From Burkholderiales bacterium (lineage in GTDB: Bacteria; Pseudomonadota; Gammaproteobacteria; Burkholderiales; Burkholderiaceae_C), in the NCBI GenBank assembly GCA_947462175.1, contig CANHOE010000001.1, positions 1 through 60,193 of the forward strand: a stretch of 60,193 nucleotides of DNA, given 5' to 3'. The notes below the pieces were generated by a model that had not been told where the DNA came from, did no database searches, and worked only from the letters and a program-made list of their open reading frames with translations. Shown here piece after piece: positions 1 to 60,193 of the stretch. A program made the translations under genes and the position numbers. Position 1 is the stretch's first letter. The number at the start of each line of letters is the position of its first letter.

Positions 1-3000
1 ACGACGGGTGGGCTCACCTCGGCTCTGGCCGAAGGGGGCTACGACGACCAGGGCAATACATTGGCGATGCGGCCTGATGGCACGCTTCCCGCGGGCATCG
101 GCATCGGCATCGGCACTTCCGGTCCGGCCGATGCGGCGCCGCCGACGATCACGGCCAAGGCCGGCGGCTCGATCATCATCTTTGCGCCGCGGGTCGACAA
201 CCGTGCGGGTCTCATTTCGTCGCCCGATGGCCAGGTGATCCTCGCGGCTGGCGGCAAGGCGTACCTGGCGCTGGCCGAGGCGGCTGATCCGACGCTGCGC
301 GGCTTCCGGGTCGAGGTCGAGGCGAGCCACGGCGTCGATGTCAATTTGAGCGACCTGGTGCGCAATTCCGGCATCGTCACCGCCGACCGCGGCAATGTGA
401 CGCTGGCGGCACTGGCGATCAATCAGAACGGACGGGTGTCGGCCAACACCGCGATTCAGGCCAATGGCTCGGTGTACCTGAAGGCACGTACTCTGGGCGG
501 CGCGCAGGCCGGTACGGCCAGCTTTGGCACTGGCAGCGTGACACAGGTGCGGCCCGACACGAAAGACAAGTCGACGCTACCTGAAAGTCAGAACTACGCC
601 TCCGTGCTGGACGACCGCCGCGGCGAGATCCGCGTTGATGCGAAGACGATCGCCAGCAACGGCACCTTGCAGGCCCCTGGTGGCCGTATCACCTTGACGG
701 CGCGTGAGGCGGTTGATGCGGCTGACCCTACCGCTGCTCGCGTTTACCTCGACGGAGACAGCGTCACCAGCGTGGCTGGCAACTGGGTCGACGTGCCTTT
801 CGCCGACAACCTGCTCACCTTCAAGGTCACCTCCAACGAACTGCGAGACGCGCCCAACCAGAAGCGTGGCTTTCTCCAGGGCCAGACCGTCACCGTCGAT
901 CTGCGCAAGGGGAGCCCGCTGCTGAACCTCGAAGGCTACCGCGCTGCACAGGCGCGCACGGTTGCGCAGAAGACTGCGGTCGGCGGTGAGCTTGATGTCA
1001 GCTCGGCCGGTTCGCTGATCCAGCGCAGTGGTGCGGTGATCGATGCCTCGGGTGGCGGTTACCGTTACGGCGCTGGCACCGCGTCCACCAGCGTGCTGCT
1101 GGGTGCCGATGGTCGCACCTACAGCATCACCACTGCATCCGAGCCGCGCAGCTACACCGGCTTGCTGGACAGCTACACCAAGACCTATTCGCGTTGGGGC
1201 CAGACACAGGTGTTCAGCGGCCTCGCCTTCGGGATCGGGCAGGCTGAAGCGGGGTATGTCGAAGGCAAGGCTGGCGGAACGATTCGTCTGCAGTCGGCCG
1301 CCGGGTTGGTGCTCGACGGCCAACTCGCCGGTGGGGCGACCGTTGGACCGAACCAGCTGGCGCGCGCGCCCCGGGCAGCCAGCCTGAGTATCGGCGCCTT
1401 CGACAGCACCGACAACGACTTCGATCCGGCGCAGCGCATTGGCAACGTCACTTTCACGCAGACCGTGACGCCAGTATTGGCCTCGGGCTTCGACGTGGCC
1501 TCGGCCTTGACGACCACTCAGATCAACAACATCTCTCTGGCGGCCGGGCAACTGTTCGGCAGGTCTTCCGCAGGGGCTCGAAACGTCTACGCGCAGACCG
1601 CTTTCGACTCGGTAGAGATCAATGCCAACGGCCGGATCAGCGTGCCCGAGGGCGTGCACATCGATGGTGCGCCGGGCTCGTCGCTGCTGCTGCGTTCCCC
1701 TCAGATCGACGTGGCAGGCGCCATCAGCATGCCTGCGGGCAACATCACTTTGCAGCCGATCGCCACCCTCGAACCTCTGGCCCCCGCACTGGGCATCGGC
1801 AACAACAGCGTCACCGTGCGCAGCACCGCCTTGTTGTCGACCACTGGCGTGTGGATCAATAACGCCAGCGTTGACGGCTCGTTCGTTGGCGAGCCATTGC
1901 CCACCGCGAGCCTTAACGTTGCCGCTGACGGAACCACCAGCACCACCTCCACCTTGAATGGTGGCAGGCTGACGATCGCGAATAACGCCGACCGGACCTC
2001 GGCCACCGTGCTCGAACGCGGCGCGGTGCTGGATGTCGGTGGGGGTGCGGCGCTGGGCCGTGCAGGGCGATTGATCGCCGGCGATGGCGGCACCTTGACC
2101 ATTGCCAACGCCTATCTCGGTGCCCTGAGCTCCGACTGGTTGCAGGCCGATCTGTGGGGTCTGTCGCCAGGCAATGGCGGCAGGCTGGTGCTGAGCACAG
2201 CCCGCGCGGTGCTCGACCCTGCCGATGCCAACGGCACACTTCCGTCGAACACCACCCGTCTCCTGCCGTCGCTGTTCGCCGATCGCGGCTTTGCCAGCAT
2301 CACCGTGAACACGGTGCAGGGCATCGCCATCGACACCGGCGCCAACATCACGCTGCAGCAGAAGAACCGGGTCGTCGACCCGTTCGCCGCCGCTGCCTTG
2401 GCGACAGGCGGCGATCTGCGTGAGGTCTCCAGCGTGCAAGTGCTGCCGGACGCTGTACGCAAGCCGGTCAACCTGACGCTGGCCGCCAGTGGGTTCCGTG
2501 ACATTCAGACCCAGGCCACGCTGACGATGGCGGCGGGATCTACGTTGAGCGCCGATCCGAAGGCGACCGTGTCGCTGTCAGCGGTCGATGGCTTGAGCGT
2601 GAACGGACGCATCAGCGCCCCCGGTGGCAATGTGAACCTGACCTTGAACGCGCCCGACATCGGAGCCTCCGGCAACCTGTCACTGGGCGCCGACGCGGTG
2701 ATCTCAGTGGCTGGCACCTTCGTCCGCAGCCCGACCGACAACGGTCTGGTGCAGGGCAGCGTGATTGGCGGTGGCACGGTCACGATCGCTGCCGCCCAAA
2801 CCGGTGTGGCGCTGGCCACCGGTTCGCAGATCGATGTCAGTGGCATCACGCAGACGGTGCAGTCGCTCGCAACCAGTGGCGATGGCGTACTGGCGAAAGC
2901 GGTCGACGGCAACGCCGGCACGCTGATCGTGCGCAGCCAGGGTGAGATGAAACTTGATGCGACGCTTCGCGCCTCACGTGGCTCAGAGCGTGGTGCTGGC

Positions 3001-6000
3001 GGCTCTTTTGCGCTGGAGCAGAAGGCACGTGACAGCGAGCTGACGCCGCCCACTGAACGACGCATCGTCGTCTCACAGCAGGCGACAGCCATGCCCGCTC
3101 CGGTCGACCCGTCGTTCGTCGATGCGCGGGTTTCGGTCGACGCGCTGCAACAGGCCGGCTTCGACAAGCTGCGCCTGCAGTCCGAGGACCGCATCGAGTT
3201 GATTGGCAACGTCGACCTGAATTTCGCGCGAGGGGTGCGTCTTGATGCACCCCTGATCAATGTGACAGGTGATGGCCAGATCAGCGTGCGAGGCGCGTCG
3301 GTGGCAATCGGCCAGTCGCTCGATCCACGCAGCCTTGCCGGAAGCGGGCCCTACACCCGCATTTCCCAGGGGTTGTCGCCGGTGCTGGCGACACGTGCGG
3401 GTGCGGGGCAGCTTTCGGTGCGGGCCGGCACGATCGATTTGTTCGGCTCTTTCGCCATCAACGGCGTGTCGCAGTCGCGCTTCTTCAGCGATGGCGACAT
3501 CCGGTTCACGGGCCGCAATGTCAGGCCGAACACAGCTTCGGGCGATCGCTCCATTGGCGCGCAGATCGGCTCGCTGACCACCCGTGGCAACCTGTTTTTG
3601 AGTGCCACGCAGATCTACCCCAGCACCCGCAACGACTACACCTTGTCGGTGGTGGATCAGCCCGGGGCCACCCCGGTGGCTGCCGGCAGCATCACCATCG
3701 CCAGCAATGGAAAGCCGGCTGGCGATGTCTACTCTGCGGGAGGCCGGCTCGCGCTGGTGGCAGACACCATCGTGCAGGGCGGCACAGTCAAGGCGCCGCT
3801 CGGCGAGATCGACCTGCGGGCTGGTTCCCGTCTGGAGCTGAGCCCGGGCAGCGTGACCTCGGTCTCGGCAAAGGGCTTGACGCTGCCTTTCGGCACCACC
3901 TTGGCCGGCATCTCGTGGCGCTACCTGGACAGCACCGCTGGCGGCACGCCAAACCCTCTGACGACGGCCAGTGCCGACGCCAAGCGCGTCGAGTTGGCTG
4001 GCGCATCGATCGACGTGCGCAGTGGTGCCACGGTCGATGTCTCTGGCGGCGGCGAGGTGCAGGCCAGCGAGTTCGTGCCGGGCATCGGCGGCACCAACGA
4101 CACGCTGATCCAGCCCAATACCTACGCGATCATTCCAAAATCGATGCTGAGCAGTCTGCCGGTCGACACCGACATCGCAGCGCGGCAAGATATCGGCTTC
4201 GGTTTCCAGAGTGCGGCTCGTGACACCAGCGTCTACGACCGGCTCTACATCGGCCGCGGCGCGGCGGTGCCTGAAGGCGAGTATGTGCTGCTGCCTGGGC
4301 GCTATGCCTTGCTGCCCGACGCCTACCTGGTGCAACTGCAGACCGGCAGCGCCTATGCGAATCTGCAGCCAGGCCAGACCACGCAACTGGCCAACGGACA
4401 GACGGTAGTGGCCGGCTATCGCACCGTTGGCGGCACCTCGATCCGTGAATCGGCGACGGTCGGCGTCCTGGTGCGCCCGGGAAGTGCGGCCACACGCGAG
4501 TCCGACTACCGGCTGACCACGTCGAGTTACTTCACCGATCTGGCGGCCAGTAGCCGCGCCGCGGCGCCGCGCATCCCGATTGACGCGGGCCGCTTGGTTT
4601 TCCGGAACGCTCAGTCGCTCGACCTCTCCGGCAGCTTCCTCACCGCGCCGGGCAGCAGAACGTCGTCTACCGGCGTTGCGGGCCGTGTGGCCGAGGTCGA
4701 CATCAGCGCCGACCGCATTGCGGTAGTCGACCATATCGGCGACATCCCAGGCATCGACGCCAGCTTCCTGCAGCTCGAAGGCCATGCACTGTCGGCGCTG
4801 GGCGGCAGCCTGCTGCTGGGCGGCCAGCGCAGTCTGGTCGGTGATGCGCTGCAGATCAGCACCGGCGCGAGCCAGATCGTCGTCGCCAACAGCGCCGCCG
4901 GCGAGGTGAAGGTGCCCGAGCTGTTGCTGGCCGCTTCCGACAGCGTCGAGGTGCGCAGCGGCGGCGTGCTCACGGCCAGCAGCAATGTGCCCGCCAGCGG
5001 AGCGACGACGCTTACCACAGAGGCTGGCGGCGCATTGTTGCGCTTGTCCAGTGGGGCCCAGGCCACGGTCGACCGCGGCGCGTTGGTCGACAACACGCGT
5101 GGCGAGATCCGCATCGCGGATGGCGCTACCCTGACCGCAGGCCGTTCGCTGCTGCTCGACGCCACGCTGACCACCCGCTCGCAGGGCCGTTTCGCGGTGG
5201 GGCAGGGCGGTGATGTCTCGCTGGCCTCATCGCAGGTCAGCCTGGGAGAGACGGCAGGGGTCAGCAGCATCGACACCGGCCTGGTGCTGTCGAATGCGGA
5301 TCTGGCCGGGTTCGCTGGCCTGGATGCGCTGCGCATCAAGGGCTATCTTGGCATCGACCTCATCGGCAACGCGATGGTCGGTGCGGCGTCGCTGGGCAAG
5401 CTGACGCTGGATGCCGGCGCGCTGCGAGGCCAGGCGGTCAGCCCATCCGCACAGAGCACTGTGGCGGCCCGCGAAGTGCGCCTGCTTAACAGCGGCACAC
5501 AGGCTGTGGCCTACGCAGGCGCGTCGGCGGGTGCGCTGTCCATCGATGCTGAACGCATCGTCATTGGTGCGGGGAACCAGAAGATCGGGGGCTTCGATGC
5601 CGTGGCGATGAACGCCAGCCGCGAAATCGTCGCCCAGGGCCGGGGTGCACTGGACGTGGCCGCTGATTGGACCGTGCGCACGCCAAAGGTCGGTGTCTCC
5701 GCCGGAGCGTTGCAGCGATGGGCGGCTGTCGATCGCCGTGACCCGGCAAACCCCGTGTACTCGTCGCTGGCGTTGAACAGCTCAGCCGGTCCGGCGGGCA
5801 CATCGACCGACACCGCCGCGGGCGGGCGGCTTTCGATCGATGCGGCCCGGGTCTCGGTGGCCACCAAGCTGCAGGCGCGCGCGGGGTCCATCACTGTCGT
5901 GGCGCATGGCGCAGGACCCGACGACGGTGTCACGCTGTCGAATGGCGCCAAACTGGATGCCTCGGGTGTCGCGAAGGGCTTCCGCGGCCGCGCGGTGACG

Positions 6001-9000
6001 GCCGATGCTGGCAGCGTCAGCCTCTCAACGGTGGCGGGCGCGGTGACGGGCGCTACTGGCTCGACCGTCGATGTGTCGGCCAGCGCGCAGGGCGGCAACG
6101 CGGGCGCCTTCCAGGTGTCCGCTGCGCGACTGAATCTGGGTGGCCAGTTGCTCGCCAGCGCCGCTACCGGTGCCGATGGCGGCCGCGCGACGTTCGACCT
6201 GGGCTCCCTGAGCAACTTCTCGGCGCTGAACAGCGCGCTCGGCGCGGGCGGCTTCACTGAATCGATCGACCTGCGCTTGCTCAGCGGCGACCTGCAGGTC
6301 GCGAGCACCGATGTCGTGAAGGCGCGGGTGCTGCAGCTGGCGGCTGACAGCGGCCGCATCGACGTGGCCGGCACACTGGACGCCAGCAGTCTGCGCGGAT
6401 CGGGCAACGTGTCGGTGTGGGCCGCCAACGGCCTGGCACTGGCGGCGGGCAGCCGCGTGATCGCGACGGGCAAATCGACCGATGCCCGCAGCACTGCTGC
6501 GGCGTCCAATGGTGGGCACGTTCGGATGAGCACTGCCGCGGGCAGTCTCGACTTCGATGCGGCCTCCGTCATCGATGTGAGTCCGGGCGCGAAGGGCCGG
6601 ACCGGCGGCGTGACTTTTGGCGTCACGCGTGACGCGACCGGTCGCATCGGGGCGACGCAGCTTGCAGGGACGGTGCTGGGTCGCAGTGGTGGTCGTGGGG
6701 AGTCTGCCGCGGTCGTGCTCGAAGCGCAGCGCAGCTACAGCTCAGACGGCAATGTCGGCGCAGGCGACATCGCTGGATATGCGGCCGATCACTCCGCCTT
6801 CATCACAGCAGTCATTGCCAACGGCGACGCGGTCAACCGCTTCGCGGGCTTGAAAGCGGATGGCGGCGCACCCGCCCGAGCGAGTCTGCATGGCGCGACT
6901 GAGGTGCGCACCACCGGTGACATGAACCTGGCTGCAGGCTGGGACCTGACCAGCGGCGCGTGGCTGACAGATGGCCGTGTCGGCACGCTGACCCTGCGAG
7001 CCGGAGGCAACCTGACGTTGAAAAATTACATCGGTTCGCCCAACGACAACCTGATCGACGGCGACACGTGGAATCTGCGGCTCGCCGGAGGAGCCGACCT
7101 CGTGGCCGCGAACCCGCTGGCGACATTGGCGTCAGATGTCGGCGGCCTGGGCAGCGTGCTGCTGGCCGGCGATAACGCCAAACTGCGTACTGGAACCGGA
7201 TCCATCGAGGTCGCAGCGGCGACCGACTTCGTGATGGACTCCCCCGGCAGCGTGGTCTACACCGCTGGGCGCATCGGCGCCGCAGACACGGCCGTCAACG
7301 GCAACAACCGCTGGAGCCGGGACGGTGGCAGCATCTCGATCCGTGCCGGGCGCGATGCCACCGGGGCATCGAACGAATGGATCACCGAGTGGCTGCGCCG
7401 ACCACGCAGCTTCACCAGTGTGCCCGCCGAGTGGTGGGCTTATCGGCCGAATTTTCAGCAAGGTATCGGCACGCTGGGCGGTGGTGACATCCGCATTGAG
7501 GCTGGCCATGACGTGAACACGCTGTCGGCCATGCTGCCAACGACCGGCCGCAACAATGTCGATGGCAACGGCTTGCGCTCACTCGATGTGCAGGGCGGCG
7601 GCGATCTGAGCGTTCGCGCTGGTAACGATGTGATCGGTGGCAGCTACCTGATCGGTCGCGGCGATGGTCGCATCACTGCGGGCGGCAACGTCGGCGCCGC
7701 GGCACCCACGCAGTTGTTTCTCATGGGCGCCAGCAGTGGCGATGTGGCGACGCGTGCCGAAGTTTCGGTCGCCGCGGGCGGCTCGGTCGCACTGCAGAGC
7801 GTCAACAACCCGACGGCGCTGGTTCAACTGGCAGCGACGCCCGGACGCGGACCCAGCTTCGGTTCGGGAGCGAGCCGTGCGGTGACCTTCTTCACTTACT
7901 CGCCCGACAGCGCGGTCAACCTGTCAGCGCAGTCTGGTGATGTGTCAATCGGCAGTCAGATGGCCAATGGGCGGCGCATGGGCAGCAACGCGACGTTGAC
8001 CGACGGCACCACTGCCGGCGCGTTCCCGGCAACGATCAATGCTGCGGCACTCGAAGGCGATGTGTCGCTGGGGAGTCGCAGGATCGTGACCTTCCCCTCG
8101 CTGTCGGCCCAGGTGGCATTGCTGGCAGGCAGGTCGGTGCTGGACCCAAACCTGACGGTGTCGGACGTGTCGGCGGTGGACGTGATCGATGCCTCACGTG
8201 GGGTGCTGGCGGCGCAGTCCTTTTCGGGTGACGACCTGCTGATTGGCACATCGCCACGCATCGTCGCCCGCGCGCCGACAACCGGCTTCCGGTTCGATCT
8301 GCAAGGCCTGACCGGCGACGTGGCCGGTGTGGGCAATGGCAGCATTCTTTCGCTGCCCGCGGCGAGTCGCGTGCGCGCCGGTCGCGATATCAAGAATCTG
8401 GCGCTGACCTTGCAAAATCTGGGTGCGGCCGACGTGTCGGAGGTGCGCGCTGAAACGGGTGATGTCTTGCCTCTCGGTCTGGAGATTCGCGGGCCGGGAA
8501 GTCTCCTCATTCAGGCCGGTCGAAACATTGACGTTGGCACGGCCGCGATCACCGCCGGTTCGTCAAACCTGGGCGGCATCATCGCCACGGGCAATAACGC
8601 CAACCCCAGTCTGCCCGACAGCGATGCCGCGAGGTTGACGCTGATCGCAGGGGTGAAGGGTGATGTCGACCTGACGAAGTTCAAGGCCGCCTACGACGAT
8701 CTGATCGCCATCAACGGCAGTTCGGATGCGATCTTGGCGTTCTACCGGACGCTCAATGGCGACACCAACCGCGAAGCGGTCGGCACCGCGGCCAGCGTGC
8801 AGGAATTGATTGCGCGTGACCCGCTGTATGCGCCTTATGCCGACCTGTTGACGCGCTACCCTGGGCTGCTGAAGGTGTATCAGGCGGCGGACCTCGCCCG
8901 TTCGCTGCCTCTGGGGGTTTCTGCGCAGGCCAGCCAGGCTGCCGCGCTGTACGCCTTGCTGAACCGCGAAACCGACACCGCAAAAATCGTTGGTGCCAAT

Positions 9001-10038
9001 GGCGTGGCCGATCTGCTGCAGGGCACGCTCGGCGGCAGCGCCTATGCCGGTTTCGCAGCACTCGACCAGGAGTACCCACGGGTCTTTGCCGACTACCGCG
9101 CGCGACGCAGCCGTGGCGCGCGGCCCGAGGGCCTGACGCCGATCGTTTTGTCGGACGCCCTGGGCGAGATCACCGCCAAGGCGGTCGCTACAGATGCGGT
9201 GGGCGCCGGCAACATCTACAGCTTCAGCAGTTCGATCCAGACCTATGGCAACGGCCGGTTGCCTGACAGCAGCTGCAAAGGACAATGTGAAGGGCAAGGG
9301 GACATCAATCTGTGGGTGCCGGGTGGCAACATCATCGCCGGCCTGACAACGCCGACGGCTGGCACCACGATCGGCATCGTGACCAATGGCGGGGGCGCGA
9401 TCCGCAGCGTGGTTGGCGGTGACTTCACGATCAATCAAGGCAAGGTGCTGACGACACAGGGCGGTGACATCTTGCTTTACAGCAGCGGTGGCAGCATCGA
9501 CGCCGGTCGTGGCGCGCGCACCTCGATCAGCACGCCCCCGCCAACCCGCACACCGATCACCGTTGATGGTGTGATCGTCGGCTACGTCTACACCGTGCCG
9601 GCCAGTTCATCGGGAAGTGGCATCCAGACGCTAACCTCCGATCCGGATGGCATTGGTCCGCGCACCGCGGTGCCGGCAGGCGGCATCTACCTGTTCGCGC
9701 CGGCCGGTGCCATTGACGCTGGCGAAGCAGGTATTCGCTCCGGTGGCAGCCTGTTCATCAATGCGCAGACGGTGCTCAATGCCAGCAACTTCTCAGCTGC
9801 AGGCCCGTCAACGGGCGTGCCGGTAGCCACAGCCGGCAGTCTGGCCACTTCGCTCGCCGGTAGTGGCACAGCCAATAACTCGAAAGCAGCCGAGGATGCT
9901 GCGGCCAGCGCGACCAGTGCGGCCCGTGCCGCGGCAGCCGCTGAAGGACTGCAGAAGCCGACCATCCTGACCGTCGAGGTGCTGGGCTTTGGCGACAAGA
10001 ATTGCAAGGAACAGGACAAGGGCTGCCTCGCCAAATGA
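1..10038 (+). CDS. Filamentous hemagglutinin (FhaB/TpsA)-family giant exoprotein, 5'-truncated by the window edge
   Basis: Frame +1 is open from base 1, with no stop before the TTG at 61, so the true start is upstream. The product is >3325 aa, rich in Gly/Ala/Ser/Thr/Asn/Val, with degenerate beta-helix-type repeats (..GNVTL.., ..GGxLxL.., ..AGRDI..). The first ~150 aa resemble the distal part of a TPS/haemagglutination-activity domain (LISSPDGQVILAAGGKAYL). The C-terminus has an Ala-rich stretch and a Cys-containing tail (GFGDKNCKEQDKGCLAK). The stop is TGA at 10036-10038. Confidence 0.85.
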   Translation, partial: TTGGLTSALAEGGYDDQGNTLAMRPDGTLPAGIGIGIGTSGPADAAPPTITAKAGGSIIIFAPRVDNRAGLISSPDGQVILAAGGKAYLALAEAADPTLRGFRVEVEASHGVDVNLSDLVRNSGIVTADRGNVTLAALAINQNGRVSANTAIQANGSVYLKARTLGGAQAGTASFGTGSVTQVRPDTKDKSTLPESQNYASVLDDRRGEIRVDAKTIASNGTLQAPGGRITLTAREAVDAADPTAARVYLDGDSVTSVAGNWVDVPFADNLLTFKVTSNELRDAPNQKRGFLQGQTVTVDLRKGSPLLNLEGYRAAQARTVAQKTAVGGELDVSSAGSLIQRSGAVIDASGGGYRYGAGTASTSVLLGADGRTYSITTASEPRSYTGLLDSYTKTYSRWGQTQVFSGLAFGIGQAEAGYVEGKAGGTIRLQSAAGLVLDGQLAGGATVGPNQLARAPRAASLSIGAFDSTDNDFDPAQRIGNVTFTQTVTPVLASGFDVASALTTTQINNISLAAGQLFGRSSAGARNVYAQTAFDSVEINANGRISVPEGVHIDGAPGSSLLLRSPQIDVAGAISMPAGNITLQPIATLEPLAPALGIGNNSVTVRSTALLSTTGVWINNASVDGSFVGEPLPTASLNVAADGTTSTTSTLNGGRLTIANNADRTSATVLERGAVLDVGGGAALGRAGRLIAGDGGTLTIANAYLGALSSDWLQADLWGLSPGNGGRLVLSTARAVLDPADANGTLPSNTTRLLPSLFADRGFASITVNTVQGIAIDTGANITLQQKNRVVDPFAAAALATGGDLREVSSVQVLPDAVRKPVNLTLAASGFRDIQTQATLTMAAGSTLSADPKATVSLSAVDGLSVNGRISAPGGNVNLTLNAPDIGASGNLSLGADAVISVAGTFVRSPTDNGLVQGSVIGGGTVTIAAAQTGVALATGSQIDVSGITQTVQSLATSGDGVLAKAVDGNAGTLIVRSQGEMKLDATLRASRGSERGAGGSFALEQKARDSELTPPTERRIVVSQQATAMPAPVDPSFVDARVSVDALQQAGFDKLRLQSEDRIELIGNVDLNFARGVRLDAPLINVTGDGQISVRGASVAIGQSLDPRSLAGSGPYTRISQGLSPVLATRAGAGQLSVRAGTIDLFGSFAINGVSQSRFFSDGDIRFTGRNVRPNTASGDRSIGAQIGSLTTRGNLFLSATQIYPSTRNDYTLSVVDQPGATPVAAGSITIASNGKPAGDVYSAGGRLALVADTIVQGGTVKAPLGEIDLRAGSRLELSPGSVTSVSAKGLTLPFGTTLAGISWRYLDSTAGGTPNPLTTASADAKRVELAGASIDVRSGATVDVSGGGEVQASEFVPGIGGTNDTLIQPNTYAIIPKSMLSSLPVDTDIAARQDIGFGFQSAARDTSVYDRLYIGRGAAVPEGEYVLLPGRYALLPDAYLVQLQTGSAYANLQPGQTTQLANGQTVVAGYRTVGGTSIRESATVGVLVRPGSAATRESDYRLTTSSYFTDLAASSRAAAPRIPIDAGRLVFRNAQSLDLSGSFLTAPGSRTSSTGVAGRVAEVDISADRIAVVDHIGDIPGIDASFLQLEGHALSALGGSLLLGGQRSLVGDALQISTGASQIVVANSAAGEVKVPELLLAASDSVEVRSGGVLTASSNVPASGATTLTTEAGGALLRLSSGAQATVDRGALVDNTRGEIRIADGATLTAGRSLLLDATLTTRSQGRFAVGQGGDVSLASSQVSLGETAGVSSIDTGLVLSNADLAGFAGLDALRIKGYLGIDLIGNAMVGAASLGKLTLDAGALRGQAVSPSAQSTVAAREVRLLNSGTQAVAYAGASAGALSIDAERIVIGAGNQKIGGFDAVAMNASREIVAQGRGALDVAADWTVRTPKVGVSAGALQRWAAVDRRDPANPVYSSLALNSSAGPAGTSTDTAAGGRLSIDAARVSVATKLQARAGSITVVAHGAGPDDGVTLSNGAKLDASGVAKGFRGRAVTADAGSVSLSTVAGAVTGATGSTVDVSASAQGGNAGAFQVSAARLNLGGQLLASAATGADGGRATFDLGSLSNFSALNSALGAGGFTESIDLRLLSGDLQVASTDVVKARVLQLAADSGRIDVAGTLDASSLRGSGNVSVWAANGLALAAGSRVIATGKSTDARSTAAASNGGHVRMSTAAGSLDFDAASVIDVSPGAKGRTGGVTFGVTRDATGRIGATQLAGTVLGRSGGRGESAAVVLEAQRSYSSDGNVGAGDIAGYAADHSAFITAVIANGDAVNRFAGLKADGGAPARASLHGATEVRTTGDMNLAAGWDLTSGAWLTDGRVGTLTLRAGGNLTLKNYIGSPNDNLIDGDTWNLRLAGGADLVAANPLATLASDVGGLGSVLLAGDNAKLRTGTGSIEVAAATDFVMDSPGSVVYTAGRIGAADTAVNGNNRWSRDGGSISIRAGRDATGASNEWITEWLRRPRSFTSVPAEWWAYRPNFQQGIGTLGGGDIRIEAGHDVNTLSAMLPTTGRNNVDGNGLRSLDVQGGGDLSVRAGNDVIGGSYLIGRGDGRITAGGNVGAAAPTQLFLMGASSGDVATRAEVSVAAGGSVALQSVNNPTALVQLAATPGRGPSFGSGASRAVTFFTYSPDSAVNLSAQSGDVSIGSQMANGRRMGSNATLTDGTTAGAFPATINAAALEGDVSLGSRRIVTFPSLSAQVALLAGRSVLDPNLTVSDVSAVDVIDASRGVLAAQSFSGDDLLIGTSPRIVARAPTTGFRFDLQGLTGDVAGVGNGSILSLPAASRVRAGRDIKNLALTLQNLGAADVSEVRAETGDVLPLGLEIRGPGSLLIQAGRNIDVGTAAITAGSSNLGGIIATGNNANPSLPDSDAARLTLIAGVKGDVDLTKFKAAYDDLIAINGSSDAILAFYRTLNGDTNREAVGTAASVQELIARDPLYAPYADLLTRYPGLLKVYQAADLARSLPLGVSAQASQAAALYALLNRETDTAKIVGANGVADLLQGTLGGSAYAGFAALDQEYPRVFADYRARRSRGARPEGLTPIVLSDALGEITAKAVATDAVGAGNIYSFSSSIQTYGNGRLPDSSCKGQCEGQGDINLWVPGGNIIAGLTTPTAGTTIGIVTNGGGAIRSVVGGDFTINQGKVLTTQGGDILLYSSGGSIDAGRGARTSISTPPPTRTPITVDGVIVGYVYTVPASSSGSGIQTLTSDPDGIGPRTAVPAGGIYLFAPAGAIDAGEAGIRSGGSLFINAQTVLNASNFSAAGPSTGVPVATAGSLATSLAGSGTANNSKAAEDAAASATSAARAAAAAEGLQKPTILTVEVLGFGDKNCKEQDKGCLAK

Positions 10039-10054
10039 GCTCGCGAATTTGCCG

Positions 10055-11263
10055 ATGCGTCTGTTGAACGTCATCCGTTCCGTCGATCCTGTGCATGGCG
10101 GCCCGGCGGAAGGGCTGCGGCAGTCGATCACCGCGACCCGCGCCATGGGCCACATCGAATCTGTGCTGACGTTGGATGCACCTGGCGATGCCTGTGTGAC
10201 CGCCTTTCCAGCAACGGTGCACGCACTCGGGCCGGCGGGCTCGAACTATGGGCGCGGAGATCGGCTGCTGCCCTGGTTGCGCGACCATGCTGGCGATTAC
10301 GACGCGGTGGTGGTGCATGGCCTTTGGCAGCACCATGGTCTGACGGTCTGGCGTGCGCTGCGCAACGGGCCGGTGCCGTATTTCGTCTATCCGCACGGCA
10401 TGCTCGACCCGTGGTTCAAGCAGCGCTATCCGTTGAAGCACTGGAAGAAGTCGCTCTACTGGTGGGCGGCCGAGTACAGAGTTCTGCGCGATGCTTCGGC
10501 TGTGCTTTTCACTGCAGACGAGGAGAGGCGACAGGCGGCACACACGTTCCGGCCGTATCGGGTGAGGCCCGCGGTTGTCGGGTACGGGGTGGCCGCCATC
10601 GGTGCCGATGCATCGGTCGATGCCCAGCTGTTCTTCGATCACTGGCCTGCGACCCGCGGCAAGCGCCTTGTGCTCTTCCTGGGCCGCCTTCACCCGAAGA
10701 AAGGTGGCGATCTGCTGATCGAGGCGTTCGCTCAGGTGGCTGCCCGCGATCCTTCGCTGCATCTGGTGATGGCAGGGCCCGACGACCGCTCGGGCGTGCG
10801 CTGCGAATGGGAGGCGCTGGCTTCGCGCTGCGGTATGTCAGATCGGGTCACGTTCACCGGCATGCTGACCGGCGACATCAAATGGGCTGCTCTGCGCGCT
10901 GCCAATGTGTTTGCGCTCCCATCGCATCAAGAGAATTTCGGCATTGCGGTGGTCGAGGCGCTCGCCTCAGGCTTGCCAGTGCTGATTTCCGACAAAGTCA
11001 ACATCTGGCGCGAGATCGTTGCCGATGATGCAGGGTTCGCAGGGAGCGACACAGTGGCTGGTACAGCGGAGACGCTTGACCGCTGGTTGAACCTCGAACC
11101 CTTGAGACTCACCGCCATGCGGCAGCACGCCCGCGATTGCTACCAGCGGCACTTCCACATGACGGCTACAGCGCAGCGATTGATCGACACGATCACGCCA
11201 CACCTGCGTCAGACCGCTGTCACACAGCACGCACCGGACACAAGACTCGATTCACAGCGCTGA
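10055..11263 (+). CDS. Glycosyltransferase, GT4 (GT-B, retaining) family
   Basis: ATG at 10055 is in frame with ORF 9989..11263 and lies 16 nt after the fhaB-like stop. It starts MRLLNVIRSVDPVHGGPAEG and carries the GT4 E-x7-E signature (SHQENFGIAVVEALASGLPVL). Confidence 0.8.
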   Translation: MRLLNVIRSVDPVHGGPAEGLRQSITATRAMGHIESVLTLDAPGDACVTAFPATVHALGPAGSNYGRGDRLLPWLRDHAGDYDAVVVHGLWQHHGLTVWRALRNGPVPYFVYPHGMLDPWFKQRYPLKHWKKSLYWWAAEYRVLRDASAVLFTADEERRQAAHTFRPYRVRPAVVGYGVAAIGADASVDAQLFFDHWPATRGKRLVLFLGRLHPKKGGDLLIEAFAQVAARDPSLHLVMAGPDDRSGVRCEWEALASRCGMSDRVTFTGMLTGDIKWAALRAANVFALPSHQENFGIAVVEALASGLPVLISDKVNIWREIVADDAGFAGSDTVAGTAETLDRWLNLEPLRLTAMRQHARDCYQRHFHMTATAQRLIDTITPHLRQTAVTQHAPDTRLDSQR

Positions 11264-11294
11264 AACAAACGCCGACTACGGTCGGAGTTTGTTT
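11263..11294 (+). terminator. Hairpin directly after the GT4 stop (AAACAAACGCCGAC-TACG-GTCGGAGTTTGTTT); candidate intrinsic terminator
   Basis: The stem is 14 bp with one mismatch and a 4-nt loop, and its 3' arm ends in TTTGTTT. It sits in the 57-nt gap before the next operon. Confidence 0.45.
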
Positions 11295-11320
11295 AGCAAA
11301 CACACACGCTCGCACCAGCC

Positions 11321-13069
11321 ATGAAAAAAATCGCAATGCTGGTCGTCATGCTGACGGGCCTGTTGATGGTGGGGCTGTCCCATGCCGCCTGGAACGCCGA
11401 ATGGAAGCAGCGCGTCAAGATTGGGCTGAACACGGCTGCTGACGGCCTGGCCATCACCTCAGCGGTCGATTCGCCTGCAGTGCTGATCCGGCTCCACACG
11501 GGCAATTTTCAATTCGTCGAAGCCAAGCCCGATGGCACCGACCTGCGTTTAATCGCCAGCGACGACAAGACGCCGCTGAAATACCACATCGAGAAGTTCG
11601 ATGGTCTGAATGAACTCGCGTTCATCTGGGTGCAGGTACCTAAGCTTGAGCCGGGTTCCAAGGACGCCTTCATCTGGCTCTATTACGGCAACCCCGTTGC
11701 GGCCGCAGGTGACGATGTCAATGGCAGTTATGACGCCGCGCAAGGGCTGATCTATCACTTCAACGAGCGCGAGGCGCTGCCACAGGATTCCACTGCGAAC
11801 GCGAACCACGCTCTGAGCTCGACTGCCAAGGCCATTGGCGCCGGTCTGATTGGCGGCGCGCTCTCGTTCGATGGCACTGCCGAATTGGCGCTGCCGTCGA
11901 CGCCTTCGCTGAAGGCCGGGGCCAACGGGCTGACGCTGTCGTTCTGGATCAAGCCGGTCGACACGGCCGACGTACCGGTCTACACGCAGACTGATGGCGC
12001 CGCACCGCTGTCGATCACGATGCGTGGCGGAAAGCTGGAGGCGCAATCAGGCACGCTGACCACCACCGCATCGGCACCGCTCGTTGCCGGCGCCTGGCAG
12101 CACGTCGCCATCGTCGTGAAAGACGGGCTGACGATTTATCTGAATGGGCAGGAGGTCGCCAAAGCTGCTGGCGCTGTGTCTGACATGAGCGGTGGCGCTG
12201 TCGTTGGCAAGGGCTTCAAGGGCGAGATTGACGAACTGCAGGTGTCGACCACGGCGCGCTCCGCCGATTGGATCAAGACCGCTGCGCAATCACAGGGTCA
12301 GGATCAGAAGCTGGTGGTCTATGGCCCGGCCGAAGGCGATGGTGAGGGTGACAGTGGCCCCTCTTACCTGAAGATCCTGCTCGGCGCGGTGACGATCGAT
12401 GGATGGGTGGTCATCGCCATCCTGGGCGTGATGTTCGTCGTGAGCTTCTGGGTGATGATCACCAAGTCCATGTTCGTGAACAGGGCGGCCAAGGACAACG
12501 AACGTTTCAAGGCGCAGTTCGAGAAGCTCGTGAATTCCATCCACCCCGGCACGCAGGACCCCGCCGTGGAGAAGGCCGAGAAGGAAACGGCCAGAGCCTA
12601 CCGGTATTCCTCGCTTTACCGCCTGTATGCCGCCGGCGCCCACGAGTTGCAGAAACGCTTTTCTGTCTACGCGGAGGAGGGTCGCACTCCGACGCTCACC
12701 GATCCCTCGCTCAATGCGATCCGCGCGACCATTGATGCACGGCTCGTGCGCGAACTGCAGCGCCTCAACGCCCAGATGGTGGTGCTCACCATCTCGATCG
12801 CCGGCGGCCCCTTTCTGGGCCTGCTTGGCACGGTGGTGGGCGTGATGATCACTTTTGCGGCCATTGCCGCGGCCGGTGACGTGAATGTGAATGCCATCGC
12901 ACCGGGCATCGCCGCAGCGCTGGTGGCCACCGTGGCTGGCCTGGCTGTCGCCATCCCCTGTCTCTTTGGCTACAACTACCTGCAGAGCAAGATCTCCGAG
13001 CTGACCTCGGACATGCAGGTGTTCGTCGACGAGTTCATCACTCGCATCGCCGAGAACCACTCGGTCTGA
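11321..13069 (+). CDS. DUF2341 + LamG (concanavalin-like) periplasmic domains fused to a MotA/TolQ/ExbB proton-channel domain
   Basis: Starts at ATG 11321 with an N-terminal signal/anchor (MKKIAMLVVMLTGLLMVGLSHA). A DUF2341-like block follows (WKQRVKIGLN...DLRLIASDDKTPLKYHIEKFD...AFIWVQVP...IWLYYGN). Next is a LamG-like block (GGALSFDG..LTLSFWIKP..AWQHVAIV..IYLNGQ..FKGEIDELQVS). The C-terminal part has three TM segments and the ExbB signature region (GGPFLGLLGTVVGVMITF...APGIAAALVATVAGLAVAIP). Confidence 0.85.
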   Translation: MKKIAMLVVMLTGLLMVGLSHAAWNAEWKQRVKIGLNTAADGLAITSAVDSPAVLIRLHTGNFQFVEAKPDGTDLRLIASDDKTPLKYHIEKFDGLNELAFIWVQVPKLEPGSKDAFIWLYYGNPVAAAGDDVNGSYDAAQGLIYHFNEREALPQDSTANANHALSSTAKAIGAGLIGGALSFDGTAELALPSTPSLKAGANGLTLSFWIKPVDTADVPVYTQTDGAAPLSITMRGGKLEAQSGTLTTTASAPLVAGAWQHVAIVVKDGLTIYLNGQEVAKAAGAVSDMSGGAVVGKGFKGEIDELQVSTTARSADWIKTAAQSQGQDQKLVVYGPAEGDGEGDSGPSYLKILLGAVTIDGWVVIAILGVMFVVSFWVMITKSMFVNRAAKDNERFKAQFEKLVNSIHPGTQDPAVEKAEKETARAYRYSSLYRLYAAGAHELQKRFSVYAEEGRTPTLTDPSLNAIRATIDARLVRELQRLNAQMVVLTISIAGGPFLGLLGTVVGVMITFAAIAAAGDVNVNAIAPGIAAALVATVAGLAVAIPCLFGYNYLQSKISELTSDMQVFVDEFITRIAENHSV

Positions 13070-13079
13070 GGTCCACGCC

Positions 13080-13484
13080 ATGAAGATGCAGGCCGCTGGC
13101 AAACCCTACGACGAGATCAATGTCGTGCCGATGCTCGACCTCAGCTACGTGCTGCTGGTGATCTTCATCATCATGACGACTGCTTCGGTTCAGGGCATCA
13201 AGGTCAATCTGCCGAAGGCCAGTGCCGCGCCGAGCCTGGCCAAGCCGCAGACCAAGGCCATCACCATTCGCGACGACGGTCAGATCTTCCTCGACACCTA
13301 CCCGGTGAGCATGCAGGAGCTGGAGGACCGCCTTCGTCAGCTGAAGGCGGTGAATCCCAGCTTTCCGGTGGTCATCAAGGGAGACGCAAAAGTTCACTAC
13401 GAAAAGGTCGTCGATGTACTCGACCTCATGGGGCGGCTCGACATTACCCAACTCGGCCTGGTCACCCAGCGCCTGGTGAAGTAG
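13080..13484 (+). CDS. exbD: ExbD/TolR-family biopolymer transport protein
   Basis: The product is 134 aa and starts 10 nt after the upstream stop. It has a single N-terminal TM (INVVPMLDLSYVLLVIFII) followed by a typical ExbD periplasmic domain (ITIRDDGQIFLD...VVIKGDAKVHYEKVVDVLDLM). Confidence 0.85.
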   Translation: MKMQAAGKPYDEINVVPMLDLSYVLLVIFIIMTTASVQGIKVNLPKASAAPSLAKPQTKAITIRDDGQIFLDTYPVSMQELEDRLRQLKAVNPSFPVVIKGDAKVHYEKVVDVLDLMGRLDITQLGLVTQRLVK

Positions 13485-13511
13485 CGGGCCGCGGCGCTCG
13501 GGCGACCGGCA

Positions 13512-14192
13512 ATGGACGTATACAACGACGATGCCGAGCCCCGCCGCTCCTGGCTCAAGACGGCCGCGCTCGTTTTGGTGGCGCTGGCCCTGCTGGCCGG
13601 CGCGACTCTGGTGTTGATGAAGTTCCTGTCGGGGCCATCAGCGAAGCCGTCCGGCATACGCCAGATCGCTTTGATCAAGCAGCCGCCGCCACCGCCGCCG
13701 CCCAAGCCCCCAGAGAAGCCGCCTGAGCCGCCCAAGGTGAAGGAGGAAGTCAAGATCGATCAGCCCAAGGACGAGCCCAAGCCCGACGAGCCGAAGGCGG
13801 CGGACGAGAAACCTGCATCGGACAAGCCGCTCGGTGTTGATGCAGAAGGCGGCGCCGGCTCCGACGGTTTCGGGCTGGCTGGCAACAAGGGTGGTCGGGA
13901 TTTCCTTACCTCCGGCGGTGGAGGTGGCGCGTACTACTCGGGCTTGCTGCAGCGGCAGTTCTTCGAAGCCTTGTCGCGCAACCGCAAGGTGCTGAAGGAA
14001 GAGTTCAAGGTGGTCGTCAAGATCTGGCTCGGCGATGACGGGCGAGTGCAGAAGGCCGACATCGTCAGTGGCTCCGGCAACCCCAAGGTCGATGACCTGA
14101 TCCAGTTGACTCTGCTCGACATGACCCCGCTCAAGGACATCCCGCCCAGCTCAATGCGCCCGATGCAACTCCGCCTGAGCAACCGCTCGTGA
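13512..14192 (+). CDS. TonB-like energy transducer
   Basis: The architecture is an N-terminal TM (AALVLVALALLAGATLVLM), a Pro/Lys/Glu-rich rod (PPPPPPPKPPEKPPEPPKVKEE..KDEPKPDEPK), a Gly-rich linker and a TonB_C-like end (FKVVVKIWLGDDGRVQKADIVSGSGNPKVDDLIQLTLLD). Confidence 0.7.
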   Translation: MDVYNDDAEPRRSWLKTAALVLVALALLAGATLVLMKFLSGPSAKPSGIRQIALIKQPPPPPPPKPPEKPPEPPKVKEEVKIDQPKDEPKPDEPKAADEKPASDKPLGVDAEGGAGSDGFGLAGNKGGRDFLTSGGGGGAYYSGLLQRQFFEALSRNRKVLKEEFKVVVKIWLGDDGRVQKADIVSGSGNPKVDDLIQLTLLDMTPLKDIPPSSMRPMQLRLSNRS

Positions 14193-14218
14193 CCGTCTAC
14201 CGCTGTTTCCGACTTCGC

Positions 14219-15787
14219 ATGAACTTCACCATATCTCGCTGGTCTGTCTCGCTCGCATCGCTGATATGGGCCACTGCGCCTGTGTGCGCCCAGGAAGTCG
14301 ACATCGACCAGGTGCGTGCCGCCACCGCCAAATTGATCGCTCAACTGGTCGACCAGGGTGTGCTGGCGCGCGACAAGGGTGAAGCGCTGATGAGCGATTT
14401 CGCCAAGCCAGCAGCAGCACCATCAGCTTCCGGCAATGCCGGCTCGGCTGTGGGCGGCGCCGCGACGGAAGCAGGTGCCAAGGGTGCGGCCGGCACGGTG
14501 CGCGTGCCGTATATCCCGGAGTTCGTGCGCAAGGAATTGAAAGACGAGATTCGCCTCGAACTGGCCGCACAGGCGTTCCGCGAAGGCTGGACCGGACCGG
14601 GCTCGGTGCCGGCCTGGGTGCGTGGCCTGGCCTGGGACGGCGACCTGCGTTTTCGCGTGCAACTCGACCGCTTTGGCAGTGCCAATGCGCCACAGATCAG
14701 CATCACCGACACCAACCGCACCCGCGCGCTCTCGCTGGCGAACACGGCTGAAGACCGCGAACGGTTTCGATTTCGTGCCCGCATCGGCCTGACTGCGAAG
14801 ATCGACGAGAACTGGTCGGGCGGTGTGCGGCTGACCACCGGCAGCGCGACCGATCCGCTGTCGTCGAACCAGACGCTGGGCACCTACAACAACCGGTACA
14901 CCGTGCTGATCGACCGGGCGTACATCCGCTACCGCCTGGGTGACTACAGCGCCGTGGCCGGGCGCATGGCCAACCCCTGGTTTGGCACCGACCTGATGTG
15001 GGCCAACGACCTGAGCTTCGACGGCGTGGCCCTGCAATGGACGCCGACGATCACTTCCGACATTCGAGGTTTCGCCACGCTGGCGGCCCTGCCGATCCAG
15101 GAAGTGGAGCTGGCCTCGGCCGACAAGTGGTTGTTCGGAGGCCAGATCGGCGCCACGCTCCTGCCATCGCCGCGGACCGTGGGTGCCAAGCTGGGCCTGG
15201 CCTATTTCCACTACGCCAGCCTGCGGGGCAAGATAAGCCCGGCTGGCTCGACGGTGAACGAGTTCACAGCGCCGGCGTTTGCCCAGAAGGGCAACACGTA
15301 CTACAACATCTCGTCCGATCCGACCCGGCCATTGCTCGGCCTGGCCGCGGACTACCAGCTGCTGAACCTGACCGGGCAGGCCGACCTTCCGTCGATCGCC
15401 GGCAAGCGGATCATCGTGACCGGCGACTACGTCCGTAACTTCGGCTTCGATCGGGCAGCAGTGAGCCAGCGCGTCGGTACCAACGTCGACCCGCAGGTCA
15501 GTGCCTACCACCTGCGGGTGGCATTTGGCGACGCAGAGATCAAGGCACTGCATGACTGGCAGGTGTTCGCGGCCTACAAGCGTGTCGAGCGCGATGCCCT
15601 GCTCGACGCGTTCACCGACAGCGATTTCCGCCTCGGCGGCACGGATGCGCGTGGCTACATCCTCAGCGGCAGCTACGGCCTGGGCAAGAACACCTCGGCG
15701 GCATTTCGCTACTTCAGCGGCGATTCGATTTCGGGCGCACCGTTGTCGATCGACGTGTTCCAGTTCGACCTGAACGTGAAGTTCTGA
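14219..15787 (+). CDS. Porin-like outer-membrane beta-barrel protein with a long N-terminal helical/low-complexity extension
   Basis: ATG at 14219 gives a signal peptide (MNFTISRWSVSLASLIWATAPVCA/QE). A GTG at 14189 overlaps the tonB-like stop as an alternative start. About 100 aa of helical plus Ala/Gly-rich linker precede an amphipathic beta-strand-rich region. The protein ends in the OMP-type terminal Phe (FDLNVKF). Confidence 0.6.
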   Translation: MNFTISRWSVSLASLIWATAPVCAQEVDIDQVRAATAKLIAQLVDQGVLARDKGEALMSDFAKPAAAPSASGNAGSAVGGAATEAGAKGAAGTVRVPYIPEFVRKELKDEIRLELAAQAFREGWTGPGSVPAWVRGLAWDGDLRFRVQLDRFGSANAPQISITDTNRTRALSLANTAEDRERFRFRARIGLTAKIDENWSGGVRLTTGSATDPLSSNQTLGTYNNRYTVLIDRAYIRYRLGDYSAVAGRMANPWFGTDLMWANDLSFDGVALQWTPTITSDIRGFATLAALPIQEVELASADKWLFGGQIGATLLPSPRTVGAKLGLAYFHYASLRGKISPAGSTVNEFTAPAFAQKGNTYYNISSDPTRPLLGLAADYQLLNLTGQADLPSIAGKRIIVTGDYVRNFGFDRAAVSQRVGTNVDPQVSAYHLRVAFGDAEIKALHDWQVFAAYKRVERDALLDAFTDSDFRLGGTDARGYILSGSYGLGKNTSAAFRYFSGDSISGAPLSIDVFQFDLNVKF

Positions 15788-15800
15788 GCGTGTACGGACC

Positions 15801-16475
15801 ATGAACGTGACGCGCCCGATCCTGCTTGGCCTGCTGGCCTTGGTCCTGTCTGTCAGCGCGTCGGCGCAGACCGCCGACAAGGCGACCCGCCGCCTTCAAC
15901 TTCAGCTTCAGAACTTGCAGCAACAGCTGCAGGAGGCGCAGTCTGCCAAGGCCAAGGTCGAGGCCGACAAGGCCGAAGTCGACAAGAAGTTGCTCGAGCA
16001 GACCGAGCAGGTCACGAAGCTGACCGCTGATCTGCGCAAGGCAGGCGGCAACTTCAAGTCTTCGGAGGCCACGCGCGCGCAACTGGCAGCCAATGTCTCG
16101 GCGCTCGATAAACAGCTGGCCGATGAGAAGCGCAGCAGCGAGGAAGCGGCCGCCCTGAAGGCACGTGAACTGGTGGCCTACACCCGGCTGCGCGACGAGC
16201 AGCAGGCGACGCTCCAGCGCAAGCATGACGACCAGGTCACGCAGGTCACCGAGTGCACGTCGAAGAACACGAAGCTGATCCGCCTCAGCGGTGAGCTGCT
16301 CGATCGTTACCGCGGCAAAACGGTCAAGGACGTGCTGACGCAGCGTGAGCCGATGCTGGGGCTCGGCGACGTGCAGATGTTCAACCTCGTCCAGGAATAC
16401 CGCGACCGCGGCGATGCCGAGCGCTTCACCCCATCCACCCCGCCGGCGCCCGCCGCCCCTTCCGTCAACAGGTGA
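15801..16475 (+). CDS. Secreted coiled-coil protein, function unknown
   Basis: It has a signal peptide (MNVTRPILLGLLALVLSVSASA/QT) followed by about 150 aa of heptad-like Q/E/K/L-rich sequence (LQLQLQNLQQQLQEAQSAKAKVEADKAEVDKKLLEQTEQ). The tail is Pro-rich. Confidence 0.6.
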   Translation: MNVTRPILLGLLALVLSVSASAQTADKATRRLQLQLQNLQQQLQEAQSAKAKVEADKAEVDKKLLEQTEQVTKLTADLRKAGGNFKSSEATRAQLAANVSALDKQLADEKRSSEEAAALKARELVAYTRLRDEQQATLQRKHDDQVTQVTECTSKNTKLIRLSGELLDRYRGKTVKDVLTQREPMLGLGDVQMFNLVQEYRDRGDAERFTPSTPPAPAAPSVNR

Positions 16476-16486
16476 AACCAAACGAA

Positions 16487-17188
16487 ATGACTCCCTCGTG
16501 CGCACTGAAGTTCGTCCCGCGTTCGATCCCTCTCGGCGTGATCTCCGCGACGCTCAGCCTCAGCCTGCTCGCCTCCTGCTCCAGCCTGCCGTCGCTGCCG
16601 ATTCCGTTTGTCGATAACGCGCCAGCGGCGCCGATCGTCTCCGGTAGCGCCTCTGCGAAATGGGGTCAACAGGTGGACCTGTCCGGCGGTGTCGTTATCA
16701 CTGACCCGGCCTATGTGATCGGGCCTGAAGACGCGCTGGACATTTCGGTATGGAAAGACGAGACGTTGAAATCCGCGGCGCTGGTGCGCCCCGATGGGGG
16801 CATCTCGTTTCCGCTGGCGGGCGACTTCATCGTCGCCGGCAAGACCGCCTCGCAGGTGCGCGACGAGCTGGTCAAGCGCCTTGAGAAATTCATTCCCGAG
16901 CCTGTGGTCACGGTGTCGGTGGTGCGCGTGGCCAGTTACCGCATCTATGTGATCGGCCGTGTCAACAAGCCCGGCGATATCCAGACCGGCCGCAACATCG
17001 ATGTGTTGCAGGCACTCAGCATCGCCGGCGGCATGACACCGTTCGCGTCGGAAGATGACATCCGGATCATTCGCAAGGTCCAAGGCAAGACCGTATCAAT
17101 ACCGTTCGAGTATTCCCGCATCCGCAAAGGCGGGGACCTGTCGCAGAACATCACGCTGAAAAGCGGAGACGTGCTGCTGGTGCCGTGA
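16487..17188 (+). CDS. Polysaccharide export protein, Wza/Poly_export + SLBB type lipoprotein (PEP-CTERM locus type)
   Basis: It has a lipobox (LSLSLLASC) and a Poly_export-like core (YVIGPEDALDISVW...PDGGISFPLAGDFIVAGKT..QVRDEL). An SLBB-like end follows (YVIGRVNKPGDIQ...DVLQALSIAGG). An alternative GTG at 16472 overlaps the upstream stop (GTGA). Confidence 0.8.
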   Translation: MTPSCALKFVPRSIPLGVISATLSLSLLASCSSLPSLPIPFVDNAPAAPIVSGSASAKWGQQVDLSGGVVITDPAYVIGPEDALDISVWKDETLKSAALVRPDGGISFPLAGDFIVAGKTASQVRDELVKRLEKFIPEPVVTVSVVRVASYRIYVIGRVNKPGDIQTGRNIDVLQALSIAGGMTPFASEDDIRIIRKVQGKTVSIPFEYSRIRKGGDLSQNITLKSGDVLLVP

Positions 17189-18459
17189 ACGCTGGTGGCT
17201 GTGATCGAGTCCCTGAGGCGTCCCGTTGTGGCGTGCTGCTTTGCAGCGTGGTGCTCGCGTGGCTCGGCTCGCCGCTCCCGGCGCTTGCAGAGAGTTATTC
17301 GATCGAGAGCAGCTCCAACGTCAGCGTCGAAGCGAATGACAACCTCAACTTGCAACCCCATTCGGCGGGAACCGTGAAGACACTTGCCTTGTCGACCACC
17401 GTCGGCGCATCGCGCCGGGCCGAGAACTCGGCCACGCTGCTGGGCGCGACTGTGACTGCCCTGCAGCAGTGGGGTCGCGGAGGCAACGACCGCCTCGACG
17501 GCAGTGTCGGTCTGACTCAGTCGTTCAAAGACGCGTTGAACACCTTGACCGCGTCGGGGCGATACGCCCAGGACTTCAACAACACGGTGCAAAACGCCGA
17601 CGTGACGGTCAGCCCGGGCCAGCGTCGCACGACCAGCGTGTCGGTGGGCTGGGGCCGTGCCCTGACTGAGCGGCTCAGCGCCAACACCCAGGTGAGCACC
17701 TCGCAAACCAGCTACGGCCAGCAGAGCTCAGCCGCTGTTGCCAGCAGCAACAGTTTCCGCAACACGTCGGTGTCTGCCGGACTGTCGTATGCGGTCACCG
17801 AGATCGATACCGTGTCGGTGCAGACCAGCCATTCCGACTATCGCAGCGCTGCCGCTGACACCAGCTCGTCGACCAATGAGATCAGTGTCAGCGCATCCCG
17901 CGTGCTGGGCGAGCGCAGCAGCGCGTCGCTTCAATTGGGCGTCTATCAGACCGACAGCAACTCGCCGAGGATTCGTTTCGCCTGTCCGACAGCACCCGTG
18001 CTGTGCGCGATCGGTCTGGTGCCGCTGATCCAGATTCGCGACCAGGCCAAGACGTCCGGCACCGGCCTGAGCTACGGCGCGAGTTACCGCTATCAGCTCG
18101 GACAGACATCGTCGTTTTCGCTCTCCTTGGGCAGCCAACAGTCCCCCAGTGGTGCGGAGGGCGTGGTGCAGAACAAGTCGCTGAGTTTGAGCCTGGGTCA
18201 CAGCTTTTCCGAAACGCTCAATGGGGCGATGAGCTTTGCCATGTCTCGATCCACGTCTCAGGTCACTGTGTTGAACCAGCGGTCGCAACGCAAGACGGTG
18301 GCCCTGTCGCTGTCCAAGCAGCTGTCGCGAGATTTCAGTCTGCAATCGAACTACCAATGGACCGAAGGCAACAGCGGCGGCGGTGGTGATGCAGCACAGT
18401 CGAACAGCATCGGCGTGGCGCTGAAGTACGACTGGCCCACCTTCCAGGCCTCGCGTTGA
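17185..18459 (+). CDS. Putative outer-membrane beta-barrel protein of the kind linked to PEP-CTERM/EPS loci
   Basis: The GTG start overlaps the wza-like stop (GTGA). It has a signal-like N-terminus ending PLPALA/ES. The rest is Ser/Thr/Asn/Gln-rich with alternating-hydrophobic strand patterns throughout (SVSAGLSYAVTE, LSLSLGHSFSE, ALSLSKQLSRDFSLQSNYQW). Confidence 0.5.
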   Translation: MNAGGCDRVPEASRCGVLLCSVVLAWLGSPLPALAESYSIESSSNVSVEANDNLNLQPHSAGTVKTLALSTTVGASRRAENSATLLGATVTALQQWGRGGNDRLDGSVGLTQSFKDALNTLTASGRYAQDFNNTVQNADVTVSPGQRRTTSVSVGWGRALTERLSANTQVSTSQTSYGQQSSAAVASSNSFRNTSVSAGLSYAVTEIDTVSVQTSHSDYRSAAADTSSSTNEISVSASRVLGERSSASLQLGVYQTDSNSPRIRFACPTAPVLCAIGLVPLIQIRDQAKTSGTGLSYGASYRYQLGQTSSFSLSLGSQQSPSGAEGVVQNKSLSLSLGHSFSETLNGAMSFAMSRSTSQVTVLNQRSQRKTVALSLSKQLSRDFSLQSNYQWTEGNSGGGGDAAQSNSIGVALKYDWPTFQASR

Positions 18460-18467
18460 GGAACACC

Positions 18468-20264
18468 ATGTCAGCGATTGCACAAGACATTTATCCAGGC
18501 GCCGACGCTGGACTGGACACCGGCAAGACCCTTGGCGACTACCTGGGCATCCTGAGGCGCCGCCGCGCCCTGATCGGCCTGGTGTTTGCTTTGCTGTTCA
18601 TCGTCGCGGCGGTCGTGGCGGTGTCGCTGCCGCCGGTGTATCGGTCGACCGCCACCATCCTGATCAAGGAGCAGGAGATTCCGCAGGAGTTCGTGCGCTC
18701 CACCGTCACCAGCTTCGCCGACGAACGCATCCAGGTCATCAGTCAGCAGGTGATGACGCGGACCACCCTGCTCGACCTGGTCGACAAGTACGGGCTCTAC
18801 GGCAGCGCGCGGCAGAAGGAGACCAGCGAGGAAATCCTCGACCGCATGCGGCGCGACATCAAGCTCACGCCGATCAGCGCCGAAGTCACCGATCGGCGTA
18901 GCGGCTCGCCTGTGAAATCGACAATCGCCTTCAGCCTCTCCTATGACAGCGAGGTGGCCGCCAACGCCCAGAAGATCGCCAACGAACTCACCACCCTGTA
19001 TCTGAACGAGAACGTCAAGAATCGGCAGCAGAAAGCCGCTGAGACCACGCTTTTCCTCGACGAGGAACTGGCGCGCGTCACCGAACACATCTCAGAGAGC
19101 GAACAGAAGCTCGCTGCCTTCAAGGCGCGCAACCAGGGTCGAACGCCCGACCTGAGCCTTTCCAATCAGATGGGCAGTGAGCGTGTCAATGCCGAGGTCC
19201 AGCGAATCGAGCGGGAGATCACCTTCCTTGAGGAACGAAAGTTGGCATTGCAGGGGCAACTGGCCGACACCAAGCCCTCCACGCCTGTCCTTGGCAATGG
19301 CGGCATCATCCTCGAACCCGAAGACCGACTCAAGGCATTGCAGTTGCAGCTGACCGGCCTGACCGGCATCTACAGCGACGACCACCCTGACGTGAAGCGC
19401 CTGCGTCGCGAGATCGCGATCCTGAAGGTCGAGACCGGCCTGCAGGACGACGCCACCGACCGCGAGAACAAGCTGCTGCAGCTGCAGCAGCAGATCTCGC
19501 TGCTGCGCCAGAAGTACTCCGATGACCATCCCGACGTCGTGCAGTTGAAGCGCGCGTTCGCCACACTCGACAAGGCGGTGCGCACCGGTGCCGATGCGCC
19601 CGAAGGCCGGGCCAGCGAGATCCGGCGAGCGCGCAAACCCGACAACCCGGTGTACCTGAACCTGAAATCGCAGATCGAAACCACCACTGCGCAGATTGAG
19701 TCCCTGCGCAGCGAACGCCAGGAAATGCGCGGCAAGCTCGAACTGCTGGATCTGCGGGTCAGTCAATCGCCGGAGGTCGAGCGCGAGTACCTGGAACTGG
19801 CGCGCGACCTCGACAGCTCGCGGGGCCGCTTTCGCGAGTTGCGAGACAAGCAGATGCAGGCGCAGGTGGCCGAACAGCTTGAGCGCGGTCGCAAAGCCGA
19901 GCGTTTCACCCTGATCGAGCCGCCGATTTTTCCTGAGAAGCCGTTCCGTCCTAACCGCAGCCTGATCCTGATGATGGGCGTGATGCTCGCGCTGGCAGGC
20001 GGCATTGGTGCTGCCGCGCTGCGCGAGACGATCGATCAGACGGTGCACAGCGCCCGTGATGTGATTCGGGTGATGCAGGTGCCGATGCTCGCGGTGCTGC
20101 CCGCGCTGCCCAGCCCGGTGCTGTTGCGGCGTCGCTCGCGCCTGCGTTGGATCGTCGCCACCTGTGCGCTGGTGCTGATCGGAGTGGGGCTGATGGGGTT
20201 CCACAACTTCGTGATGCCGCTCGACGTCGCCTGGTACGGCCTGTTGCGGCGGCTCACCCAATGA
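18468..20264 (+). CDS. Polysaccharide chain-length determinant (Wzz/GumC/PCP family, PEP-CTERM locus type)
   Basis: GAGGA lies 5 nt upstream of ATG 18468. It has a Wzz N-terminal motif plus TM (LGDYLGILRRRRALIGLVFALLFIVAAVVAVSLPPVYRSTATILI), a long periplasmic coiled-coil region and a C-terminal TM. Confidence 0.85.
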   Translation: MSAIAQDIYPGADAGLDTGKTLGDYLGILRRRRALIGLVFALLFIVAAVVAVSLPPVYRSTATILIKEQEIPQEFVRSTVTSFADERIQVISQQVMTRTTLLDLVDKYGLYGSARQKETSEEILDRMRRDIKLTPISAEVTDRRSGSPVKSTIAFSLSYDSEVAANAQKIANELTTLYLNENVKNRQQKAAETTLFLDEELARVTEHISESEQKLAAFKARNQGRTPDLSLSNQMGSERVNAEVQRIEREITFLEERKLALQGQLADTKPSTPVLGNGGIILEPEDRLKALQLQLTGLTGIYSDDHPDVKRLRREIAILKVETGLQDDATDRENKLLQLQQQISLLRQKYSDDHPDVVQLKRAFATLDKAVRTGADAPEGRASEIRRARKPDNPVYLNLKSQIETTTAQIESLRSERQEMRGKLELLDLRVSQSPEVEREYLELARDLDSSRGRFRELRDKQMQAQVAEQLERGRKAERFTLIEPPIFPEKPFRPNRSLILMMGVMLALAGGIGAAALRETIDQTVHSARDVIRVMQVPMLAVLPALPSPVLLRRRSRLRWIVATCALVLIGVGLMGFHNFVMPLDVAWYGLLRRLTQ

Positions 20265-21166
20265 AGGTGCCGATGAAATTCCCGAATGAAGTCACCCCCG
20301 ATGCGAGCGAGTCCGGTGCGGTCTACGGCGCCAAGGTGCAGGTGGTCAAGGCGCTGTCCGCCGCGACCGAGACGGAGCCGCGCAGCGAGTCGCTGCACAT
20401 TGAGTATTCGACGACACAGGTCATGGCCGATGCGCTGGTGCGGCTCCAACGCACGCATGGCGTCGTCAAACTGGACCGCTCGGTGCTGTCTGAGTCGTTC
20501 AAGATGCTGCGCAATCAGGTGCTGCAGCGCCTGCGTGCCGATGGCCACAAGCTGTTGGCAGTCACGAGCCCCAGGCGAATCGAGGGCAAGTCGCTGACCG
20601 CCGTCAACCTGGCGCTGACCATCGCTGCCGACTACGACTCGGCGGTGCTGCTGGTCGATGCCGATCTAGGCGGCGGCGGCCTTCAATCGATGTTCGGCCT
20701 CGACGGTGCGCGTGGTTTGAGCGACCACCTGATGCATGCGGCACCGATCTCCGAACTGCTGGTCAACCCCGGTCTCGCGCGCTTCGTGTTGTTGCCAGCC
20801 GGGCAGCAGGCCGTGCTGAATTCGGCCGAGCTGTTGGCAACCAAGCTGGCGCAGCAGTTGATCTCAGAGATGAAGCACCGCTACGCTGATCGCTACATCA
20901 TTGTTGACCTGCCACCGCTGCTCGACACCGCCGATGCGCTGGCGTTCCTTCCACAGGTCGACACCACGCTGGTGGTGGTGGAGGAGCACACCACCTCGAT
21001 TCAGGACATCGAGCGCATGGCCGAGCTGCTGGCGCCGTTCAACCTGATAGGCACCGTCATGAGCCAGGCGCGGCAGACCGAGAAGGGCGTTCGGTCAGGT
21101 ACCGACAAGGCACGCAAGGCGCCGTGGTACCGGCGAGTGATTTCGGGTGCTCGATCGGGCTACTGA
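20261..21166 (+). CDS. BY-kinase-like P-loop ATPase (EPS/PEP-CTERM locus tyrosine-autokinase family)
   Basis: An ATGA overlap joins it to the upstream gene. It carries Walker A (SPRRIEGKS), Walker A' (VLLVDADLGGGG) and Walker B (YIIVDLPPLL). Confidence 0.8.
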   Translation: MKVPMKFPNEVTPDASESGAVYGAKVQVVKALSAATETEPRSESLHIEYSTTQVMADALVRLQRTHGVVKLDRSVLSESFKMLRNQVLQRLRADGHKLLAVTSPRRIEGKSLTAVNLALTIAADYDSAVLLVDADLGGGGLQSMFGLDGARGLSDHLMHAAPISELLVNPGLARFVLLPAGQQAVLNSAELLATKLAQQLISEMKHRYADRYIIVDLPPLLDTADALAFLPQVDTTLVVVEEHTTSIQDIERMAELLAPFNLIGTVMSQARQTEKGVRSGTDKARKAPWYRRVISGARSGY

Positions 21167-21323
21167 GGCGGCAACCTTTCCGCATCAGACTGGCGGGGTG
21201 CAGGGGAGGCCGGCTCGTTCGGATCATCGATCCGCACGAAGCTGAGCGTGAGCTTGTCATGGCATGGGTTCACAGTAAGGGCACCACACCCGTTACCTTG
21301 TCCTCACTCTCAGGAGCCGTGCC

Positions 21324-21902
21324 ATGAATGCCTTCTTGCGTCCCTTTAGTTTGGCCGCAGCATTGAGCTGCTCTGGGTTGGCGCATGCCGACTTCGTCGG
21401 CTCCTTGGGATTGATCACGCCGCCCGCTACTGTCGCGTTCAGCAATTCGGTGGTGTCAACTGGGTTCACAAGTACCGTGGGCCCGATCACCTACAACTTT
21501 CTCGACACCTGGACCTTCACGCTGGCTTCTGATGCCCAGTTGGGAAGCATCACCACGACGTTCGATTTCGGCGCCGGCCCAGGCGGCCCCACCTTCGGTA
21601 TTTCGAACCTTCAGGTCAGGCTCAGCACGAATCCGATTTCAGGCTCGCCGCTTGTGTCGTGGCTCACCGTGAACCCGGCTGGCCCGGGCTTCACCTCTTC
21701 GGTGGCACTGATTCCAGTCTCGCCGTTGCTCGCTGGCAACTACAGGCTGGATATCCGCGGAACGCTTGCTTCACCGGGGTCATACGGCGGCACGGTGATA
21801 GCCAACGCTGTCCCATTGCCTGCGGCGTTGCCGCTGTTTCTGGTCGGCCTGGGGGCGCTTGGTATCAAGGGCGCCCGCAAGCGAGCTGCGGTGGCAGCAT
21901 GA
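21324..21902 (+). CDS. Small secreted PEP-CTERM-domain protein
   Basis: GGAG lies 7 nt upstream of the ATG. It has a signal peptide (..ALSCSGLAHA/DF). The C-terminal VPLPAALPLFLVGLGALGIKGARKR has the tripartite PEP-CTERM architecture of motif, TM helix and Arg/Lys cluster. Confidence 0.8.
   Translation: MNAFLRPFSLAAALSCSGLAHADFVGSLGLITPPATVAFSNSVVSTGFTSTVGPITYNFLDTWTFTLASDAQLGSITTTFDFGAGPGGPTFGISNLQVRLSTNPISGSPLVSWLTVNPAGPGFTSSVALIPVSPLLAGNYRLDIRGTLASPGSYGGTVIANAVPLPAALPLFLVGLGALGIKGARKRAAVAA
21810..21899 (+). other. PEP-CTERM sorting signal (VPLPAA variant + TM + KGARKR)
   Basis: This is the last 30 codons of the 192-aa ORF. Confidence 0.75.
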
Positions 21903-21936
21903 GCAACCGCTCAGCAGTGTTTCTTTCGAGGTTCCC

Positions 21937-22140
21937 ATGACCCACATTGAAGAGTTCTCGTTGATCGCCGAACAACTGACCTGGCTGGAACAGCACGTGC
22001 GTGCGCAGTCGGCCGAACCTGCAGAGAGCGATCGCGTGGATGAGGCGCTGAAGGCATTGGTCTGTGCCCGCGCCGTCATCGAACAGCTGGCGAAAATCGG
22101 TGCCTTGATCGATTCGCCGACCGCGGTTTCCCCAGCCTGA
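21937..22140 (+). CDS. Hypothetical small acidic helical protein (67 aa)
   Basis: GAGG lies 6 nt upstream of ATG 21937. The sequence looks helical (MTHIEEFSLIAEQLTWLEQHVRAQ...). No family was recognised, so coding status is uncertain. Confidence 0.35.
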   Translation: MTHIEEFSLIAEQLTWLEQHVRAQSAEPAESDRVDEALKALVCARAVIEQLAKIGALIDSPTAVSPA

Positions 22141-22154
22141 CAGCGAACGCCACA

Positions 22155-22188
22155 ACTCGCTGCGCAGTGGGATCTCCGCGCGGCGAGT
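22155..22188. terminator. GC-rich hairpin between convergent genes (candidate bidirectional terminator)
   Basis: ACTCGCTGCGC (22155-22165) pairs with GCGCGGCGAGT (22178-22188). That gives 11 bp including one G-U, with a 12-nt loop. There is no U-tract. Confidence 0.4.
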
Positions 22189-22199
22189 CGTTGGTCAAA

Positions 22200-24596
22200 T
22201 CACTTCTGCGCGATCAGTAACTTCGCTTCGTCGCGTTCAGGCGCTGCGATCTTGCTGTTCAGCGCCTTCTTCAGCAGCTCCTGCGCGCGAGCAGCGTCAC
22301 CGTTCTTGTGCAGTGCCATGCCAAGGTGCAGCTGAATCAAGGGGGTGTCTGGCGCCTGCTGCAGCGCACGTTCGAGCACTGGCACGGCCTCGGCATACTG
22401 GGCAAGCTTGTAGTGGGTCCAGCCCAGGCTGTCCAGATAGCCTGGGTTGCTGGACTCCTTGAAGCGCTGAGTCAGCGTCAATGCACGCTCCAAGCTCGCC
22501 TTGTCACCCTTGAACTGGGTCAACAGGTAGGCGAGGTTGTTGGCGTAGCCATCTTCATCAGGAGCACGCTTCACCAGCGCTTCGTAGAGGGCGATCGCGT
22601 CGTCCTGTCGGCCGAATCGCGACAACCATTCGGCACGGGTGGCGGGGATCGACAGGTCGGCGGGAATCGCCTTCTCGCCCTCTTCGAGCACGGCCATGGC
22701 AGCGCCGATGTCGTTTTGCGACGCCTTGACACGGGCCAGACTAAGGTAGCCCACGGTCACCGACGGCGCGAATGCGATCATCTTGCGGTAGGCCGCATCG
22801 GCTTGTGGCAGATCGGCACGTGCCACGGCCACCTCGCCGCGCAACTGATAGGGCAGCACGTTCTTCGGCTCGCGCACCGCCATCGCATCGATGCGGGCAT
22901 TGGCCTCATCGAACCGGCGCTGTGCGATCAGCACGCCGATCCCCCAGAGCACCGGCTCGGGTGACGCCGGTGCCAGGGTGCTGGCGGCGTCATATTCCTT
23001 CAGGGCCGCGTCGTACTTCTTCTGGTCTGCGTACAGGCGGCCGAGCTTCAGGGAGCCCGCCGGGTTCTGCGGGTACTGGTTCTTCAGCGAAACGAAGGTT
23101 TTCTCGGCACCGGCCACGTCCTTTTGGACCAGCGCGAGCTGCGCTTTGAAATCATAGGCACGCAGGTTCTGCGGCGCGGACTTGATGGCGATGTCGATCT
23201 CGTTGTTGGCAGCCTGGTATTCCTTCGCATCGGCCATGTCAGCGGCCAGAAGCAGGCGCAATTCGGCGTTGTCGGGCTTGAACTTGACGGCATCAGTAAG
23301 CACCTCTCTCGCCAACTGGGGTTCACCGGCTTTGCGGTGGGCCGCAGCCAGCAGACTGACCACCTCGGGCGAGCCAGGCTGGTCTTTCGCAGCGGCCCGC
23401 AGGTCGATGATGGCATCGTTGGCCTTTCCGTCGGCGAGGAGCATGCGCCCGCGCATCAGCAGCGCGGCACCATCGCGCGGGTTGGCTGCAAGCACCTCGG
23501 CGACGAGTGCGCGTGCCTGCGCAACCTTGCCCTGCGAAAGCCAGTCGGCAGCCAGCTGATCGCGGGCCACCAGTGATGCCGGCGCCAGCTTGTCGAGGTC
23601 GATGATGTCCTGCAGAACGCGGCGCGCGTCACTGGCACGGTCGGAGGCGCGGTACAGGTTGACCAGCCCGAAGCGCAGCACCGTGTCCTTCGGTTTGTCG
23701 GCGATGGCCGCAAGGAATTCCTTCTCGGCCACATCCTGTCCGCGCCGCGACGACAGGAAGTCAAGCAGCACCAACTGGCGCTGGCTGTCCTCGGGCTCTG
23801 ATTTCACCGAGGTGCGCAGCACCGACTCGGCCAGGTCGAGCTCGTTGTGACGGGTGTGGTGCAGCGCCCAGGCGTTCCACAGGTCGATGTTTTTCGGTGA
23901 CTGCTCGGCTGATTGGCGCAAATAGGCAACCGCCTTTTGAAACATCGCTGCATCGGTCGAGGAGCCGGCGATCTGCGCGGCAACCTGCAACAGCGACAGG
24001 TTCTTTGGGTCGCCCTTCAGTGCACTCTCGATGACCGTCAATGCTTCGGCTGTCTTGCCTTGGCTGGTGTAAAGCCCTGCGAGCAGCATGCTGGTTTCAA
24101 CCGGGGCAACAGCCTGCTCGGCGATCAGCGCCTTCGCCTGTGCAATGGCACCGGGCACGTCGTTCCTGCGTGCCAGCAAGGCAGCCTGGAGGGTGCGTGC
24201 TCCGAGGTTCTTCGCATCGACGGCCAGCACCTCGGACACCGCATGGTCCGACTTGTCGATCTCGCCGGCCAGCAGGTAGATGCGCGCCAGGCCTATCTTG
24301 GCTTCAAGGTGGTCGGGCTTCAGCTCGACGGCCTTCAGATAGCTGCCGTAAGCACGCTGGAAATCGCGCTTGCCATCGGCAACCTGGCCTGAGATGAAGT
24401 ACGCCTGCGCGTTCTTCGGGTCGATCTGCAGCACATTGCGAATCTCAACGTTGGCCTTGTCCCAATCGGCGCTGCGCGCGTAGTCAGCGGCTTTGACGAG
24501 ACTGGACTGCATGCGCTCGTCCTTGCTGCTGCAAGCGACGAGCAGGGTCACTGCGGTGCCCAGTGCGATGGCTCGGACGGTGTGAGGAAGGTTCAT
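22200..24596 (-). CDS. prsT: PEP-CTERM system TPR-repeat lipoprotein (PrsT family)
   Basis: The product is 798 aa with a lipobox (TLLVAC/SS). TPR-like repeats run from end to end (many A..Y..A...P.. units). It lies immediately downstream of the exosortase gene on the same strand. Confidence 0.85.
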   Translation of the reverse strand: MNLPHTVRAIALGTAVTLLVACSSKDERMQSSLVKAADYARSADWDKANVEIRNVLQIDPKNAQAYFISGQVADGKRDFQRAYGSYLKAVELKPDHLEAKIGLARIYLLAGEIDKSDHAVSEVLAVDAKNLGARTLQAALLARRNDVPGAIAQAKALIAEQAVAPVETSMLLAGLYTSQGKTAEALTVIESALKGDPKNLSLLQVAAQIAGSSTDAAMFQKAVAYLRQSAEQSPKNIDLWNAWALHHTRHNELDLAESVLRTSVKSEPEDSQRQLVLLDFLSSRRGQDVAEKEFLAAIADKPKDTVLRFGLVNLYRASDRASDARRVLQDIIDLDKLAPASLVARDQLAADWLSQGKVAQARALVAEVLAANPRDGAALLMRGRMLLADGKANDAIIDLRAAAKDQPGSPEVVSLLAAAHRKAGEPQLAREVLTDAVKFKPDNAELRLLLAADMADAKEYQAANNEIDIAIKSAPQNLRAYDFKAQLALVQKDVAGAEKTFVSLKNQYPQNPAGSLKLGRLYADQKKYDAALKEYDAASTLAPASPEPVLWGIGVLIAQRRFDEANARIDAMAVREPKNVLPYQLRGEVAVARADLPQADAAYRKMIAFAPSVTVGYLSLARVKASQNDIGAAMAVLEEGEKAIPADLSIPATRAEWLSRFGRQDDAIALYEALVKRAPDEDGYANNLAYLLTQFKGDKASLERALTLTQRFKESSNPGYLDSLGWTHYKLAQYAEAVPVLERALQQAPDTPLIQLHLGMALHKNGDAARAQELLKKALNSKIAAPERDEAKLLIAQK

Positions 24597-24619
24597 GTTC
24601 TGCTGTCCAATAAGGGAGC

Positions 24620-26224
24620 TCAGCCGGGCACGTGCTCGCGCAGCCGCGGTGCGATGGTGCTCAGGAAACCAGTCAGGCGCTGATCGGCGCGATCGATGTC
24701 TTCAGTCGGTGCGACCGGCGTCACCAGCCGCATCAGCGCACCGTCTGATCGGTTTCGAAGGATGGCGTCGCGAAGGATGTACCACTTGACGTCGAATTCG
24801 CTGGTGAGCACACGCCCGCGCTGATCGAACCAGTAGTACACCAGCTGGCGTTGATCGCCCTTCTGGATGATGGCGCGGTTGACCGTCATCGCGCCTGCAC
24901 CACCGGCGAGCGTCAGGACAGCATCCGCGATGTGCTCGATTTTCCAACCGCCACCGGGCATGCACGTGCGAGGCGAATGCGAGGACTGACCGCTGCTCTG
25001 ACTGGCGTAATACGCGCTGTAGAGATTGATGAGCGGCTCGCCTTCACGCGCGTAGTTGACGAGCAGATAGTCGTCAACTGCCAACGTCGCCAGTACGTCG
25101 CGATCGAGCTTGTCGGGCAGGCCGACCCAGTCGCCGGGCAGGTGCATCGAGAACTGTGAATACGGCAAGCGCTGCGGTTGAATCTGCGCTCCTTTCGGAG
25201 ACCACAGCGCGATCAGCCACACGCTCAACAGCAGCAGTCCGCCGACCAGCATCGGGGTCGGAAAGCGGTGGTACCGGATCGGCGTTCCCGCGGCGACAGG
25301 CCCGGGAACTTCCAGGCCGAACACGGCGCCCAGTGACTGCGGCCGTCCGCCGACACGTGCCAGCACCGCCATCTCGCCGATCAGGAGCAGCATGCACACC
25401 ATGAACATGAACCAGCCTTCGAAGTCGTGCAACATCCCTTCGGCCATCGCCGGTCCCCAGTACTCGACGGTGACGCCGATCAGACCAATGCGCAGGCTGT
25501 TGATGACGATGGTCATCGGGATCGTCGACAGCACGATCAGCACCCGCTTCCACATCGCACCCTGGAAAAAATAGGCCGCCAGCATGCCGAGCACCATCAG
25601 TGGGAACAGGTAGCGAAGACCGTTGCAGGCTTCGACCACCTGCAGCTTGTAGCTGCCGAGGTCGATCACGTTGCCTTCGAGGAACACACTGATGCCGAAC
25701 AGCCGGATCAGGCCAACACCGAGTTCCGACGACACCAATTGCAACTGCTGCGACAGCTCCCGCAGCACAAACTGCGGCAGAGGGATCATGAACATCAGGA
25801 TGGCCAACGGTCCTGCAATCATCCGCGTGCCGCGCCAGCCGATGAAGCCCACCGACAGGCCGACCAGCGCAATGATGAAGCCGTACTGGCCGAACAAGCG
25901 GATGGCACTGAGTTCCCCGATCACGCCCAGCAGAAGGCCTGCGCCTACAAACAGCAAGCCGGCCCATGACCCGCGCAATTCGACCTGGCGAAGTTGATCG
26001 CTTTTCTGCCAGATCAGAAAGACCGAGATCAGCGGGATGAAGTAACCGTAGCTGTACTCTTCGACGATTGCCCAGTTCGCGACCATGAAGCGCAGCCCTG
26101 GCAGGAAGGCCGCAATCAGGGCCATGCCGACCAACGCGACCACGACCCATTGCGCCTTGGGCACCTGCCACACCGGGGCGGGGGTCTGCGGCATCGAAGC
26201 AGGAGAAACCGGGGGAATGATCAT
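24620..26224 (-). CDS. xrtA: Exosortase (EpsH/XrtA-like) fused to a C-terminal EpsI-family domain
   Basis: The polytopic N-terminal half (~300 aa) has the exosortase Cys, Arg and His motifs (VVEACNGLRYLFPL; INSLRIGLIG; HDFEGWFMF). About 220 aa of soluble EpsI-like domain follow a further TM. The XrtA subtype is inferred only from the linked PrsT, PCP and kinase genes. Confidence 0.8.
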   Translation of the reverse strand: MIIPPVSPASMPQTPAPVWQVPKAQWVVVALVGMALIAAFLPGLRFMVANWAIVEEYSYGYFIPLISVFLIWQKSDQLRQVELRGSWAGLLFVGAGLLLGVIGELSAIRLFGQYGFIIALVGLSVGFIGWRGTRMIAGPLAILMFMIPLPQFVLRELSQQLQLVSSELGVGLIRLFGISVFLEGNVIDLGSYKLQVVEACNGLRYLFPLMVLGMLAAYFFQGAMWKRVLIVLSTIPMTIVINSLRIGLIGVTVEYWGPAMAEGMLHDFEGWFMFMVCMLLLIGEMAVLARVGGRPQSLGAVFGLEVPGPVAAGTPIRYHRFPTPMLVGGLLLLSVWLIALWSPKGAQIQPQRLPYSQFSMHLPGDWVGLPDKLDRDVLATLAVDDYLLVNYAREGEPLINLYSAYYASQSSGQSSHSPRTCMPGGGWKIEHIADAVLTLAGGAGAMTVNRAIIQKGDQRQLVYYWFDQRGRVLTSEFDVKWYILRDAILRNRSDGALMRLVTPVAPTEDIDRADQRLTGFLSTIAPRLREHVPG

Positions 26225-26419
26225 GCCGCTTGCTGGTGCCGTGTGCGCATGCCAAACCGCATGCAGTCGATTAGGCTAGTCCCGCTTTGTGACATCGGCG
26301 TGGCCAAGGCATTCCCCACCCCATGTCAAGACTCAGACACATTGAGAACGTAGGCTCGACTGCGCCGCACACCGCTTGATCGTTCAATCGTTCCTCTCAA
26401 GGCTCAATTTCTGCGCTCC

Positions 26420-27013
26420 ATGCATGTCGTTTCACCGCCTGTCCCCATCGTGATTCCTGGCCCTGCGACGACACCGTCCGAAGACCCCTACCTGATGCCC
26501 AGCCTGTCGCTGGGCAACCGTGCGGCCCGAGCGCTTTGGGCGGTGGCTTGTCTTCTGTTCGTTCGGTTTTCGCCGCGTCCCTGTCACGCCTGGCGGGCGG
26601 CGGTGCTGCGCTCGTTCGGCGCCAGGCTTGGGCCGAATTGCCACATCTACCCCCGTGCCCGCATCTGGGCGCCGTGGAACCTCGTTTGCGAAGACGCTGT
26701 CGGCATCGCCGACGGCGTGGTGGTCTACAACCCAGCGCCCATGCACCTCGGCTCGCACTGCGTCGTGTCGCAGGACGCCTATCTGTGCGGTGCGACCCAC
26801 GACATCGACGACCCGGCGTTTCCGATGGTCAGTGCGCCCATCACGATCGGCCCGTATGCCTGGATCTGCGCGCGCGCGGTGGTGTGCGCGGGCGTGAACG
26901 TGGGCGAGGGCGCCGTGCTCGGTCTGGCCGGCGTTGCGACGCATGACCTCGAGACCTGGACCGTCTACGGCGGTGTTCCAGCGCGCGTGATTCGAGCAAG
27001 GAAGCAGCGGTGA
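26420..27013 (+). CDS. Hexapeptide-repeat O-acetyltransferase (WcaF/colanic-acid acetyltransferase-like)
   Basis: It shows a left-handed beta-helix repeat pattern and WcaF-like N-terminus (LSLGNRAARALWAVACLLF...FGARLGPNCHIYPRARIW.PWNL...ITIGPYAWICARAVVCAGVNVGEGAVLG). An alternative start is the ATG at 26495. Confidence 0.8.
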   Translation: MHVVSPPVPIVIPGPATTPSEDPYLMPSLSLGNRAARALWAVACLLFVRFSPRPCHAWRAAVLRSFGARLGPNCHIYPRARIWAPWNLVCEDAVGIADGVVVYNPAPMHLGSHCVVSQDAYLCGATHDIDDPAFPMVSAPITIGPYAWICARAVVCAGVNVGEGAVLGLAGVATHDLETWTVYGGVPARVIRARKQR

Positions 27014-27678
27014 GCGTCGATCGTTTGGCATCGCCCGATGCGGACCCAGGGCATGTCTGGCCCAACTCGGGCACAGATTCCGGATTCCACGACGGCCCAC
27101 GCAGCATTCACGCGCATGTCACGCGACCGATCGTCGAGCAGCTTGCGAAGGCTGGCGCACACACCGTACTCGACCTGGGCTGCGGCAACGGCTGGTTCAC
27201 CCAAGCGCTGGTGCGCTGTGGCTTCGAGGTGCTGGGTGTCGACCACAACGAGGCGGTGTTGCGGCAGGCGCAAGCGCAGCGACCGTCGGTTCGCTTCGAG
27301 GTCATGGATGTGATGCAGGCGTTGCCACCGGGCCTTTCGGAGCGCTTCGATGCGGTGGTCGCGATTGATCTGATCGACCATGTGATCCTGCCGCGCAGGA
27401 TGGTCGAAACGGCGCTCGCCGCACTGAAGCCTGGGGGGCTGCTGGTCGTGACTTGTGCCTACTACGGCTACGCAAAGAACCTCGCACTGGCTTTGGCCGG
27501 CCGGTTCGATACGCGCTGGGATCCGTTGCTCGACGATGGCCGCGTGAAGTTCTTTTCGCGCGCCAACTTGACGCAGTTGATCTCGGAATTCGAGCTGCAG
27601 GATATGCACTTCCAGACCGTCGGTCGCATCCCGATGTTCGCCCGGTCGATGCTGGTGGCGGCCAGGTCCCCGGACTGA
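27010..27678 (+). CDS. Class I SAM-dependent methyltransferase
   Basis: The GTG start overlaps the upstream stop (GTGA). It carries motif I (VLDLGCGNGWF) and post-I (VLGVDHNE). Confidence 0.8.
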   Translation: MSVDRLASPDADPGHVWPNSGTDSGFHDGPRSIHAHVTRPIVEQLAKAGAHTVLDLGCGNGWFTQALVRCGFEVLGVDHNEAVLRQAQAQRPSVRFEVMDVMQALPPGLSERFDAVVAIDLIDHVILPRRMVETALAALKPGGLLVVTCAYYGYAKNLALALAGRFDTRWDPLLDDGRVKFFSRANLTQLISEFELQDMHFQTVGRIPMFARSMLVAARSPD

Positions 27679-27688
27679 TCCCGGGACC
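27665..27688. terminator. Short hairpin spanning the 12-nt gap between convergent stops
   Basis: The structure is GGTCCC(C)GG-actgatc-CCGGGACC, an 8-bp stem with one bulge. This is weak. Confidence 0.3.
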
Positions 27689-27690
27689 GA

Positions 27691-30120
27691 TCAGCGCAGC
27701 ACGATGGTGCTGCCGATCTGCCCGTTGCCCCGCAGGTCTCCGATGTCGTCCCAGCCGTCGATGCGCCAGCGGTGCACGCCGCCATGGCTCGATTCGTCGT
27801 TGTGATAGAGGTACAGCCGGGTGTCGTCGCGCACCAGCGTCGGGCTGAAGGCATTTCCGCTCAGGCCGGTCTGCAACGCATCCGAGGGGCGCGTCGATGG
27901 CTGGCCGAACTGGCCGAGGAAAAGTCCCGATTCATCGAAGTGCATGAACTGGTTGGCTTGCCCGACTTTGCCAGTCTGCATGTCCTTGTAGAACTCGCCG
28001 TGGTAGCCATAGACGATATGTCTCCCGTGCGCCCACACCGCGTTGCCGCCGTAGGTCGTCGATCCATCGATGGCCTTGGTCTGGAAGCTGCCCTTGCCGT
28101 CCAGCGCGCCGCTGGGGCTGGCCTGCCAGAGCCACTGCGTGCCATTCATTTCCGCCGCACCGAGGTGAAAGCCTTCGTTGCCCACGACCGACTGGTCGAA
28201 GTAGACCACCCGTCCGGATGAAGTGACGGGGAAACGTGGAGGGAGGATTCCGCTGAACGCACCGCGGACGTGGGGTGAGCCGGGCAGCGTCGGCACGCTG
28301 GCGAGCTTGACCGGATCGGTTGACCACACCGGGTCGCCCTGGCTGTTGAAGCCGGCCAAGGGCTGTCGCATCACGGCTTGGCTGCTCGGTCCGGTCAGCG
28401 CGAATCCGAGGTCTCCGTTCTCGTACATCACCTTGGCGGTCGCGCCGGGAAACGGTTGCGCCAGAGACTTGACCACACGCAGGGGCCCTGCTGCCGGCAG
28501 TTCCACGATCACCTGCCGACCCTGCGCCTGGACGATGCCGTAGGTGCGGCCGTTGGACAGCGTCTCTACTGTCAAGAAGCCGCCCCAAGCCCAATTGGAC
28601 GCGCGATCGTCCTGCAGTGCGGCGGGCAGGCCTGCCCGCCAGTTGCGCACCAGTTTCCATGAGCGACCCGGCTGCAGCGGCGCTGTGTTGTCGACCTCGA
28701 ATTCGAGGAAGTTCGCGAACACACGACGCGGACTGCCGTGATCGACGGTCGAGGTGTAGACCGCCGGCAGGTAGGCGATCTGCGCATCGCTGTGGCCGGT
28801 GTTTGCAGAATCGGTCAACAGACGCAGCATGCGGTTGTTGCAGGTATCGACCACCCAGATGCTGCCGTCTGGCGCTGCCGCCAGCGCGGTCTGCTCGCCG
28901 CTGCGGGCCTGGAAGCACAGCTTGCCTGCGCTCACCGAAGGATCGTCGGTGTAGCCGCCGATGGCGCCCAGCGTGGCGACTTGCTGGCCCTGTGCGTCGT
29001 AACGCTTGAGCTGCTGACTGGCGCCGCCGTCCGCCACCCAGAGGCCGTCGTCATCGCCAGGCGTGGCCGCGAGCGCCAGCGGCCGTGTCAGGCCGTTGAT
29101 GGTTGCTGCGACCCTCGGGCTGCTGTCGATGTCGGTGTAGCGAAGTACGCTGCGTCTTGAAACCACCCAGAGGTCACCGCTGGAGGACATGGCCAACTGG
29201 TTCAAGGCTTTCGCGTTCAGCGGCACCGAGATCTCCCGCAGCAACGTACCGCTGTTCTTGTCGTACAGGCGGATCAGATTGCGCCCACCATGTGCCACCG
29301 CAAGCACGCGACCGTTGCGCTGCACCGCCAGGCCGGTGGGCGCGTCGACCGCCTCGGTGTGGAGGTCGATGACGCTGGCATAGCTCTGGTCGGCGTAGCA
29401 GGTCTTCGAGTTCGCCCTGTAGTTCAGGCACACAGGTGTGCCTGCCGAGAAGCTCGCGGTGCGAGCGGTGTCGAGATCGAAGACGCCGATGAAGCTGCTG
29501 TGCGACATGCCGCCACCGTTGGCCCAAAAAAGCCGATTCGCATCAGCGGCAATCATCGTGAACGACACGAAGGGGTCGGTCGACGGCAGAGGTCGTGTGT
29601 CGTTCTGTGGCGTCGACAGCGCAAAGCCGTGCAGCCCCGGCATGCCTTCGTTGTAGCCTACTGCGTAGATCGCGCGATCGCCATGGATCAGGATGCTGGT
29701 CGGTGGCAGATAGGCACGGTGCAGTCGTGGCCCGCCGAAGGAGCGGCTGCTGTTGCCGATCACACCTTCCCATACGTAGGCAAGTCGATGATGAACGACC
29801 CGGATCTCGATGTCCCGGGCCGCCACCACTTGTCCCTGGTCGTCGCGTCCGTCCCAGGCCTGCTGATGCTGGCCGACCGGCAATTCCTCGGCCCGCCACA
29901 GCGTGCGCAGGAGGCGGCCTTCGCTGTCGTAGACACCGGCACTGGTCGTCGCCTTGCGCGGCAGGGTGAATGACCACGAAGTCATCGGGCGCTTGCTCAC
30001 CAGACCCGCCGCGGGCAAGACATCTGCGGCTGCGCGACTTGACGAGGCGCTGAAGAAGGAAACGATGCCTGCTGCGAATGCGCACGCGAGCCCGTAACGC
30101 GAAAGGCCGAGGGTGTTCAT
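27691..30120 (-). CDS. Secreted FlgD-Ig-like + NHL-repeat beta-propeller protein, function unknown
   Basis: ATG 30120 gives a signal peptide (MNTLGLSRYGLACAFAAGIVSFFSASSSRAAA). A FlgD_ig-like segment follows (GVYDSEGRLLRTLWRAEELPVGQHQQAWDGRDDQGQVV). NHL-like blades are present (GLAVQRNGRVLAVAHGGRNLIRLYD; GLWVADGGASQQLKRYD; DGSIWVVDTCNNRMLRL). Confidence 0.7.
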   Translation of the reverse strand: MNTLGLSRYGLACAFAAGIVSFFSASSSRAAADVLPAAGLVSKRPMTSWSFTLPRKATTSAGVYDSEGRLLRTLWRAEELPVGQHQQAWDGRDDQGQVVAARDIEIRVVHHRLAYVWEGVIGNSSRSFGGPRLHRAYLPPTSILIHGDRAIYAVGYNEGMPGLHGFALSTPQNDTRPLPSTDPFVSFTMIAADANRLFWANGGGMSHSSFIGVFDLDTARTASFSAGTPVCLNYRANSKTCYADQSYASVIDLHTEAVDAPTGLAVQRNGRVLAVAHGGRNLIRLYDKNSGTLLREISVPLNAKALNQLAMSSSGDLWVVSRRSVLRYTDIDSSPRVAATINGLTRPLALAATPGDDDGLWVADGGASQQLKRYDAQGQQVATLGAIGGYTDDPSVSAGKLCFQARSGEQTALAAAPDGSIWVVDTCNNRMLRLLTDSANTGHSDAQIAYLPAVYTSTVDHGSPRRVFANFLEFEVDNTAPLQPGRSWKLVRNWRAGLPAALQDDRASNWAWGGFLTVETLSNGRTYGIVQAQGRQVIVELPAAGPLRVVKSLAQPFPGATAKVMYENGDLGFALTGPSSQAVMRQPLAGFNSQGDPVWSTDPVKLASVPTLPGSPHVRGAFSGILPPRFPVTSSGRVVYFDQSVVGNEGFHLGAAEMNGTQWLWQASPSGALDGKGSFQTKAIDGSTTYGGNAVWAHGRHIVYGYHGEFYKDMQTGKVGQANQFMHFDESGLFLGQFGQPSTRPSDALQTGLSGNAFSPTLVRDDTRLYLYHNDESSHGGVHRWRIDGWDDIGDLRGNGQIGSTIVLR

Positions 30121-30749
30121 CGACGCTTGCGAGCGACCATCAGCATGCTTTTCCACAGCCACCGGAATCGACCGACACCAGAGAAGCTGACGATGTCAAA
30201 GCCGCTTTCCCGAAGCAGGTCCGCCAGTGTGCCGCGGCTGAAAAACTTGATATGACCACCGTGCCACAGCGCTGTGTGATGCTTGTCCCAGTGGCCTGTC
30301 AATGCCAGTGCCAGATTTTTCAGGTACCCGTGGTAAGGCGTCGTGACGATCAGGTATCCCCCCTCTTTCAGAACCGCCCGTGCGAACTGCGGTAGCTTGT
30401 GAGGGGCATAGAGGTGTTCAATGACTTCTGTTGAGATAACGACATCGAACGAGCGCTCCTTTTGCAGAAGCAAAGCGGGATCGTCCTCGACCGAGTGGCG
30501 ATGAAATGGAACCGATGGATGCGTCGCACGGGCGATTTCTACCCCTTGGGCGTCATGTTCGACTCCAACGACATCGAATCCCGCCGTCGACAAATCCCCG
30601 CACATGCCACCATTGCCCGCGCCAAGATCAAGCACGCGCGTGGCCCCCAGATCACGCAGGCGACGGATGATCGCGGGGCTGATGTATCCGGATGAATGCG
30701 GCGGTGTTGCGCTTGACCAGCCGTAGCTTGTGACACTGTTGTCTGTCAT
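30117..30749 (-). CDS. Class I SAM-dependent methyltransferase
   Basis: It carries motif I (VLDLGAGNGGMCG). ATGA overlaps occur at both ends, at 30746-30749 and 30117-30120. Confidence 0.8.
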   Translation of the reverse strand: MTDNSVTSYGWSSATPPHSSGYISPAIIRRLRDLGATRVLDLGAGNGGMCGDLSTAGFDVVGVEHDAQGVEIARATHPSVPFHRHSVEDDPALLLQKERSFDVVISTEVIEHLYAPHKLPQFARAVLKEGGYLIVTTPYHGYLKNLALALTGHWDKHHTALWHGGHIKFFSRGTLADLLRESGFDIVSFSGVGRFRWLWKSMLMVARKRR

Positions 30750-32041
30750 GGATAAGCCCCCTGCGATTTCCAATCGGCGAGCCTGCTGGTCACCTCGCGC
30801 ATGACATCGAGCGCATTCGCGGAATACGCATCCCAGCCGAATTCACGGGCACGTTGGGAGGCTTGCCGCCCCATCTCGTCACGCATGTCTGGGTCCCGGT
30901 ACAGGCGATCGAGCCGGTCGCTGATGGCGTTGGCATCACGCTCGGGGATCACGAAGCCATCGATGCCGTCGCGAACGATGCCGGCTGGGCCATTCGCCGT
31001 CACGATCACCGGCAGGCCGCAGGCCATCGCTTCGAGTACCACCAGCGGCATGCCTTCGATCAGCGTTGGCAGCACGAACACATCGCTTTGCCGATAACGT
31101 TTGGCAAGGGCAGGCCGGGTCTGGTGCGGGATGTGCTCGAACAGATCTGCGAATGGCCGCAGCGGCGCGTCGCTGCCGACGATGCTGCCGACGAGCGTCA
31201 GATGCGAGTCCTGTCGAGCGAACTGGCGATAGCCGCGCAGCAGGTAGGCGATGCCCTTGCGCTGCGTCAGTTGCCCGGCGTAGATGACGTTGAACTGGTC
31301 CGACCGATCCCGGGCTCCAGGCGGTACTGGCGTGAAGGTCTGCAAATCGACGCCATAGGGAACCACGCGCATCTTCGAGCGCTCGACGCCTTCGGCGACG
31401 AAGCTGTCGGCGACGTAGCCCGAGCCGACCAGCACCGCGTCGGCCAATCGAATTTCCTCGTCGAGCCGTTCTTCGTGGCCTTCGGGCCAGTCATTGAAGC
31501 CCGGCCAGGTCACCGCGAACTCGGGCTCGCGTTCGTTCTCTTCCAGCCGCACACGGCGCCGCTGGCGGTGGTGGGCCACAGGGTAGTTCAGCACCGCCGC
31601 GCGGCCACCGAGCGACCGCGCGGCTTCGAACGCCGGCAGCGCAAATCCTTCGTAGCCCACGATGCAGTCGGCGTTCGGAACATGTCGGCATGCCGACCGG
31701 GCCACGGCTTCGCGCACCGACATCACGAGTTGATTCGTCCAGCGGTGGCGGGTGCGCGGCGGCAGCAGATGAAGCCTGCCGATGCTGGCCGCACACAGGT
31801 CAGGCCAAACGCCGGCCTCGTGGGTGAGCGATGCCAGCCGCGGGTCGCTCATCAACCGCCTGCCGAAGGTGCGGGCATAGGCGCGACCCGCCAGCGGCAA
31901 GGCCGACAAGGCCCGCTCCCAGCCACGCCCCTTGTTCACATAGGGCCGCACATAAGCCTGCAAGCCATCGCAGCCGGCCAGCGCCAGCGCCAGTTGGTTC
32001 AATTCGGGCGAATTGAAATTCACCACCAGGGTGCGTGGCAT
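30746..32041 (-). CDS. Glycosyltransferase, GT4 family
   Basis: The C-terminal half is GT4-like (LVGSIVG..; FVLPTLIEGMPLVVLEAMACGLPVIVT). The start is placed at ATG 32041 (MPRTLVVNFNS); ATG 32056 is an alternative. The long upstream extension of the ORF is Arg/Ser-rich and unlikely to be coding. Confidence 0.75.
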   Translation of the reverse strand: MPRTLVVNFNSPELNQLALALAGCDGLQAYVRPYVNKGRGWERALSALPLAGRAYARTFGRRLMSDPRLASLTHEAGVWPDLCAASIGRLHLLPPRTRHRWTNQLVMSVREAVARSACRHVPNADCIVGYEGFALPAFEAARSLGGRAAVLNYPVAHHRQRRRVRLEENEREPEFAVTWPGFNDWPEGHEERLDEEIRLADAVLVGSGYVADSFVAEGVERSKMRVVPYGVDLQTFTPVPPGARDRSDQFNVIYAGQLTQRKGIAYLLRGYRQFARQDSHLTLVGSIVGSDAPLRPFADLFEHIPHQTRPALAKRYRQSDVFVLPTLIEGMPLVVLEAMACGLPVIVTANGPAGIVRDGIDGFVIPERDANAISDRLDRLYRDPDMRDEMGRQASQRAREFGWDAYSANALDVMREVTSRLADWKSQGAYP

Positions 32042-32231
32042 GGGCGCTTCGGGCATCAACGAATCGTAGGAAGGCTTTGTGACGGTTCGACGCGAATGGC
32101 CATGTCGGCGGCTGACTCGATACCGCAACATTTGATCGCTACATTGGGTCGGTCGGTCTACCTTTCCCCGGGGGGGGGTGCCTGCTCCCGTTCGTTTGGA
32201 CACCTCGCAACATCTTTCGACAGACCGTGCC

Positions 32232-33263
32232 ATGAACATCCTGTTTTGCTCGGTTCCGTTTCGTCCGTCGATCGGGGGTATCGAAACTGTGTCGGCGCTG
32301 CTGGCGGAGCGATTTCAGCGCAGTGGGCATCGCGTGGTGCTGGTGACGCAGACCGCCAGCGATACGCCCGACACCGATGCGTTCGAGGTGGTCCGCCAAC
32401 CCGCGGCACAGCGCTTGTTCGCCCTGGTGCGCTGGGCCGATGTGGTGTTCCACAACAACATCAGCCTGCGATTCGCCTGGCCGCAGTTGCTGATCCGCAG
32501 ACCCTGGGTGGTGGCCCACCACACCTGGATTCCCGCCGCGGGAACGGCCGCCGCGCTCAAGCGCTGGGCGATCCGCCACGCCAGCAACATCGCCGTCAGC
32601 CACGCCTTGGCCGAGAGCCTGCCGGTCGACTGCACCATCGTGCCCAATCCCTATGCGGACGATCTGTTCTTGCGCGTCGATGGCATCGCCCGCGAGCGCG
32701 ATCTGGTGTTCGTCGGTCGGCTCGTCAGCGACAAGGGCGTCGACCTGCTGATCGAAGCGCTGGCGCTGTTGGCAAAGCAGGAGCGACGCGTTTGCCTGAC
32801 GATCGTCGGCGACGGCCCTGATCGGAACGCCCTCCAAAAGCGCGCGCTGGCGCTCGGTGTTGGCGACCGGATCGATTTCGTCGGCCGCCGCGTCGGTCCG
32901 GAACTGGTCACATTGCTCAATGCGCATCGCTTGCTCGTCGTGCCCTCGGTGTGGGAAGAGCCGTTCGGTGTTGTGGTGCTTGAAGCCCTGGCTTGCGGCT
33001 GCGTCCCTCTGGTCGCGCGCAGCGGCGGATTGCCCGATGCGGTCGGCGATTGCGGCTGCGTCGTGCCGCGCGGCGACAGCGAAGCACTGGCGAACGGCAT
33101 CAGTGCGCTGCTTGACGATACGGCCGCGAGGGAGCGCTATCGCGCGAGGGCGGCCGCGCATCTCGAACGCCATACCCCCGATCGCGTCGCACGCGACTAC
33201 CTCCAGGTGATCACCGATGCTTGCCGCACCGCTGCCACGCAGAGCGCCGCGCGAGCTTTCTGA
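32232..33263 (+). CDS. Glycosyltransferase, GT4 family
   Basis: It starts MNILFCSVPFRPSIGGIETV and carries E-x7-E (PSVWEEPFGVVVLEALACGCVPLV). It is divergent from the GT4 gene at 32041. Confidence 0.8.
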   Translation: MNILFCSVPFRPSIGGIETVSALLAERFQRSGHRVVLVTQTASDTPDTDAFEVVRQPAAQRLFALVRWADVVFHNNISLRFAWPQLLIRRPWVVAHHTWIPAAGTAAALKRWAIRHASNIAVSHALAESLPVDCTIVPNPYADDLFLRVDGIARERDLVFVGRLVSDKGVDLLIEALALLAKQERRVCLTIVGDGPDRNALQKRALALGVGDRIDFVGRRVGPELVTLLNAHRLLVVPSVWEEPFGVVVLEALACGCVPLVARSGGLPDAVGDCGCVVPRGDSEALANGISALLDDTAARERYRARAAAHLERHTPDRVARDYLQVITDACRTAATQSAARAF

Positions 33264-34706
33264 CGCGCCGCGGGCATCAGCCGTCGGTCGCCCTTTGGTA
33301 GCGGCGCTGAGCCCGGTGCGCGAGCTTGCTCGCAAGCGCCTGGTCTGGACGGTATTGCTGATCTACCTGCTGGCGATCTTCGAGGGTTCGATCCGCAAAT
33401 ACATTGCGCCGCAACTGGGGCAATACATTTTCTTCATTCGAGACCCGTTCGTGCTTTACGCCTACATCCTGGCGACGCGATTCGCACTGTGGCCTCGACA
33501 ACAGGGATTCTTCATATTCAGCCTGTTCATGTGCGTGCTCGGAGTCCTGTTGTTCGGGATTCAGATGGGCGTGTTCGGTATGGACAACACCCGAGTGCTG
33601 CTCGGCATCTACGGATGGCGCAGCTACTTCTTTTACGTTCCTCTCGCCTTCCTGATCGGGGCCCAGTTCAGCCGCGAAGATCTGCGGTTGTTTGCCCGCA
33701 TTACTTTGCTGCTGGCGGTGCCGATCGCGATCCTCGTTCTTGCGCAGTTCGCATCTCCACCGAATGCCCCGATCAATGTGGGCGTGGCCGAAGAACAGGA
33801 GCTGCAATTCAAGAGCGTTGGCATCACGGTCGACCGGATCCGAACCACCGGCACCTTCACCTCGCCCGCAGGACAGCAGCAGTTCATCGCCACTGCCTTT
33901 GCCTTGATGTTGGCCATGCTGCTGATGCCACGGCGAGAAGCTGGAGTCAGCTTCGTCGGGCTGACCGCTTGTGGCGTACTGACTTGCCTGGCGCTCAGCG
34001 GTAGCAGGGGTTCGATGCTGCATTGCGGCCTGATCGGGGTTTTTGCCGTGGGTCTGGCCCTTGTCGGCAAGAGTGCCGCTTTGAAGGCCAAGGCGCTGTT
34101 CTTGCCGCTGGGGCTGATCACCGCAGCGGCAGTTCTCTATCCGATCGTCTTTCCGGTCGGGTTCGAGACCTTCATGACCCGCTGGAACAGCGCGGCGGGC
34201 GCCGAAAAGGTCATCGAAGGTGGTGTTTTCGGCCGCGCACTCCTGGGCCAAGTCGATTTCATTCGCCTTCTGGACGTCGTCCCGTTGCTGGGGTACGGCA
34301 TTGGCTACGGGGGAAACGCGAGCATCATTCTCGGGGCCGAAGTAGATGGGGTTAAGCCCGGTGTGATGGTCGAAGCCGACTTGTCTCGGCAGATCGTCGA
34401 TCTGGGCCCGGTCTTCGGCCTGTGCTACATCGTCGTCCGTTTTGCGCTCATCTTCTGGCTGGGGCGTCGCGTCTATGCAGCCACCAGGCGGCGGCCCGAC
34501 CCGCTGCCCGTTCTGCTGTTTGCTTATGTGAGTTACACGGTCCTGTTCGGCCAAATCACCGGCAATGGATCGATCAATGCCTACGCCTGGTTGTTCACCG
34601 GGCTGTGCATCGCCGCTTCGCGCGAGGCGCTTGCGTCGAGCCGCCTGCCGCGGACAGCGATCCGCCATTTCCCTCGATTCCCCATTCCCCTGCGAAAGCG
34701 ACTGCG

Positions 34707-34710
<4 letters not shown>
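33217..34710 (+). CDS. Wzy/O-antigen-ligase-family polytopic membrane protein (EPS polymerase or exosortase-associated O-glycosylation ligase)
   Basis: I count at least 10 hydrophobic helices by eye, plus a large loop. There is no soluble domain. The start is uncertain: ATG 33217 overlaps the upstream gene by 47 nt, and an in-frame GTG at 33316 is an alternative. Confidence 0.6.
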
Positions 34711-35640
<930 letters not shown>

Positions 35641-35648
<8 letters not shown>

Positions 35649-36495
35649 CGCGCGCCACCCGAACGAATCGGCGTGCGTACCGCTGGGGGTGATCTTGCTC
35701 ACCTTCAACTCGGCTGGCGTCATCGAGCGCACCTTGCGGGCCGCGCTCGATGTCAGCCGCTCGGTGTTCATCGTCGATTCGGGTTCCAGCGACGACACCG
35801 TGGCCATCGCCAAGGCGCTGGGCTGCGATGTCGTGAACCGGCCTTTCAAGCACTACGCCGATCAGCGCAACTGGGCCATCGACGAGTTCGGCGCGCGCAG
35901 CGAGTGGCAGCTTCACCTCGACGCCGACGAGGTGCTTGATGCCGAGGCCATCGCCGAGATTCGTCGCGTGCTGGCCGCGCCGGGCGAGGCCACAGGCTTC
36001 ATTTTCCGGCGGCGCACCTACTTCATGGGCCAGGCGCTGCGCTTCGGCGGCAACGACAACTTCCATCTGCGCTTGTTCAAGACCGGCACCGCGCGCTGTG
36101 AAGACCGACTTTACGACCAGCACTTCGTGGCCGACCGCCCAGGCGTGCGGCTGCGCGGCGTGCTGCACGACATGAATGTCGGCAGCCTGACCGAATGGAC
36201 CGCGCGTCACAACCGGTGGAGCGACCTCGAAGCCGCCGAGCTGCGGCGTCCAACCGCAGAGGTTGGCGGGCAGGTCGTTGCCCGCCTCTCGGCCGATCCG
36301 CGCGAGCGACGCCGCTACTACAAGGGCCGCTACTACAACGCGCCGCCGATCCTGCGCGCGATGCTCCTGTTCGCCTACCGCTACCTGTTGCAAGGCGGCT
36401 TTCTCGACGGGCGCGCGGGCTTCCTGTACGCGTTCTTCCAGGTGCTGTGGTTTCGCATGCTGGTGGATGCGAAATTGCAGGAGTCCAAGGGATGA
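35641..36495 (+). CDS. Glycosyltransferase, GT2 family
   Basis: It overlaps the upstream gene by 8 nt (ATGTCTGA). The N-terminus is GT-A type ([18 protein letters not shown]...[11 protein letters not shown]...HLDADE). Confidence 0.8.
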
Positions 36496-37772
36496 GCATC
36501 GCCGCGCTGATCACCCGTCAACGCCTGGGCCGATTGACCGGCTTTGCGTCGACACAGCTCGCGGTGCAATTGATCGGCTTCGGCGTCGGCATCGTGTTGG
36601 TGCGCTGCATGGCGCAGGCGCAATACGGCTACTACACGCTGGCGATCAGCATGGCCAGTGTCGCCAACATCCTGACCGACCTCGGGTTGGCCACGGCGGT
36701 GATGGCGATCGGTGGGCGCCTGCATGGTCAGCGCCAAGCGCTGGGCGCACTGGTGGCCGATGCAAATGGCCTGCACCGGAACCTGGCTGTCTGGTTGTTC
36801 GCGGTATTGACCCCCTGTTGTGCGCTGATGCTGCTGCGCCAGGAGGCGCCGACTTGGCAGGTCGCGGTGTTGACGGTGTTGATCATTGCGACGGCGGCGT
36901 TGAACGTCAGGGTCGGCATCGCGCTGTCGATCGCGCGCCTGTCGGGTCACGTCGCGTTGCAGCAGAAGCTCGACCTGTCCGTCAACGCCGCAAAGCTGGT
37001 GGCCGTGCTGCTGCTCGCATGGGTCGTCCTCGACGCTACGGTGGCTTGCCTGCTCAACCTGGGGGTAGCTGCCGCCTACTTCATCGCCCTGCGGCGCTAT
37101 CTCGCCGAGCAGGTCGATGTGCCTGTGGCGGCGGCGGGAGAACACCTGCCGGCGCTGCGCCAGCATCTGTGGAAGCAGGGGCCGAACTCGATCTACTTCG
37201 TGCTGAGCAGTCAGCTCGCGGTGTGGCTGATCGGTGTGTTCGGCAGTGCCGAGCAGGTGGCCGAAGTCGGGGCGCTGGGCCGTCTGGGCGCGGGTTTTGC
37301 CGTCATTGGCTCGGTGTCAGCTGCTCTGGTGTTTCCATACTTCGCGCGCCGCGATTCGCACGCTGAACTGTTTGCCGGCTTCATCAGCGTCAACGCGTTC
37401 TACGCCATGCTTCTGGCTCTGCTGATGATGTTGGCGAGCACATTCCCAGCCGAGATCCTCTGGGTCTTGGGTGGTACGTATGGCAGCCTGCAATCAGAGC
37501 TGGTCTGGATGATCGTGGCGGCAACCCTCGGCGCCTGGAGTGGCACGGTGTACAGCATTGGCTGCGCGCGCGGCTGGGTACTGCCGCTTTGGCTGATGGC
37601 CTCGACCGGTGTTGCTGCAACAGTGGTCGCAGCGAGCCTCGTCGACGTGTCCACGGTGCGCGGCAGCTTCCAGATCAGCGCCGCGACTGGCGTGGTCAGT
37701 ACCTTGGTCGCCATCGGCTATTTCAATTGGAAACTGAGACGTCATGCCCACCTCGAAGCGGGCGCAGCATGA
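36492..37772 (+). CDS. Wzx-like oligosaccharide flippase / polysaccharide biosynthesis membrane protein
   Basis: An ATGA overlap joins it to the upstream gene. The product is 426 aa and polytopic (about 12 helices by eye), with no soluble domains. Confidence 0.7.
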   Translation: MSIAALITRQRLGRLTGFASTQLAVQLIGFGVGIVLVRCMAQAQYGYYTLAISMASVANILTDLGLATAVMAIGGRLHGQRQALGALVADANGLHRNLAVWLFAVLTPCCALMLLRQEAPTWQVAVLTVLIIATAALNVRVGIALSIARLSGHVALQQKLDLSVNAAKLVAVLLLAWVVLDATVACLLNLGVAAAYFIALRRYLAEQVDVPVAAAGEHLPALRQHLWKQGPNSIYFVLSSQLAVWLIGVFGSAEQVAEVGALGRLGAGFAVIGSVSAALVFPYFARRDSHAELFAGFISVNAFYAMLLALLMMLASTFPAEILWVLGGTYGSLQSELVWMIVAATLGAWSGTVYSIGCARGWVLPLWLMASTGVAATVVAASLVDVSTVRGSFQISAATGVVSTLVAIGYFNWKLRRHAHLEAGAA

Positions 37773-38419
37773 TCTACCAGTCGGTCAACCTGGCTGTCTT
37801 TCACTGCATTCCGAACGGCACGCGAAGCCTGCTCGACATCGGTTGCGGTGGCGGTGTGTTCGGTGCTGCAGTCAAGTCCGAGATGCCCTGCTCCGTTGTG
37901 GGAGTGACCTACAGCGACGCCGAGGCAGCGCGGGCCGGGCAGCATCTGGACCAGGTTGAGGTCGCTGACCTGAATCATTTCGACCCCGCGGTACTGGGCC
38001 GCTTTGATTGCATCGTTTGCTCGCACGTGCTTGAGCATCTGATCGATCCGCAACTGGTCCTAAGGCGTTTGCGAGCCTGTCTGGAGCCGACGGGAACGCT
38101 CATCGTGGCGTTGCCGAACGTGGTGTTCTGGAAGCAGCGGATCGATTTCTTGCGCGGGCGCTTCCGCTACACCGAGGGCGGTCTGATGGACCGCACGCAT
38201 GTCCGCTTCTTCGATTGGCACAGCGCCGATCAACTGGTTCGCGAGGCTGGTTTCGAGGTGGTCGAGCGAGTGGCCGATGGCGTGTTTCCGCTGTCGCGGC
38301 TGTTCGGGCCGGCGCTGTCTGGGCGCATCAACCGTGCGGCGCTTCGGCGGTTTCCAGGGCTGTTCGGCGTCCAGTTCGTGCTGGTCGGCCAGATGCCCGG
38401 CCTTGTCACATCGAGCTGA
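37769..38419 (+). CDS. Class I SAM-dependent methyltransferase
   Basis: An ATGA overlap joins it to the upstream gene. It carries motif I (LLDIGCGGGVFG) and ..FDCIVCSHVLEHL... Confidence 0.8.
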   Translation: MIYQSVNLAVFHCIPNGTRSLLDIGCGGGVFGAAVKSEMPCSVVGVTYSDAEAARAGQHLDQVEVADLNHFDPAVLGRFDCIVCSHVLEHLIDPQLVLRRLRACLEPTGTLIVALPNVVFWKQRIDFLRGRFRYTEGGLMDRTHVRFFDWHSADQLVREAGFEVVERVADGVFPLSRLFGPALSGRINRAALRRFPGLFGVQFVLVGQMPGLVTSS

Positions 38420-38429
38420 CGCTCAAACC

Positions 38430-39383
38430 ATGTCCCGTGCACTCGTCAGCATCGTCATCGCGACCTACCAGTCGCGCCACGATCATCTGTCGGCGGCCAT
38501 TGCCAGTGCGCTTGGCCAGACCTGGGAGTCGATCGAGATCATCGTTTGCGACGACTCGCCCAACGACGCGCTGGCCGCCTTCGTGACCGGCTTCGGCGAT
38601 CCGCGCCTGCGCTACCGACACAATGCGCCGCCGCTCGGCGTCGCCCGCAACCACTGGGTGTCGTTCACTGAGGCAAGGGGCGAGTATCTGGTGGTGCTGA
38701 ACCACGACGACTGGCTGGCACCCACCTTCGTCGAGCAGCTGGCGCAGGCCTTGCACCAGCAGCCCGATGCGGTGCTGGCGTTTTGCGATCACTGGATCAT
38801 CGACGTGCGGGGTCGGCGGCGGGATGCCGATACTGATCGCAACTCCGATGCCTGGGGGCGCGCGCAGCTGGCGCCGGGCATGCACTGTCCGTTTCCCGCA
38901 CTGGTGGCCGAGCAGACCATCCCGATGGCGATGGGGGCGCTGTTTCGCCGTTCGGCATTGCCGCGGACGCTGCCTGCTGATGCGGGGCCTGCGTATGACC
39001 TGTGGTTGGCGTACCTGCTGTGCCGCGACGGCGGGGGCGCCTGGTATGTACGCAAGCGCCTGAGTGCCTGGCGAAGCCACGCAGACAACCTGACCAGTGG
39101 TGGCGGGCTCGCCTGGCTCAAGGGGTCGGCGACGTGCTGGCAGGCCATGTCGAGGGATCCGTTGTTCCGCTCTCTGAATCACATCACGCGTCGCAAGGCA
39201 GCGCTGGGTTTCTACGGCTGTGCGGTGCGAGCCTGGACTGACGGGCAGCGTCTGGCCTGCGCCGGATTTGCGCTGCGCTCCGTGCAAGCTCAACTGACGC
39301 TGCGGGGTCTGCTCGCCTGCCTGTTGCCTGTATTGCCAACGAATCTCCCCCTGACGCGCCTGTCTGGCCGGCGGGCAGTCTGA
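38430..39383 (+). CDS. Glycosyltransferase, GT2 family
   Basis: It shows VSIVIATYQSRHDHLSAAIASALGQT, then IIVCDDSP and NHDD. Confidence 0.8.
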   Translation: MSRALVSIVIATYQSRHDHLSAAIASALGQTWESIEIIVCDDSPNDALAAFVTGFGDPRLRYRHNAPPLGVARNHWVSFTEARGEYLVVLNHDDWLAPTFVEQLAQALHQQPDAVLAFCDHWIIDVRGRRRDADTDRNSDAWGRAQLAPGMHCPFPALVAEQTIPMAMGALFRRSALPRTLPADAGPAYDLWLAYLLCRDGGGAWYVRKRLSAWRSHADNLTSGGGLAWLKGSATCWQAMSRDPLFRSLNHITRRKAALGFYGCAVRAWTDGQRLACAGFALRSVQAQLTLRGLLACLLPVLPTNLPLTRLSGRRAV

Positions 39384-39448
39384 GATGACAGGCCGGGGGC
39401 GCAGGTCAAGCGATGGATCTTGAGCGTGGCAGTTGATCGGCCTTCTTG

Positions 39449-40642
39449 ATGAACCTGGTATTGCATACCCACCCCGAATATCTTGGGCTGAAGAGTCAGG
39501 ACCACTTCGCACGGTCCCTGGCACAGGCATTCCGCCAGCGCGGGCACGAGGTCGAAGTGCGTCGACCGCAGGCGAGGGTGCGGCGCTGGTTCAGCGCGGG
39601 CCCCTTGAGCAAATGGGCCGGCTACATCGACCAGTACGTGCTGTTTCCGCGTCAGATGCGCGCGGCTTTGCAGCGCGATCCGCCCGGCACGCTGTACGTG
39701 TTCTGCGACCAGGCCCTGGGCCCTTGGGTGCCCATGGTGGCGCACCGGCCTCATGTGGTCCATTGCCACGACCTGCTGGCGCTGTGCTCGGCACTCGGCC
39801 TGACTCCCGAAAGCCGAACCTCGTTGACGGGGCGTGTCTACCAGCGCTACATCCGTCGCGGATTTCGGCAGGCCCGGCATTTCATCTCGATCTCGCAACA
39901 CACCCGCGACGACCTGCACCGCTATGCCGGCGTCAAGCCGATCACGTCAGAGGTCGTCTACAACGGCCTGAACCACCCCTACCAGCCCGTTTCGCCCGAG
40001 GTGCTGCGGCAGCGCCTGCTGCAAGCCGGGCTGCCGGCAGACGAGGCGCGCTGTGTGCTGCATGTGGGCGGAGGCCAGTGGTACAAGAACAGCGTCGGTG
40101 TGGTGCTGCTGTACGCCAGTTATGTGCGCGATGCACTGAAGGTGGGTGACACGCCGCGGCCCCTGTGGATGGTCAGCCCGCCACCCAATGCCGCCCTGCG
40201 CGCAGCCCTGACTCAGGTGCCGGCAGAGGGCACGGTGCGATTCTTCCGTGGCGTTGACGCCGACACGCTGGAGGCGCTTTACTCGCACGCCGAGGTGCTC
40301 TTGTTTCCGAGCCTGGCCGAAGGCTTCGGCTGGCCGATTGCAGAAGCACTGGCCTGTGGCTGCGCTGTCATCACCACCGATGCGGCACCGATGACGGAAG
40401 TCGGCGGCGATGCGGCCTTTTACCTGCCGCGGCTTGAGCCGACCGACCATGTGGACCTGTGGGCGAATGGGGGCGCGAGGGTTCTCCTGCAGGTGTTGAA
40501 TCGCTCTAGCGCTGAGCGAGAAAGGTGGGCAGCGAATGGCCTGGAGCGGGCCAGGCGCTTTACCGCCGATGTGGCCATCGATGCTTACCTGTCCATCTAC
40601 CAGCGTGTGCTGACGATGGAGGCCTCGAGTGGAGCCACATGA
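39449..40642 (+). CDS. Glycosyltransferase, GT4 family
   Basis: It starts at ATG 39449, with an in-frame TTG at 39446. The C-terminal E-x7-E region reads LLFPSLAEGFGWPIAEALACGCAVITTD. Confidence 0.8.
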   Translation: MNLVLHTHPEYLGLKSQDHFARSLAQAFRQRGHEVEVRRPQARVRRWFSAGPLSKWAGYIDQYVLFPRQMRAALQRDPPGTLYVFCDQALGPWVPMVAHRPHVVHCHDLLALCSALGLTPESRTSLTGRVYQRYIRRGFRQARHFISISQHTRDDLHRYAGVKPITSEVVYNGLNHPYQPVSPEVLRQRLLQAGLPADEARCVLHVGGGQWYKNSVGVVLLYASYVRDALKVGDTPRPLWMVSPPPNAALRAALTQVPAEGTVRFFRGVDADTLEALYSHAEVLLFPSLAEGFGWPIAEALACGCAVITTDAAPMTEVGGDAAFYLPRLEPTDHVDLWANGGARVLLQVLNRSSAERERWAANGLERARRFTADVAIDAYLSIYQRVLTMEASSGAT

Positions 40643-40729
40643 TGCGGGTCACACTGTTCGCGAACATGTGAAGTCCATCGCGGTCGATCCAGACTGGATT
40701 GACAAAGGTTTTTTCGAGGTTCCCCACAA

Positions 40730-41668
40730 GTGAAAGGCCCTCGCTGGCGATGGGTCGCATTGGGCGTCATCTCGCTGCTTGGTCTGACCGAGTCCGTGAT
40801 CCGCCAGGCTGGCGCCATCAGCTTCCCGGTCTATGTGCGCAGTGCCGAGTTCGGATACGCCCCGGGCCGCAACCAGCAGGGGACATTCCTTGCCACCAAT
40901 CGCTGGGTCTTCAATGACCGAGGCATGGGCGTTGAAAGACCGTGGAATCCAAGCAAGCTGACCGACATCCTGTTGATCGGCAACAGCATTGTCATGGGAG
41001 GCAATCCGTACGACCATAAGGACAAGCTGACGCCGCAACTTCAGGCCCGGTTGGGCAACGATTGCCCCGTCTGGCCCGTGGCTGCGGGGGGGTGGTCAAC
41101 TGTCAATGAGATGCGCTTCCTTCAGGCCAACCCGGATTTGATGACGGGTACGGACTTCTTCATCTGGGCGCAGATGCCTGGCCAGATGCAAGCGCTCAAC
41201 CCGTGGGTGAGCGAAAACGTCCACCCGACGCAGGCCCCTCTCTGGGCCACTGGGTATGTTGTCCGCAAGGCGCTTGCGGCCCGATTCCCAAGCACCGGGC
41301 CTCCAGCGTTGATTGCTCCAGCAGACCTGTCGGCGCACCATCAGAAGCTCGATGAACTGCTCGGCCGCCTGGTGCATTCCAGCAAGCGTCGACCAGCGGG
41401 GATGATTTTTCTGTATCCGGACCGGGCGCAGCTGTTACGAGCCATGGCAGGAAAGGAATGGCTCGAAGACAGGCAGTACCTTCAACGCATGGCCGAGGCT
41501 CACGGCATCATGCTCATCGACGTCACGCGCTTTCCGCAGTGGAACGAGTTGCTCTACAAGGATCCCGTGCACCCCACGGCCGAGGGCAATGCCGTACTCG
41601 CAGCGATTCTGGCCCGTGCCCTTCAGGCGGCAGGAGCCCTTCCGGACTGCACAAAAAATCATCGCTGA
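40730..41668 (+). CDS. Membrane-anchored SGNH/GDSL-like hydrolase-fold protein
   Basis: It has a GTG start and an N-terminal TM (WRWVALGVISLLGL). Block I is GDS-like (ILLIGNSIVMGGN) and block V is DxxH (KDPVHPTAEGNAVLAAIL). Confidence 0.6.
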   Translation: MKGPRWRWVALGVISLLGLTESVIRQAGAISFPVYVRSAEFGYAPGRNQQGTFLATNRWVFNDRGMGVERPWNPSKLTDILLIGNSIVMGGNPYDHKDKLTPQLQARLGNDCPVWPVAAGGWSTVNEMRFLQANPDLMTGTDFFIWAQMPGQMQALNPWVSENVHPTQAPLWATGYVVRKALAARFPSTGPPALIAPADLSAHHQKLDELLGRLVHSSKRRPAGMIFLYPDRAQLLRAMAGKEWLEDRQYLQRMAEAHGIMLIDVTRFPQWNELLYKDPVHPTAEGNAVLAAILARALQAAGALPDCTKNHR

Positions 41669-42900
41669 TCCAGCCAATCGGGGTGCATCAAAAGCCAGCC
41701 CAAAGCACCGGTCGCCAGGAGTGCACCAACCCGTGCGAAAGGAGCGTAGCGTGCCGGCCCGACGGACCGAGCGGGCTTTTCGACGAGCTCGCAGGTCAGT
41801 GCGGCCAGGACAACGCTGGTGATCAGGATGGTGATTCGCAGCTCTTGCGTGAGGGCGACACCCATCACGATCGGGAACGACAACAAGGGCCAATGCCACA
41901 GGTAGAGCGGGTAGCTGATGCCGCCATAAAAGCGCAGGATCGGATGTGACAGAAAGCACCTGTTGACCGTCACTTCGGGGCCTGAGGCCAGCAACGCGAA
42001 GGTGCCAAGCGTGGGCAGCAGAGCCCACCAGCCTGGCACCTGAACGGAGCCGGTTATCAACCACAGCGATGCGCCAAGCAGGCCAATACCCGACCAAGCC
42101 ATCAAGTTTGAGGCGTGCTGCTGCGCCAGCTGGCTTCGGACCAGCCTGGTCTGGATCCACGCCACCGGGCCACCGCCGCCTTTCGCGGTCAAACCGGCCA
42201 GCAGCGCGCCGACCATCAACTCCCACGCTCGCGACGGCAGCAGCAGAGAAGTGGCGTCTGGATCGCTTTCGATGAGGGTGAGATTCAATACCAGCGAGCA
42301 GATCAACAGTGCGCCCACCCAACCGACGACCGATCGCCCCGAACGCAGCAGCCAAACCATGACCATCGGCCACACCAAGCAGAACTGCGCCAGGAATGCC
42401 AGGGCCCAGATGTGGAACAGCGGTGTGCTGTCCGAACCGAAGCCGGGCGTTGCAGCGTCTCGCCAAAACATGAAGTTAGAGGCGAAAAAGGTCGCCGATA
42501 CGACGTGTTTACCGAACTGACGTGCCGCTTCGGGTGAGGTGAACAACCAGCTGAAGGCGACGCAGAACAGCAGCACCAGGCAAAGCGACGGCACGATCCG
42601 TTGAATCCGGCGGGCATAGAACGCGGGCAGATCGGCGTGGCCTCCAGCATGGACGCTGAGCAGGCTGCGTGTGATGAGAAAGCCCGATATGACGAAGAAC
42701 ATGTCGAGCCCGACCAGACCGCCACCACGGCCCCATTGCGGGAACATGTGCACCGCCATCAGCGACAACACGGCGAGTCCACGAAGCCCCTCGATGTCCG
42801 ATCGCAGAGGCGATGCCTGATCGGGTACGACCACTGCCCGCTGGGTCGGAGCGGCGCTGATCCAATGGGATATCTCGGACAACAGCGGCACGCGAATCAT
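41659..42900 (-). CDS. Acyltransferase family 3 (AT3/OafA-like) integral membrane O-acyltransferase
   Basis: It has the AT3 N-terminal motif (RSDIEGLRGLAVLSLMAVH...MFFVISGFLIT) and about 10 TM helices. The start is placed at ATG 42900. Confidence 0.8.
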   Translation of the reverse strand: MIRVPLLSEISHWISAAPTQRAVVVPDQASPLRSDIEGLRGLAVLSLMAVHMFPQWGRGGGLVGLDMFFVISGFLITRSLLSVHAGGHADLPAFYARRIQRIVPSLCLVLLFCVAFSWLFTSPEAARQFGKHVVSATFFASNFMFWRDAATPGFGSDSTPLFHIWALAFLAQFCLVWPMVMVWLLRSGRSVVGWVGALLICSLVLNLTLIESDPDATSLLLPSRAWELMVGALLAGLTAKGGGGPVAWIQTRLVRSQLAQQHASNLMAWSGIGLLGASLWLITGSVQVPGWWALLPTLGTFALLASGPEVTVNRCFLSHPILRFYGGISYPLYLWHWPLLSFPIVMGVALTQELRITILITSVVLAALTCELVEKPARSVGPARYAPFARVGALLATGALGWLLMHPDWLDQR

Positions 42901-42973
42901 GGGTGGCTGGAGGCTGCCTGTGTGGAGTGACACACCTTGCGTTTTCAGCAACCAAATGTATGCACCGATCAAG

Positions 42974-43984
42974 TCAGTTTGCTGCCGACCTCGCGTCGCC
43001 TGGTGATCCGATCGGGCTGGCCCGTTTCCAGGCTTCCAACATCATCGATACCACTTCGGGCATGCCGTACTCGGCCTTCCAGCCAAGCGTTTGCGCTGCC
43101 AGGCCGGGGTCGGCCTGGCTCACCAGCAGCTCGTTCGGGCGTGACAGCGCCGTGGTCTGGTCAACGTGGTCATGCCAGTTCAACCCCAGGAGGCGGAAGG
43201 TGGTTTCGACGAACGATTCCAATGAGTGGGTCTGCCCGGTGGCGATCACCAGGTCGACCGGCCTCGGGTGCTGCAGCATCCGGTGCATGGCCCGCACGTA
43301 CTCTGGTGCCCAGCCCCAGTCGCGCGCGATGTCAATGCGCCCAAGTTGCAGCCGCTCTGGTGAGCCGCTGGCAATGCGGCAGGCCGTCGAAATGATCTTT
43401 TGGGTGACGAAGCGAGCCGGTCGCAACGGCGACTCGTGGTTGAACAGAATGCCACTGCAGGCATGCAGGCCGTAGGCCTCGCGGTAGTTGTGCACCAGCC
43501 AGTAGGCTGAAGCCTTGGCGACCGCATAGGGGCTGCGTGGGCGGAAGGGCGTTTGTTCATCGGCGGGTTCTCCGCCGGTATCGCCGAAGCATTCGCTCGA
43601 CCCGGCGTGATAGAGGCGCACCGGTTGATCGGCCAGGCGGCAGGCCTCGAGCATGTTCAGCGTGCCAAGAACGACGCTTTGCAGCGTCTCTGCCGGCAGC
43701 TCGAAAGAAAGCCCGACCGACGACTGACCGGCCAGGTAATACACCTCGTCCGGACGCGATGCCCGAAGCGCCACGAAGACGCTGCGGAAGTCTTCTGGAA
43801 CCATTGAAAGCACGCGTACTTGTGCGCGGATACCCAGCTTCTGCAAGTTGCCAAATGCCGAGCCCTCCGCGTCGCGGGAGGTCCCCCAGACCTCATAACC
43901 GCATTCGAGCAGCCACTGCGCGAGATAAGAGCCGTCCTGGCCACTGACGCCACAGATCAGCGCGCGGCGTGCGGGTTCAGGCAT
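42974..43984 (-). CDS. GDP-mannose 4,6-dehydratase-like SDR, short-form paralog
   Basis: It shows ALICGVSGQDGSYLAQWLLECGYEVWG, then AGSSE, SPYAVAK, ILFNHESP and RDWG. It overlaps the upstream gene by 8 nt (ATGCCTGA). Confidence 0.75.
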   Translation of the reverse strand: MPEPARRALICGVSGQDGSYLAQWLLECGYEVWGTSRDAEGSAFGNLQKLGIRAQVRVLSMVPEDFRSVFVALRASRPDEVYYLAGQSSVGLSFELPAETLQSVVLGTLNMLEACRLADQPVRLYHAGSSECFGDTGGEPADEQTPFRPRSPYAVAKASAYWLVHNYREAYGLHACSGILFNHESPLRPARFVTQKIISTACRIASGSPERLQLGRIDIARDWGWAPEYVRAMHRMLQHPRPVDLVIATGQTHSLESFVETTFRLLGLNWHDHVDQTTALSRPNELLVSQADPGLAAQTLGWKAEYGMPEVVSMMLEAWKRASPIGSPGDARSAAN

Positions 43985-45068
43985 GGGTGACTTCCTTGAT
44001 GGTGTTGGCTTGGCAGAGCTCGGCGAATGCTCGCGCTTGAAGGCTTGATGTGTGCTGGCAGTACCAGGTGCGTGCAGCATCGGCCATGGTTTGACGTGCG
44101 TGTGCGCTGCCCGGGAACGATGCGCCGTTGTCCAGGGTCACGAAGTGTTCGCCGTCGCGAAGACCGTCAGCGCCTGCTTCTGCAGCGGCAGTGTTGAGTG
44201 CGTTACAGCCGTGTGCTGCATACGCTGCGAACACGGTCGATTTGCCAAGGTACCTTGGCGGGTAGTCGATCAAGCCGTAGACCGATTGTTCAAGCAGAGC
44301 TTGCAGCTCTGCCGTGTCCATCCGGCCCATGAATCGATGTCTCATGTCACTGGCGATTCCTCCGTAGGGCTCGCCTGAGCCCACTTCAATCACCTCGGTC
44401 ACCCCGTGTTGTCGCAACTGCGCCGCGTGGCGCGGCAATCGAGCCAGCGCGCGATGGCGCGTTGACTGGGCGCCGAAAACCACCAACTGCAAGCGCCGCT
44501 GGGTTGTTGGCGGGACGATGTCCGGCTCACCGATGGTCGAGAACACCGGCTGCATGGCGACTTCCACGGTGTTGCCGACCTGCGCCGCCAACCAACGACG
44601 ATGCCCTCCTGTGTTGGTCCAGAGTCCGTCGCTTCGCCGCGCGATGCTGCCAGCGATCCAGGCTTGCAAGCCCGACAGCCAGAACGCCGATCTCCAAGGT
44701 GGCCCGGAGGCAAACAACTCGTGGAACATCGTCACGACACGCAAGTCGGTCCCGAGGCATTGCCTGGCACTGTCGATCTGTTGCAACAACCAGAAGCAAA
44801 GCCCGCGTGGTTGAAATCCATAGCCCGAGAAATGCAATAGCAATGTGCACGGGCGACCTCCCGAATCGATCAATTCCTGCAGTCGAGATGTCAGCGACTT
44901 TTGCCTTGCGTCGGCCTGCGAGAGGGCAATGAGGTGATCCACAAGACCTGCATCACGCCAATGTCTGCTCAGACCCTCGGCATAGTCACGCACGCCACCA
45001 GTGCCAGGCGCAAGCAACTGCACCAAGGTGCGCTGCCTCGGGGGGGCGTCTGTGGGGTTTGATGTCAT
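43977..45068 (-). CDS. Hypothetical protein, possibly a GT-B-fold glycosyltransferase
   Basis: The product is 363 aa. The C-terminal half is loosely GT-B-like (RLQLVVFGAQS...GKSTVFAAYAAHGCNALNT...DGEHFVTLD). There is no clear signature motif. Confidence 0.4.
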   Translation of the reverse strand: MTSNPTDAPPRQRTLVQLLAPGTGGVRDYAEGLSRHWRDAGLVDHLIALSQADARQKSLTSRLQELIDSGGRPCTLLLHFSGYGFQPRGLCFWLLQQIDSARQCLGTDLRVVTMFHELFASGPPWRSAFWLSGLQAWIAGSIARRSDGLWTNTGGHRRWLAAQVGNTVEVAMQPVFSTIGEPDIVPPTTQRRLQLVVFGAQSTRHRALARLPRHAAQLRQHGVTEVIEVGSGEPYGGIASDMRHRFMGRMDTAELQALLEQSVYGLIDYPPRYLGKSTVFAAYAAHGCNALNTAAAEAGADGLRDGEHFVTLDNGASFPGSAHARQTMADAARTWYCQHTSSLQARAFAELCQANTIKEVTHA

Positions 45069-45120
45069 GACACGTCCGACGTTCGGGAGGTCTGTTGCAG
45101 CAGGTAGCACAGGCCGAGGG

Positions 45121-46725
45121 TCAGGGCACCGTGACGGTGGTGGCCGTCAGGCTGTCTGCCACCCCGAGATTGAAGGAATAGACCCGGGACCCCGAGGCCT
45201 GAACGTTGCCCGCGGTGGAGCGTGCGAGAAATGCCAGGCCTAACGATGTCGGCCCGCCGTTAGCACTGGCGTAGCCGGTGTCGCTGCCGAAATCGGCCAG
45301 CTCTGGCAGGGCCCCCAACACGCGATTGATGCCGGTGGCACTGTCGTAGGTTTCCAGTGTGGCCCCGTTGAACCCGCTGGCACTGCTGTAGTCGCTGGCG
45401 TAGATGAAGCGGCTGCGGCTTTCGCTGGTGTCGAAGCTGACGGTACTGGCCTCGGCCACGACGATCGGGAAGCCACCGGGGCGGTTCAGCAGCGAGGTGC
45501 TGCTGGCCTCGTCGATGAAATCGATCGTGTAGGCGGCACCAGGGGTACCGTAGTCGGCGACCCGCTGCAGCAGGTGGACGCCGTTGGCGCTGGTCTGCAC
45601 CGACGGGAACACACTCAGCCCGTAGCTGGCGTAGGCGGCGCTGCCGCTGACCTTGTCGACGCGTGCCAGCAGGTTATCGGTCTCATCAAACAAGGTCAGG
45701 AACAGTACGTTACTGCCCATGCTGGCCACCGTCACGAGGCCCGTGCCAGAGGCGAGTACAGATGCGACCGGCGCTGTGCGCGTGATGCGCAGCACCGTCC
45801 AGGTCGATGGCGGGGTCTGGTTGGCGTTGCGGTAGACGTAGTAAGCGTTGGCGTCGAAGCCAAGCAGTTGCCAACCGCCGCCGCTGGTCAGCGTCGCGCC
45901 CAATGATGTTTCGGTGGACGAGGTGCCGCCGGAGAAGTCGAGTACGCTGAGCTGGGTGCTGTCTTCCACCAGCGATGAGCGGTAGGTGTCGGTGATCACC
46001 CGCGTGACCGCCGGGGCGCTGTTGGCGCGTATCGGGAAGGCACTGCCGGTGCCGCTGTTCCACAGCACCACGCTGCGCGGGTAGATCCAGCCGCGTGGCG
46101 CCAGCGTGGAGGGGTCGCGCACCACGCCAAGCGGCGCGTCACTACCGATGGGCGCGTAGACGACACCGCCGTCGCTCGTCAGCCGCACTTCGGCGCGACC
46201 ATCGTCGCTGGTGTTGCACGTACCGTCGGCGCCCGCGCTGGAAACGATGAAGCGTGAATTCAATGGCGCTGCGTTGTCGTCGGCCGCCAGCTTGAAACGA
46301 CACGCTGACGTTGACCCGGCGCGTTGAACCCGCGATGCCGGTGCGGTGCCATTGGCCTGCATCGGCAGCAGGCGCACATCGCCGCCGACGATGTAGACCA
46401 GCGAATGCGGCTGGAGGCCCGTGACCTGCAGGCCGCTGGTGTTGACGGTTCCGCCCGACAGCAGACTGGCATCGCTGACGTTCGAATTGGCGATCTCGAT
46501 CGCGTATTCGGTATTCGCCTTTGATGTGTGTACCAAGGACAATCCGTAGCTGAGCGCACCGGTCGCCCCGCTGGCTTTCAGTATCCAGCCGAACGCACCT
46601 GCCGATGGATAGCTAACAGGCTTGCCGCCTGATCCCCCCCCACTTCCACCGCCCCCTCCGCAGCCAGGCAGTGCGAGCACACCGGTGAGCAGCGCGAGAC
46701 GGCACAGCGAAAGGCGACGATTCAT
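45121..46725 (-). CDS. Lipoprotein, function unknown, beta-rich
   Basis: ATG 46725 gives a lipobox (LTGVLALPGC) followed by a Gly/Ser linker (GGGGGSGGGSGGKP). No family was recognised. Confidence 0.6.
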   Translation of the reverse strand: MNRRLSLCRLALLTGVLALPGCGGGGGSGGGSGGKPVSYPSAGAFGWILKASGATGALSYGLSLVHTSKANTEYAIEIANSNVSDASLLSGGTVNTSGLQVTGLQPHSLVYIVGGDVRLLPMQANGTAPASRVQRAGSTSACRFKLAADDNAAPLNSRFIVSSAGADGTCNTSDDGRAEVRLTSDGGVVYAPIGSDAPLGVVRDPSTLAPRGWIYPRSVVLWNSGTGSAFPIRANSAPAVTRVITDTYRSSLVEDSTQLSVLDFSGGTSSTETSLGATLTSGGGWQLLGFDANAYYVYRNANQTPPSTWTVLRITRTAPVASVLASGTGLVTVASMGSNVLFLTLFDETDNLLARVDKVSGSAAYASYGLSVFPSVQTSANGVHLLQRVADYGTPGAAYTIDFIDEASSTSLLNRPGGFPIVVAEASTVSFDTSESRSRFIYASDYSSASGFNGATLETYDSATGINRVLGALPELADFGSDTGYASANGGPTSLGLAFLARSTAGNVQASGSRVYSFNLGVADSLTATTVTVP

Positions 46726-46780
46726 GGGGCGGGTCCGGCGGCGCGATAGCGACAACTGCGTGGGACTCAAGGCTCGGCTT

Positions 46781-47365
46781 TCAGCGTGCGTCGCGTTGCA
46801 GAACGGTAAAGCGCTGCAGCACACGCGGCACATAGGCCATCGTCTCGGCATAGGGTGGAATCCTGCCGTGGTGGCGTGTCACGGCTTCGGCGCCAGCGTT
46901 GTAGGCTGCCAGCGCCAGTGCCTTGTCCTGGCCAAAGCGATTGAGCAGCCGCCTCACGTGCTGCGCGCCCGCCTCGATGTTCTGGCGTGGGTCGAAGGCG
47001 TCGGTGACGCCATAGTCACGCGCGGTGCTGGGCATCAGCTGCATCAAACCCATGGCACCGCGCGACGACACCGCCTTTACGGCGAAGCCGGATTCGACGT
47101 CGATCATGGCGTGCAGCAGCGCAGGTTCGATGTTGTGGGCGGCAGCCGCCTGATTGATGAGGCGAGACAGTCCTGCAGTGGCATGCAAACCTGGGTGGCC
47201 CTTGGCGATCTTCGGTGGCACTGCCGATGCGGGGCTACGGTTCGACAGGTGGATGGCCTCGACACCGTCGCCGACCAGATACACCTCATCGGGCGGCGAA
47301 GTGGCGCCCACCGCCTGCACCGCAACTCCCAAGACACAGCACCCCACCCACCGCTGCCAACTCAT
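46781..47365 (-). CDS. Lytic transglycosylase (SLT domain)
   Basis: It has a signal peptide and the SLT catalytic block (LLHAMIDVESGF...GAMGLMQLMPSTARDYGV...AYNAG). The start is ATG 47365, with an in-frame TTG at 47383. Confidence 0.8.
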   Translation of the reverse strand: MSWQRWVGCCVLGVAVQAVGATSPPDEVYLVGDGVEAIHLSNRSPASAVPPKIAKGHPGLHATAGLSRLINQAAAAHNIEPALLHAMIDVESGFAVKAVSSRGAMGLMQLMPSTARDYGVTDAFDPRQNIEAGAQHVRRLLNRFGQDKALALAAYNAGAEAVTRHHGRIPPYAETMAYVPRVLQRFTVLQRDAR

Positions 47366-47535
47366 AAGCGCTCTGAGCAGCAAGTTGTGTGCGCCGATGC
47401 GCCAGAAGATGGGATTCGGAAGTCGTGTGCAGCCACCCCTTTAAGTTAACTGCGGCATGTGACAGGCACATCACAGCCTGCGGGCATCCAGCGTGACCTT
47501 ACGGCTGTCACAAAAGAATCCTAGTGTTCGTGCCC

Positions 47536-48738
47536 ATGAAACGATACGAATCTACCGATGGAGCTACTGCGCCAGCTGAAGCGCTCACCTCCGAAAATTC
47601 GGCGCAAAGCGCACCGAAGCGGGCCTTGATTTCCGGTGTGACCGGACAGGATGGCGCTTACCTTAGCGAGTTGCTGCTGTCCAAGGGCTACGAAGTACAC
47701 GGCATCAAGCGCCGGGCCTCGTTGTTCAACACCGACCGTATCGACCACCTGTACCAGGATCCGCATGTCGATCATCAGCGCTTCATCCTGCACTATGGCG
47801 ACCTGACCGACAGCACCAACCTGACGCGCATCATCCAGCAGGTCCAACCCGACGAGATCTACAACCTGGCAGCAATGAGCCATGTGGGTGTGTCGTTCGA
47901 GATGCCCGAGTACACCGCCGATGCCGACGGCGTTGGCACCTTGCGCATCCTCGAAGCGCTGCGCCTGCTGGGCCTCGAGAAAAAGACCCGCTTCTATCAG
48001 GCGAGTACCAGTGAACTGTACGGTCTGGTGCAGGAAACTCCGCAGAAGGAGAGCACGCCGTTTTACCCGCGCAGCCCTTACGCCGTGGCCAAGCTCTACG
48101 CCTACTGGATCATGGTGAACTACCGCGAGGCCTACGGCATGTACGCCTGCAACGGCGTGCTGTTCAACCACGAGAGCCCGCTGCGCGGCGAAACTTTCGT
48201 CACTCGCAAGATCACACGTGCCATGGCGCGCATCGCCCTCGGCTTGCAGGACTGCCTGCACCTGGGAAACCTCGACGCCCTGCGCGACTGGGGCCACGCC
48301 AAGGATTTCGTCGAAATGCAGTGGTTGATGCTGCAACAGACCGAGCCCGAAGATTTCGTCATTGCGACCGGAGTTCAGCACAGCGTCCGGCAGTTTGCAG
48401 AGTACTCGGCTGCCGAGCTCGGCATCACGCTGGACTTCTCTGGGCATGGCCCGGAGGAAATCGGGGTCGTGGCGCGCATCGACGACATGCCCGCGGGAGC
48501 TCGGGCCACATGCAAGGTCGGCGACGTCGTCGTGCGAGTAGACCCGCGTTACTACCGGCCCACCGAAGTGCAGACGCTGCTCGGAGACCCCTCGAAGGCC
48601 AAGGCCAAGCTCGGTTGGGTGCCGAAAACCGACCTGCGCTCACTCGTGCGCGAGATGGTGGCGTGCGACTATGAATCGGCCCGGCGTGACTGTGTTCTGA
48701 AGTACGCCGGCTTCCCCACCTTTGAGTTTCACGAGTAA
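47536..48738 (+). CDS. gmd: GDP-mannose 4,6-dehydratase, long form
   Basis: It shows [77 protein letters not shown] and RDWGHA. About 30 aa of N-terminal leader precede the Rossmann motif, so the start is uncertain (GTG 47524 or ATG 47536). Confidence 0.9.
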
Positions 48739-48789
48739 AGGTCAAAGAGCGGGGCGATGAGGTCGCTTTGCAGGCCTCATAGCTCTCCG

Positions 48790-48806
48790 GTAACTCGATG
48801 AGTTAC
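48790..48806. terminator. Short perfect hairpin GTAACTC-GAT-GAGTTAC between convergent genes
   Basis: The stem is 7 bp with a 3-nt loop. It directly abuts the stop of the minus-strand PEP-CTERM gene. This is weak. Confidence 0.3.
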
Positions 48807-50909
48807 TCAGCTGAGGCGTCGCCGCTTGTACAACATGCCCATGCAGCCCAAGCCGGCAAGCAGCAATGCCACGCTCGGAGGTAACGGCACCGGCGAGATG
48901 TCGGTATAGGTGCCGTCGAAGCGGTAGCCGGCTCCCGCACCGTTGATGGTCAGGCCCGCGATCAGCGCCAGAAAGTTGCCATCGGTGGTCACATCGCCAA
49001 GGATGCGGATCGCATAGTCTGGCGACAAGGAAACGACGTAGTCGAAAAGGGTGAGGGTTCGCCCGGCAAGGACGCTACCCAGGGCGTTGAAGGTCAGCGA
49101 AGAGCCGCCCAGATCGATGACCGAGTTGGCGGCGAGCAACAGGCTGGAGAAGGTCTGGCCGTTCGCCCCACCTGCATTCGTGAGCTTCAAGGTGCCGCCG
49201 CCTAGCGACAGCGTGCTTGCTGACGACAGGCGGTTTGCGCCGTTCAACACCATGGCGCCACCATTGACATTGGTGGTGCCGCTGTAGCTGCTGGAGCCCG
49301 ACAGGGTGACCGTGCCACTTTGTACTTCGACACTGCTGAAATTCGACAGCGAGCCGGAGTAGCTGAAGCTGTTGCCGGTGCCAGGGTGGATGACGATGGT
49401 GTTGTTGGCGCTGCTGCCACCGTCAATGTCACCGATCACCGAGGCCTGGCCGCCGGCGATGGTCAACGCGGTGGCACCGCTGCCACCCTGGAAGGCCTTG
49501 CCGCTGCTGGAGCCGTCTATCGTGCCGGCGTTGACGACTGTGCTCCCGTCGGCACCGGTGCGGATGGCTGCCGCGGTGCTGCTGCCGCCCTGTATCGTGG
49601 CGCCTGTGTTGTTGGTGATGCTCACCGTGTAGACGCTGGCCGCCCCTTCGACGACGATCGCGGAATCGTTTTGCCCGCGGATCAGGCCGCCGGCGTTATT
49701 GATGACCACTGCATTCCCATACAGACCCTCGCGGGTGCCTGCGAGCGGTCCGGCGGTGATGTCGTTTCCGGAGAGGGTGATGCCGCGACCGAATGCGTTG
49801 CTGTTGCCGGAGGCCACGAGGCCTTCGATGGTGCCGCTGTTGGTGATCGTGCCGCCACCTACCGTGATGCCTTCGCTGTAGGCGGCCACGCCGGCGCTGA
49901 AGGAGTTGAGCGAGCGGATGATGCCGCTGTTGGTGAGGTTGACGATGCCGTCGATGTCGATGCCGTCACCGTCGCCGCTGACACCGTTGCCGCGGATCAG
50001 GCCTGTGTTGACGATGGTGGCGGTTTGCAGCGCGTTGAGGCCGTCCAGGTTGATGCCTGAGCCGTTGCTGCCGTAGATGTTGCCGTTGTTGTTGATGGTG
50101 CTGAGGAAGGACGCCGAAGCGTTTGCCTGCCCCCCTGTGATGCCGTGTCGGCCGCCGGTGACAGTGCCGCTGGCAAAGTTGTTCACCGTGGCGCCCGTGG
50201 CATTGTTCTGGAGGTCGATCCCATCACTGCTGCTGCCGGTGGTCGTGGTGGCGAGGATGCTGCCGTGGTTGTTCACCACGCCGTTCACGCCCGGGCGAAC
50301 GGCATCGGCGTCACGTGCCTGCAGCACGCCCGTGCTGTAGTTGTTGACGATATTGGCACCTGTGGCGATGGCGTTGAAATCGACAGCCTGATTCCCACCA
50401 GCCGACGCGTTGTTCGACAGCAGGGTGCCGTAGTTGTTCAACGTCACGCTGCCGCCAGCGACGTTCATCTGGAACACATCGCCGTCGGCCGATTGCATCA
50501 AGGCGGTCGAGTTCGTGATGCTGCCGTTGGTCACCAGCAGGCCGGTCGCTGCGGCGTTGCTGCGCAGCACGCGGCCGGTGCCGGTTTGCAAGATGCGGCC
50601 CAGGTTCACGACGCTGGCGCCGTTGCCGGTGAAGCCGACGGCGACGTTGGAGCCAGTGACTGACAACGTCGCACCGGCGGCCACGCTGCCAGTTTCGTTG
50701 GCCGCCAGCGTTTGCGCGTTGTTGACTGTGCCGCTGATGATGTTGAAGGAGAGGGCGGACGCACCAGGGGTTGCAAAAGCAAGTGACAGTGCGGCCATGA
50801 CCGGCAGCAGCTCAAACCGTTGTTTGGTAACGAGTCGAGAGTGGAAAGTGCCGACAACCTGCGGTTGCAAGAACTTGGCGTCAGCAGGGCATGTCTTCGA
50901 AATGGGCAT
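48807..50909 (-). CDS. Large PEP-CTERM protein with a beta-helix / autotransporter-associated beta-strand (PATR-like) repeat passenger
   Basis: It has a signal peptide (LLPVMAALSLAFATPGASA). The body is about 600 aa of Gly/Asn/Thr/Ser/Ala-rich repeats, including PATR-like units (GTVTLSGSSSYSGTTNVNGGAMVLNG...GGGTLKLTN). The C-terminal sorting signal is VPLPPSVALLLAGLGCMGMLYKRRR. The start is placed at ATG 50909. Confidence 0.8.
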   Translation of the reverse strand: MPISKTCPADAKFLQPQVVGTFHSRLVTKQRFELLPVMAALSLAFATPGASALSFNIISGTVNNAQTLAANETGSVAAGATLSVTGSNVAVGFTGNGASVVNLGRILQTGTGRVLRSNAAATGLLVTNGSITNSTALMQSADGDVFQMNVAGGSVTLNNYGTLLSNNASAGGNQAVDFNAIATGANIVNNYSTGVLQARDADAVRPGVNGVVNNHGSILATTTTGSSSDGIDLQNNATGATVNNFASGTVTGGRHGITGGQANASASFLSTINNNGNIYGSNGSGINLDGLNALQTATIVNTGLIRGNGVSGDGDGIDIDGIVNLTNSGIIRSLNSFSAGVAAYSEGITVGGGTITNSGTIEGLVASGNSNAFGRGITLSGNDITAGPLAGTREGLYGNAVVINNAGGLIRGQNDSAIVVEGAASVYTVSITNNTGATIQGGSSTAAAIRTGADGSTVVNAGTIDGSSSGKAFQGGSGATALTIAGGQASVIGDIDGGSSANNTIVIHPGTGNSFSYSGSLSNFSSVEVQSGTVTLSGSSSYSGTTNVNGGAMVLNGANRLSSASTLSLGGGTLKLTNAGGANGQTFSSLLLAANSVIDLGGSSLTFNALGSVLAGRTLTLFDYVVSLSPDYAIRILGDVTTDGNFLALIAGLTINGAGAGYRFDGTYTDISPVPLPPSVALLLAGLGCMGMLYKRRRLS
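48810..48890 (-). other. PEP-CTERM sorting signal (VPLPPS + TM + KRRR)
   Basis: This is the last 27 codons of the 700-aa ORF. Confidence 0.75.
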
Positions 50910-51324
50910 GAGGAAATCCGGGTTCTGAGATTCACCCTCAATCCAGCGAAGAGGGGTCGGCGAGTATTCGAAGAACTGACTGAACTGAAGCGCCTGCAAG
51001 CGTCCTCGTAGCCCACGGCTTGGTTTGGGGCGCACGCAGGGCTCATGAAGACCTGGAACATTGAAGCGCGCCACAGTGACGCAGTGGTGTCACTCGGCAT
51101 AGCCCGTTTGCCTTTTCTGGCGCCCCGCACCTCGCCGCCGATTCACCGGTCCCGCCTGCCGCGGCCAGGCAGATCCGATGCAATCGGACAAGTGCCGTCA
51201 CTGCAAATGGCCACACCAAGCGACCCCTTCAGCCCGTAGCTGATACGTTCGGACTACGGCCGGCGACTTGAGCACGTCACGGGGATCCGCCAGCATTGCG
51301 TGCAGCAAGGGCGAAATGGCGACC

Positions 51325-52635
51325 ATGAAGATCGTTTTAGTGAGCATGAACTTCAGCCCGGAGCTCACGGGTGTTGGCAAGTATTCCGGCGAAATGGCCG
51401 ACGGTCTCATCGCACGCGGTCACGAGGTGAGCGTGGTCTGTGCACCCCCGTATTACCCAACCTGGAAAGTGGCGCCTGGACACTCGGGGGCTGCCTATCG
51501 GGTCGAGCAGCCAAAGCCCGGCTTGACGGTCTACCGCTGCCCCATCTGGATCCCGAAACGTCTGGGTGGGCTGACCCGGCTGCTCCATTTGGCCAGCTTT
51601 GCGCTGAGCAGCATGCCCGTCGTGCTCAGGTTGGTCGGCTGGCAACCACGCGTCGTGCTGGTGGTGGCGCCCGGCTTCTTCTGTGCTCCGGTGGCATGGT
51701 TGGCTGCCCGGCTGGCTGGTGCCAAAGCGTGGTTGCACATCCAGGATTTCGAGATCGATGCAGCGTTCGAGTTGGGGCTTCTGAAGCAGCCTTGGCTGCG
51801 CAGCATGGCCAAGCGTGCCGAACGGGTGATGTTGCGTCGCTTCGACGCGGTGTCCACCATTTCCAGTCGCATGCTGCGCTTGTTGGCTGCCAAGGGCGTA
51901 CCGATGCAGAAAACAGAGATGTTGCCCAACTGGGTCGATGCGTCTGCCCTCAGCGCGGCCGATGGTTCGGTCGAACTTCGTCAGTCCCTGGGCATCGACC
52001 CCGGGCAGATTGTTTGCCTGTTCTCCGGCACGATCAACCGAAAGCAGGGGCTCGGCGTCCTCGTGGAAGCTGCCCGCTTGCTGAGTGGAGACCCTCGCGT
52101 TGTGATCGTCATCTGTGGCAACGGCGAAATGCGAGTCTCGCTCGAGGCTGCTGCTCGTGGCTTGCCCAACGTGCGATTCATCGACCTGATGCCCGCGGCA
52201 AGACTGAGCGCACTGCTGAACATGGCAGACATCCATCTGCTGCCCCAACTGCGAGGAGCGGCGGATCTGGTGATGCCGTCGAAACTTGGGGGCATGCTTG
52301 CCAGCGCTCGGCCCGTGATTGCGTCGGCGACGCCTGGTACCGAGATTGCGTCCATCGTCATCGCCTGCGGGCTGCTGACGGAACCTGAGTCTGCAGACGA
52401 TTTTGCGCAGGCGATCGCGACGCTTGCTGTCGATGCGGAACGCCGTCACCGACTCGGCGCAAACGGTCGCGCGTATGCTCATCGCGTGCTCGATTCGAAG
52501 GGTATCTTCGACCGCCTCGACGTCAGCCTTGCAGCCCTCGAGCAACGACCCGAGGAAAGTTTGCTGCCGGGGCTCGGGCTCGGGCGTCAACCCGTCCTCG
52601 GAACTACGGCCAGGGCGCCACAACGCGCGCGGTAA
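51325..52635 (+). CDS. WcaI-like glycosyltransferase (GT4)
   Basis: The N-terminus is typical of the WcaI family (MKIVLVSMNFSPELTGVGKYSGEMADGLIARGHEVSVVCAPPYYPTWKV). Confidence 0.85.
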   Translation: MKIVLVSMNFSPELTGVGKYSGEMADGLIARGHEVSVVCAPPYYPTWKVAPGHSGAAYRVEQPKPGLTVYRCPIWIPKRLGGLTRLLHLASFALSSMPVVLRLVGWQPRVVLVVAPGFFCAPVAWLAARLAGAKAWLHIQDFEIDAAFELGLLKQPWLRSMAKRAERVMLRRFDAVSTISSRMLRLLAAKGVPMQKTEMLPNWVDASALSAADGSVELRQSLGIDPGQIVCLFSGTINRKQGLGVLVEAARLLSGDPRVVIVICGNGEMRVSLEAAARGLPNVRFIDLMPAARLSALLNMADIHLLPQLRGAADLVMPSKLGGMLASARPVIASATPGTEIASIVIACGLLTEPESADDFAQAIATLAVDAERRHRLGANGRAYAHRVLDSKGIFDRLDVSLAALEQRPEESLLPGLGLGRQPVLGTTARAPQRAR

Positions 52636-52813
52636 GGACCCTTTGGCGCTATCGCAACCGTGATCGCGGCGGTCAACGCGCCGCTGCCGCCCGATAGTCT
52701 CCTGGATTGTTGGTCACGTTCGCAGTCCTCCTCAAGGCCCGATTCCTCGTCGGCCCTGGGGCAGACCCTAAACTCGCACGCTGTTCAACAGTTCAGTGTC
52801 GCGGAGTGCGTGG

Positions 52814-53530
52814 ATGGAGAAAAGCGTGGCGAACCGGCCACCCGCAGTGGTGCTTCTGAGCGGAGGGCTCGATTCCTCGACCGTGCTGGCGATCGCGCGC
52901 GAACGGGGGTTTGATCCCTGCGCGCTGAGTTTTCGCTATGGGCAGCGGCATGTGCAGGAGCTGAATGCGGCCGATGTGATCGTGCGCAGCCAGGGCGTGT
53001 CGAAGCATGTCACCGCGCAGATCGATCTGCGCGCCTTCGGCGCCTCGGCGCTGACCGCCGACATCGCCGTGCCGAAGGACCGAAGCGCTGACGAGATGTC
53101 GCACGGCATCCCGATCACCTACGTGCCGGCGCGCAACACCGTGTTCCTCAGCTTCGCACTGGCCTGGGCGGAAACGCTGGGCTCGACCGACATCTTCATC
53201 GGTGTGAATGCCCTCGACTATTCCGGTTATCCGGATTGCCGGCCCGACTACATCGCGGCCTTCGAAACGATGGCCAATCTGGCCACCCGCGCTGGCGTCG
53301 AAGGCACGCAGCGCCTGAAGGTCCACGCGCCGCTGATCGCGATGAGCAAGGCGCAGATCATCCAGGAGGGTCTGCGCCTGGGCGTCGACTACGCGCAGAC
53401 CAGCAGTTGCTACGACCCGGGCGCTGATGGCAGGCCATGCGGTGGATGCGACTCCTGCGTGCTGCGTGCCAAGGGCTTCGCCGAGGCGGGCTCCGTCGAT
53501 CCGCTGCTCGTGCGTTTCGGGTTGGTCTGA
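52814..53530 (+). CDS. queC: 7-cyano-7-deazaguanine synthase
   Basis: It has the PP-loop ([13 protein letters not shown]) and the C-terminal Zn cysteine cluster ([17 protein letters not shown]). Confidence 0.9.
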
Positions 53531-53532
53531 GC

Positions 53533-54639
53533 GTGACCACGTCCTTGCCCACAAGCACGGTGTTCTGTGCGCAGACCGGTTTCGAGGCCGCGCGGCAGAT
53601 CGAGGCCTTGCCCGCAGGGCATCCCTCGGGCCGCTTGCACGGCCACGGATTCGTCGCCAAGTTGCGCTGTGCGCTGCCTGCAGGCTGGGCGGCGTTTCCG
53701 GGTGGCGAAGTCGAGCGCTTGCGCGACCAGCTCCAAGCCGGTGCGGCGCTGCTCGACCATCGCTTGCTCAACGAGCAGGTGTCCAACCCGACCGATGCGC
53801 ATCTGGCGCGCTGGTTGCGCGACCGGCTTGATCTGCCCGGCCCGGTCGCGATCGGCGTGCAAAGCACTGCGCAGCGGGGCGCCCAGCTCGATGCAGCGGG
53901 CCGCGTCATGCTGTGGCGCCGCTATGCGTTCCAGTCGGCACACTGGTTGCCGAATGTGCCGCTGGGCCACAAATGCGGAAAGATGCATGGGCACGGCTTT
54001 GAGGCCGTGCTGCATGTGCGTGCAAGCGCCTCAGCCGGTGACACCAGCCTCAGTCACGACGACCTCGATGCGATCTGGGCACCACTGCACAGCCAGCTGA
54101 ACTACGGCTGCCTGAACGACCTGCCCGGCCTCGCCAATCCGACAAGCGAATTGCTCGCCAGCTGGCTGTGGGAGCGCATGGCGCCGCAGTTGTCAGGTCT
54201 GGCGACCGTCACCGTGTACGAGACCGGCAGTTGCGGTGCGGTGTTCGACGGCGTGCTCCACCGCATCTGGAAGGAGATGACTTTGGACGCCGCAGTGCAA
54301 CTGCGGCAGGCGCCCGACGGCAGCGGTTTGCGCCGCCTGCACGGCCACACCTACACGATGCGTCTGCATCTGGCGGCACCGCTCGATGATCTGCTGGGCT
54401 GGGCGGTGGATTTCGGCGACGTGAAGTCGGCGTTCAATCCGATATTCCGGCAGCTCGATCACCAACCCATCCATGAAATTGCCGAGCTCGCCGATGGCGA
54501 CACGGCGCGCATCGCAGGCTGGATCGCGCAGCAGGCACGCCGCGAGTTGCCTCAGCTCGACCGGGTCGATCTGTTCGAAACCCCCGGGTGCGGCGCCATC
54601 GTGGCGGTGGGCGGCGTCACGCTGACCGGGCCCATGTGA
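53533..54639 (+). CDS. queD: 6-carboxytetrahydropterin synthase (QueD/PTPS family), triple tandem T-fold fusion
   Basis: GTG 53533 lies 2 nt after the queC stop. Three successive segments of about 120 aa each are PTPS-like and carry an HGH motif (RLHGHGF, KMHGHGF, RLHGHTY). The middle one matches canonical QueD closely (FQSAHWLPNVPLGHKCGKMHGHGF...LNDLPGLANPTSELLASWLW...VYETGSCG). Confidence 0.8.
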   Translation: MTTSLPTSTVFCAQTGFEAARQIEALPAGHPSGRLHGHGFVAKLRCALPAGWAAFPGGEVERLRDQLQAGAALLDHRLLNEQVSNPTDAHLARWLRDRLDLPGPVAIGVQSTAQRGAQLDAAGRVMLWRRYAFQSAHWLPNVPLGHKCGKMHGHGFEAVLHVRASASAGDTSLSHDDLDAIWAPLHSQLNYGCLNDLPGLANPTSELLASWLWERMAPQLSGLATVTVYETGSCGAVFDGVLHRIWKEMTLDAAVQLRQAPDGSGLRRLHGHTYTMRLHLAAPLDDLLGWAVDFGDVKSAFNPIFRQLDHQPIHEIAELADGDTARIAGWIAQQARRELPQLDRVDLFETPGCGAIVAVGGVTLTGPM

Positions 54640-54655
54640 CCATGAGCCATCGCCC

Positions 54656-55291
54656 ATGACCTACTCCGTCAAGGAGGCCTACTACACGCTGCAAGGCGAG
54701 GGCGGCCAGAGCGGGCGCGCGGCGGTGTTCTGTCGCTTTGCCGGCTGCAACCTCTGGTCGGGCCGTGAGGTCGATCGCGCCACTGCGGTGTGCAGCTTCT
54801 GCGATACCGATTTCGTCGGTACCGATGGCCCGGGCGGCGGCAAGTTCGACACCCCCGTTGCGCTGGCCAAACACATCGCGCAGCACTGGCCTGCGGGCTT
54901 GCCCGGCAGGCCGCTGGTGGTGTGCACCGGCGGCGAGCCGCTGCTGCAGCTCGACGAGCCGCTGATCGACGCACTGCACGCGCTGGGCTTCGAGGTCGCC
55001 GTCGAAACCAATGGCACGCAGCCGGCCCCTGCGGGCCTGGACTGGATCTGCGTCAGCCCGAAGGCCGATGCGCCATTGGTGCTGACGCGCGGCCATGAGC
55101 TGAAGCTGGTCTACCCGCAACCTGCCGCGCTGCCCGAGCGCTTCGCAGCGCTCGACTTCGAGCTCTTTTTTCTGCAGCCGATGGACGGCCTCGAACAGCG
55201 CCGCAACACGCGGCTGGCCATCGATTACTGTCTCGCGCATCCGCAATGGCGGCTCAGCGTGCAGACGCACAAGACCGTGGGCATCCCCTGA
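54656..55291 (+). CDS. queE: 7-carboxy-7-deazaguanine synthase (radical SAM), short Burkholderia-type
   Basis: It shows [43 protein letters not shown] and FLQPMDG. Confidence 0.9.
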
Positions 55292-55314
55292 CTTCTTCTC
55301 AACGAGTTCCCGCC

Positions 55315-55797
55315 ATGTCGCGAAACACCAAGAACATCAAACCCGAACCCTCTCGGCAACGCGCCGCGCCGATCAATCCGCCGACCGCGCCTTCGAAAGA
55401 CCTGCATGTGTTTCCGAACCCGGCCCCGGAGCGTGACTACGCGATCCAGTTCCAGATTCCCGAGTTCACGTGCCTGTGCCCGCTGACCGGCCAGCCGGAC
55501 TACGCGCACTTCGTGATCGACATGGTGGCCGACAAGCTCTGCGTCGAACTCAAGAGCCTGAAGATGTACATGTGGAGCTTCCGCAACGAGGGCGCCTTCC
55601 ACGAGAAGGTGACCAACGACATCCTGACCAAGATCGTCGCCGTCACCCAGCCGCGCTACGCGCGCATCACGGCGCGCTGGTATGTGCGCGGCGGCATCTA
55701 CACCAACGTGGTGGCCGAGCACCGCAAGAAGGGCTGGAAGCCCGCGACGCCGGTGGTGCTGCCCGAGCATCCCGGCGAGACCGGCCTGCGTGGCTGA
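55315..55797 (+). CDS. queF: NADPH-dependent 7-cyano-7-deazaguanine reductase (unimodular type)
   Basis: It has the catalytic Cys motif [15 protein letters not shown] and the QueF motif [20 protein letters not shown]. Confidence 0.9.
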
Positions 55798-55804
55798 GCG
55801 GGCG

Positions 55805-56362
55805 ATGCACAACGCCCGACGTCTGCTGGCTGCCCTGTGGCTGTGTGCCTGCGGCACCAGTCAAGCCCTCGTGCTGCCCGACGGCTTGGCCATCGATCCG
55901 CCTGCATCGATCGACCTGACGCAGCAAGTCGTCCCGTCGGTGAACCAGCAGAAGCAGGTGCTTGCGGCGTGGGACGGCGACACCTTGCGCTACCTGATCA
56001 CCGTGGAAAAACTGCCATCGGACGCGCCGCAGGCCCAAGCCTATTTCTACCAACTGGTGGCCGATCTGCGTGCTGCAGACACCGTCGTCGAGACCGGCAA
56101 GCGCGGCGAGTACCAGTCAGCGTCGGGCTGGCGCGGCAACTACGTGGTGCTGAAGTCGCATGCAAAGACGCAATCGCGCGTTGACCTGACGGTGGCCCAC
56201 TATGTCACCGACGGCAAGGTCGCCTTCGTGGCATTCGCCCGGCAGATTGGCGCCGCCTCGGCCGATCCGCTCATCGACGAAACGGTCAGCCTGTTCCAGA
56301 CGGCCCACCTCGGCATCCCCGAAGTGCCAGCCGCCGAGCCAGCGAGCGCAGGCAAGCCCTAG
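55805..56362 (+). CDS. Hypothetical secreted protein or lipoprotein
   Basis: It has a signal peptide (MHNARRLLAALWLCACGTSQA). No family was recognised. Confidence 0.5.
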   Translation: MHNARRLLAALWLCACGTSQALVLPDGLAIDPPASIDLTQQVVPSVNQQKQVLAAWDGDTLRYLITVEKLPSDAPQAQAYFYQLVADLRAADTVVETGKRGEYQSASGWRGNYVVLKSHAKTQSRVDLTVAHYVTDGKVAFVAFARQIGAASADPLIDETVSLFQTAHLGIPEVPAAEPASAGKP

Positions 56363-56403
56363 GGCGGTTCTGAGAAACGGGGAGCGGACAGCGGCGCGTT
56401 GTG

Positions 56404-57210
56404 TCAGCGGTGCAGCCAGCGCGCGTGCAGCCAGCGGGCTGCCACATCGAGCGCGTAGCCCAGCGCACCGATCAGCACGATGGCGGCCATCAGTTCGTCG
56501 TAGGCCAGCCGGTCTCTGGTGTCGAGAATGAAGTAGCCCAAGCCAGCCGACACGCCCAGCATTTCGGCCGGCACCAGCACGATCCAGATGATGCCGATGG
56601 CCAGTCGCACGCCGGTCAGGATCTGTGCTGTGATCCCGGGCAGCACCACGCGCAGCACGGTTTCACGACGTGTGGCCGACAGGCTGCGCGCCAGCAGCAG
56701 CCAGTTGGGATCGAGCTGGGCCACGCCGGCGGCGGTGTTCAGCAGCATCGGCCACACTGCCGCGAAGGCGAGCAGGAAATACACCGGCGCGTCGCCCACG
56801 CCGAGCACCATCACGGCGATCGGCATCCACGACAGTGGCGACACCATGCGCAGGAACTGGAAAAGCGGCGTGGTGCCTTCGGCAAAGCGCCTGGACAAGC
56901 CGGTCAGCACACCCAGCGGCACACCGATGGCCACCGCCAGGCCCAGACCGACCGCCACGCGCTGCAAGCTGGTGACCACGTGCGGCCACAACTCTCCACT
57001 GGCCAGCAAGCGCGCCAGCGCCTGCAGCGCGGGCCAGGGCGCGAACGACTCCGCTATGGGCGTGCGCAAGATGAGCAGCTGCGCACCGATCCACCACAGG
57101 ACCACGGCCAGTGCCAGGCCGACCCAGGGCAGCAGCCGGTGCCAGTGCGGCACCGCCGGCGGCGCCGACTCCACGGCATCGACGGGGGCTGCGTTGGCCA
57201 AATCGCTCAC
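56404..57210 (-). CDS. ABC transporter permease, NitT/TauT (nitrate/sulfonate/bicarbonate) family
   Basis: GTG 57210 is preceded by GAGGAG at about -8. It shows a BPD_transp_1-type core with the EAA-like loop (ARSLSATRRETVLRVVLPG). Confidence 0.85.
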   Translation of the reverse strand: MSDLANAAPVDAVESAPPAVPHWHRLLPWVGLALAVVLWWIGAQLLILRTPIAESFAPWPALQALARLLASGELWPHVVTSLQRVAVGLGLAVAIGVPLGVLTGLSRRFAEGTTPLFQFLRMVSPLSWMPIAVMVLGVGDAPVYFLLAFAAVWPMLLNTAAGVAQLDPNWLLLARSLSATRRETVLRVVLPGITAQILTGVRLAIGIIWIVLVPAEMLGVSAGLGYFILDTRDRLAYDELMAAIVLIGALGYALDVAARWLHARWLHR

Positions 57211-57220
57211 GTCGCGCTCC

Positions 57221-58471
57221 TCAAACCTGCACCATTTCCTTGCGCAGCAAGTTGGCGGGCAGGCCGAACACCTGCGGGCCACCCACTGCGGTCAGCGACT
57301 TGCGCACGAAACGGTCATCGACCAAATCACCGGCAACGAACTTCGGATCCAGCGCTTCAAGGAATCGGGTGTCCCCCTCGACCTTGGTCTGCCGGATCGC
57401 GCGCACCAGCTCTTCGGTGTAGCTGGCAAACGGGTACGGCTGGAAGTCGATGCGCCGCTGCGCCCAGCCCTTGTGACGCACCACCCCGCTGGCTTCGTAG
57501 CTCGCGTAGTCGGTGGCCGCCAGCACCTTGGTCAGCGTGCGCAGCGGGTGCGGCGTGTAGCGGCCCTCGCCACTGGTTGACAGCAGCCGGGCGGCATCGG
57601 TCTGGTTGTCGCGCGTCCACAGCTGCGCCTTCACGATGGCGGTGGTCACACGCTGCGCCCACTCTGGACGCTCGACCAGATCGCGCTCGGCCAGGAACGT
57701 CACGCAGCAGGCGTGGTTCTTCCAGACGTCGCCCGAAAAGCGCAATACCTTGCCCACGCCGGCGATCTCGGCAGCGGCGTTGAAGGGGTCGGCCACGATG
57801 AAGCCTGCGATCGAGCCGGCGGCCAGCGCCGACACCATCTCGGCCGGCGGCATCACGATCAGGTTGACCTCGTTGGGCGCGGTCTGGGCATCGCGTGCGC
57901 GCGTCACCGCCACCAGATTGTTGGCGCGCAGGATCTGCTGCAGCAGCACGTTGTGGATCGAGTACCAGAACGGAATCGCTACCGTGCGCCCCCCGAGTTC
58001 GGCCACGCTGTTGATGCTGGGTGCCACCGTCAGCGCTGAGCCGTTGACGTGGTTCCAGGCCACGATCTTGGCCGGGAACTTCGAACCGTAGCGCACCCAC
58101 AGTGCAGCTGGGGTCAGCAGGTGAATCACGTTGACCTGGCCCGATACGAAGGCTTCGACGATCTGCGCCCAGCTGCGGAACAGCCGTGGCGCTTCGGCGC
58201 GCAGGCCTTCGGCTTCGTACATCTTGCGGCTGTGGGCCACGAGCAGCGGCGTGGCATCGGTGATCGGCAGGTAGCCGATCTTGACCGGCTGGTCATCGCC
58301 CTTGAAGGCCTGCGCTCGCGCATCGCCGGCGCTCAGCAGCGGCGCAGCCACCGCTGCGGTGGCCAGCGCGCCCAGACGCAGCATGTCGCGCCGCGTCAGA
58401 CCGCAGCCGCAATCCGATGAGGCGCAGATGTGCGTGTAGCGCGAGGCCATGGAGGTGTCGATGATCGTCAT
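57221..58471 (-). CDS. ABC transporter periplasmic substrate-binding protein (NMT1/NrtA-like) with a Tat signal
   Basis: It has a twin-arginine signal (LTRRDMLRLGALATAAVAAPLLSAGDARA). The fold looks NMT1-like (VKIGYLPITDATPLLVA...). Confidence 0.8.
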   Translation of the reverse strand: MTIIDTSMASRYTHICASSDCGCGLTRRDMLRLGALATAAVAAPLLSAGDARAQAFKGDDQPVKIGYLPITDATPLLVAHSRKMYEAEGLRAEAPRLFRSWAQIVEAFVSGQVNVIHLLTPAALWVRYGSKFPAKIVAWNHVNGSALTVAPSINSVAELGGRTVAIPFWYSIHNVLLQQILRANNLVAVTRARDAQTAPNEVNLIVMPPAEMVSALAAGSIAGFIVADPFNAAAEIAGVGKVLRFSGDVWKNHACCVTFLAERDLVERPEWAQRVTTAIVKAQLWTRDNQTDAARLLSTSGEGRYTPHPLRTLTKVLAATDYASYEASGVVRHKGWAQRRIDFQPYPFASYTEELVRAIRQTKVEGDTRFLEALDPKFVAGDLVDDRFVRKSLTAVGGPQVFGLPANLLRKEMVQV

Positions 58472-58498
58472 GGGAGCTTTCTTCGAGGCGGGGTGGAT

Positions 58499-59299
58499 TC
58501 AGGAGTGGCGAAGCGAGTGCAGGGCGGCCAGGATGTCAAGCCGCAGCGCGGTCACTTCGGCGGGATGGTCTTCGCGCGGGCGCTCGATAGACACCGACCA
58601 TTCGTGCAGTACGCGCGCCGGATGCGCGGGCTGCGTGCGCCCCATCAGCAAGATGCGATCGGCGACCAGGATGGCCTCGTCGATGTCGTGCGTGACCAGC
58701 AGCGCTGCGGTGTGCCAGCGATGCACCAGTTCAACCAGCAAGGTCTGCATCTCGGCGCGAGTGATCGCATCAAGCGCCGAAAAAGGCTCGTCGGCCAGCA
58801 GCAGCTGAGGCTCGCGCGCCAGGGCGCGGGCCAGCGCCACGCGCTGCGCCATGCCACCCGACAACTGCGCGGGGTAGAGCTTGTCGTGGCCCGACAGCGA
58901 CACCGCCTCAAGCGCCTCGCGCACACGCGCTTCAAGCGCTGCCCGGTCGATCTCGGGCTGGTGCGAAAAATCAAGGCCGAAGCCCACGTTGCCCACGACG
59001 TTGAGCCACGGCAGCAGGCTTGGTTGCTGGAACACCAGCGCCGCCCGGGGGTGCGGCGATGTCAGTGGCTCGCCCAGAAACTCGACCTCGCCACGGGTCG
59101 GCTCGGCGAGCTTGGCGAGCACGCGCAGCAGCGAAGACTTGCCACAACCACTGCCGCCGAGCAACGCGACGATTTCGCGCGGGCGCACGTCGAGCGACAC
59201 CGCCTCGAAGATGGGTTGGCCCTTGCCGTACGCAAAAGCCAGATCGCGACCGCTCAGCGCGTACGGCGCCATCGGCGCCGCCTCGACCCTGGCGTGCAT
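58499..59299 (-). CDS. ABC transporter ATP-binding protein, NitT/TauT family
   Basis: It carries Walker A (GGSGCGKSSLL), the signature (LSGGMAQRVALARAL) and Walker B (LLLADEPFSALD). The start is ATG 59299, with 59269 as an alternative. The upstream part of the ORF is unlikely to be coding. Confidence 0.85.
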   Translation of the reverse strand: MHARVEAAPMAPYALSGRDLAFAYGKGQPIFEAVSLDVRPREIVALLGGSGCGKSSLLRVLAKLAEPTRGEVEFLGEPLTSPHPRAALVFQQPSLLPWLNVVGNVGFGLDFSHQPEIDRAALEARVREALEAVSLSGHDKLYPAQLSGGMAQRVALARALAREPQLLLADEPFSALDAITRAEMQTLLVELVHRWHTAALLVTHDIDEAILVADRILLMGRTQPAHPARVLHEWSVSIERPREDHPAEVTALRLDILAALHSLRHS

Positions 59300-59672
59300 C
59301 ACCGCGGGCGGACGGCCTGTCGGGCCGTCGGGTGTCTGAAAGGGTGGGGCGTCATCAGTGAATCTGGAATGAAAGGCAAAACTCGCGATTGTTCCACTGC
59401 TCGACGAGCGGCGTGAAGGCGCGACATCACGAGGGCCCCGGACTGTGCCGTCACGGCAAGCGTCAGGCAAAGAATATTTGCGACTATCCATAGAGCAAAC
59501 ATGTCGATCGGCGTGCGCCGGCCACCGTACGTCGCCCTGACGCCCGCATGGTGCGGCGCGGTGCATAAAATGGAGGGTTCGTCAGATGGACGGCAACCGA
59601 GGCCTCGCGTCTGAAGGTCATCGCGTCCGCGGCGCTTCAAGGCGCTCTCAACAATTTCCGGAGACTCAGCTC

Positions 59673-60193
59673 ATGTCATCGACCGACAACACGACCAGCA
59701 CCGTCAAGACTTACCTGCGTCCGATCGACCGCGACGGCCTGCTGGCCTTTGCCGAGAAGGGCCGCAACAACCCCTCCTCACGCGGCACCAACAAGGTCCA
59801 CACTGTCGTCGAAGGCCAGTACCGCACGCTGAGCTATGTGGGTAACCATGCTCCAGTGGTGGTTGACGAGCCGCCTCACCTGTTCGGCCAGGACACCGCA
59901 CCGGCGCCCGGCGAGATCGTGTTGTCGGCATTGGGCGGGTGCCTCGCCGTGGGCATCACAGCCGTGGCCACCTGGAAGCAGGTGAATTTGAGCAAGCTCG
60001 AACTGTTTCTGGAAGGCGACATCGGCAACCCTGCTGCGTGGGGAGCCGGTGGCGCGCTGAAGGCGCCGGCCGACATGGGCTTTCAGGCGGTCCGTGTGAA
60101 GGTGGTCATCGAAGGCGACGCCACTCGCGAAGTGCTCGACGAGATCGTGCAGCACGCCAACATGTATTCGCCTGTGGCCAACAGCGTACGCAA
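59673..60193 (+). CDS. OsmC/Ohr-family protein, 3'-truncated by the window edge
   Basis: This ORF is absent from the supplied track because it has no stop in the window. GGAGA lies 9 nt upstream of ATG 59673. My own translation reads MSSTDNTTSTVKTYLRPIDRD...FGQDTAPAPGEIVLSALGGCLAVGI...ANMYSPVANSVR, which is an OsmC-like core. Confidence 0.7.
   Translation, partial: MSSTDNTTSTVKTYLRPIDRDGLLAFAEKGRNNPSSRGTNKVHTVVEGQYRTLSYVGNHAPVVVDEPPHLFGQDTAPAPGEIVLSALGGCLAVGITAVATWKQVNLSKLELFLEGDIGNPAAWGAGGALKAPADMGFQAVRVKVVIEGDATREVLDEIVQHANMYSPVANSVR

Follow-up and report, generated by a model that had tools for sequence, protein, structure and literature searches.

A conserved Tol/Ton-type gene cassette linked to a two-partner secretion pair, a candidate energized accessory of a giant type Vb adhesin, adjoins polysaccharide export genes in a betaproteobacterium

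Precedents for Tol/Ton-type motors that power export or surface adhesins include Agl-Glt and Oar/PopC, and Ton-type genes share a locus with a two-partner secretion (TPS) pair in Haemophilus, where hxuCBA encodes a TpsA protein (HxuA), a TpsB protein (HxuB), and a TonB-dependent receptor (HxuC). The tol operon has the order tolQ-tolR-tolA-(outer membrane [OM] partner)-cpoB. During export of the known TpsA proteins FhaB and CdiA, the C-terminal end stays in the periplasm until the rest has left. To our knowledge, TPS systems described so far are regarded as energy independent at the OM, and none has a dedicated Tol/Ton-type motor; nor do we know of a Tol/Ton cassette or TPS pair described in XrtA/PEP-CTERM exopolysaccharide (EPS) loci, or of a requirement for a proton motive force (PMF) transducer in Wza-type exporters. 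In Myxococcus, the Agl-Glt system joins a TolQR-like PMF motor and transducers with domains like the TonB C-terminus (GltG and GltJ) to OM beta-barrels that are not TonB-dependent transporters (TBDTs; GltA, GltB, and GltH) and to a surface adhesin, forming a single assembly that transmits force (PMC11761067). The locus described here likewise combines a PMF motor, a TonB-like transducer, a non-TBDT barrel, and a surface adhesin. It differs in that homology to Agl-Glt is confined to the motor and TonB-like domains, the components are far fewer, the adhesin is a TPS-secreted giant beta-helix and not a lipoprotein, and no motility phenotype is known for the bacteria that carry it.

The window (the whole stretch of DNA analyzed, 60,193 nucleotides) contained nine same-strand open reading frames (ORFs) between positions 11321 and 21166, where an earlier note on this DNA had claimed ten genes. 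These ORFs, numbered g1 to g9, and one element within g4 were as follows.

11321 to 13069, plus strand: g1, signal peptide, periplasmic DUF2341 and LamG, and TolQ/ExbB-type proton channel subunit
13080 to 13484, plus strand: g2, TolR/ExbD-like stator axle
13512 to 14192, plus strand: g3, TonB/TolA-like transducer built of a transmembrane (TM) segment at the N-terminus, a rod rich in Pro and Lys, and a C-terminal domain of TonB_2 type
14189 to 15787 (probable ATG at 14219), plus strand: g4, plug-less Porin_5 OM barrel
14495 to 14527, plus strand: TVRVPYIPEFV element of g4, conserved in the family and followed by a helix
15801 to 16475, plus strand: g5, secreted protein of 224 aa with a coiled coil and a signal peptide
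16472 to 17188, plus strand: g6, Wza-like polysaccharide export lipoprotein with Poly_export and SLBB domains and the lipobox LLASC
17185 to 18459, plus strand: g7, putative OM beta-barrel of the PEP-CTERM-locus type
18456 to 20264, plus strand: g8, polysaccharide co-polymerase (PCP; Wzz and GNVR)
20261 to 21166 (ORF open from 20147), plus strand: g9, BY-kinase-like (tyrosine-autokinase-type) P-loop ATPase

All junctions were ≤27 nt or overlapping, within the limit of 30 nt reported earlier, and the overlaps described in the earlier note were all found (GTGA at 14189, 16472, and 17185; TTGA at 18456, with an ATG at 18468; and ATGA at 20261, where the ATG of g9 overlaps the stop codon of g8), as was the 157-nt spacer between 21166 and the next gene at 21324. 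Translation of g4, g6, and g8 may instead begin further downstream, at the ATG codons of 14219, 16487, and 18468, respectively, in which case the overlaps would become short gaps. No intergenic terminator-like site dividing positions 11321 to 21166 was found. The string nevertheless consists of two modules, a cassette (g1 to g5) and a set of EPS export genes (g6 to g9), and the earlier observation that a motor is joined to EPS export genes in the window holds, with a stop/start overlap at 16472.

The functional unit extends further upstream and includes a giant ORF, which was absent from the earlier account, and a glycosyltransferase gene.

1 to 10038, plus strand: 3' part of a giant TpsA-type gene of the filamentous hemagglutinin family, >3,345 codons
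9955 to 9996, plus strand: TpsA C-terminal strand motif KPTILTVEVLGFGD, candidate Ton/Tol-box-like periplasmic handle
10055 to 11263 (ORF opens at 9989, probable ATG at 10055), plus strand: GT4 glycosyltransferase between TpsA and the cassette
11263 to 11294, no strand assigned: inverted repeat/hairpin (AAACAAACGCCGAC-TAC-GGTCGGAGTTTGTTT) between the GT4 gene and g1, terminator-like on both strands

The giant ORF is open at the window start (frame 1, no stop in nt 1 to 60), and the TpsA N-terminus and TpsB are missing from the window because both lie beyond its edge. Homologs of its first 600 aa carry the TPS domain (PF05860), and a DUF3739 domain was predicted near its C-terminus (nt 9460 to 9825; Pfam, 96 bits); no recognizable catalytic or binding domain was found in it beyond beta-helix repeats and DUF3739. 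The GT4 gene (Pfam Glycos_transf_1, 105.9 bits) occupied this position in close Sphaerotilaceae-like loci only (cluster 7, 21 loci). The hairpin is present where the earlier note had placed it, but the unit continues upstream past it, to the GT4 gene and the giant ORF. The hairpin does part these two genes from the cassette, and cotranscription of the cassette with TpsA is therefore not assured here.

Gene content was compared across 160 related loci in two samples, one betaproteobacterial (sample 1) and one divergent and metagenomic (sample 2), comprising the best 80 of 569 and the best 80 of 568 confirmed relatives, respectively. Among loci with enough sequence, the ExbD-like gene was present in 72/74 (sample 1) and 64/65 (sample 2), the TonB-like gene in 72/72 and 51/51, the Porin_5 gene in 65/65 and 33/34, and the coiled-coil gene in 61/61 and 28/28. 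Genes g1 to g5 are thus an invariant cassette, with each downstream gene in 97 to 100% of such loci. The most conserved neighbor of the cassette was the giant TpsA gene (65/81 loci by clustering); a giant FHA-like gene ended ≤3 kb upstream in 59/69 loci of sample 1 (HMM), and in sample 2 TpsB immediately preceded the fusion gene (45/45 loci). The TPS genes were found in three orders: TpsB-TpsA-(GT4)-cassette, with TpsB upstream of the TPS-domain N-terminus in L081, L163, and L164; TpsA-Wza-SLT-TpsB-cassette (L086, L087, L095, and L118); and TpsB-cassette-TpsA, in which a giant TPS-domain ORF begins right after the coiled-coil gene. The third order, in which TpsA is not upstream, was seen in 13 loci, L079 and 12 of sample 2 (L104, L122, L131, L133 to L135, L138, L142, L146, L155, L159, and L162). 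No TpsA was found within 10 kb on either side in four loci of sample 1 (L034, L035, L042, and L061). The constant partner of the cassette is the TPS pair, to which it remains linked through all three orders.

Linkage to EPS and exosortase genes, expected from the earlier note, was observed in part of the survey: Wza and PCP genes lay ≤10 kb downstream of the cassette in 22/55 betaproteobacterial loci and in 0/23 divergent loci. The cassette occurred without a detectable Wza, PCP, BY-kinase, or BBP2 gene in that interval in 25/55 and 20/23 loci, respectively. In L004, where the fusion protein shares 85% identity with g1, the cassette is present and Wza and PCP are lacking; more distant members (L040, L071, and L073) have both. 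Exosortase or PEP-CTERM genes were found nearby in L035, L065, L081, and L146. Genes for Wza, PCP, BBP2 OM proteins, EpsD-like PPIases, CAAX proteases, and exosortases were found repeatedly around the cassette, in several arrangements unrelated to each other, and a polysaccharide-related role is therefore possible.

Other recurrent neighbors fit an adhesin. Genes encoding LapD-like (LapD_MoxY_N-HAMP-GGDEF-EAL) and LapG-like (Peptidase_C93) proteins adjoined the cassette in L042, L043, L048, and L061, DsbC and PPIase genes recurred, and TPR-GT41 genes were found in L065, L066, and L163; GT41 is the family of HMW1C, a TpsA glycosyltransferase. The LapD- and LapG-like genes, which recall the LapA/LapE system, suggest regulated release of a tethered giant adhesin via a periplasmic cleavage site. 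Unlike the type Vb substrate here, LapA is a type I secretion substrate held by its N-terminus in a TolC-like pore, and neither lapD- nor lapG-like genes occur in the window. The giant protein resembles FhaB/FhaC of Bordetella and CdiA/CdiB in the N-terminal TPS domain of its homologs, in its beta-helical build, and in its cognate ShlB/POTRA_2 TpsB, and its conserved C-terminal region could stay periplasmic, as the topology of those proteins would allow. It differs in ending in DUF3739 and a short strand box and not in an FhaB prodomain or a CdiA toxin. That box follows the pattern [KR]P[ST][FI][LI][TS]V[ED]V[LIV]G[FL]G, which was kept in all aligned family members and took the forms PSIITVEVVGYE and ASIFIVEVIGYGG in the divergent metagenome sample. 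On sequence grounds, KPTILTVEVLGFGD is a candidate Ton/Tol box.

Domain identities assigned to the string in the earlier note were borne out by Pfam and NCBIfam profile searches. The g1 protein exceeded the Pfam cut-offs for DUF2341 (55.9 bits), Laminin_G_3 (57.4 bits), and MotA_ExbB (97.6 bits). Its best NCBIfam and PDB match was TolQ, with a score far below the equivalog cut-off (122.8 versus 221), and the helical part of its AF2 model, which was of moderate confidence (pLDDT, 68), matched TolQ structures with TM values of 0.74 to 0.79. The fusion has >3,700 homologs. Its channel motifs of TolQ/ExbB type, GLLGTVVGVMITF and ALVATVAGLAVAIP, were invariant. LamG and DUF2341 of g1 are lectin-like folds. 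The g2 protein matched Pfam ExbD at 100 bits, scored below cut-off for TolR (96.5 bits; equivalog cut-off, 127.3) and ExbD_2 (71.8 bits), and kept the transmembrane Asp (PMLDLSYVLL). Judged by the invariant channel motifs, the retained Asp, and the modeled TolQ fold, the g1-g2 motor looks functional. The g3 protein matched TonB_2 at 23 bits (cut-off, 22), as did 24/26 of its homologs, so that the TonB/TolA-type C-terminal domain holds across the family. Its score against the NCBIfam TonB C-terminal model was below cut-off (21.1 versus 27.1), a GltJ model matched at 18.9 bits only, within the Pro-rich region, and the best PDB profile match was HasB (0.0036), followed by TonB and TolA.

With Tol-Pal (TolQ-TolR-TolA-TolB-Pal-CpoB), the cassette shares a 5:2-type stator with its transmembrane Asp and channel motifs, a TM-anchored rod that is rich in Pro and Lys and ends in a domain of TonB_2/TolA type, and a parallel gene order in which a secreted coiled-coil protein comes last, like CpoB. 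It differs in lacking TolB and Pal, in having a Porin_5 barrel as OM partner, in the N-terminal periplasmic DUF2341-LamG extension of its TolQ-like subunit, in its TolQ and TolR scores (122.8 and 96.5), and in its linkage to a TPS pair, not to cell-division/envelope genes. With ExbB-ExbD-TonB systems, including HasB-HasR, it shares a PMF-driven motor, a TonB-type C-terminal domain closest to HasB, and strand motifs that are candidate Ton boxes, and hxuCBA offers a precedent for linkage of Ton-type genes to a TPS pair. It differs from these in its plug-less barrel, in the subthreshold TonB score of g3, and in the absence of a plug-containing 22-strand TBDT: no Plug or TonB-dependent-receptor family matches were found among the window proteins scanned and no TBDT among 10 large unassigned neighbors in related loci. 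The earlier observation of a dedicated Tol/Ton-type motor without a classical TBDT, paired with a plug-less porin-like OM protein and a coiled-coil protein, was thus confirmed.

The OM partner g4 (Pfam Porin_5, 501 bits) has a helical domain in the periplasm at its N-terminus, followed by a linker, the TVRVPYIPEFV element, a helix, and the barrel. Its AF2 model (moderate confidence; pLDDT, 71.9) has approximately 16 to 18 strands, as read from DSSP output, and no plug. The top Foldseek match was the attachment porin OmpM1 (E value, 4.5e-15), followed by OprB, AlgE, DcaP, and OmpF-type porins; as modeled, g4 looks like attachment-type porins with periplasmic extensions (OmpM1 and DcaP). VRVPYIPE is a second candidate periplasmic Ton/Tol box. 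This motif and that of TpsA could instead serve TpsB recognition, folding, or another role. The coiled-coil protein g5 matched no Pfam family and gave only weak SMC-type coiled-coil matches.

It is moderately probable that g1 to g5 encode a PMF-driven, envelope-spanning accessory of the Tol/Ton class (5:2 motor) that serves the giant type Vb adhesin. A TolQ-like pentamer would bear five periplasmic DUF2341-LamG lectin-like heads and, with a TolR-like dimer, would use proton flux to exert force on the TonB/TolA-like rod, whose C-terminal domain would capture the TpsA box KPTILTVEVLGFGD, the VRVPYIPE element of Porin_5, or both by strand addition; the TpsA box would be within reach because the FhaB and CdiA C-termini leave the periplasm last. 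The module may then hold the surface fiber in place, put it under tension, finish its export, or set it free, with Porin_5 and the coiled-coil protein as an OM and periplasmic scaffold. We infer all physical interactions within the cassette and with TpsA, as well as the direction of work. In this Rubrivivax/Rhizobacter-like betaproteobacterium, the cassette has also been spliced before XrtD-type EPS genes (Wza, OM protein, PCP, and BY-kinase), and fiber, motor, and polysaccharide exporter are probably coexpressed as a single island for a biofilm or floc matrix. On this reading of g1 to g5, the cassette would be an undescribed energized accessory of type Vb secretion. The earlier view of an undescribed system stands, as no account of the cassette was found in the searchable literature, where DUF2341-ExbB fusions are listed merely as uncharacterized.

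Other functions would account for some of these observations. If TpsA were a secreted capture or lytic protein, the Ton-like motor could power uptake of its harvest through Porin_5; the hxuCBA-like sharing of one locus by TPS and Ton-type genes, the match of g3 to HasB (a TonB paralog dedicated to one receptor), and the similarity of Porin_5 to the substrate-specific porins OprB, chitoporin, and OprO are consistent with import. Import is nonetheless very unlikely, since Porin_5 has neither a plug domain nor a TBDT fold, the neighborhoods tested lacked a TBDT, TpsA has no recognizable catalytic or binding domain except beta-helix repeats and DUF3739, and the neighbors are of the adhesin/matrix type (LapD/LapG, glycosyltransferases, and EPS export). 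A Tol-Pal paralog (with g5 as a CpoB-like coiled coil) that tethers and stabilizes the OM where fiber and polysaccharide cross, leaving TpsA untouched, would be in keeping with g1 and g2 scoring better as TolQ and TolR than as ExbB and ExbD, with the tol-like gene order, and with OmpM1 as the top structural match of Porin_5. Against it stands the strictly conserved TpsA C-terminal box, whose presence covaries with that of the cassette in all arrangements observed; TolB and Pal homologs are absent, g1 and g2 fall far under the TolQ and TolR equivalog cut-offs, and this alternative appears improbable.

The earlier note had proposed that the motor acts on Wza, the Porin_5 barrel, or both to export, gate, or attach EPS or PEP-CTERM proteins (here of VPLPA type), as an export-side Ton system. 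Several observations agree with this proposal, including the 4-nt overlap of g5 and g6 within a string undivided by terminator-like sites, the Wza and PCP genes that follow the cassette in 22/55 betaproteobacterial loci and in L040, L071, and L073, the Wza-like and SLT genes between TpsA and TpsB in the second gene order, the exosortase/PEP-CTERM genes near four loci, the presence of AlgE-type exporters among the structural neighbors of Porin_5, and the lectin-like LamG and DUF2341, which could bind glycan. Against it, export genes were not detected within 10 kb downstream in 25/55 and 20/23 loci, L004 among these, the TPS pair stays as partner through three gene orders, and PMF transducers are not a known requirement of Wza-type exporters. 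We consider a primary role as an accessory of Wza or PEP-CTERM export unlikely, and the TPS-linked reading, with the giant adhesin as client, is preferred; g6 to g9 are a lineage-specific EPS module.

Within that module, g8 exceeded the TIGR03007 cut-off (284.5 versus 278.85), while g6 (TIGR03027, 144 versus 180) and g9 (TIGR03018, 162.7 versus 230.65; ParA and AAA_31 also matched) were below theirs, and g7 matched TIGR03016 weakly (34 bits versus 90.85) and clustered with BBP2_2-type OM proteins from other loci. Three further genes lie downstream.

21324 to 21902, plus strand: FxDxF-family exosortase cargo protein (NF038126, 61.7 versus a cut-off of 50)
22200 to 24596, minus strand: PrsT-like TPR protein (TIGR02917, 298.6, just under the cut-off of 312.2)
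24620 to 26224, minus strand: exosortase XrtD with a fused EpsI domain (TIGR04152, 555 versus a cut-off of 400)

The region resembles XrtA/PEP-CTERM EPS loci (Haft 2006 type) in its PCP, Wza-like lipoprotein, barrel OM protein, BY-kinase, PrsT-like TPR protein, exosortase with EpsI, many glycosyltransferases, and sorted cargo. It differs in that most components, including the Wza, OM protein, BY-kinase, and PrsT-like genes, fall under the XrtA-system equivalog cut-offs. Exosortase A was rejected as the identity of the exosortase, which scored 189 against the XrtA model (cut-off, 208) and 133 against EpsI, whereas the XrtD model was exceeded. The exosortase-A locus claimed earlier is accordingly an XrtD locus, and the cargo C-terminus (VPLPAALPLFLVGLGALGIKGARKR), with VPLPA, a transmembrane segment, and KGARKR, is a VPLPA-CTERM signal.

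Nine ORFs were counted on the forward strand between positions 11321 and 21166, where ten genes had been claimed in the earlier note. The third-position GC content of these ORFs was high (0.78 to 0.85), and the junctions between them were 10, 27, -4 (+26 with the g4 ATG at 14219), and 13 nt from g1 to g5 and -4 (or +11), -4, -4 (or +8), and -4 nt from g5 to g9. The inverted repeat at 11263 to 11294 and the 157-nt spacer after 21166 were present as previously described, and each of the domain calls for g1 to g9 was confirmed by the Pfam and NCBIfam run that had been proposed as a check. The organism belongs to the Burkholderiales and is Rubrivivax/Rhizobacter-like; among the matches listed, the closest to g1 came from a Rubrivivax MAG (92% identity).

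Domain assignments of the nine forward-strand genes at 11321 to 21166
g1, DUF2341-LamG-TolQ/ExbB fusion: DUF2341, Laminin_G_3, and MotA_ExbB (Pfam)
g2, ExbD/TolR-like: ExbD (Pfam)
g3, TonB/TolA-like: TonB_2, marginal in the window sequence (Pfam)
g4, porin: Porin_5, 501 bits (Pfam)
g5, coiled-coil protein: signal peptide and coiled coil, family-less (Pfam/NCBIfam)
g6, export protein: Poly_export and SLBB, with a lipobox (Pfam)
g7, outer membrane protein: PEP-CTERM-locus OMP, weak match (NCBIfam)
g8, PCP: Wzz and GNVR, with TIGR03007 above cut-off
g9, ATPase: tyrosine-autokinase type

The hairpin at 11263 to 11294, between a GT4 gene and g1, is terminator-like. A known riboswitch or leader at this position was ruled out by the Rfam scan of the whole window (1 to 60193), in which no family reached the gathering score. 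The scan for sigma-70-like promoters from 9.5 to 22.5 kb gave no match, a result that is uninformative in DNA of 64% GC.

Conservation was scored in two samples of related loci collected around homologues of the fusion gene. Sample 1 was betaproteobacterial and comprised 80 loci, with one genome per species, the best 80 of at least 569 confirmed relatives in a collection of 185,579 representative species genomes. Sample 2 comprised the best 80 of at least 568 confirmed relatives found in JGI metagenomes with a divergent, Methylosinus-type query. Both samples consist of best matches, and the deepest branches lie outside them. HMMs built from clustered locus proteins were searched on six-frame ORFs, replacing plain tblastn, which undercounted distant Wza and PCP genes; presence was expressed relative to loci with enough sequence beyond the fusion gene. 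In such loci, g1 to g5 constitute an invariant cassette.

Presence of cassette genes in loci with enough sequence beyond the fusion gene
ExbD-like: 72/74 in sample 1, 64/65 in sample 2
TonB-like: 72/72 in sample 1, 51/51 in sample 2
Porin_5: 65/65 in sample 1, 33/34 in sample 2
Coiled-coil: 61/61 in sample 1, 28/28 in sample 2

The polysaccharide (EPS) export genes g6 to g9 are outside the conserved unit. Wza and PCP genes were found within 10 kb downstream in 22/55 loci of sample 1 and 0/23 of sample 2, and one locus (L004), with a fusion protein 85% identical, carried the cassette without them. What had been described as a "hard-wired" ten-gene operon thus represents two modules that are joined specifically in this lineage.

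The most conserved neighbor of the cassette was the giant ORF at 1 to 10038 (65/81 loci, based on clustering). The frame of this ORF continues past the window edge, and the protein is therefore longer than 3,345 aa. The sole Pfam match of this ORF was DUF3739, "filamentous haemagglutinin family outer membrane protein." The N-terminus itself falls beyond the window edge, and the PF05860 TPS (haemagg_act) domain, characteristic of the secreted partner (TpsA) in two-partner secretion (TPS), was present in 10/16 homologues of the first 600 aa. The TPS HMM also matched giant ORFs of related loci, and in L081 a TPS-domain ORF is followed directly by the DUF3739 ORF. The window starts within the giant ORF and so contains neither the region upstream of it nor a gene for the partner transporter, TpsB. 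TpsB was found in the related loci L076, L079, and L081 and, upstream of the TPS N-terminus, in L163 and L164. Gene order in Thiobacillus sp. SCN 63-57 was TpsB (POTRA_2 and ShlB), TPS-domain ORF, DUF3739 ORF (3,001 aa), and fusion gene. In 59/69 loci of sample 1, the giant gene ended no more than 3 kb before the fusion gene. The sample 2 loci with enough upstream sequence all had TpsB directly before the fusion gene (45/45), within either a TpsA-Wza-SLT-TpsB-cassette arrangement or a TpsB-cassette-TpsA arrangement, in which TpsA directly followed the coiled-coil gene. TpsB, TpsA, and the cassette were thus kept together through three gene orders, which is the strongest kind of neighborhood evidence for a functional unit, and functional coupling of the cassette to the TPS pair is very likely. 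The earlier note had drawn the upstream limit at the hairpin, so that TpsA, the main partner, was left out. As regards its secretion domain, the TPS pair is of the usual type Vb kind.

The product of g1 contains a signal peptide, two beta-sandwich domains (DUF2341 and LamG), and a TolQ-type bundle of three transmembrane segments, and the TolQ/ExbB topology places DUF2341 and LamG in the periplasm. The AF2 model of g1, of moderate confidence, matched TolQ cryo-EM chains with TM values of 0.74 to 0.79. The channel motifs were invariant, MotA_ExbB was matched at 97.6 bits (cut-off, 22.9), and the model has the TolQ/ExbB fold. Scores of g1 were 122.8 bits for the TolQ equivalog TIGR02796 (cut-off, 221) and 60 to 65 bits for the ExbB equivalogs (cut-offs, 135 to 206), and g2 scored 96.5 bits for the TolR equivalog TIGR02801 (cut-off, 127.3). 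Both genes matched TolQ/TolR better than ExbB/ExbD, yet far under the equivalog cut-offs. The Pfam ExbD score of g2 was 100 bits, with the essential transmembrane Asp kept in PMLDLSYVLL. The g3 protein runs from a transmembrane segment, in which no His was seen, through a rod rich in Pro and Lys to the C-terminal domain. TonB_2 was matched by g3 at 23 bits (cut-off, 22) and by 24/26 family members, and TIGR01352 scored 21.1 bits, under its cut-off of 27.1. The g3 family profile compared with the PDB gave HasB at 0.0036 and TonB and TolA at >0.1; PDB sequence searches with g3 or g4 alone returned nothing significant.

The AF2 model of g4 (pLDDT 71.9, moderate) consists of N-terminal helices, a low-complexity linker, a conserved element, and a plug-less barrel of ~16 to 18 strands (counted from DSSP output). 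The conserved strand-plus-helix element begins TVRVPYIPEFVRKEL, and the VRVPYIPE element of g4 was shared by the window and even the most divergent loci. The top structural match was the outer membrane attachment porin OmpM1, followed by OprB, AlgE, DcaP, and OmpF-type porins. Pfam matches to Plug or TonB_dep_Rec were found neither among the scanned window proteins nor in 10 large unassigned neighbors in related loci. With no TonB-dependent receptor (TBDT) found and the Porin_5 model plug-less, a classical TBDT partner was rejected, and the earlier observation that no plug-plus-22-strand TBDT could be seen was borne out in these scans.

In all TpsA partners, the last part of the protein is a strand motif under strong conservation, preceded by a linker that is Ala-rich or variable. 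The motif is KPTILTVEVLGFGD in the window (nt 9955 to 9996) and PSFLTVEVIGFG, PSIITVEVVGYE, or ASIFIVEVIGYGG in the divergent sample. The Ton boxes of TBDTs and the N-terminus of TolB are short alternating-hydrophobic strands that are captured by TonB/TolA domains, and the C-termini of FhaB and CdiA stay periplasmic during or after secretion. By analogy with these cases, the TpsA box is a plausible candidate handle for g3.

It is reasonably probable that g1 to g5 encode a PMF-driven transducer of the Tol/Ton class that is dedicated to the giant TPS-secreted, FHA-like fiber, mode of action included; far less confidence attaches to any single mechanistic step. The transducer would most likely engage TpsA at its C-terminal box in the periplasm, Porin_5 at its N-terminal element, or both, and the TpsA fiber would be anchored, put under tension, exported to completion, or released by the cassette. 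In this lineage, the cassette is predicted to be coexpressed with the XrtD-type EPS export genes. More tentatively, the loci may represent an unrecognized class of energized type Vb secretion, in which a 5:2 motor would act through the TonB/TolA-like rod on the TpsA box and/or Porin_5, with the PMF finishing export of the fiber or tensioning, moving, or releasing it.

An export-side Ton system serving EPS, as the earlier note had proposed, would fit the operon fusion in the window and the recurrence of EPS neighbors, but these neighbors are not constant. The cassette was also likened to a Ton system, from which it differs in having no TBDT; an hxuCBA-like import system is a rival reading. Another rival, a Tol-Pal paralogue acting only in envelope stabilization, draws on the likeness of the cassette to Tol-Pal. 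The cassette differs from Tol-Pal in its scores under equivalog cut-offs and in the absence of TolB and Pal families, none of which were found among g1 to g9 or their neighbors, the outer membrane partner being Porin_5. The Agl-Glt machinery combines a TolQR-like motor, TonB-like transducers, non-TBDT barrels, and an adhesin (PMC11761067). The resemblance of the cassette to it is architectural only, as the sole match to Agl-Glt components (GltA to GltK and CglB) was in the Pro-rich region of g3 (GltJ model, 18.9 bits; cut-off, 450). We rate the cassette as a transducer of the Tol/Ton type that serves a new client.

A 2025 survey described DUF2341 as an uncharacterized appendage of the ExbB-like A subunits of "generic ion transporters" (PMC12505986). 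Literature searches found no functional account of DUF2341, nothing relevant on DUF3739 or PF16930, and no description of the cassette in work pairing FHA/TPS with ExbB/TolQ/TonB. We know of no TPS system with a dedicated motor, and two-partner secretion is the textbook example of "energy-free" transport across the outer membrane. If the cassette is a PMF transducer dedicated to the TPS pair, this energy-free picture would be revised for a large family, and outer membrane protein secretion and adhesion would be PMF controlled in many environmental proteobacteria. DUF2341-LamG "generic ion transporter" A subunits would gain a first function, and the Tol/Ton/Mot motors would gain a client beside nutrient import, envelope constriction, gliding, and T9SS. 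A testable function would also be provided for DUF2341, Porin_5, and DUF3739, all of which are orphan Pfam entries. The cassette would also offer a genetic handle on how the surface matrix is built and controlled in sheath-, floc-, and stalk-forming Betaproteobacteria; Rubrivivax, Leptothrix, Thiobacillus, Sulfuriferula, and Gallionellaceae are among the relatives.

Other neighbors in the related loci fit a surface-fiber or matrix role. Genes for LapG-like (Peptidase_C93) and LapD-like (LapD_MoxY_N-HAMP-GGDEF-EAL) proteins adjoin the cassette in L042, L043, L048, and L061 (e.g., L061:480-3198). An ankyrin-repeat protein of ~265 aa is encoded between the Porin_5 and coiled-coil genes in 9 loci based on clustering (L040, L042, L048, L052, L058, L061, L064, L065, and L077; e.g., L042:14388-15185) and in 10 based on HMMs; this insertion marks a single subclade of the cassette. 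DsbC, SurA/EpsD-like PPIases, CAAX proteases, and SLT plus T2SS E/F genes were also recurrent. TPR plus Glyco_transf_41 proteins were found beside TpsA or TpsB (L065:7191-9716, L066, and L163:391-2670), and in the window's clade the GT4 gene (10055 to 11263) occupies the equivalent position, between TpsA and the cassette. The GT41 family contains HMW1C, by which a TpsA adhesin is glycosylated.

Several further features of these loci were observed. The TpsA C-terminus of L048 contains SAAG just upstream of the conserved box, which could be a LapG-type cleavage site. In six loci (L038, L039, L041, L050, L069, and L072), the coiled-coil gene is followed by an SLT transglycosylase, T2SS-F, and a T2SS-E/MshE-type ATPase, with three small ORFs completing the recurrent set, which resembles a module of pilus or secretion type. 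In betaproteobacterial loci, a conserved gene pair that adjoins TpsB and precedes the start of TpsA (L081:5831-8131, L163:3544-6048, and L164:4920-7200) may represent further system components just outside the window; the gene of ~255 to 270 aa had a weak PEP-CTERM match in L081, and that of ~474 to 516 aa had a weak PBP_like_2 match in L163 and L164, with none recorded for L081.

Downstream of the gene string, the following features were annotated.

21324 to 21902, forward: small secreted cargo protein ending VPLPAALPLFLVGLGALGIKGARKR, a VPLPA-CTERM signal
24620 to 26224, reverse: exosortase, XrtD fused to EpsI, 3.5 kb downstream
27691 to 30162, reverse: 823-aa protein with FlgD_ig and NHL-repeat matches only and no NCBIfam family
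42974 to 44080, reverse: GDP-mannose 4,6-dehydratase type
47524 to 48738, forward: GDP-mannose 4,6-dehydratase type
48807 to 51074, reverse: 755-aa protein with one weak PATR (autotransporter passenger repeat) match

Assignment of the exosortase to type A was rejected, as the XrtD model TIGR04152 was passed (555; cut-off, 400) and the XrtA model TIGR03109 was missed (189.1; cut-off, 208). Together with the VPLPA-CTERM cargo, XrtD-EpsI therefore defines the locus as an XrtD system. Despite this, the PCP passed the XrtA-system model TIGR03007 (284.5; cut-off, 278.85); the remaining XrtA-set models were under cut-off (Wza, 144.3/180; OMP, 34.3/90.85; tyrosine autokinase, 162.7/230.65). The fusion of the cassette with the XrtD EPS export genes in the window suggests that fiber and polysaccharide are deployed together.

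The 823-aa gene sits within a glycosyltransferase-rich EPS island, and the 755-aa PATR-matching product may be a surface protein. The two GDP-mannose 4,6-dehydratase-type genes, on opposite strands and <5 kb apart, suggest a deoxyhexose of the fucose or rhamnose type in the polysaccharide.

Follow-up and report, generated by a model that had tools for sequence, protein, structure and literature searches.

The stretch of DNA analysed here (the window) comprises 60,193 nucleotides from a Burkholderiales bacterium; its sequence was found in DNA metagenome runs only (lake water), and no RNA runs holding it were found. The gene under study encodes a fusion of a DUF2341 domain, a LamG-type domain and a proton-channel module, and the features around it are as follows.

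1..10038, + strand: giant TpsA-like protein (filamentous-haemagglutinin family), at least 3345 residues in the window, 5' end beyond the window
9958..9996, + strand: conserved strand-like motif at the C-terminus of the giant protein, PTILTVEVLGFGD, from an alignment of 51 giant-protein C-termini
9989..11263, + strand: GT4 glycosyltransferase between the giant gene and the fusion (Pfam Glycos_transf_1; NCBIfam HpsP-like, E 1.4e-48)
11321..13069, + strand: DUF2341 + LamG + TolQ/ExbB fusion, 582 residues, uninterrupted ORF
11321..11386, + strand: predicted Sec signal peptide of the fusion, residues 1-22 (MKKIAMLVVMLTGLLMVGLSHA, followed by AW), from hydropathy and charge
11531..11773, + strand: DUF2341 domain, residues 71-151 (Pfam E 6.2e-15, 55.9 bits, cut-off 23.4)
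11870..12277, + strand: Laminin_G_3/ConA-like jelly roll, residues 184-319 (Pfam E 2.4e-15, 57.4 bits, cut-off 27.6)
12398..13018, + strand: TolQ-like channel module with TM1, a cytoplasmic helical loop, TM2 and TM3 (Pfam, hydropathy, Foldseek, phmmer)
13080..13484, + strand: ExbD/TolR-type B subunit, 134 residues (Pfam ExbD, E 1.4e-28)
13512..14192, + strand: TonB/TolA-like transducer, 226 residues (Pfam TonB_2, PF13103, 23.0 bits, cut-off 22)
14189..15787, + strand: Porin_5 (PF16930) outer-membrane barrel (Pfam E 3.8e-150)
15801..16475, + strand: secreted coiled-coil protein, 224 residues, PA0697 counterpart, no Pfam family
16472..21166, + strand: exopolysaccharide (EPS) export genes, namely Wza-like, PEP-CTERM-associated OMP, XrtA-type chain-length determinant and tyrosine kinase (NCBIfam TIGR03027, TIGR03016, TIGR03007, TIGR03018)

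Architecture of the fusion protein

The fusion ORF has a GC3 of 0.79, resembling the neighbouring genes. Its best 120 homologues (65-100% identity) have the same domains and about the same length, the only departure being one of the 120 without a recorded Laminin_G_3 match; relatives at 38-51% identity show the same domain set at similar length, and the architecture is kept in thousands of homologues. Because domain order and length are conserved in these proteins, including the Pseudomonas aeruginosa orthologue, the fusion is a single gene, as the initial annotation had it, and two genes or a frameshift are excluded. Relatives occur in at least 585 species-level genomes, drawn from the Beta-, Gamma- and Alphaproteobacteria, the Verrucomicrobia and Anaeromyxobacter; NCBI names these proteins 'DUF2341 domain-containing protein', and a 2025 paper places DUF2341 among the N-terminal appendages of non-flagellar stators (PMC12505986). 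The fusion is a member of a widespread family already represented by P. aeruginosa ExbB2, and its description as an unusual way to build a stator is not supported. Literature searches on ExbB with LamG, on PF16930/Porin_5 and on DUF3739 found nothing relevant.

The N-terminal hydrophobic segment (residues 4-22) follows KK and ends at SHA/AW, and the family as a whole keeps an AxA/(A)WWN junction. Judged by hydropathy and charge, this N-terminus resembles a Sec signal peptide that is cleaved off more than it does a membrane anchor; of the 'signal/anchor' first proposed, the signal peptide is the likelier. The Pfam scan returned DUF2341, LamG and MotA_ExbB in the order that had been claimed, with all scores above the gathering cut-offs (MotA_ExbB, PF01618, residues 462-566, E 6e-28, 97.6 bits against a cut-off of 22.9). 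Many head residues (R57, L58, R76, D81, L86, W103, V104, P107, N124, D156, W209, W259 and D304) are invariant at 38-51% identity across four phyla; R76, D81, L86, W103, V104 and P107 lie in DUF2341. AlphaFold2 modelling of the head alone (residues 23-350, 56-sequence alignment) gave a pLDDT of 91.8 and a pTM of 0.89, and the head is predicted to be a single compact all-beta unit. The DUF2341 part is poor (pLDDT 30-50) in the full-length model, the head-alone model having used a deeper alignment, and the Laminin_G_3 region has a pLDDT of 80-98 in both.

Foldseek matched the head to domains of lectin type (E 1e-8 to 1e-9) over about 215-230 columns. The initial annotation had given LamG about 190 residues; the domain is there, although its Pfam match is about 135 residues long, shorter than both the claim and the Foldseek alignment. 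Among solved structures, the head comes closest to the HcN domain of clostridial neurotoxins, domain 4 of the GH43 enzyme AbnA (arabinan-binding) and the trans-sialidase lectin domain. These structural neighbours are carbohydrate or receptor binders, none of them a binder of unfolded protein. The matches are limited to the jelly-roll part, Foldseek finding no solved structure that covers the whole two-domain head. Structure prediction and these matches agree with the lectin/ConA-like fold originally assigned to the head.

A short acidic/Gly linker leads from the head to TM1. Hydropathy places TM1 at about residues 360-383, TM2 at about 492-516 and TM3 at about 526-550, with a K/R-rich loop (17 K/R) between TM1 and TM2 at about residues 384-490; the AlphaFold2 helices and the superposition on TolQ agree with this three-helix layout. 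The predicted topology is N-out as in TolQ/ExbB, TM1 and TM2 being separated by a large cytoplasmic loop, and it matches the three helices and ExbB/TolQ/MotA loop expected after the head. On the signal peptide, the positive-inside rule and the TolQ-type topology, the head is predicted to face the periplasm, also in agreement with the earlier claim.

The channel module superposes on TolQ chains 9ddm, 9kq0 and 8vlw with Foldseek TM-scores of 0.72-0.78, and phmmer aligns the C-terminal 238 residues of the fusion with Escherichia coli TolQ over the whole length of the latter (E 1e-17). TolQ T145, T178 and P187 align onto T504, T537 and P546, which are invariant in a 36-sequence alignment (A2). PDB ExbB chains match over TM2-TM3 only (E 2.7e-11). 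The fusion scores below the cut-offs of the TolQ equivalog (TIGR02796, 122.8 against 221 bits) and of the ExbB equivalogs (TIGR02797, 60.5 against 206.2 bits; TIGR02805, 65.2 against 135.35 bits). The channel part is nearer to TolQ than to ExbB, and the fusion belongs with the TolQ/ExbB-type A subunits of proton-motive-force motors. It is the sole MotA_ExbB gene of its cassette in the window, in the related loci and in P. aeruginosa.

A conserved cassette and its variable flanks

We surveyed synteny at 80 related loci from four phyla. The cassette runs from a giant TpsA-like protein (TPS + DUF3739), with or without a ShlB/FhaC-type TpsB, through the fusion, one or two ExbD genes, the TonB-like gene and Porin_5 to the coiled-coil gene, sometimes with a PpiC isomerase. 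A giant TpsA and/or a ShlB-type TpsB is encoded immediately upstream of the fusion, in the same orientation, in at least 73 of the 80 loci, homologous giants occupying this position in 53; three loci with enough upstream sequence (L026, L043 and L051) have no clear TpsA or TpsB. ExbD is immediately downstream of the fusion in 79 of the 80 loci; that of the window has a transmembrane Asp within VVPMLDLSYV. The TonB-like gene is found by tblastn in at least 57, Porin_5 in 68, and the coiled-coil gene in at least 39 (48 by clustering).

The frame of the giant protein is open from base 1 of the window. Pfam finds DUF3739 at residues 3134-3255 of the listed ORF (E 2.5e-27), and the protein is 50% identical over 3366 residues to a 3528-residue PBB1 protein that has PF05860 (TPS) and PF12545. 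The idea that the giant is itself built of DUF2341 + LamG modules, making the stator head a copy of a cargo repeat, was rejected: DUF3739 is the only Pfam domain found. A motif [ILF]-[TS]-V-[EQD]-[VLI]-[LI]-G-[FY]-G-[DNE] occurs in most of the 51 giant C-termini, across classes, and also in P. aeruginosa PdtA (PSVITVQVLGFGN), a Klebsiella plasmid protein and an Aquabacterium protein; we regard it as a candidate docking motif. TpsB is not visible in the window and, by analogy with Aquabacterium, presumably lies upstream of the giant gene, outside it. TpsB N-termini were considered for a TonB box, and no conserved motif was found ahead of the POTRA domain. No vreAIR-like genes were found in the window, whose left edge cuts the giant gene. 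The GT4 gene sits at the same position in L001 and L003-L006 and is absent in L081; it is clade-specific and outside the core cassette.

The TonB-like protein has an N-terminal TM anchor, a Pro-rich spacer and a small C-terminal domain, and scores below the cut-off of TIGR01352 (21.1 against 27.1 bits). Its anchor (WLKTAALVLVALALLAGATLVLMKF) has no His and the SxxxH motif is absent; coupling to the stator may therefore be atypical. The TonB-like cluster (59 sequences from 56 loci) has no conserved residue in the anchor. A match to GltJ is weak (E 6.5e-4, N-terminal proline-rich residues 10-103) and far below the family cut-off. Porin_5 probably starts at the ATG at 14219. Its N-terminus has a conserved periplasmic helix and a VRVPYIPEFV strand, the latter being, on sequence conservation, a second candidate docking element. 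Pfam detects no plug or TonB_dep_Rec domain in it, and no TonB box was recognised; within the cassette, the co-conserved outer-membrane partner is Porin_5 and not a plug-containing TonB-dependent transporter.

In the window the EPS export genes follow the cassette without a break and in the same orientation, the ORF ends overlapping or nearly so. The same order is seen in L002 and L004, and the loci with EPS export genes within 10 kb of the fusion, about eight of the 80, come from several lineages. About 72 of the 80 have none within that distance. These genes are absent at L081, L082 and L084 (PEP-CTERM proteins are near the cassette in L081 and L083); the P. aeruginosa and Klebsiella cassettes have none, and an orthologue with 85% identity is followed by queuosine genes in their place. 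The EPS export genes are contiguous with the cassette in the window, yet they are no conserved partner of it; the conserved neighbour of the fusion is the giant two-partner-secretion protein and not the adjacent polysaccharide genes.

Relation to known systems

The closest known counterpart is the P. aeruginosa cluster PA0690-PA0699 (pdtA, pdtB, exbB2, exbD2, tonB4, PA0696...), with which the window cassette is syntenic. ExbB2 (PA0693; 615 residues against 582) shares all three Pfam domains and their order with the fusion and is 37% identical to it over the full length (E 5e-109), making the fusion its structural equivalent and likely orthologue. Both clusters have the TPS + DUF3739 giant upstream and ExbD, a TonB_2 protein, Porin_5 and the coiled-coil protein downstream; identities are 36% for Porin_5 and PA0696 (E 3e-96), 33% for the TonB-like protein and TonB4, 26% for the coiled-coil protein and its 220-residue counterpart (E 1e-8) and 25-33% for the giant and PdtA. 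The P. aeruginosa cluster differs in having YbjN and PpiC genes, both missing from the window, where EPS export genes follow the coiled-coil gene instead, and the GT4 gene upstream of the fusion is an insertion of the window relative to it. PA0690-PA0699 are co-induced by sigma-VreI/PhoB with a log2 fold change of about 4-5 per gene (PMC7035377; PMC2729926), and the system is described as functionally uncharacterised (PMC7035377). In zebrafish, with vreI overexpressed, single mutants of PA0690, PA0692, PA0695 and PA0696 matched the wild type in virulence (PMC2729926). Rhodopseudomonas palustris and Janthinobacterium keep tpsB, exbBD and a PA0696 homologue together, with several tpsA genes elsewhere (PMC2729926). 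Our literature search found no papers testing the function of exbB2 or tonB4.

With TolQ of E. coli and Acinetobacter baumannii (TolQ5R2; PDB entries 8odt, 9ddm and 8vlw) the fusion system shares the two Thr and one Pro residues and the transmembrane Asp of the B subunit. TolQ differs in having no periplasmic head of about 340 residues, and Tol-Pal in its TolA, TolB, Pal and CpoB neighbours, which are absent beside the fusion, with no TolB, Pal or CpoB anywhere in the cassette. The canonical TonB system differs in its SxxxH anchor, its plug-containing transporter and an ExbB equivalog score that the window genes do not reach. Myxococcus AglRQS is a TolQR-type motor that works with TonB-like proteins and non-TBDT barrels (Glt/Nfs) and moves surface structures, including spore-coat polysaccharide. 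It serves as no more than a working analogy for the cassette, and AglR has no lectin head.

Vibrio TtpC of the TonB2 systems, like the fusion, belongs to the MotA/TolQ/ExbB family and has a large periplasmic extension at its N-terminus; it works in a specialised Ton system with a periplasmic coiled-coil protein, TtpB/DUF3450 (PMC6957404). A separate, ordinary ExbB2 is present beside TtpC, whereas the cassette has no stator A subunit other than the fusion, and the TtpC systems serve TonB-dependent iron transporters. In Haemophilus HxuA/HxuB/HxuC, as may hold for the cassette, a TPS pair is genetically coupled to a TonB-energised outer-membrane protein (PMC5422565). HxuC differs in being a classical TonB-dependent transporter on the housekeeping TonB system, with no dedicated stator and no lectin head.

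Proposed role of the motor

On balance, we favour the reading that the fusion contributes the A subunit to a proton-driven motor whose dedicated task is a PdtA-type two-partner secretion module. That the motor is something other than a general Ton or Tol system, and is dedicated to this conserved cassette, we likewise hold with modest confidence. Beyond the architecture, the predicted topology, the conserved proton-path residues, the conserved synteny and the co-regulation reported in the literature for P. aeruginosa, we infer a physical link among the head, the TonB-like arm, Porin_5 and TpsA. After cleavage of the signal peptide, the lectin-like DUF2341 + LamG head of about 330 residues would stand in the periplasm. 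If the solved TolQ5R2 and ExbB5D2 complexes are a guide, five fusion subunits may surround a dimer of the downstream ExbD, and their five heads would form a crown about the point where ExbD and the TonB-like arm emerge. Proton flow through such an A5B2 complex would drive the arm, which may act on the Porin_5 barrel and/or a periplasmically retained C-terminus of the giant protein. The motor could thereby power or gate a step in secretion, anchoring or release of the giant exoprotein, the head serving as a system-specific periplasmic docking element. Several observations weigh against this reading: the unchanged virulence of the zebrafish-tested single mutants, the reconstitution of TPS secretion in other systems with no outside energy source (PMC5422565), TpsB N-termini lacking a conserved motif of TonB-box type, the missing SxxxH motif of the TonB-like protein, the three loci with no clear TpsA or TpsB, and structural neighbours of the head that bind carbohydrates or receptors. 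The initial annotation had the stator couple proton flow to a substrate directly rather than only through TonB, which is at odds with the TonB-like gene being a conserved cassette member.

A bolder version, which we put forward tentatively and think more doubtful than not, is that PdtA-type secretion is not energy-independent: the heads and arm of the TolQ/ExbD/TonB-like motor would engage the ILTVEVLGFG-type C-terminal strand of the giant together with Porin_5, pulling, holding or releasing a passenger of 3,500-4,200 residues. In some freshwater Burkholderiales the same operon would include EPS export, both contributing to a single floc or biofilm matrix. If this version is right, the PdtA motor would be the first machine to couple PMF to type Vb secretion or retention.

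An unlikely alternative is a nutrient-capture Ton system of the HxuABC type. The secreted giant TpsA would capture an extracellular substrate or set it free (in P. aeruginosa one related to phosphate), Porin_5 would take it up as a TonB-gated channel energised by the motor, and the head would bind this substrate on its way in, or else a periplasmic carrier. In P. aeruginosa the cluster is part of the PhoB/sigma-VreI phosphate-starvation regulon and adjoins the Hxc/LapA phosphatase secretion genes, and Porin_5 is faintly similar to phosphate-selective porin O/P (E 0.0021, below cut-off); its conserved periplasmic extension with the strand-like motif and the pairing of TPS proteins with a TonB-dependent transporter in HxuA/HxuB/HxuC (PMC5422565) point the same way. 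Such a system would have to work through a Porin_5 in which Pfam finds no plug and no TonB box is recognised, and it explains neither the adjacency of tpsB and motor where tpsA genes are dispersed nor the PpiC-type chaperone of the cassette.

We give still less weight to a head without a cargo-specific ligand. Its crown would then have a structural or regulatory part to play, by scaffolding or auto-inhibiting the stator, by replacing the plug or peptidoglycan-anchoring roles of MotB/TolR or by sensing a periplasmic condition. Non-flagellar stators have repeatedly gained diverse N-terminal appendages (PMC12505986), which fits such a crown, as does the short TM1 linker that would hold the heads beside the ExbD exit; DUF2341 + LamG is moreover a unit of general extracytoplasmic use, with 3-24 copies in giant surface proteins of a class distinct from the giant of the window. 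The number of head residues invariant across four phyla argues instead for a specific, conserved interaction. LamG folds are not known to bind peptidoglycan, which also counts against an anchoring role.

Least probable of all, and very unlikely in our view, is the initial proposal that the head grips nascent exopolysaccharide or peptidoglycan, here taken to mean that the stator couples proton flow to EPS export through the Wza/PCP/tyrosine-kinase (PEP-CTERM/XrtD) machinery: the gene order of the window, the PEP-CTERM proteins near the cassette in L081 and L083 and the true carbohydrate-binding modules among the structural neighbours of the head (AbnA domain 4, the trans-sialidase lectin domain) speak for it, but EPS genes are missing from most loci, and the head is equally conserved with and without them, so its ligand should be something common to all.

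For annotation of the window, the ExbB/ExbD/TonB genes should not be read as EPS/PEP-CTERM export machinery or as an iron-uptake Ton system. The dedicated-motor reading gives two families a context, DUF2341 through the head and Porin_5 as the outer-membrane partner. Type V and two-partner secretion are taught as free of any need for external energy (PMC5422565), and a complete proton-motor cassette nevertheless stands beside one TpsA/TpsB subfamily at the great majority of loci, P. aeruginosa included. If motor and secretion system cooperate, the drive or control of the export and release of beta-helical proteins of several thousand residues would become testable in a genetically tractable organism.

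A stator with a lectin-like head

The 582-aa product is a stator with a DUF2341 and LamG head, and this observation is correct and statistically solid. The initial annotation had placed the ORF exactly and had given the domains in the order in which Pfam finds them, each scoring far over its curated cut-off.

11321–13069 (+): fusion ORF, 582 aa, ATG start
aa 71–151: DUF2341 (Pfam, E 6e-15)
aa 184–319: Laminin_G_3 (Pfam, E 2e-15)
~aa 360–383: TM1 (hydropathy and charge)
aa 384–490: K/R-rich loop, cytoplasmic (hydropathy and charge)
aa 462–566: MotA_ExbB (Pfam, E 6e-28)
~aa 492–516 and 526–550: TM2 and TM3 (hydropathy and charge)

The N-terminus (MKKIAMLVVMLTGLLMVGLSHA/AW) has n-, h- and c-regions as in a cleavable Sec signal peptide, judged by hydropathy and charge, and relatives keep the AxA/(A)WWNxDW junction in the alignment. 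The placement of the signal peptide, the three TM segments and the K/R-rich loop therefore predicts residues 23 to ~350 to be periplasmic, in agreement with the earlier proposal for the head. The GC3 of the gene (0.79) is similar to that of the flanking genes. An artefactual fusion is ruled out by three homologue sets that keep its domains and length: the best 120 homologues (65–100% identity, one lacking a recorded match to Laminin_G_3 only), a second set at 38–52% identity and a third centred on Pseudomonas, Achromobacter and Bordetella.

AlphaFold2 modelled the head alone, from a 56-sequence alignment, as one compact all-beta unit (pLDDT 91.8, pTM 0.89); the full-length model resolved the LamG and helical parts only. 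In Foldseek, this predicted head is closest to lectin-type jelly rolls (E ~1e-8 to 1e-9 over 215–230 aligned columns), namely the HcN domain of clostridial neurotoxins, the arabinan-binding domain 4 of the GH43 arabinanase AbnA and the lectin domain of trans-sialidase; it found no solved structure covering the entire two-domain head. On the model, the head is thus lectin-like, as had been suggested from the sequence.

A search with the head alone against 1.84 billion representative proteins returned 17,727 matches (E below 1e-3), and the best 150 were classified. Fifty-six carry the head at residues ~20–380 and are stator fusions, mostly of ~570–650 aa, the shorter ones probably being fragments. 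The other 94 (within the set P0121–P0268) are giant proteins of 887–7,867 aa with 2–24 matched stretches each, and the six examined consist of tandem DUF2341+LamG units and little else (2–4 of each domain, sometimes FG-GAP). The stator-head unit thus recurs as a repeat in huge surface proteins of an uncharacterised class; its two settings mark it as a generic extracytoplasmic module, which one stator lineage thus captured once.

The channel half resembles TolQ more than ExbB. In NCBIfam the best-ranked family is TolQ (1.6e-35, against 1.9e-16 for ExbB, both under the equivalog cut-offs), and phmmer aligns the last 238 aa along the entire TolQ (E 1e-17), whereas ExbB aligns over TM2–TM3 only (E 2.7e-11). 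Superposed by Foldseek on TolQ chains of E. coli and A. baumannii, the fusion model reaches a TM-score of 0.72–0.78. The TolQ pathway residues T145, T178 and P187 correspond to T504, T537 and P546, which are invariant across the family in the alignment, and the downstream ExbD has the transmembrane Asp.

Distribution and conserved neighbours

The design had been called unusual; it is in fact common. Relatives are encoded in at least 585 species-level genomes (scan of one genome per GTDB species), NCBI already names the architecture 'DUF2341 domain-containing protein', and DUF2341 and DUF3450 appear in a 2025 survey of stator evolution among the N-terminal appendages of non-flagellar stators, with their function called unknown (PMC12505986). 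The best 80 relatives, from which the taxonomic span was read, include Betaproteobacteria (Burkholderiales, Rhodocyclales, Nitrosomonadales), Gammaproteobacteria (Methylococcales, Lysobacter, Steroidobacter), Alphaproteobacteria (Bradyrhizobium, Methylosinus, Rhodoblastus), Verrucomicrobia and Anaeromyxobacter.

The neighbours in the window were compared with 80 related loci (L001–L080) by tblastn. ExbD lies directly downstream of the fusion in 79 of the 80; a Porin_5 barrel is nearby in 68, a divergent TonB-like protein in at least 57 and a secreted coiled-coil protein in at least 39, followed in 16 loci by a PpiC-type peptidyl-prolyl isomerase. Two tandem ExbD genes occur in about one locus in six (L009, L013, L015, L025, L027, L043, L052, L057, L065, L070, L071, L074 and the Aquabacterium plasmid locus L083); the window has one. 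Directly upstream on the same strand, ORF clustering finds a giant protein in 53/80 loci (ending at ~3,200 aa, where the 10-kb flank stops), and a ~580-aa ShlB/FhaC-type TpsB (POTRA_2 + ShlB) occupies this position in 27/80. At least 73 loci have TpsA and/or TpsB there, and two of the remainder have <1 kb of upstream sequence.

In the window, the ORF upstream of the fusion is open from base 1 to 10038 and belongs to this giant family. It has DUF3739 ('filamentous haemagglutinin family outer membrane protein') and is 50% identical over 3,366 aa to a 3,528-aa protein of Burkholderiales bacterium PBB1, which combines PF05860 (the TPS secretion domain) with DUF3739. The PBB1 fusion is 85% identical to that in the window, and its cassette is followed by queuosine genes, not EPS genes. 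Most of the giants share a C-terminal motif, [ILF]-[TS]-V-[EQD]-[VLI]-[LI]-G-[FY]-G-[DNE], 15–60 residues from the C-terminus (L001–L080 and L082–L084, the last three being Klebsiella plasmid, Aquabacterium plasmid and P. aeruginosa loci). It reads KPTILTVEVLGFGDK / PTILTVEVLGFGD in the window (nt 9958–9996, +), PSVITVQVLGFGN in PdtA and STISVEILGYGD in the Klebsiella protein. The motif is conserved across classes in PdtA-type giants, lies outside the DUF3739 Pfam match and is often followed by a Cys pair (NCKEQDKGC in the window).

9989–11263 (+): HpsP-like GT4 glycosyltransferase, between the giant gene and the fusion, overlapping the giant stop by 50 nt

This GT4 occupies the same position in L001 and L003–L006 but is missing from the PBB1 locus, whose fusion is 85% identical. 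The enzyme could add glycans to the giant protein, which may be relevant to a lectin-like head.

The TonB-like proteins (window 13512–14192, +, and 56 loci) are conserved only in a Pro-rich spacer and a small C-terminal domain, which form their arm; no conserved His or SxxxH was found in the membrane anchors of this set, so coupling to the stator may differ from that of TonB and TolA. Porin_5 (window 14189–15787, +, and 67 related loci) has a conserved periplasmic N-terminal extension, in which a helix (NLIxxLVxQGVL), a variable low-complexity linker and a strongly conserved VRVPY(V/I)PExV(K/R) strand precede the barrel.

A PEP-CTERM/exosortase EPS locus (16472–26224) follows the cassette in the window, with a Wza-like exporter, a TIGR03016-like OMP, an XrtA-type chain-length determinant and a tyrosine kinase. 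At a threshold of E <= 1e-5, NCBIfam assigns no family to four large coding-looking ORFs of the EPS region. A likely exosortase substrate is a 755-aa protein that has a PEP-CTERM sorting signal of the FxDxF type and a beta-strand repeat.

22200–24596 (−): PrsT TPR protein
24620–26224 (−): XrtD (VPLPA-CTERM) exosortase with fused EpsI domain
27691–30162 (−): 823-aa ORF, no NCBIfam family
36195–37772 (+): 525-aa ORF, no NCBIfam family
43977–45110 (−): 377-aa ORF, no NCBIfam family
45121–46851 (−): 576-aa ORF, no NCBIfam family
48807–51074 (−): 755-aa PEP-CTERM protein

Counterparts in P. aeruginosa and on plasmids

The window sequence originates in lake-water metagenomes, and its protein adds an environmental member to the family of ExbB2 (PA0693), which is known and annotated but functionally uncharacterised. 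A 615-aa P. aeruginosa protein (cluster P0400, 904 member sequences) has DUF2341, Laminin_G_3 and MotA_ExbB; we found no mention of the ExbB2 head in the literature. On the upstream side it is accompanied by a 4,180-aa protein with TPS and DUF3739, a DUF772 protein and a 544-aa ShlB protein. The genes downstream encode ExbD, a TonB_2 protein, Porin_5, a 220-aa protein, YbjN, a rotamase and a 141-aa protein, and then regulators of the LysR and AraC types. Gene by gene, the locus follows the published order of PA0690–PA0701a.

Identity of window proteins to their P. aeruginosa counterparts
Fusion: 37%, E 5e-109
Porin_5: 36%, E 3e-96
TonB-like: 33%, E 2e-6
Coiled-coil: 26%, E 1e-8
Giant: 25–33%, C-terminal region included, E 9e-29 (best segment)

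The published map of PA0674–PA0701 runs from vreA-vreI-vreR to pdtA, phdA, pdtB, exbB2, exbD2 and tonB4, followed by PA0696 ('putative outer membrane porin'), PA0697, PA0698 (YbjN) and PA0699 (PpiC) (PMC2729926; PMC7035377), and RefSeq-annotated copies on two plasmids agree with it. On Klebsiella quasipneumoniae pKqq_SB98_1, a TonB-dependent-receptor-like gene and the genes of an ECF sigma factor and a DUF4880 anti-sigma factor precede filamentous haemagglutinin (4,121 aa), ShlB/FhaC, MotA/TolQ/ExbB (612 aa), ExbD and TonB; a putative porin, a hypothetical protein, YbjN and a peptidylprolyl isomerase complete the series. This block (114742–152463), from the vreAIR-like genes through the PPIase, adjoins IS26/IS3 elements and an ars operon. 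The plasmid is of the conjugative IncFIB type, which makes the cassette horizontally mobile. Aquabacterium olei pTB101 has a POTRA protein, FHA, the DUF2341 protein, two ExbD, TonB, a putative porin and a hypothetical protein. Llamas et al. had already observed that homologues of TPS, exbBD and PA0696 are linked in other genera; R. palustris and Janthinobacterium, for instance, keep tpsB, exbBD and the PA0696 homologue side by side, with several tpsA located elsewhere (PMC2729926). In P. aeruginosa, phosphate starvation induces all genes of the block together, through sigma-VreI and PhoB (PMC7035377).

A possible role in two-partner secretion

The association of the cassette with a PdtA-type TPS pair is tight and co-directional, with co-regulation in P. 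aeruginosa. If the fusion subunit forms an A5B2 motor, as in the solved TolQR and ExbBD complexes, then five heads would ring the periplasmic exit. The work of such a motor would be aimed at the cassette's own envelope components, the candidate strand-pairing contacts being the giant C-terminal motif and the VRVPY(V/I)PExV strand of the Porin_5 extension; no comparable short conserved element was found in the TpsB N-termini. The conserved components, the TPS association and these candidate contacts incline us, by a modest degree, to a motor that is dedicated to TPS and uses the head for docking in the periplasm. The head ligand could be the retained C-terminus of the giant, a glycan on the giant, Porin_5 or the coiled-coil protein; the glycan is listed because the window's clade has the GT4 gene between those of the giant and the fusion.

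Hxu-like nutrient capture, with Porin_5 as a TonB-gated channel, would agree with the regulation by phosphate starvation in P. aeruginosa and with the faint resemblance of Porin_5 to phosphate porin O/P in Pfam (E 0.0021), but we consider it unlikely, as Porin_5 has no plug and both the PpiC chaperone and the adjacency of tpsB to the motor are left unexplained. That the head is a purely structural or regulatory crown seems to us quite doubtful. The partner first proposed for the head, EPS or peptidoglycan, is very improbable: its support is local (the coiled-coil gene in the window ends at 16475 and the Wza-like ORF starts at 16472, an order shared by two relatives at 68–70% identity, and a few gammaproteobacterial MAGs also have EPS genes close to the cassette). 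This arrangement is probably not accidental and may reflect a shared 'matrix' island, but EPS gripping fails to account for conservation of the head in the ~90% of loci that have no EPS genes. By tblastn, ~8/80 loci have clear EPS export genes (for a Wza-like protein, a chain-length determinant and a tyrosine kinase) within 10 kb, which may be more than chance. The initial annotation was thus partly right, in the location and fold of the head, and mistaken about its rarity and probably about its partner.

Type V secretion is held to need no external energy (PMC5422565). The family described here implies, in contrast, a conserved proton motor attached to a TPS subfamily, an association that is open to test in P. 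aeruginosa by standard genetics.
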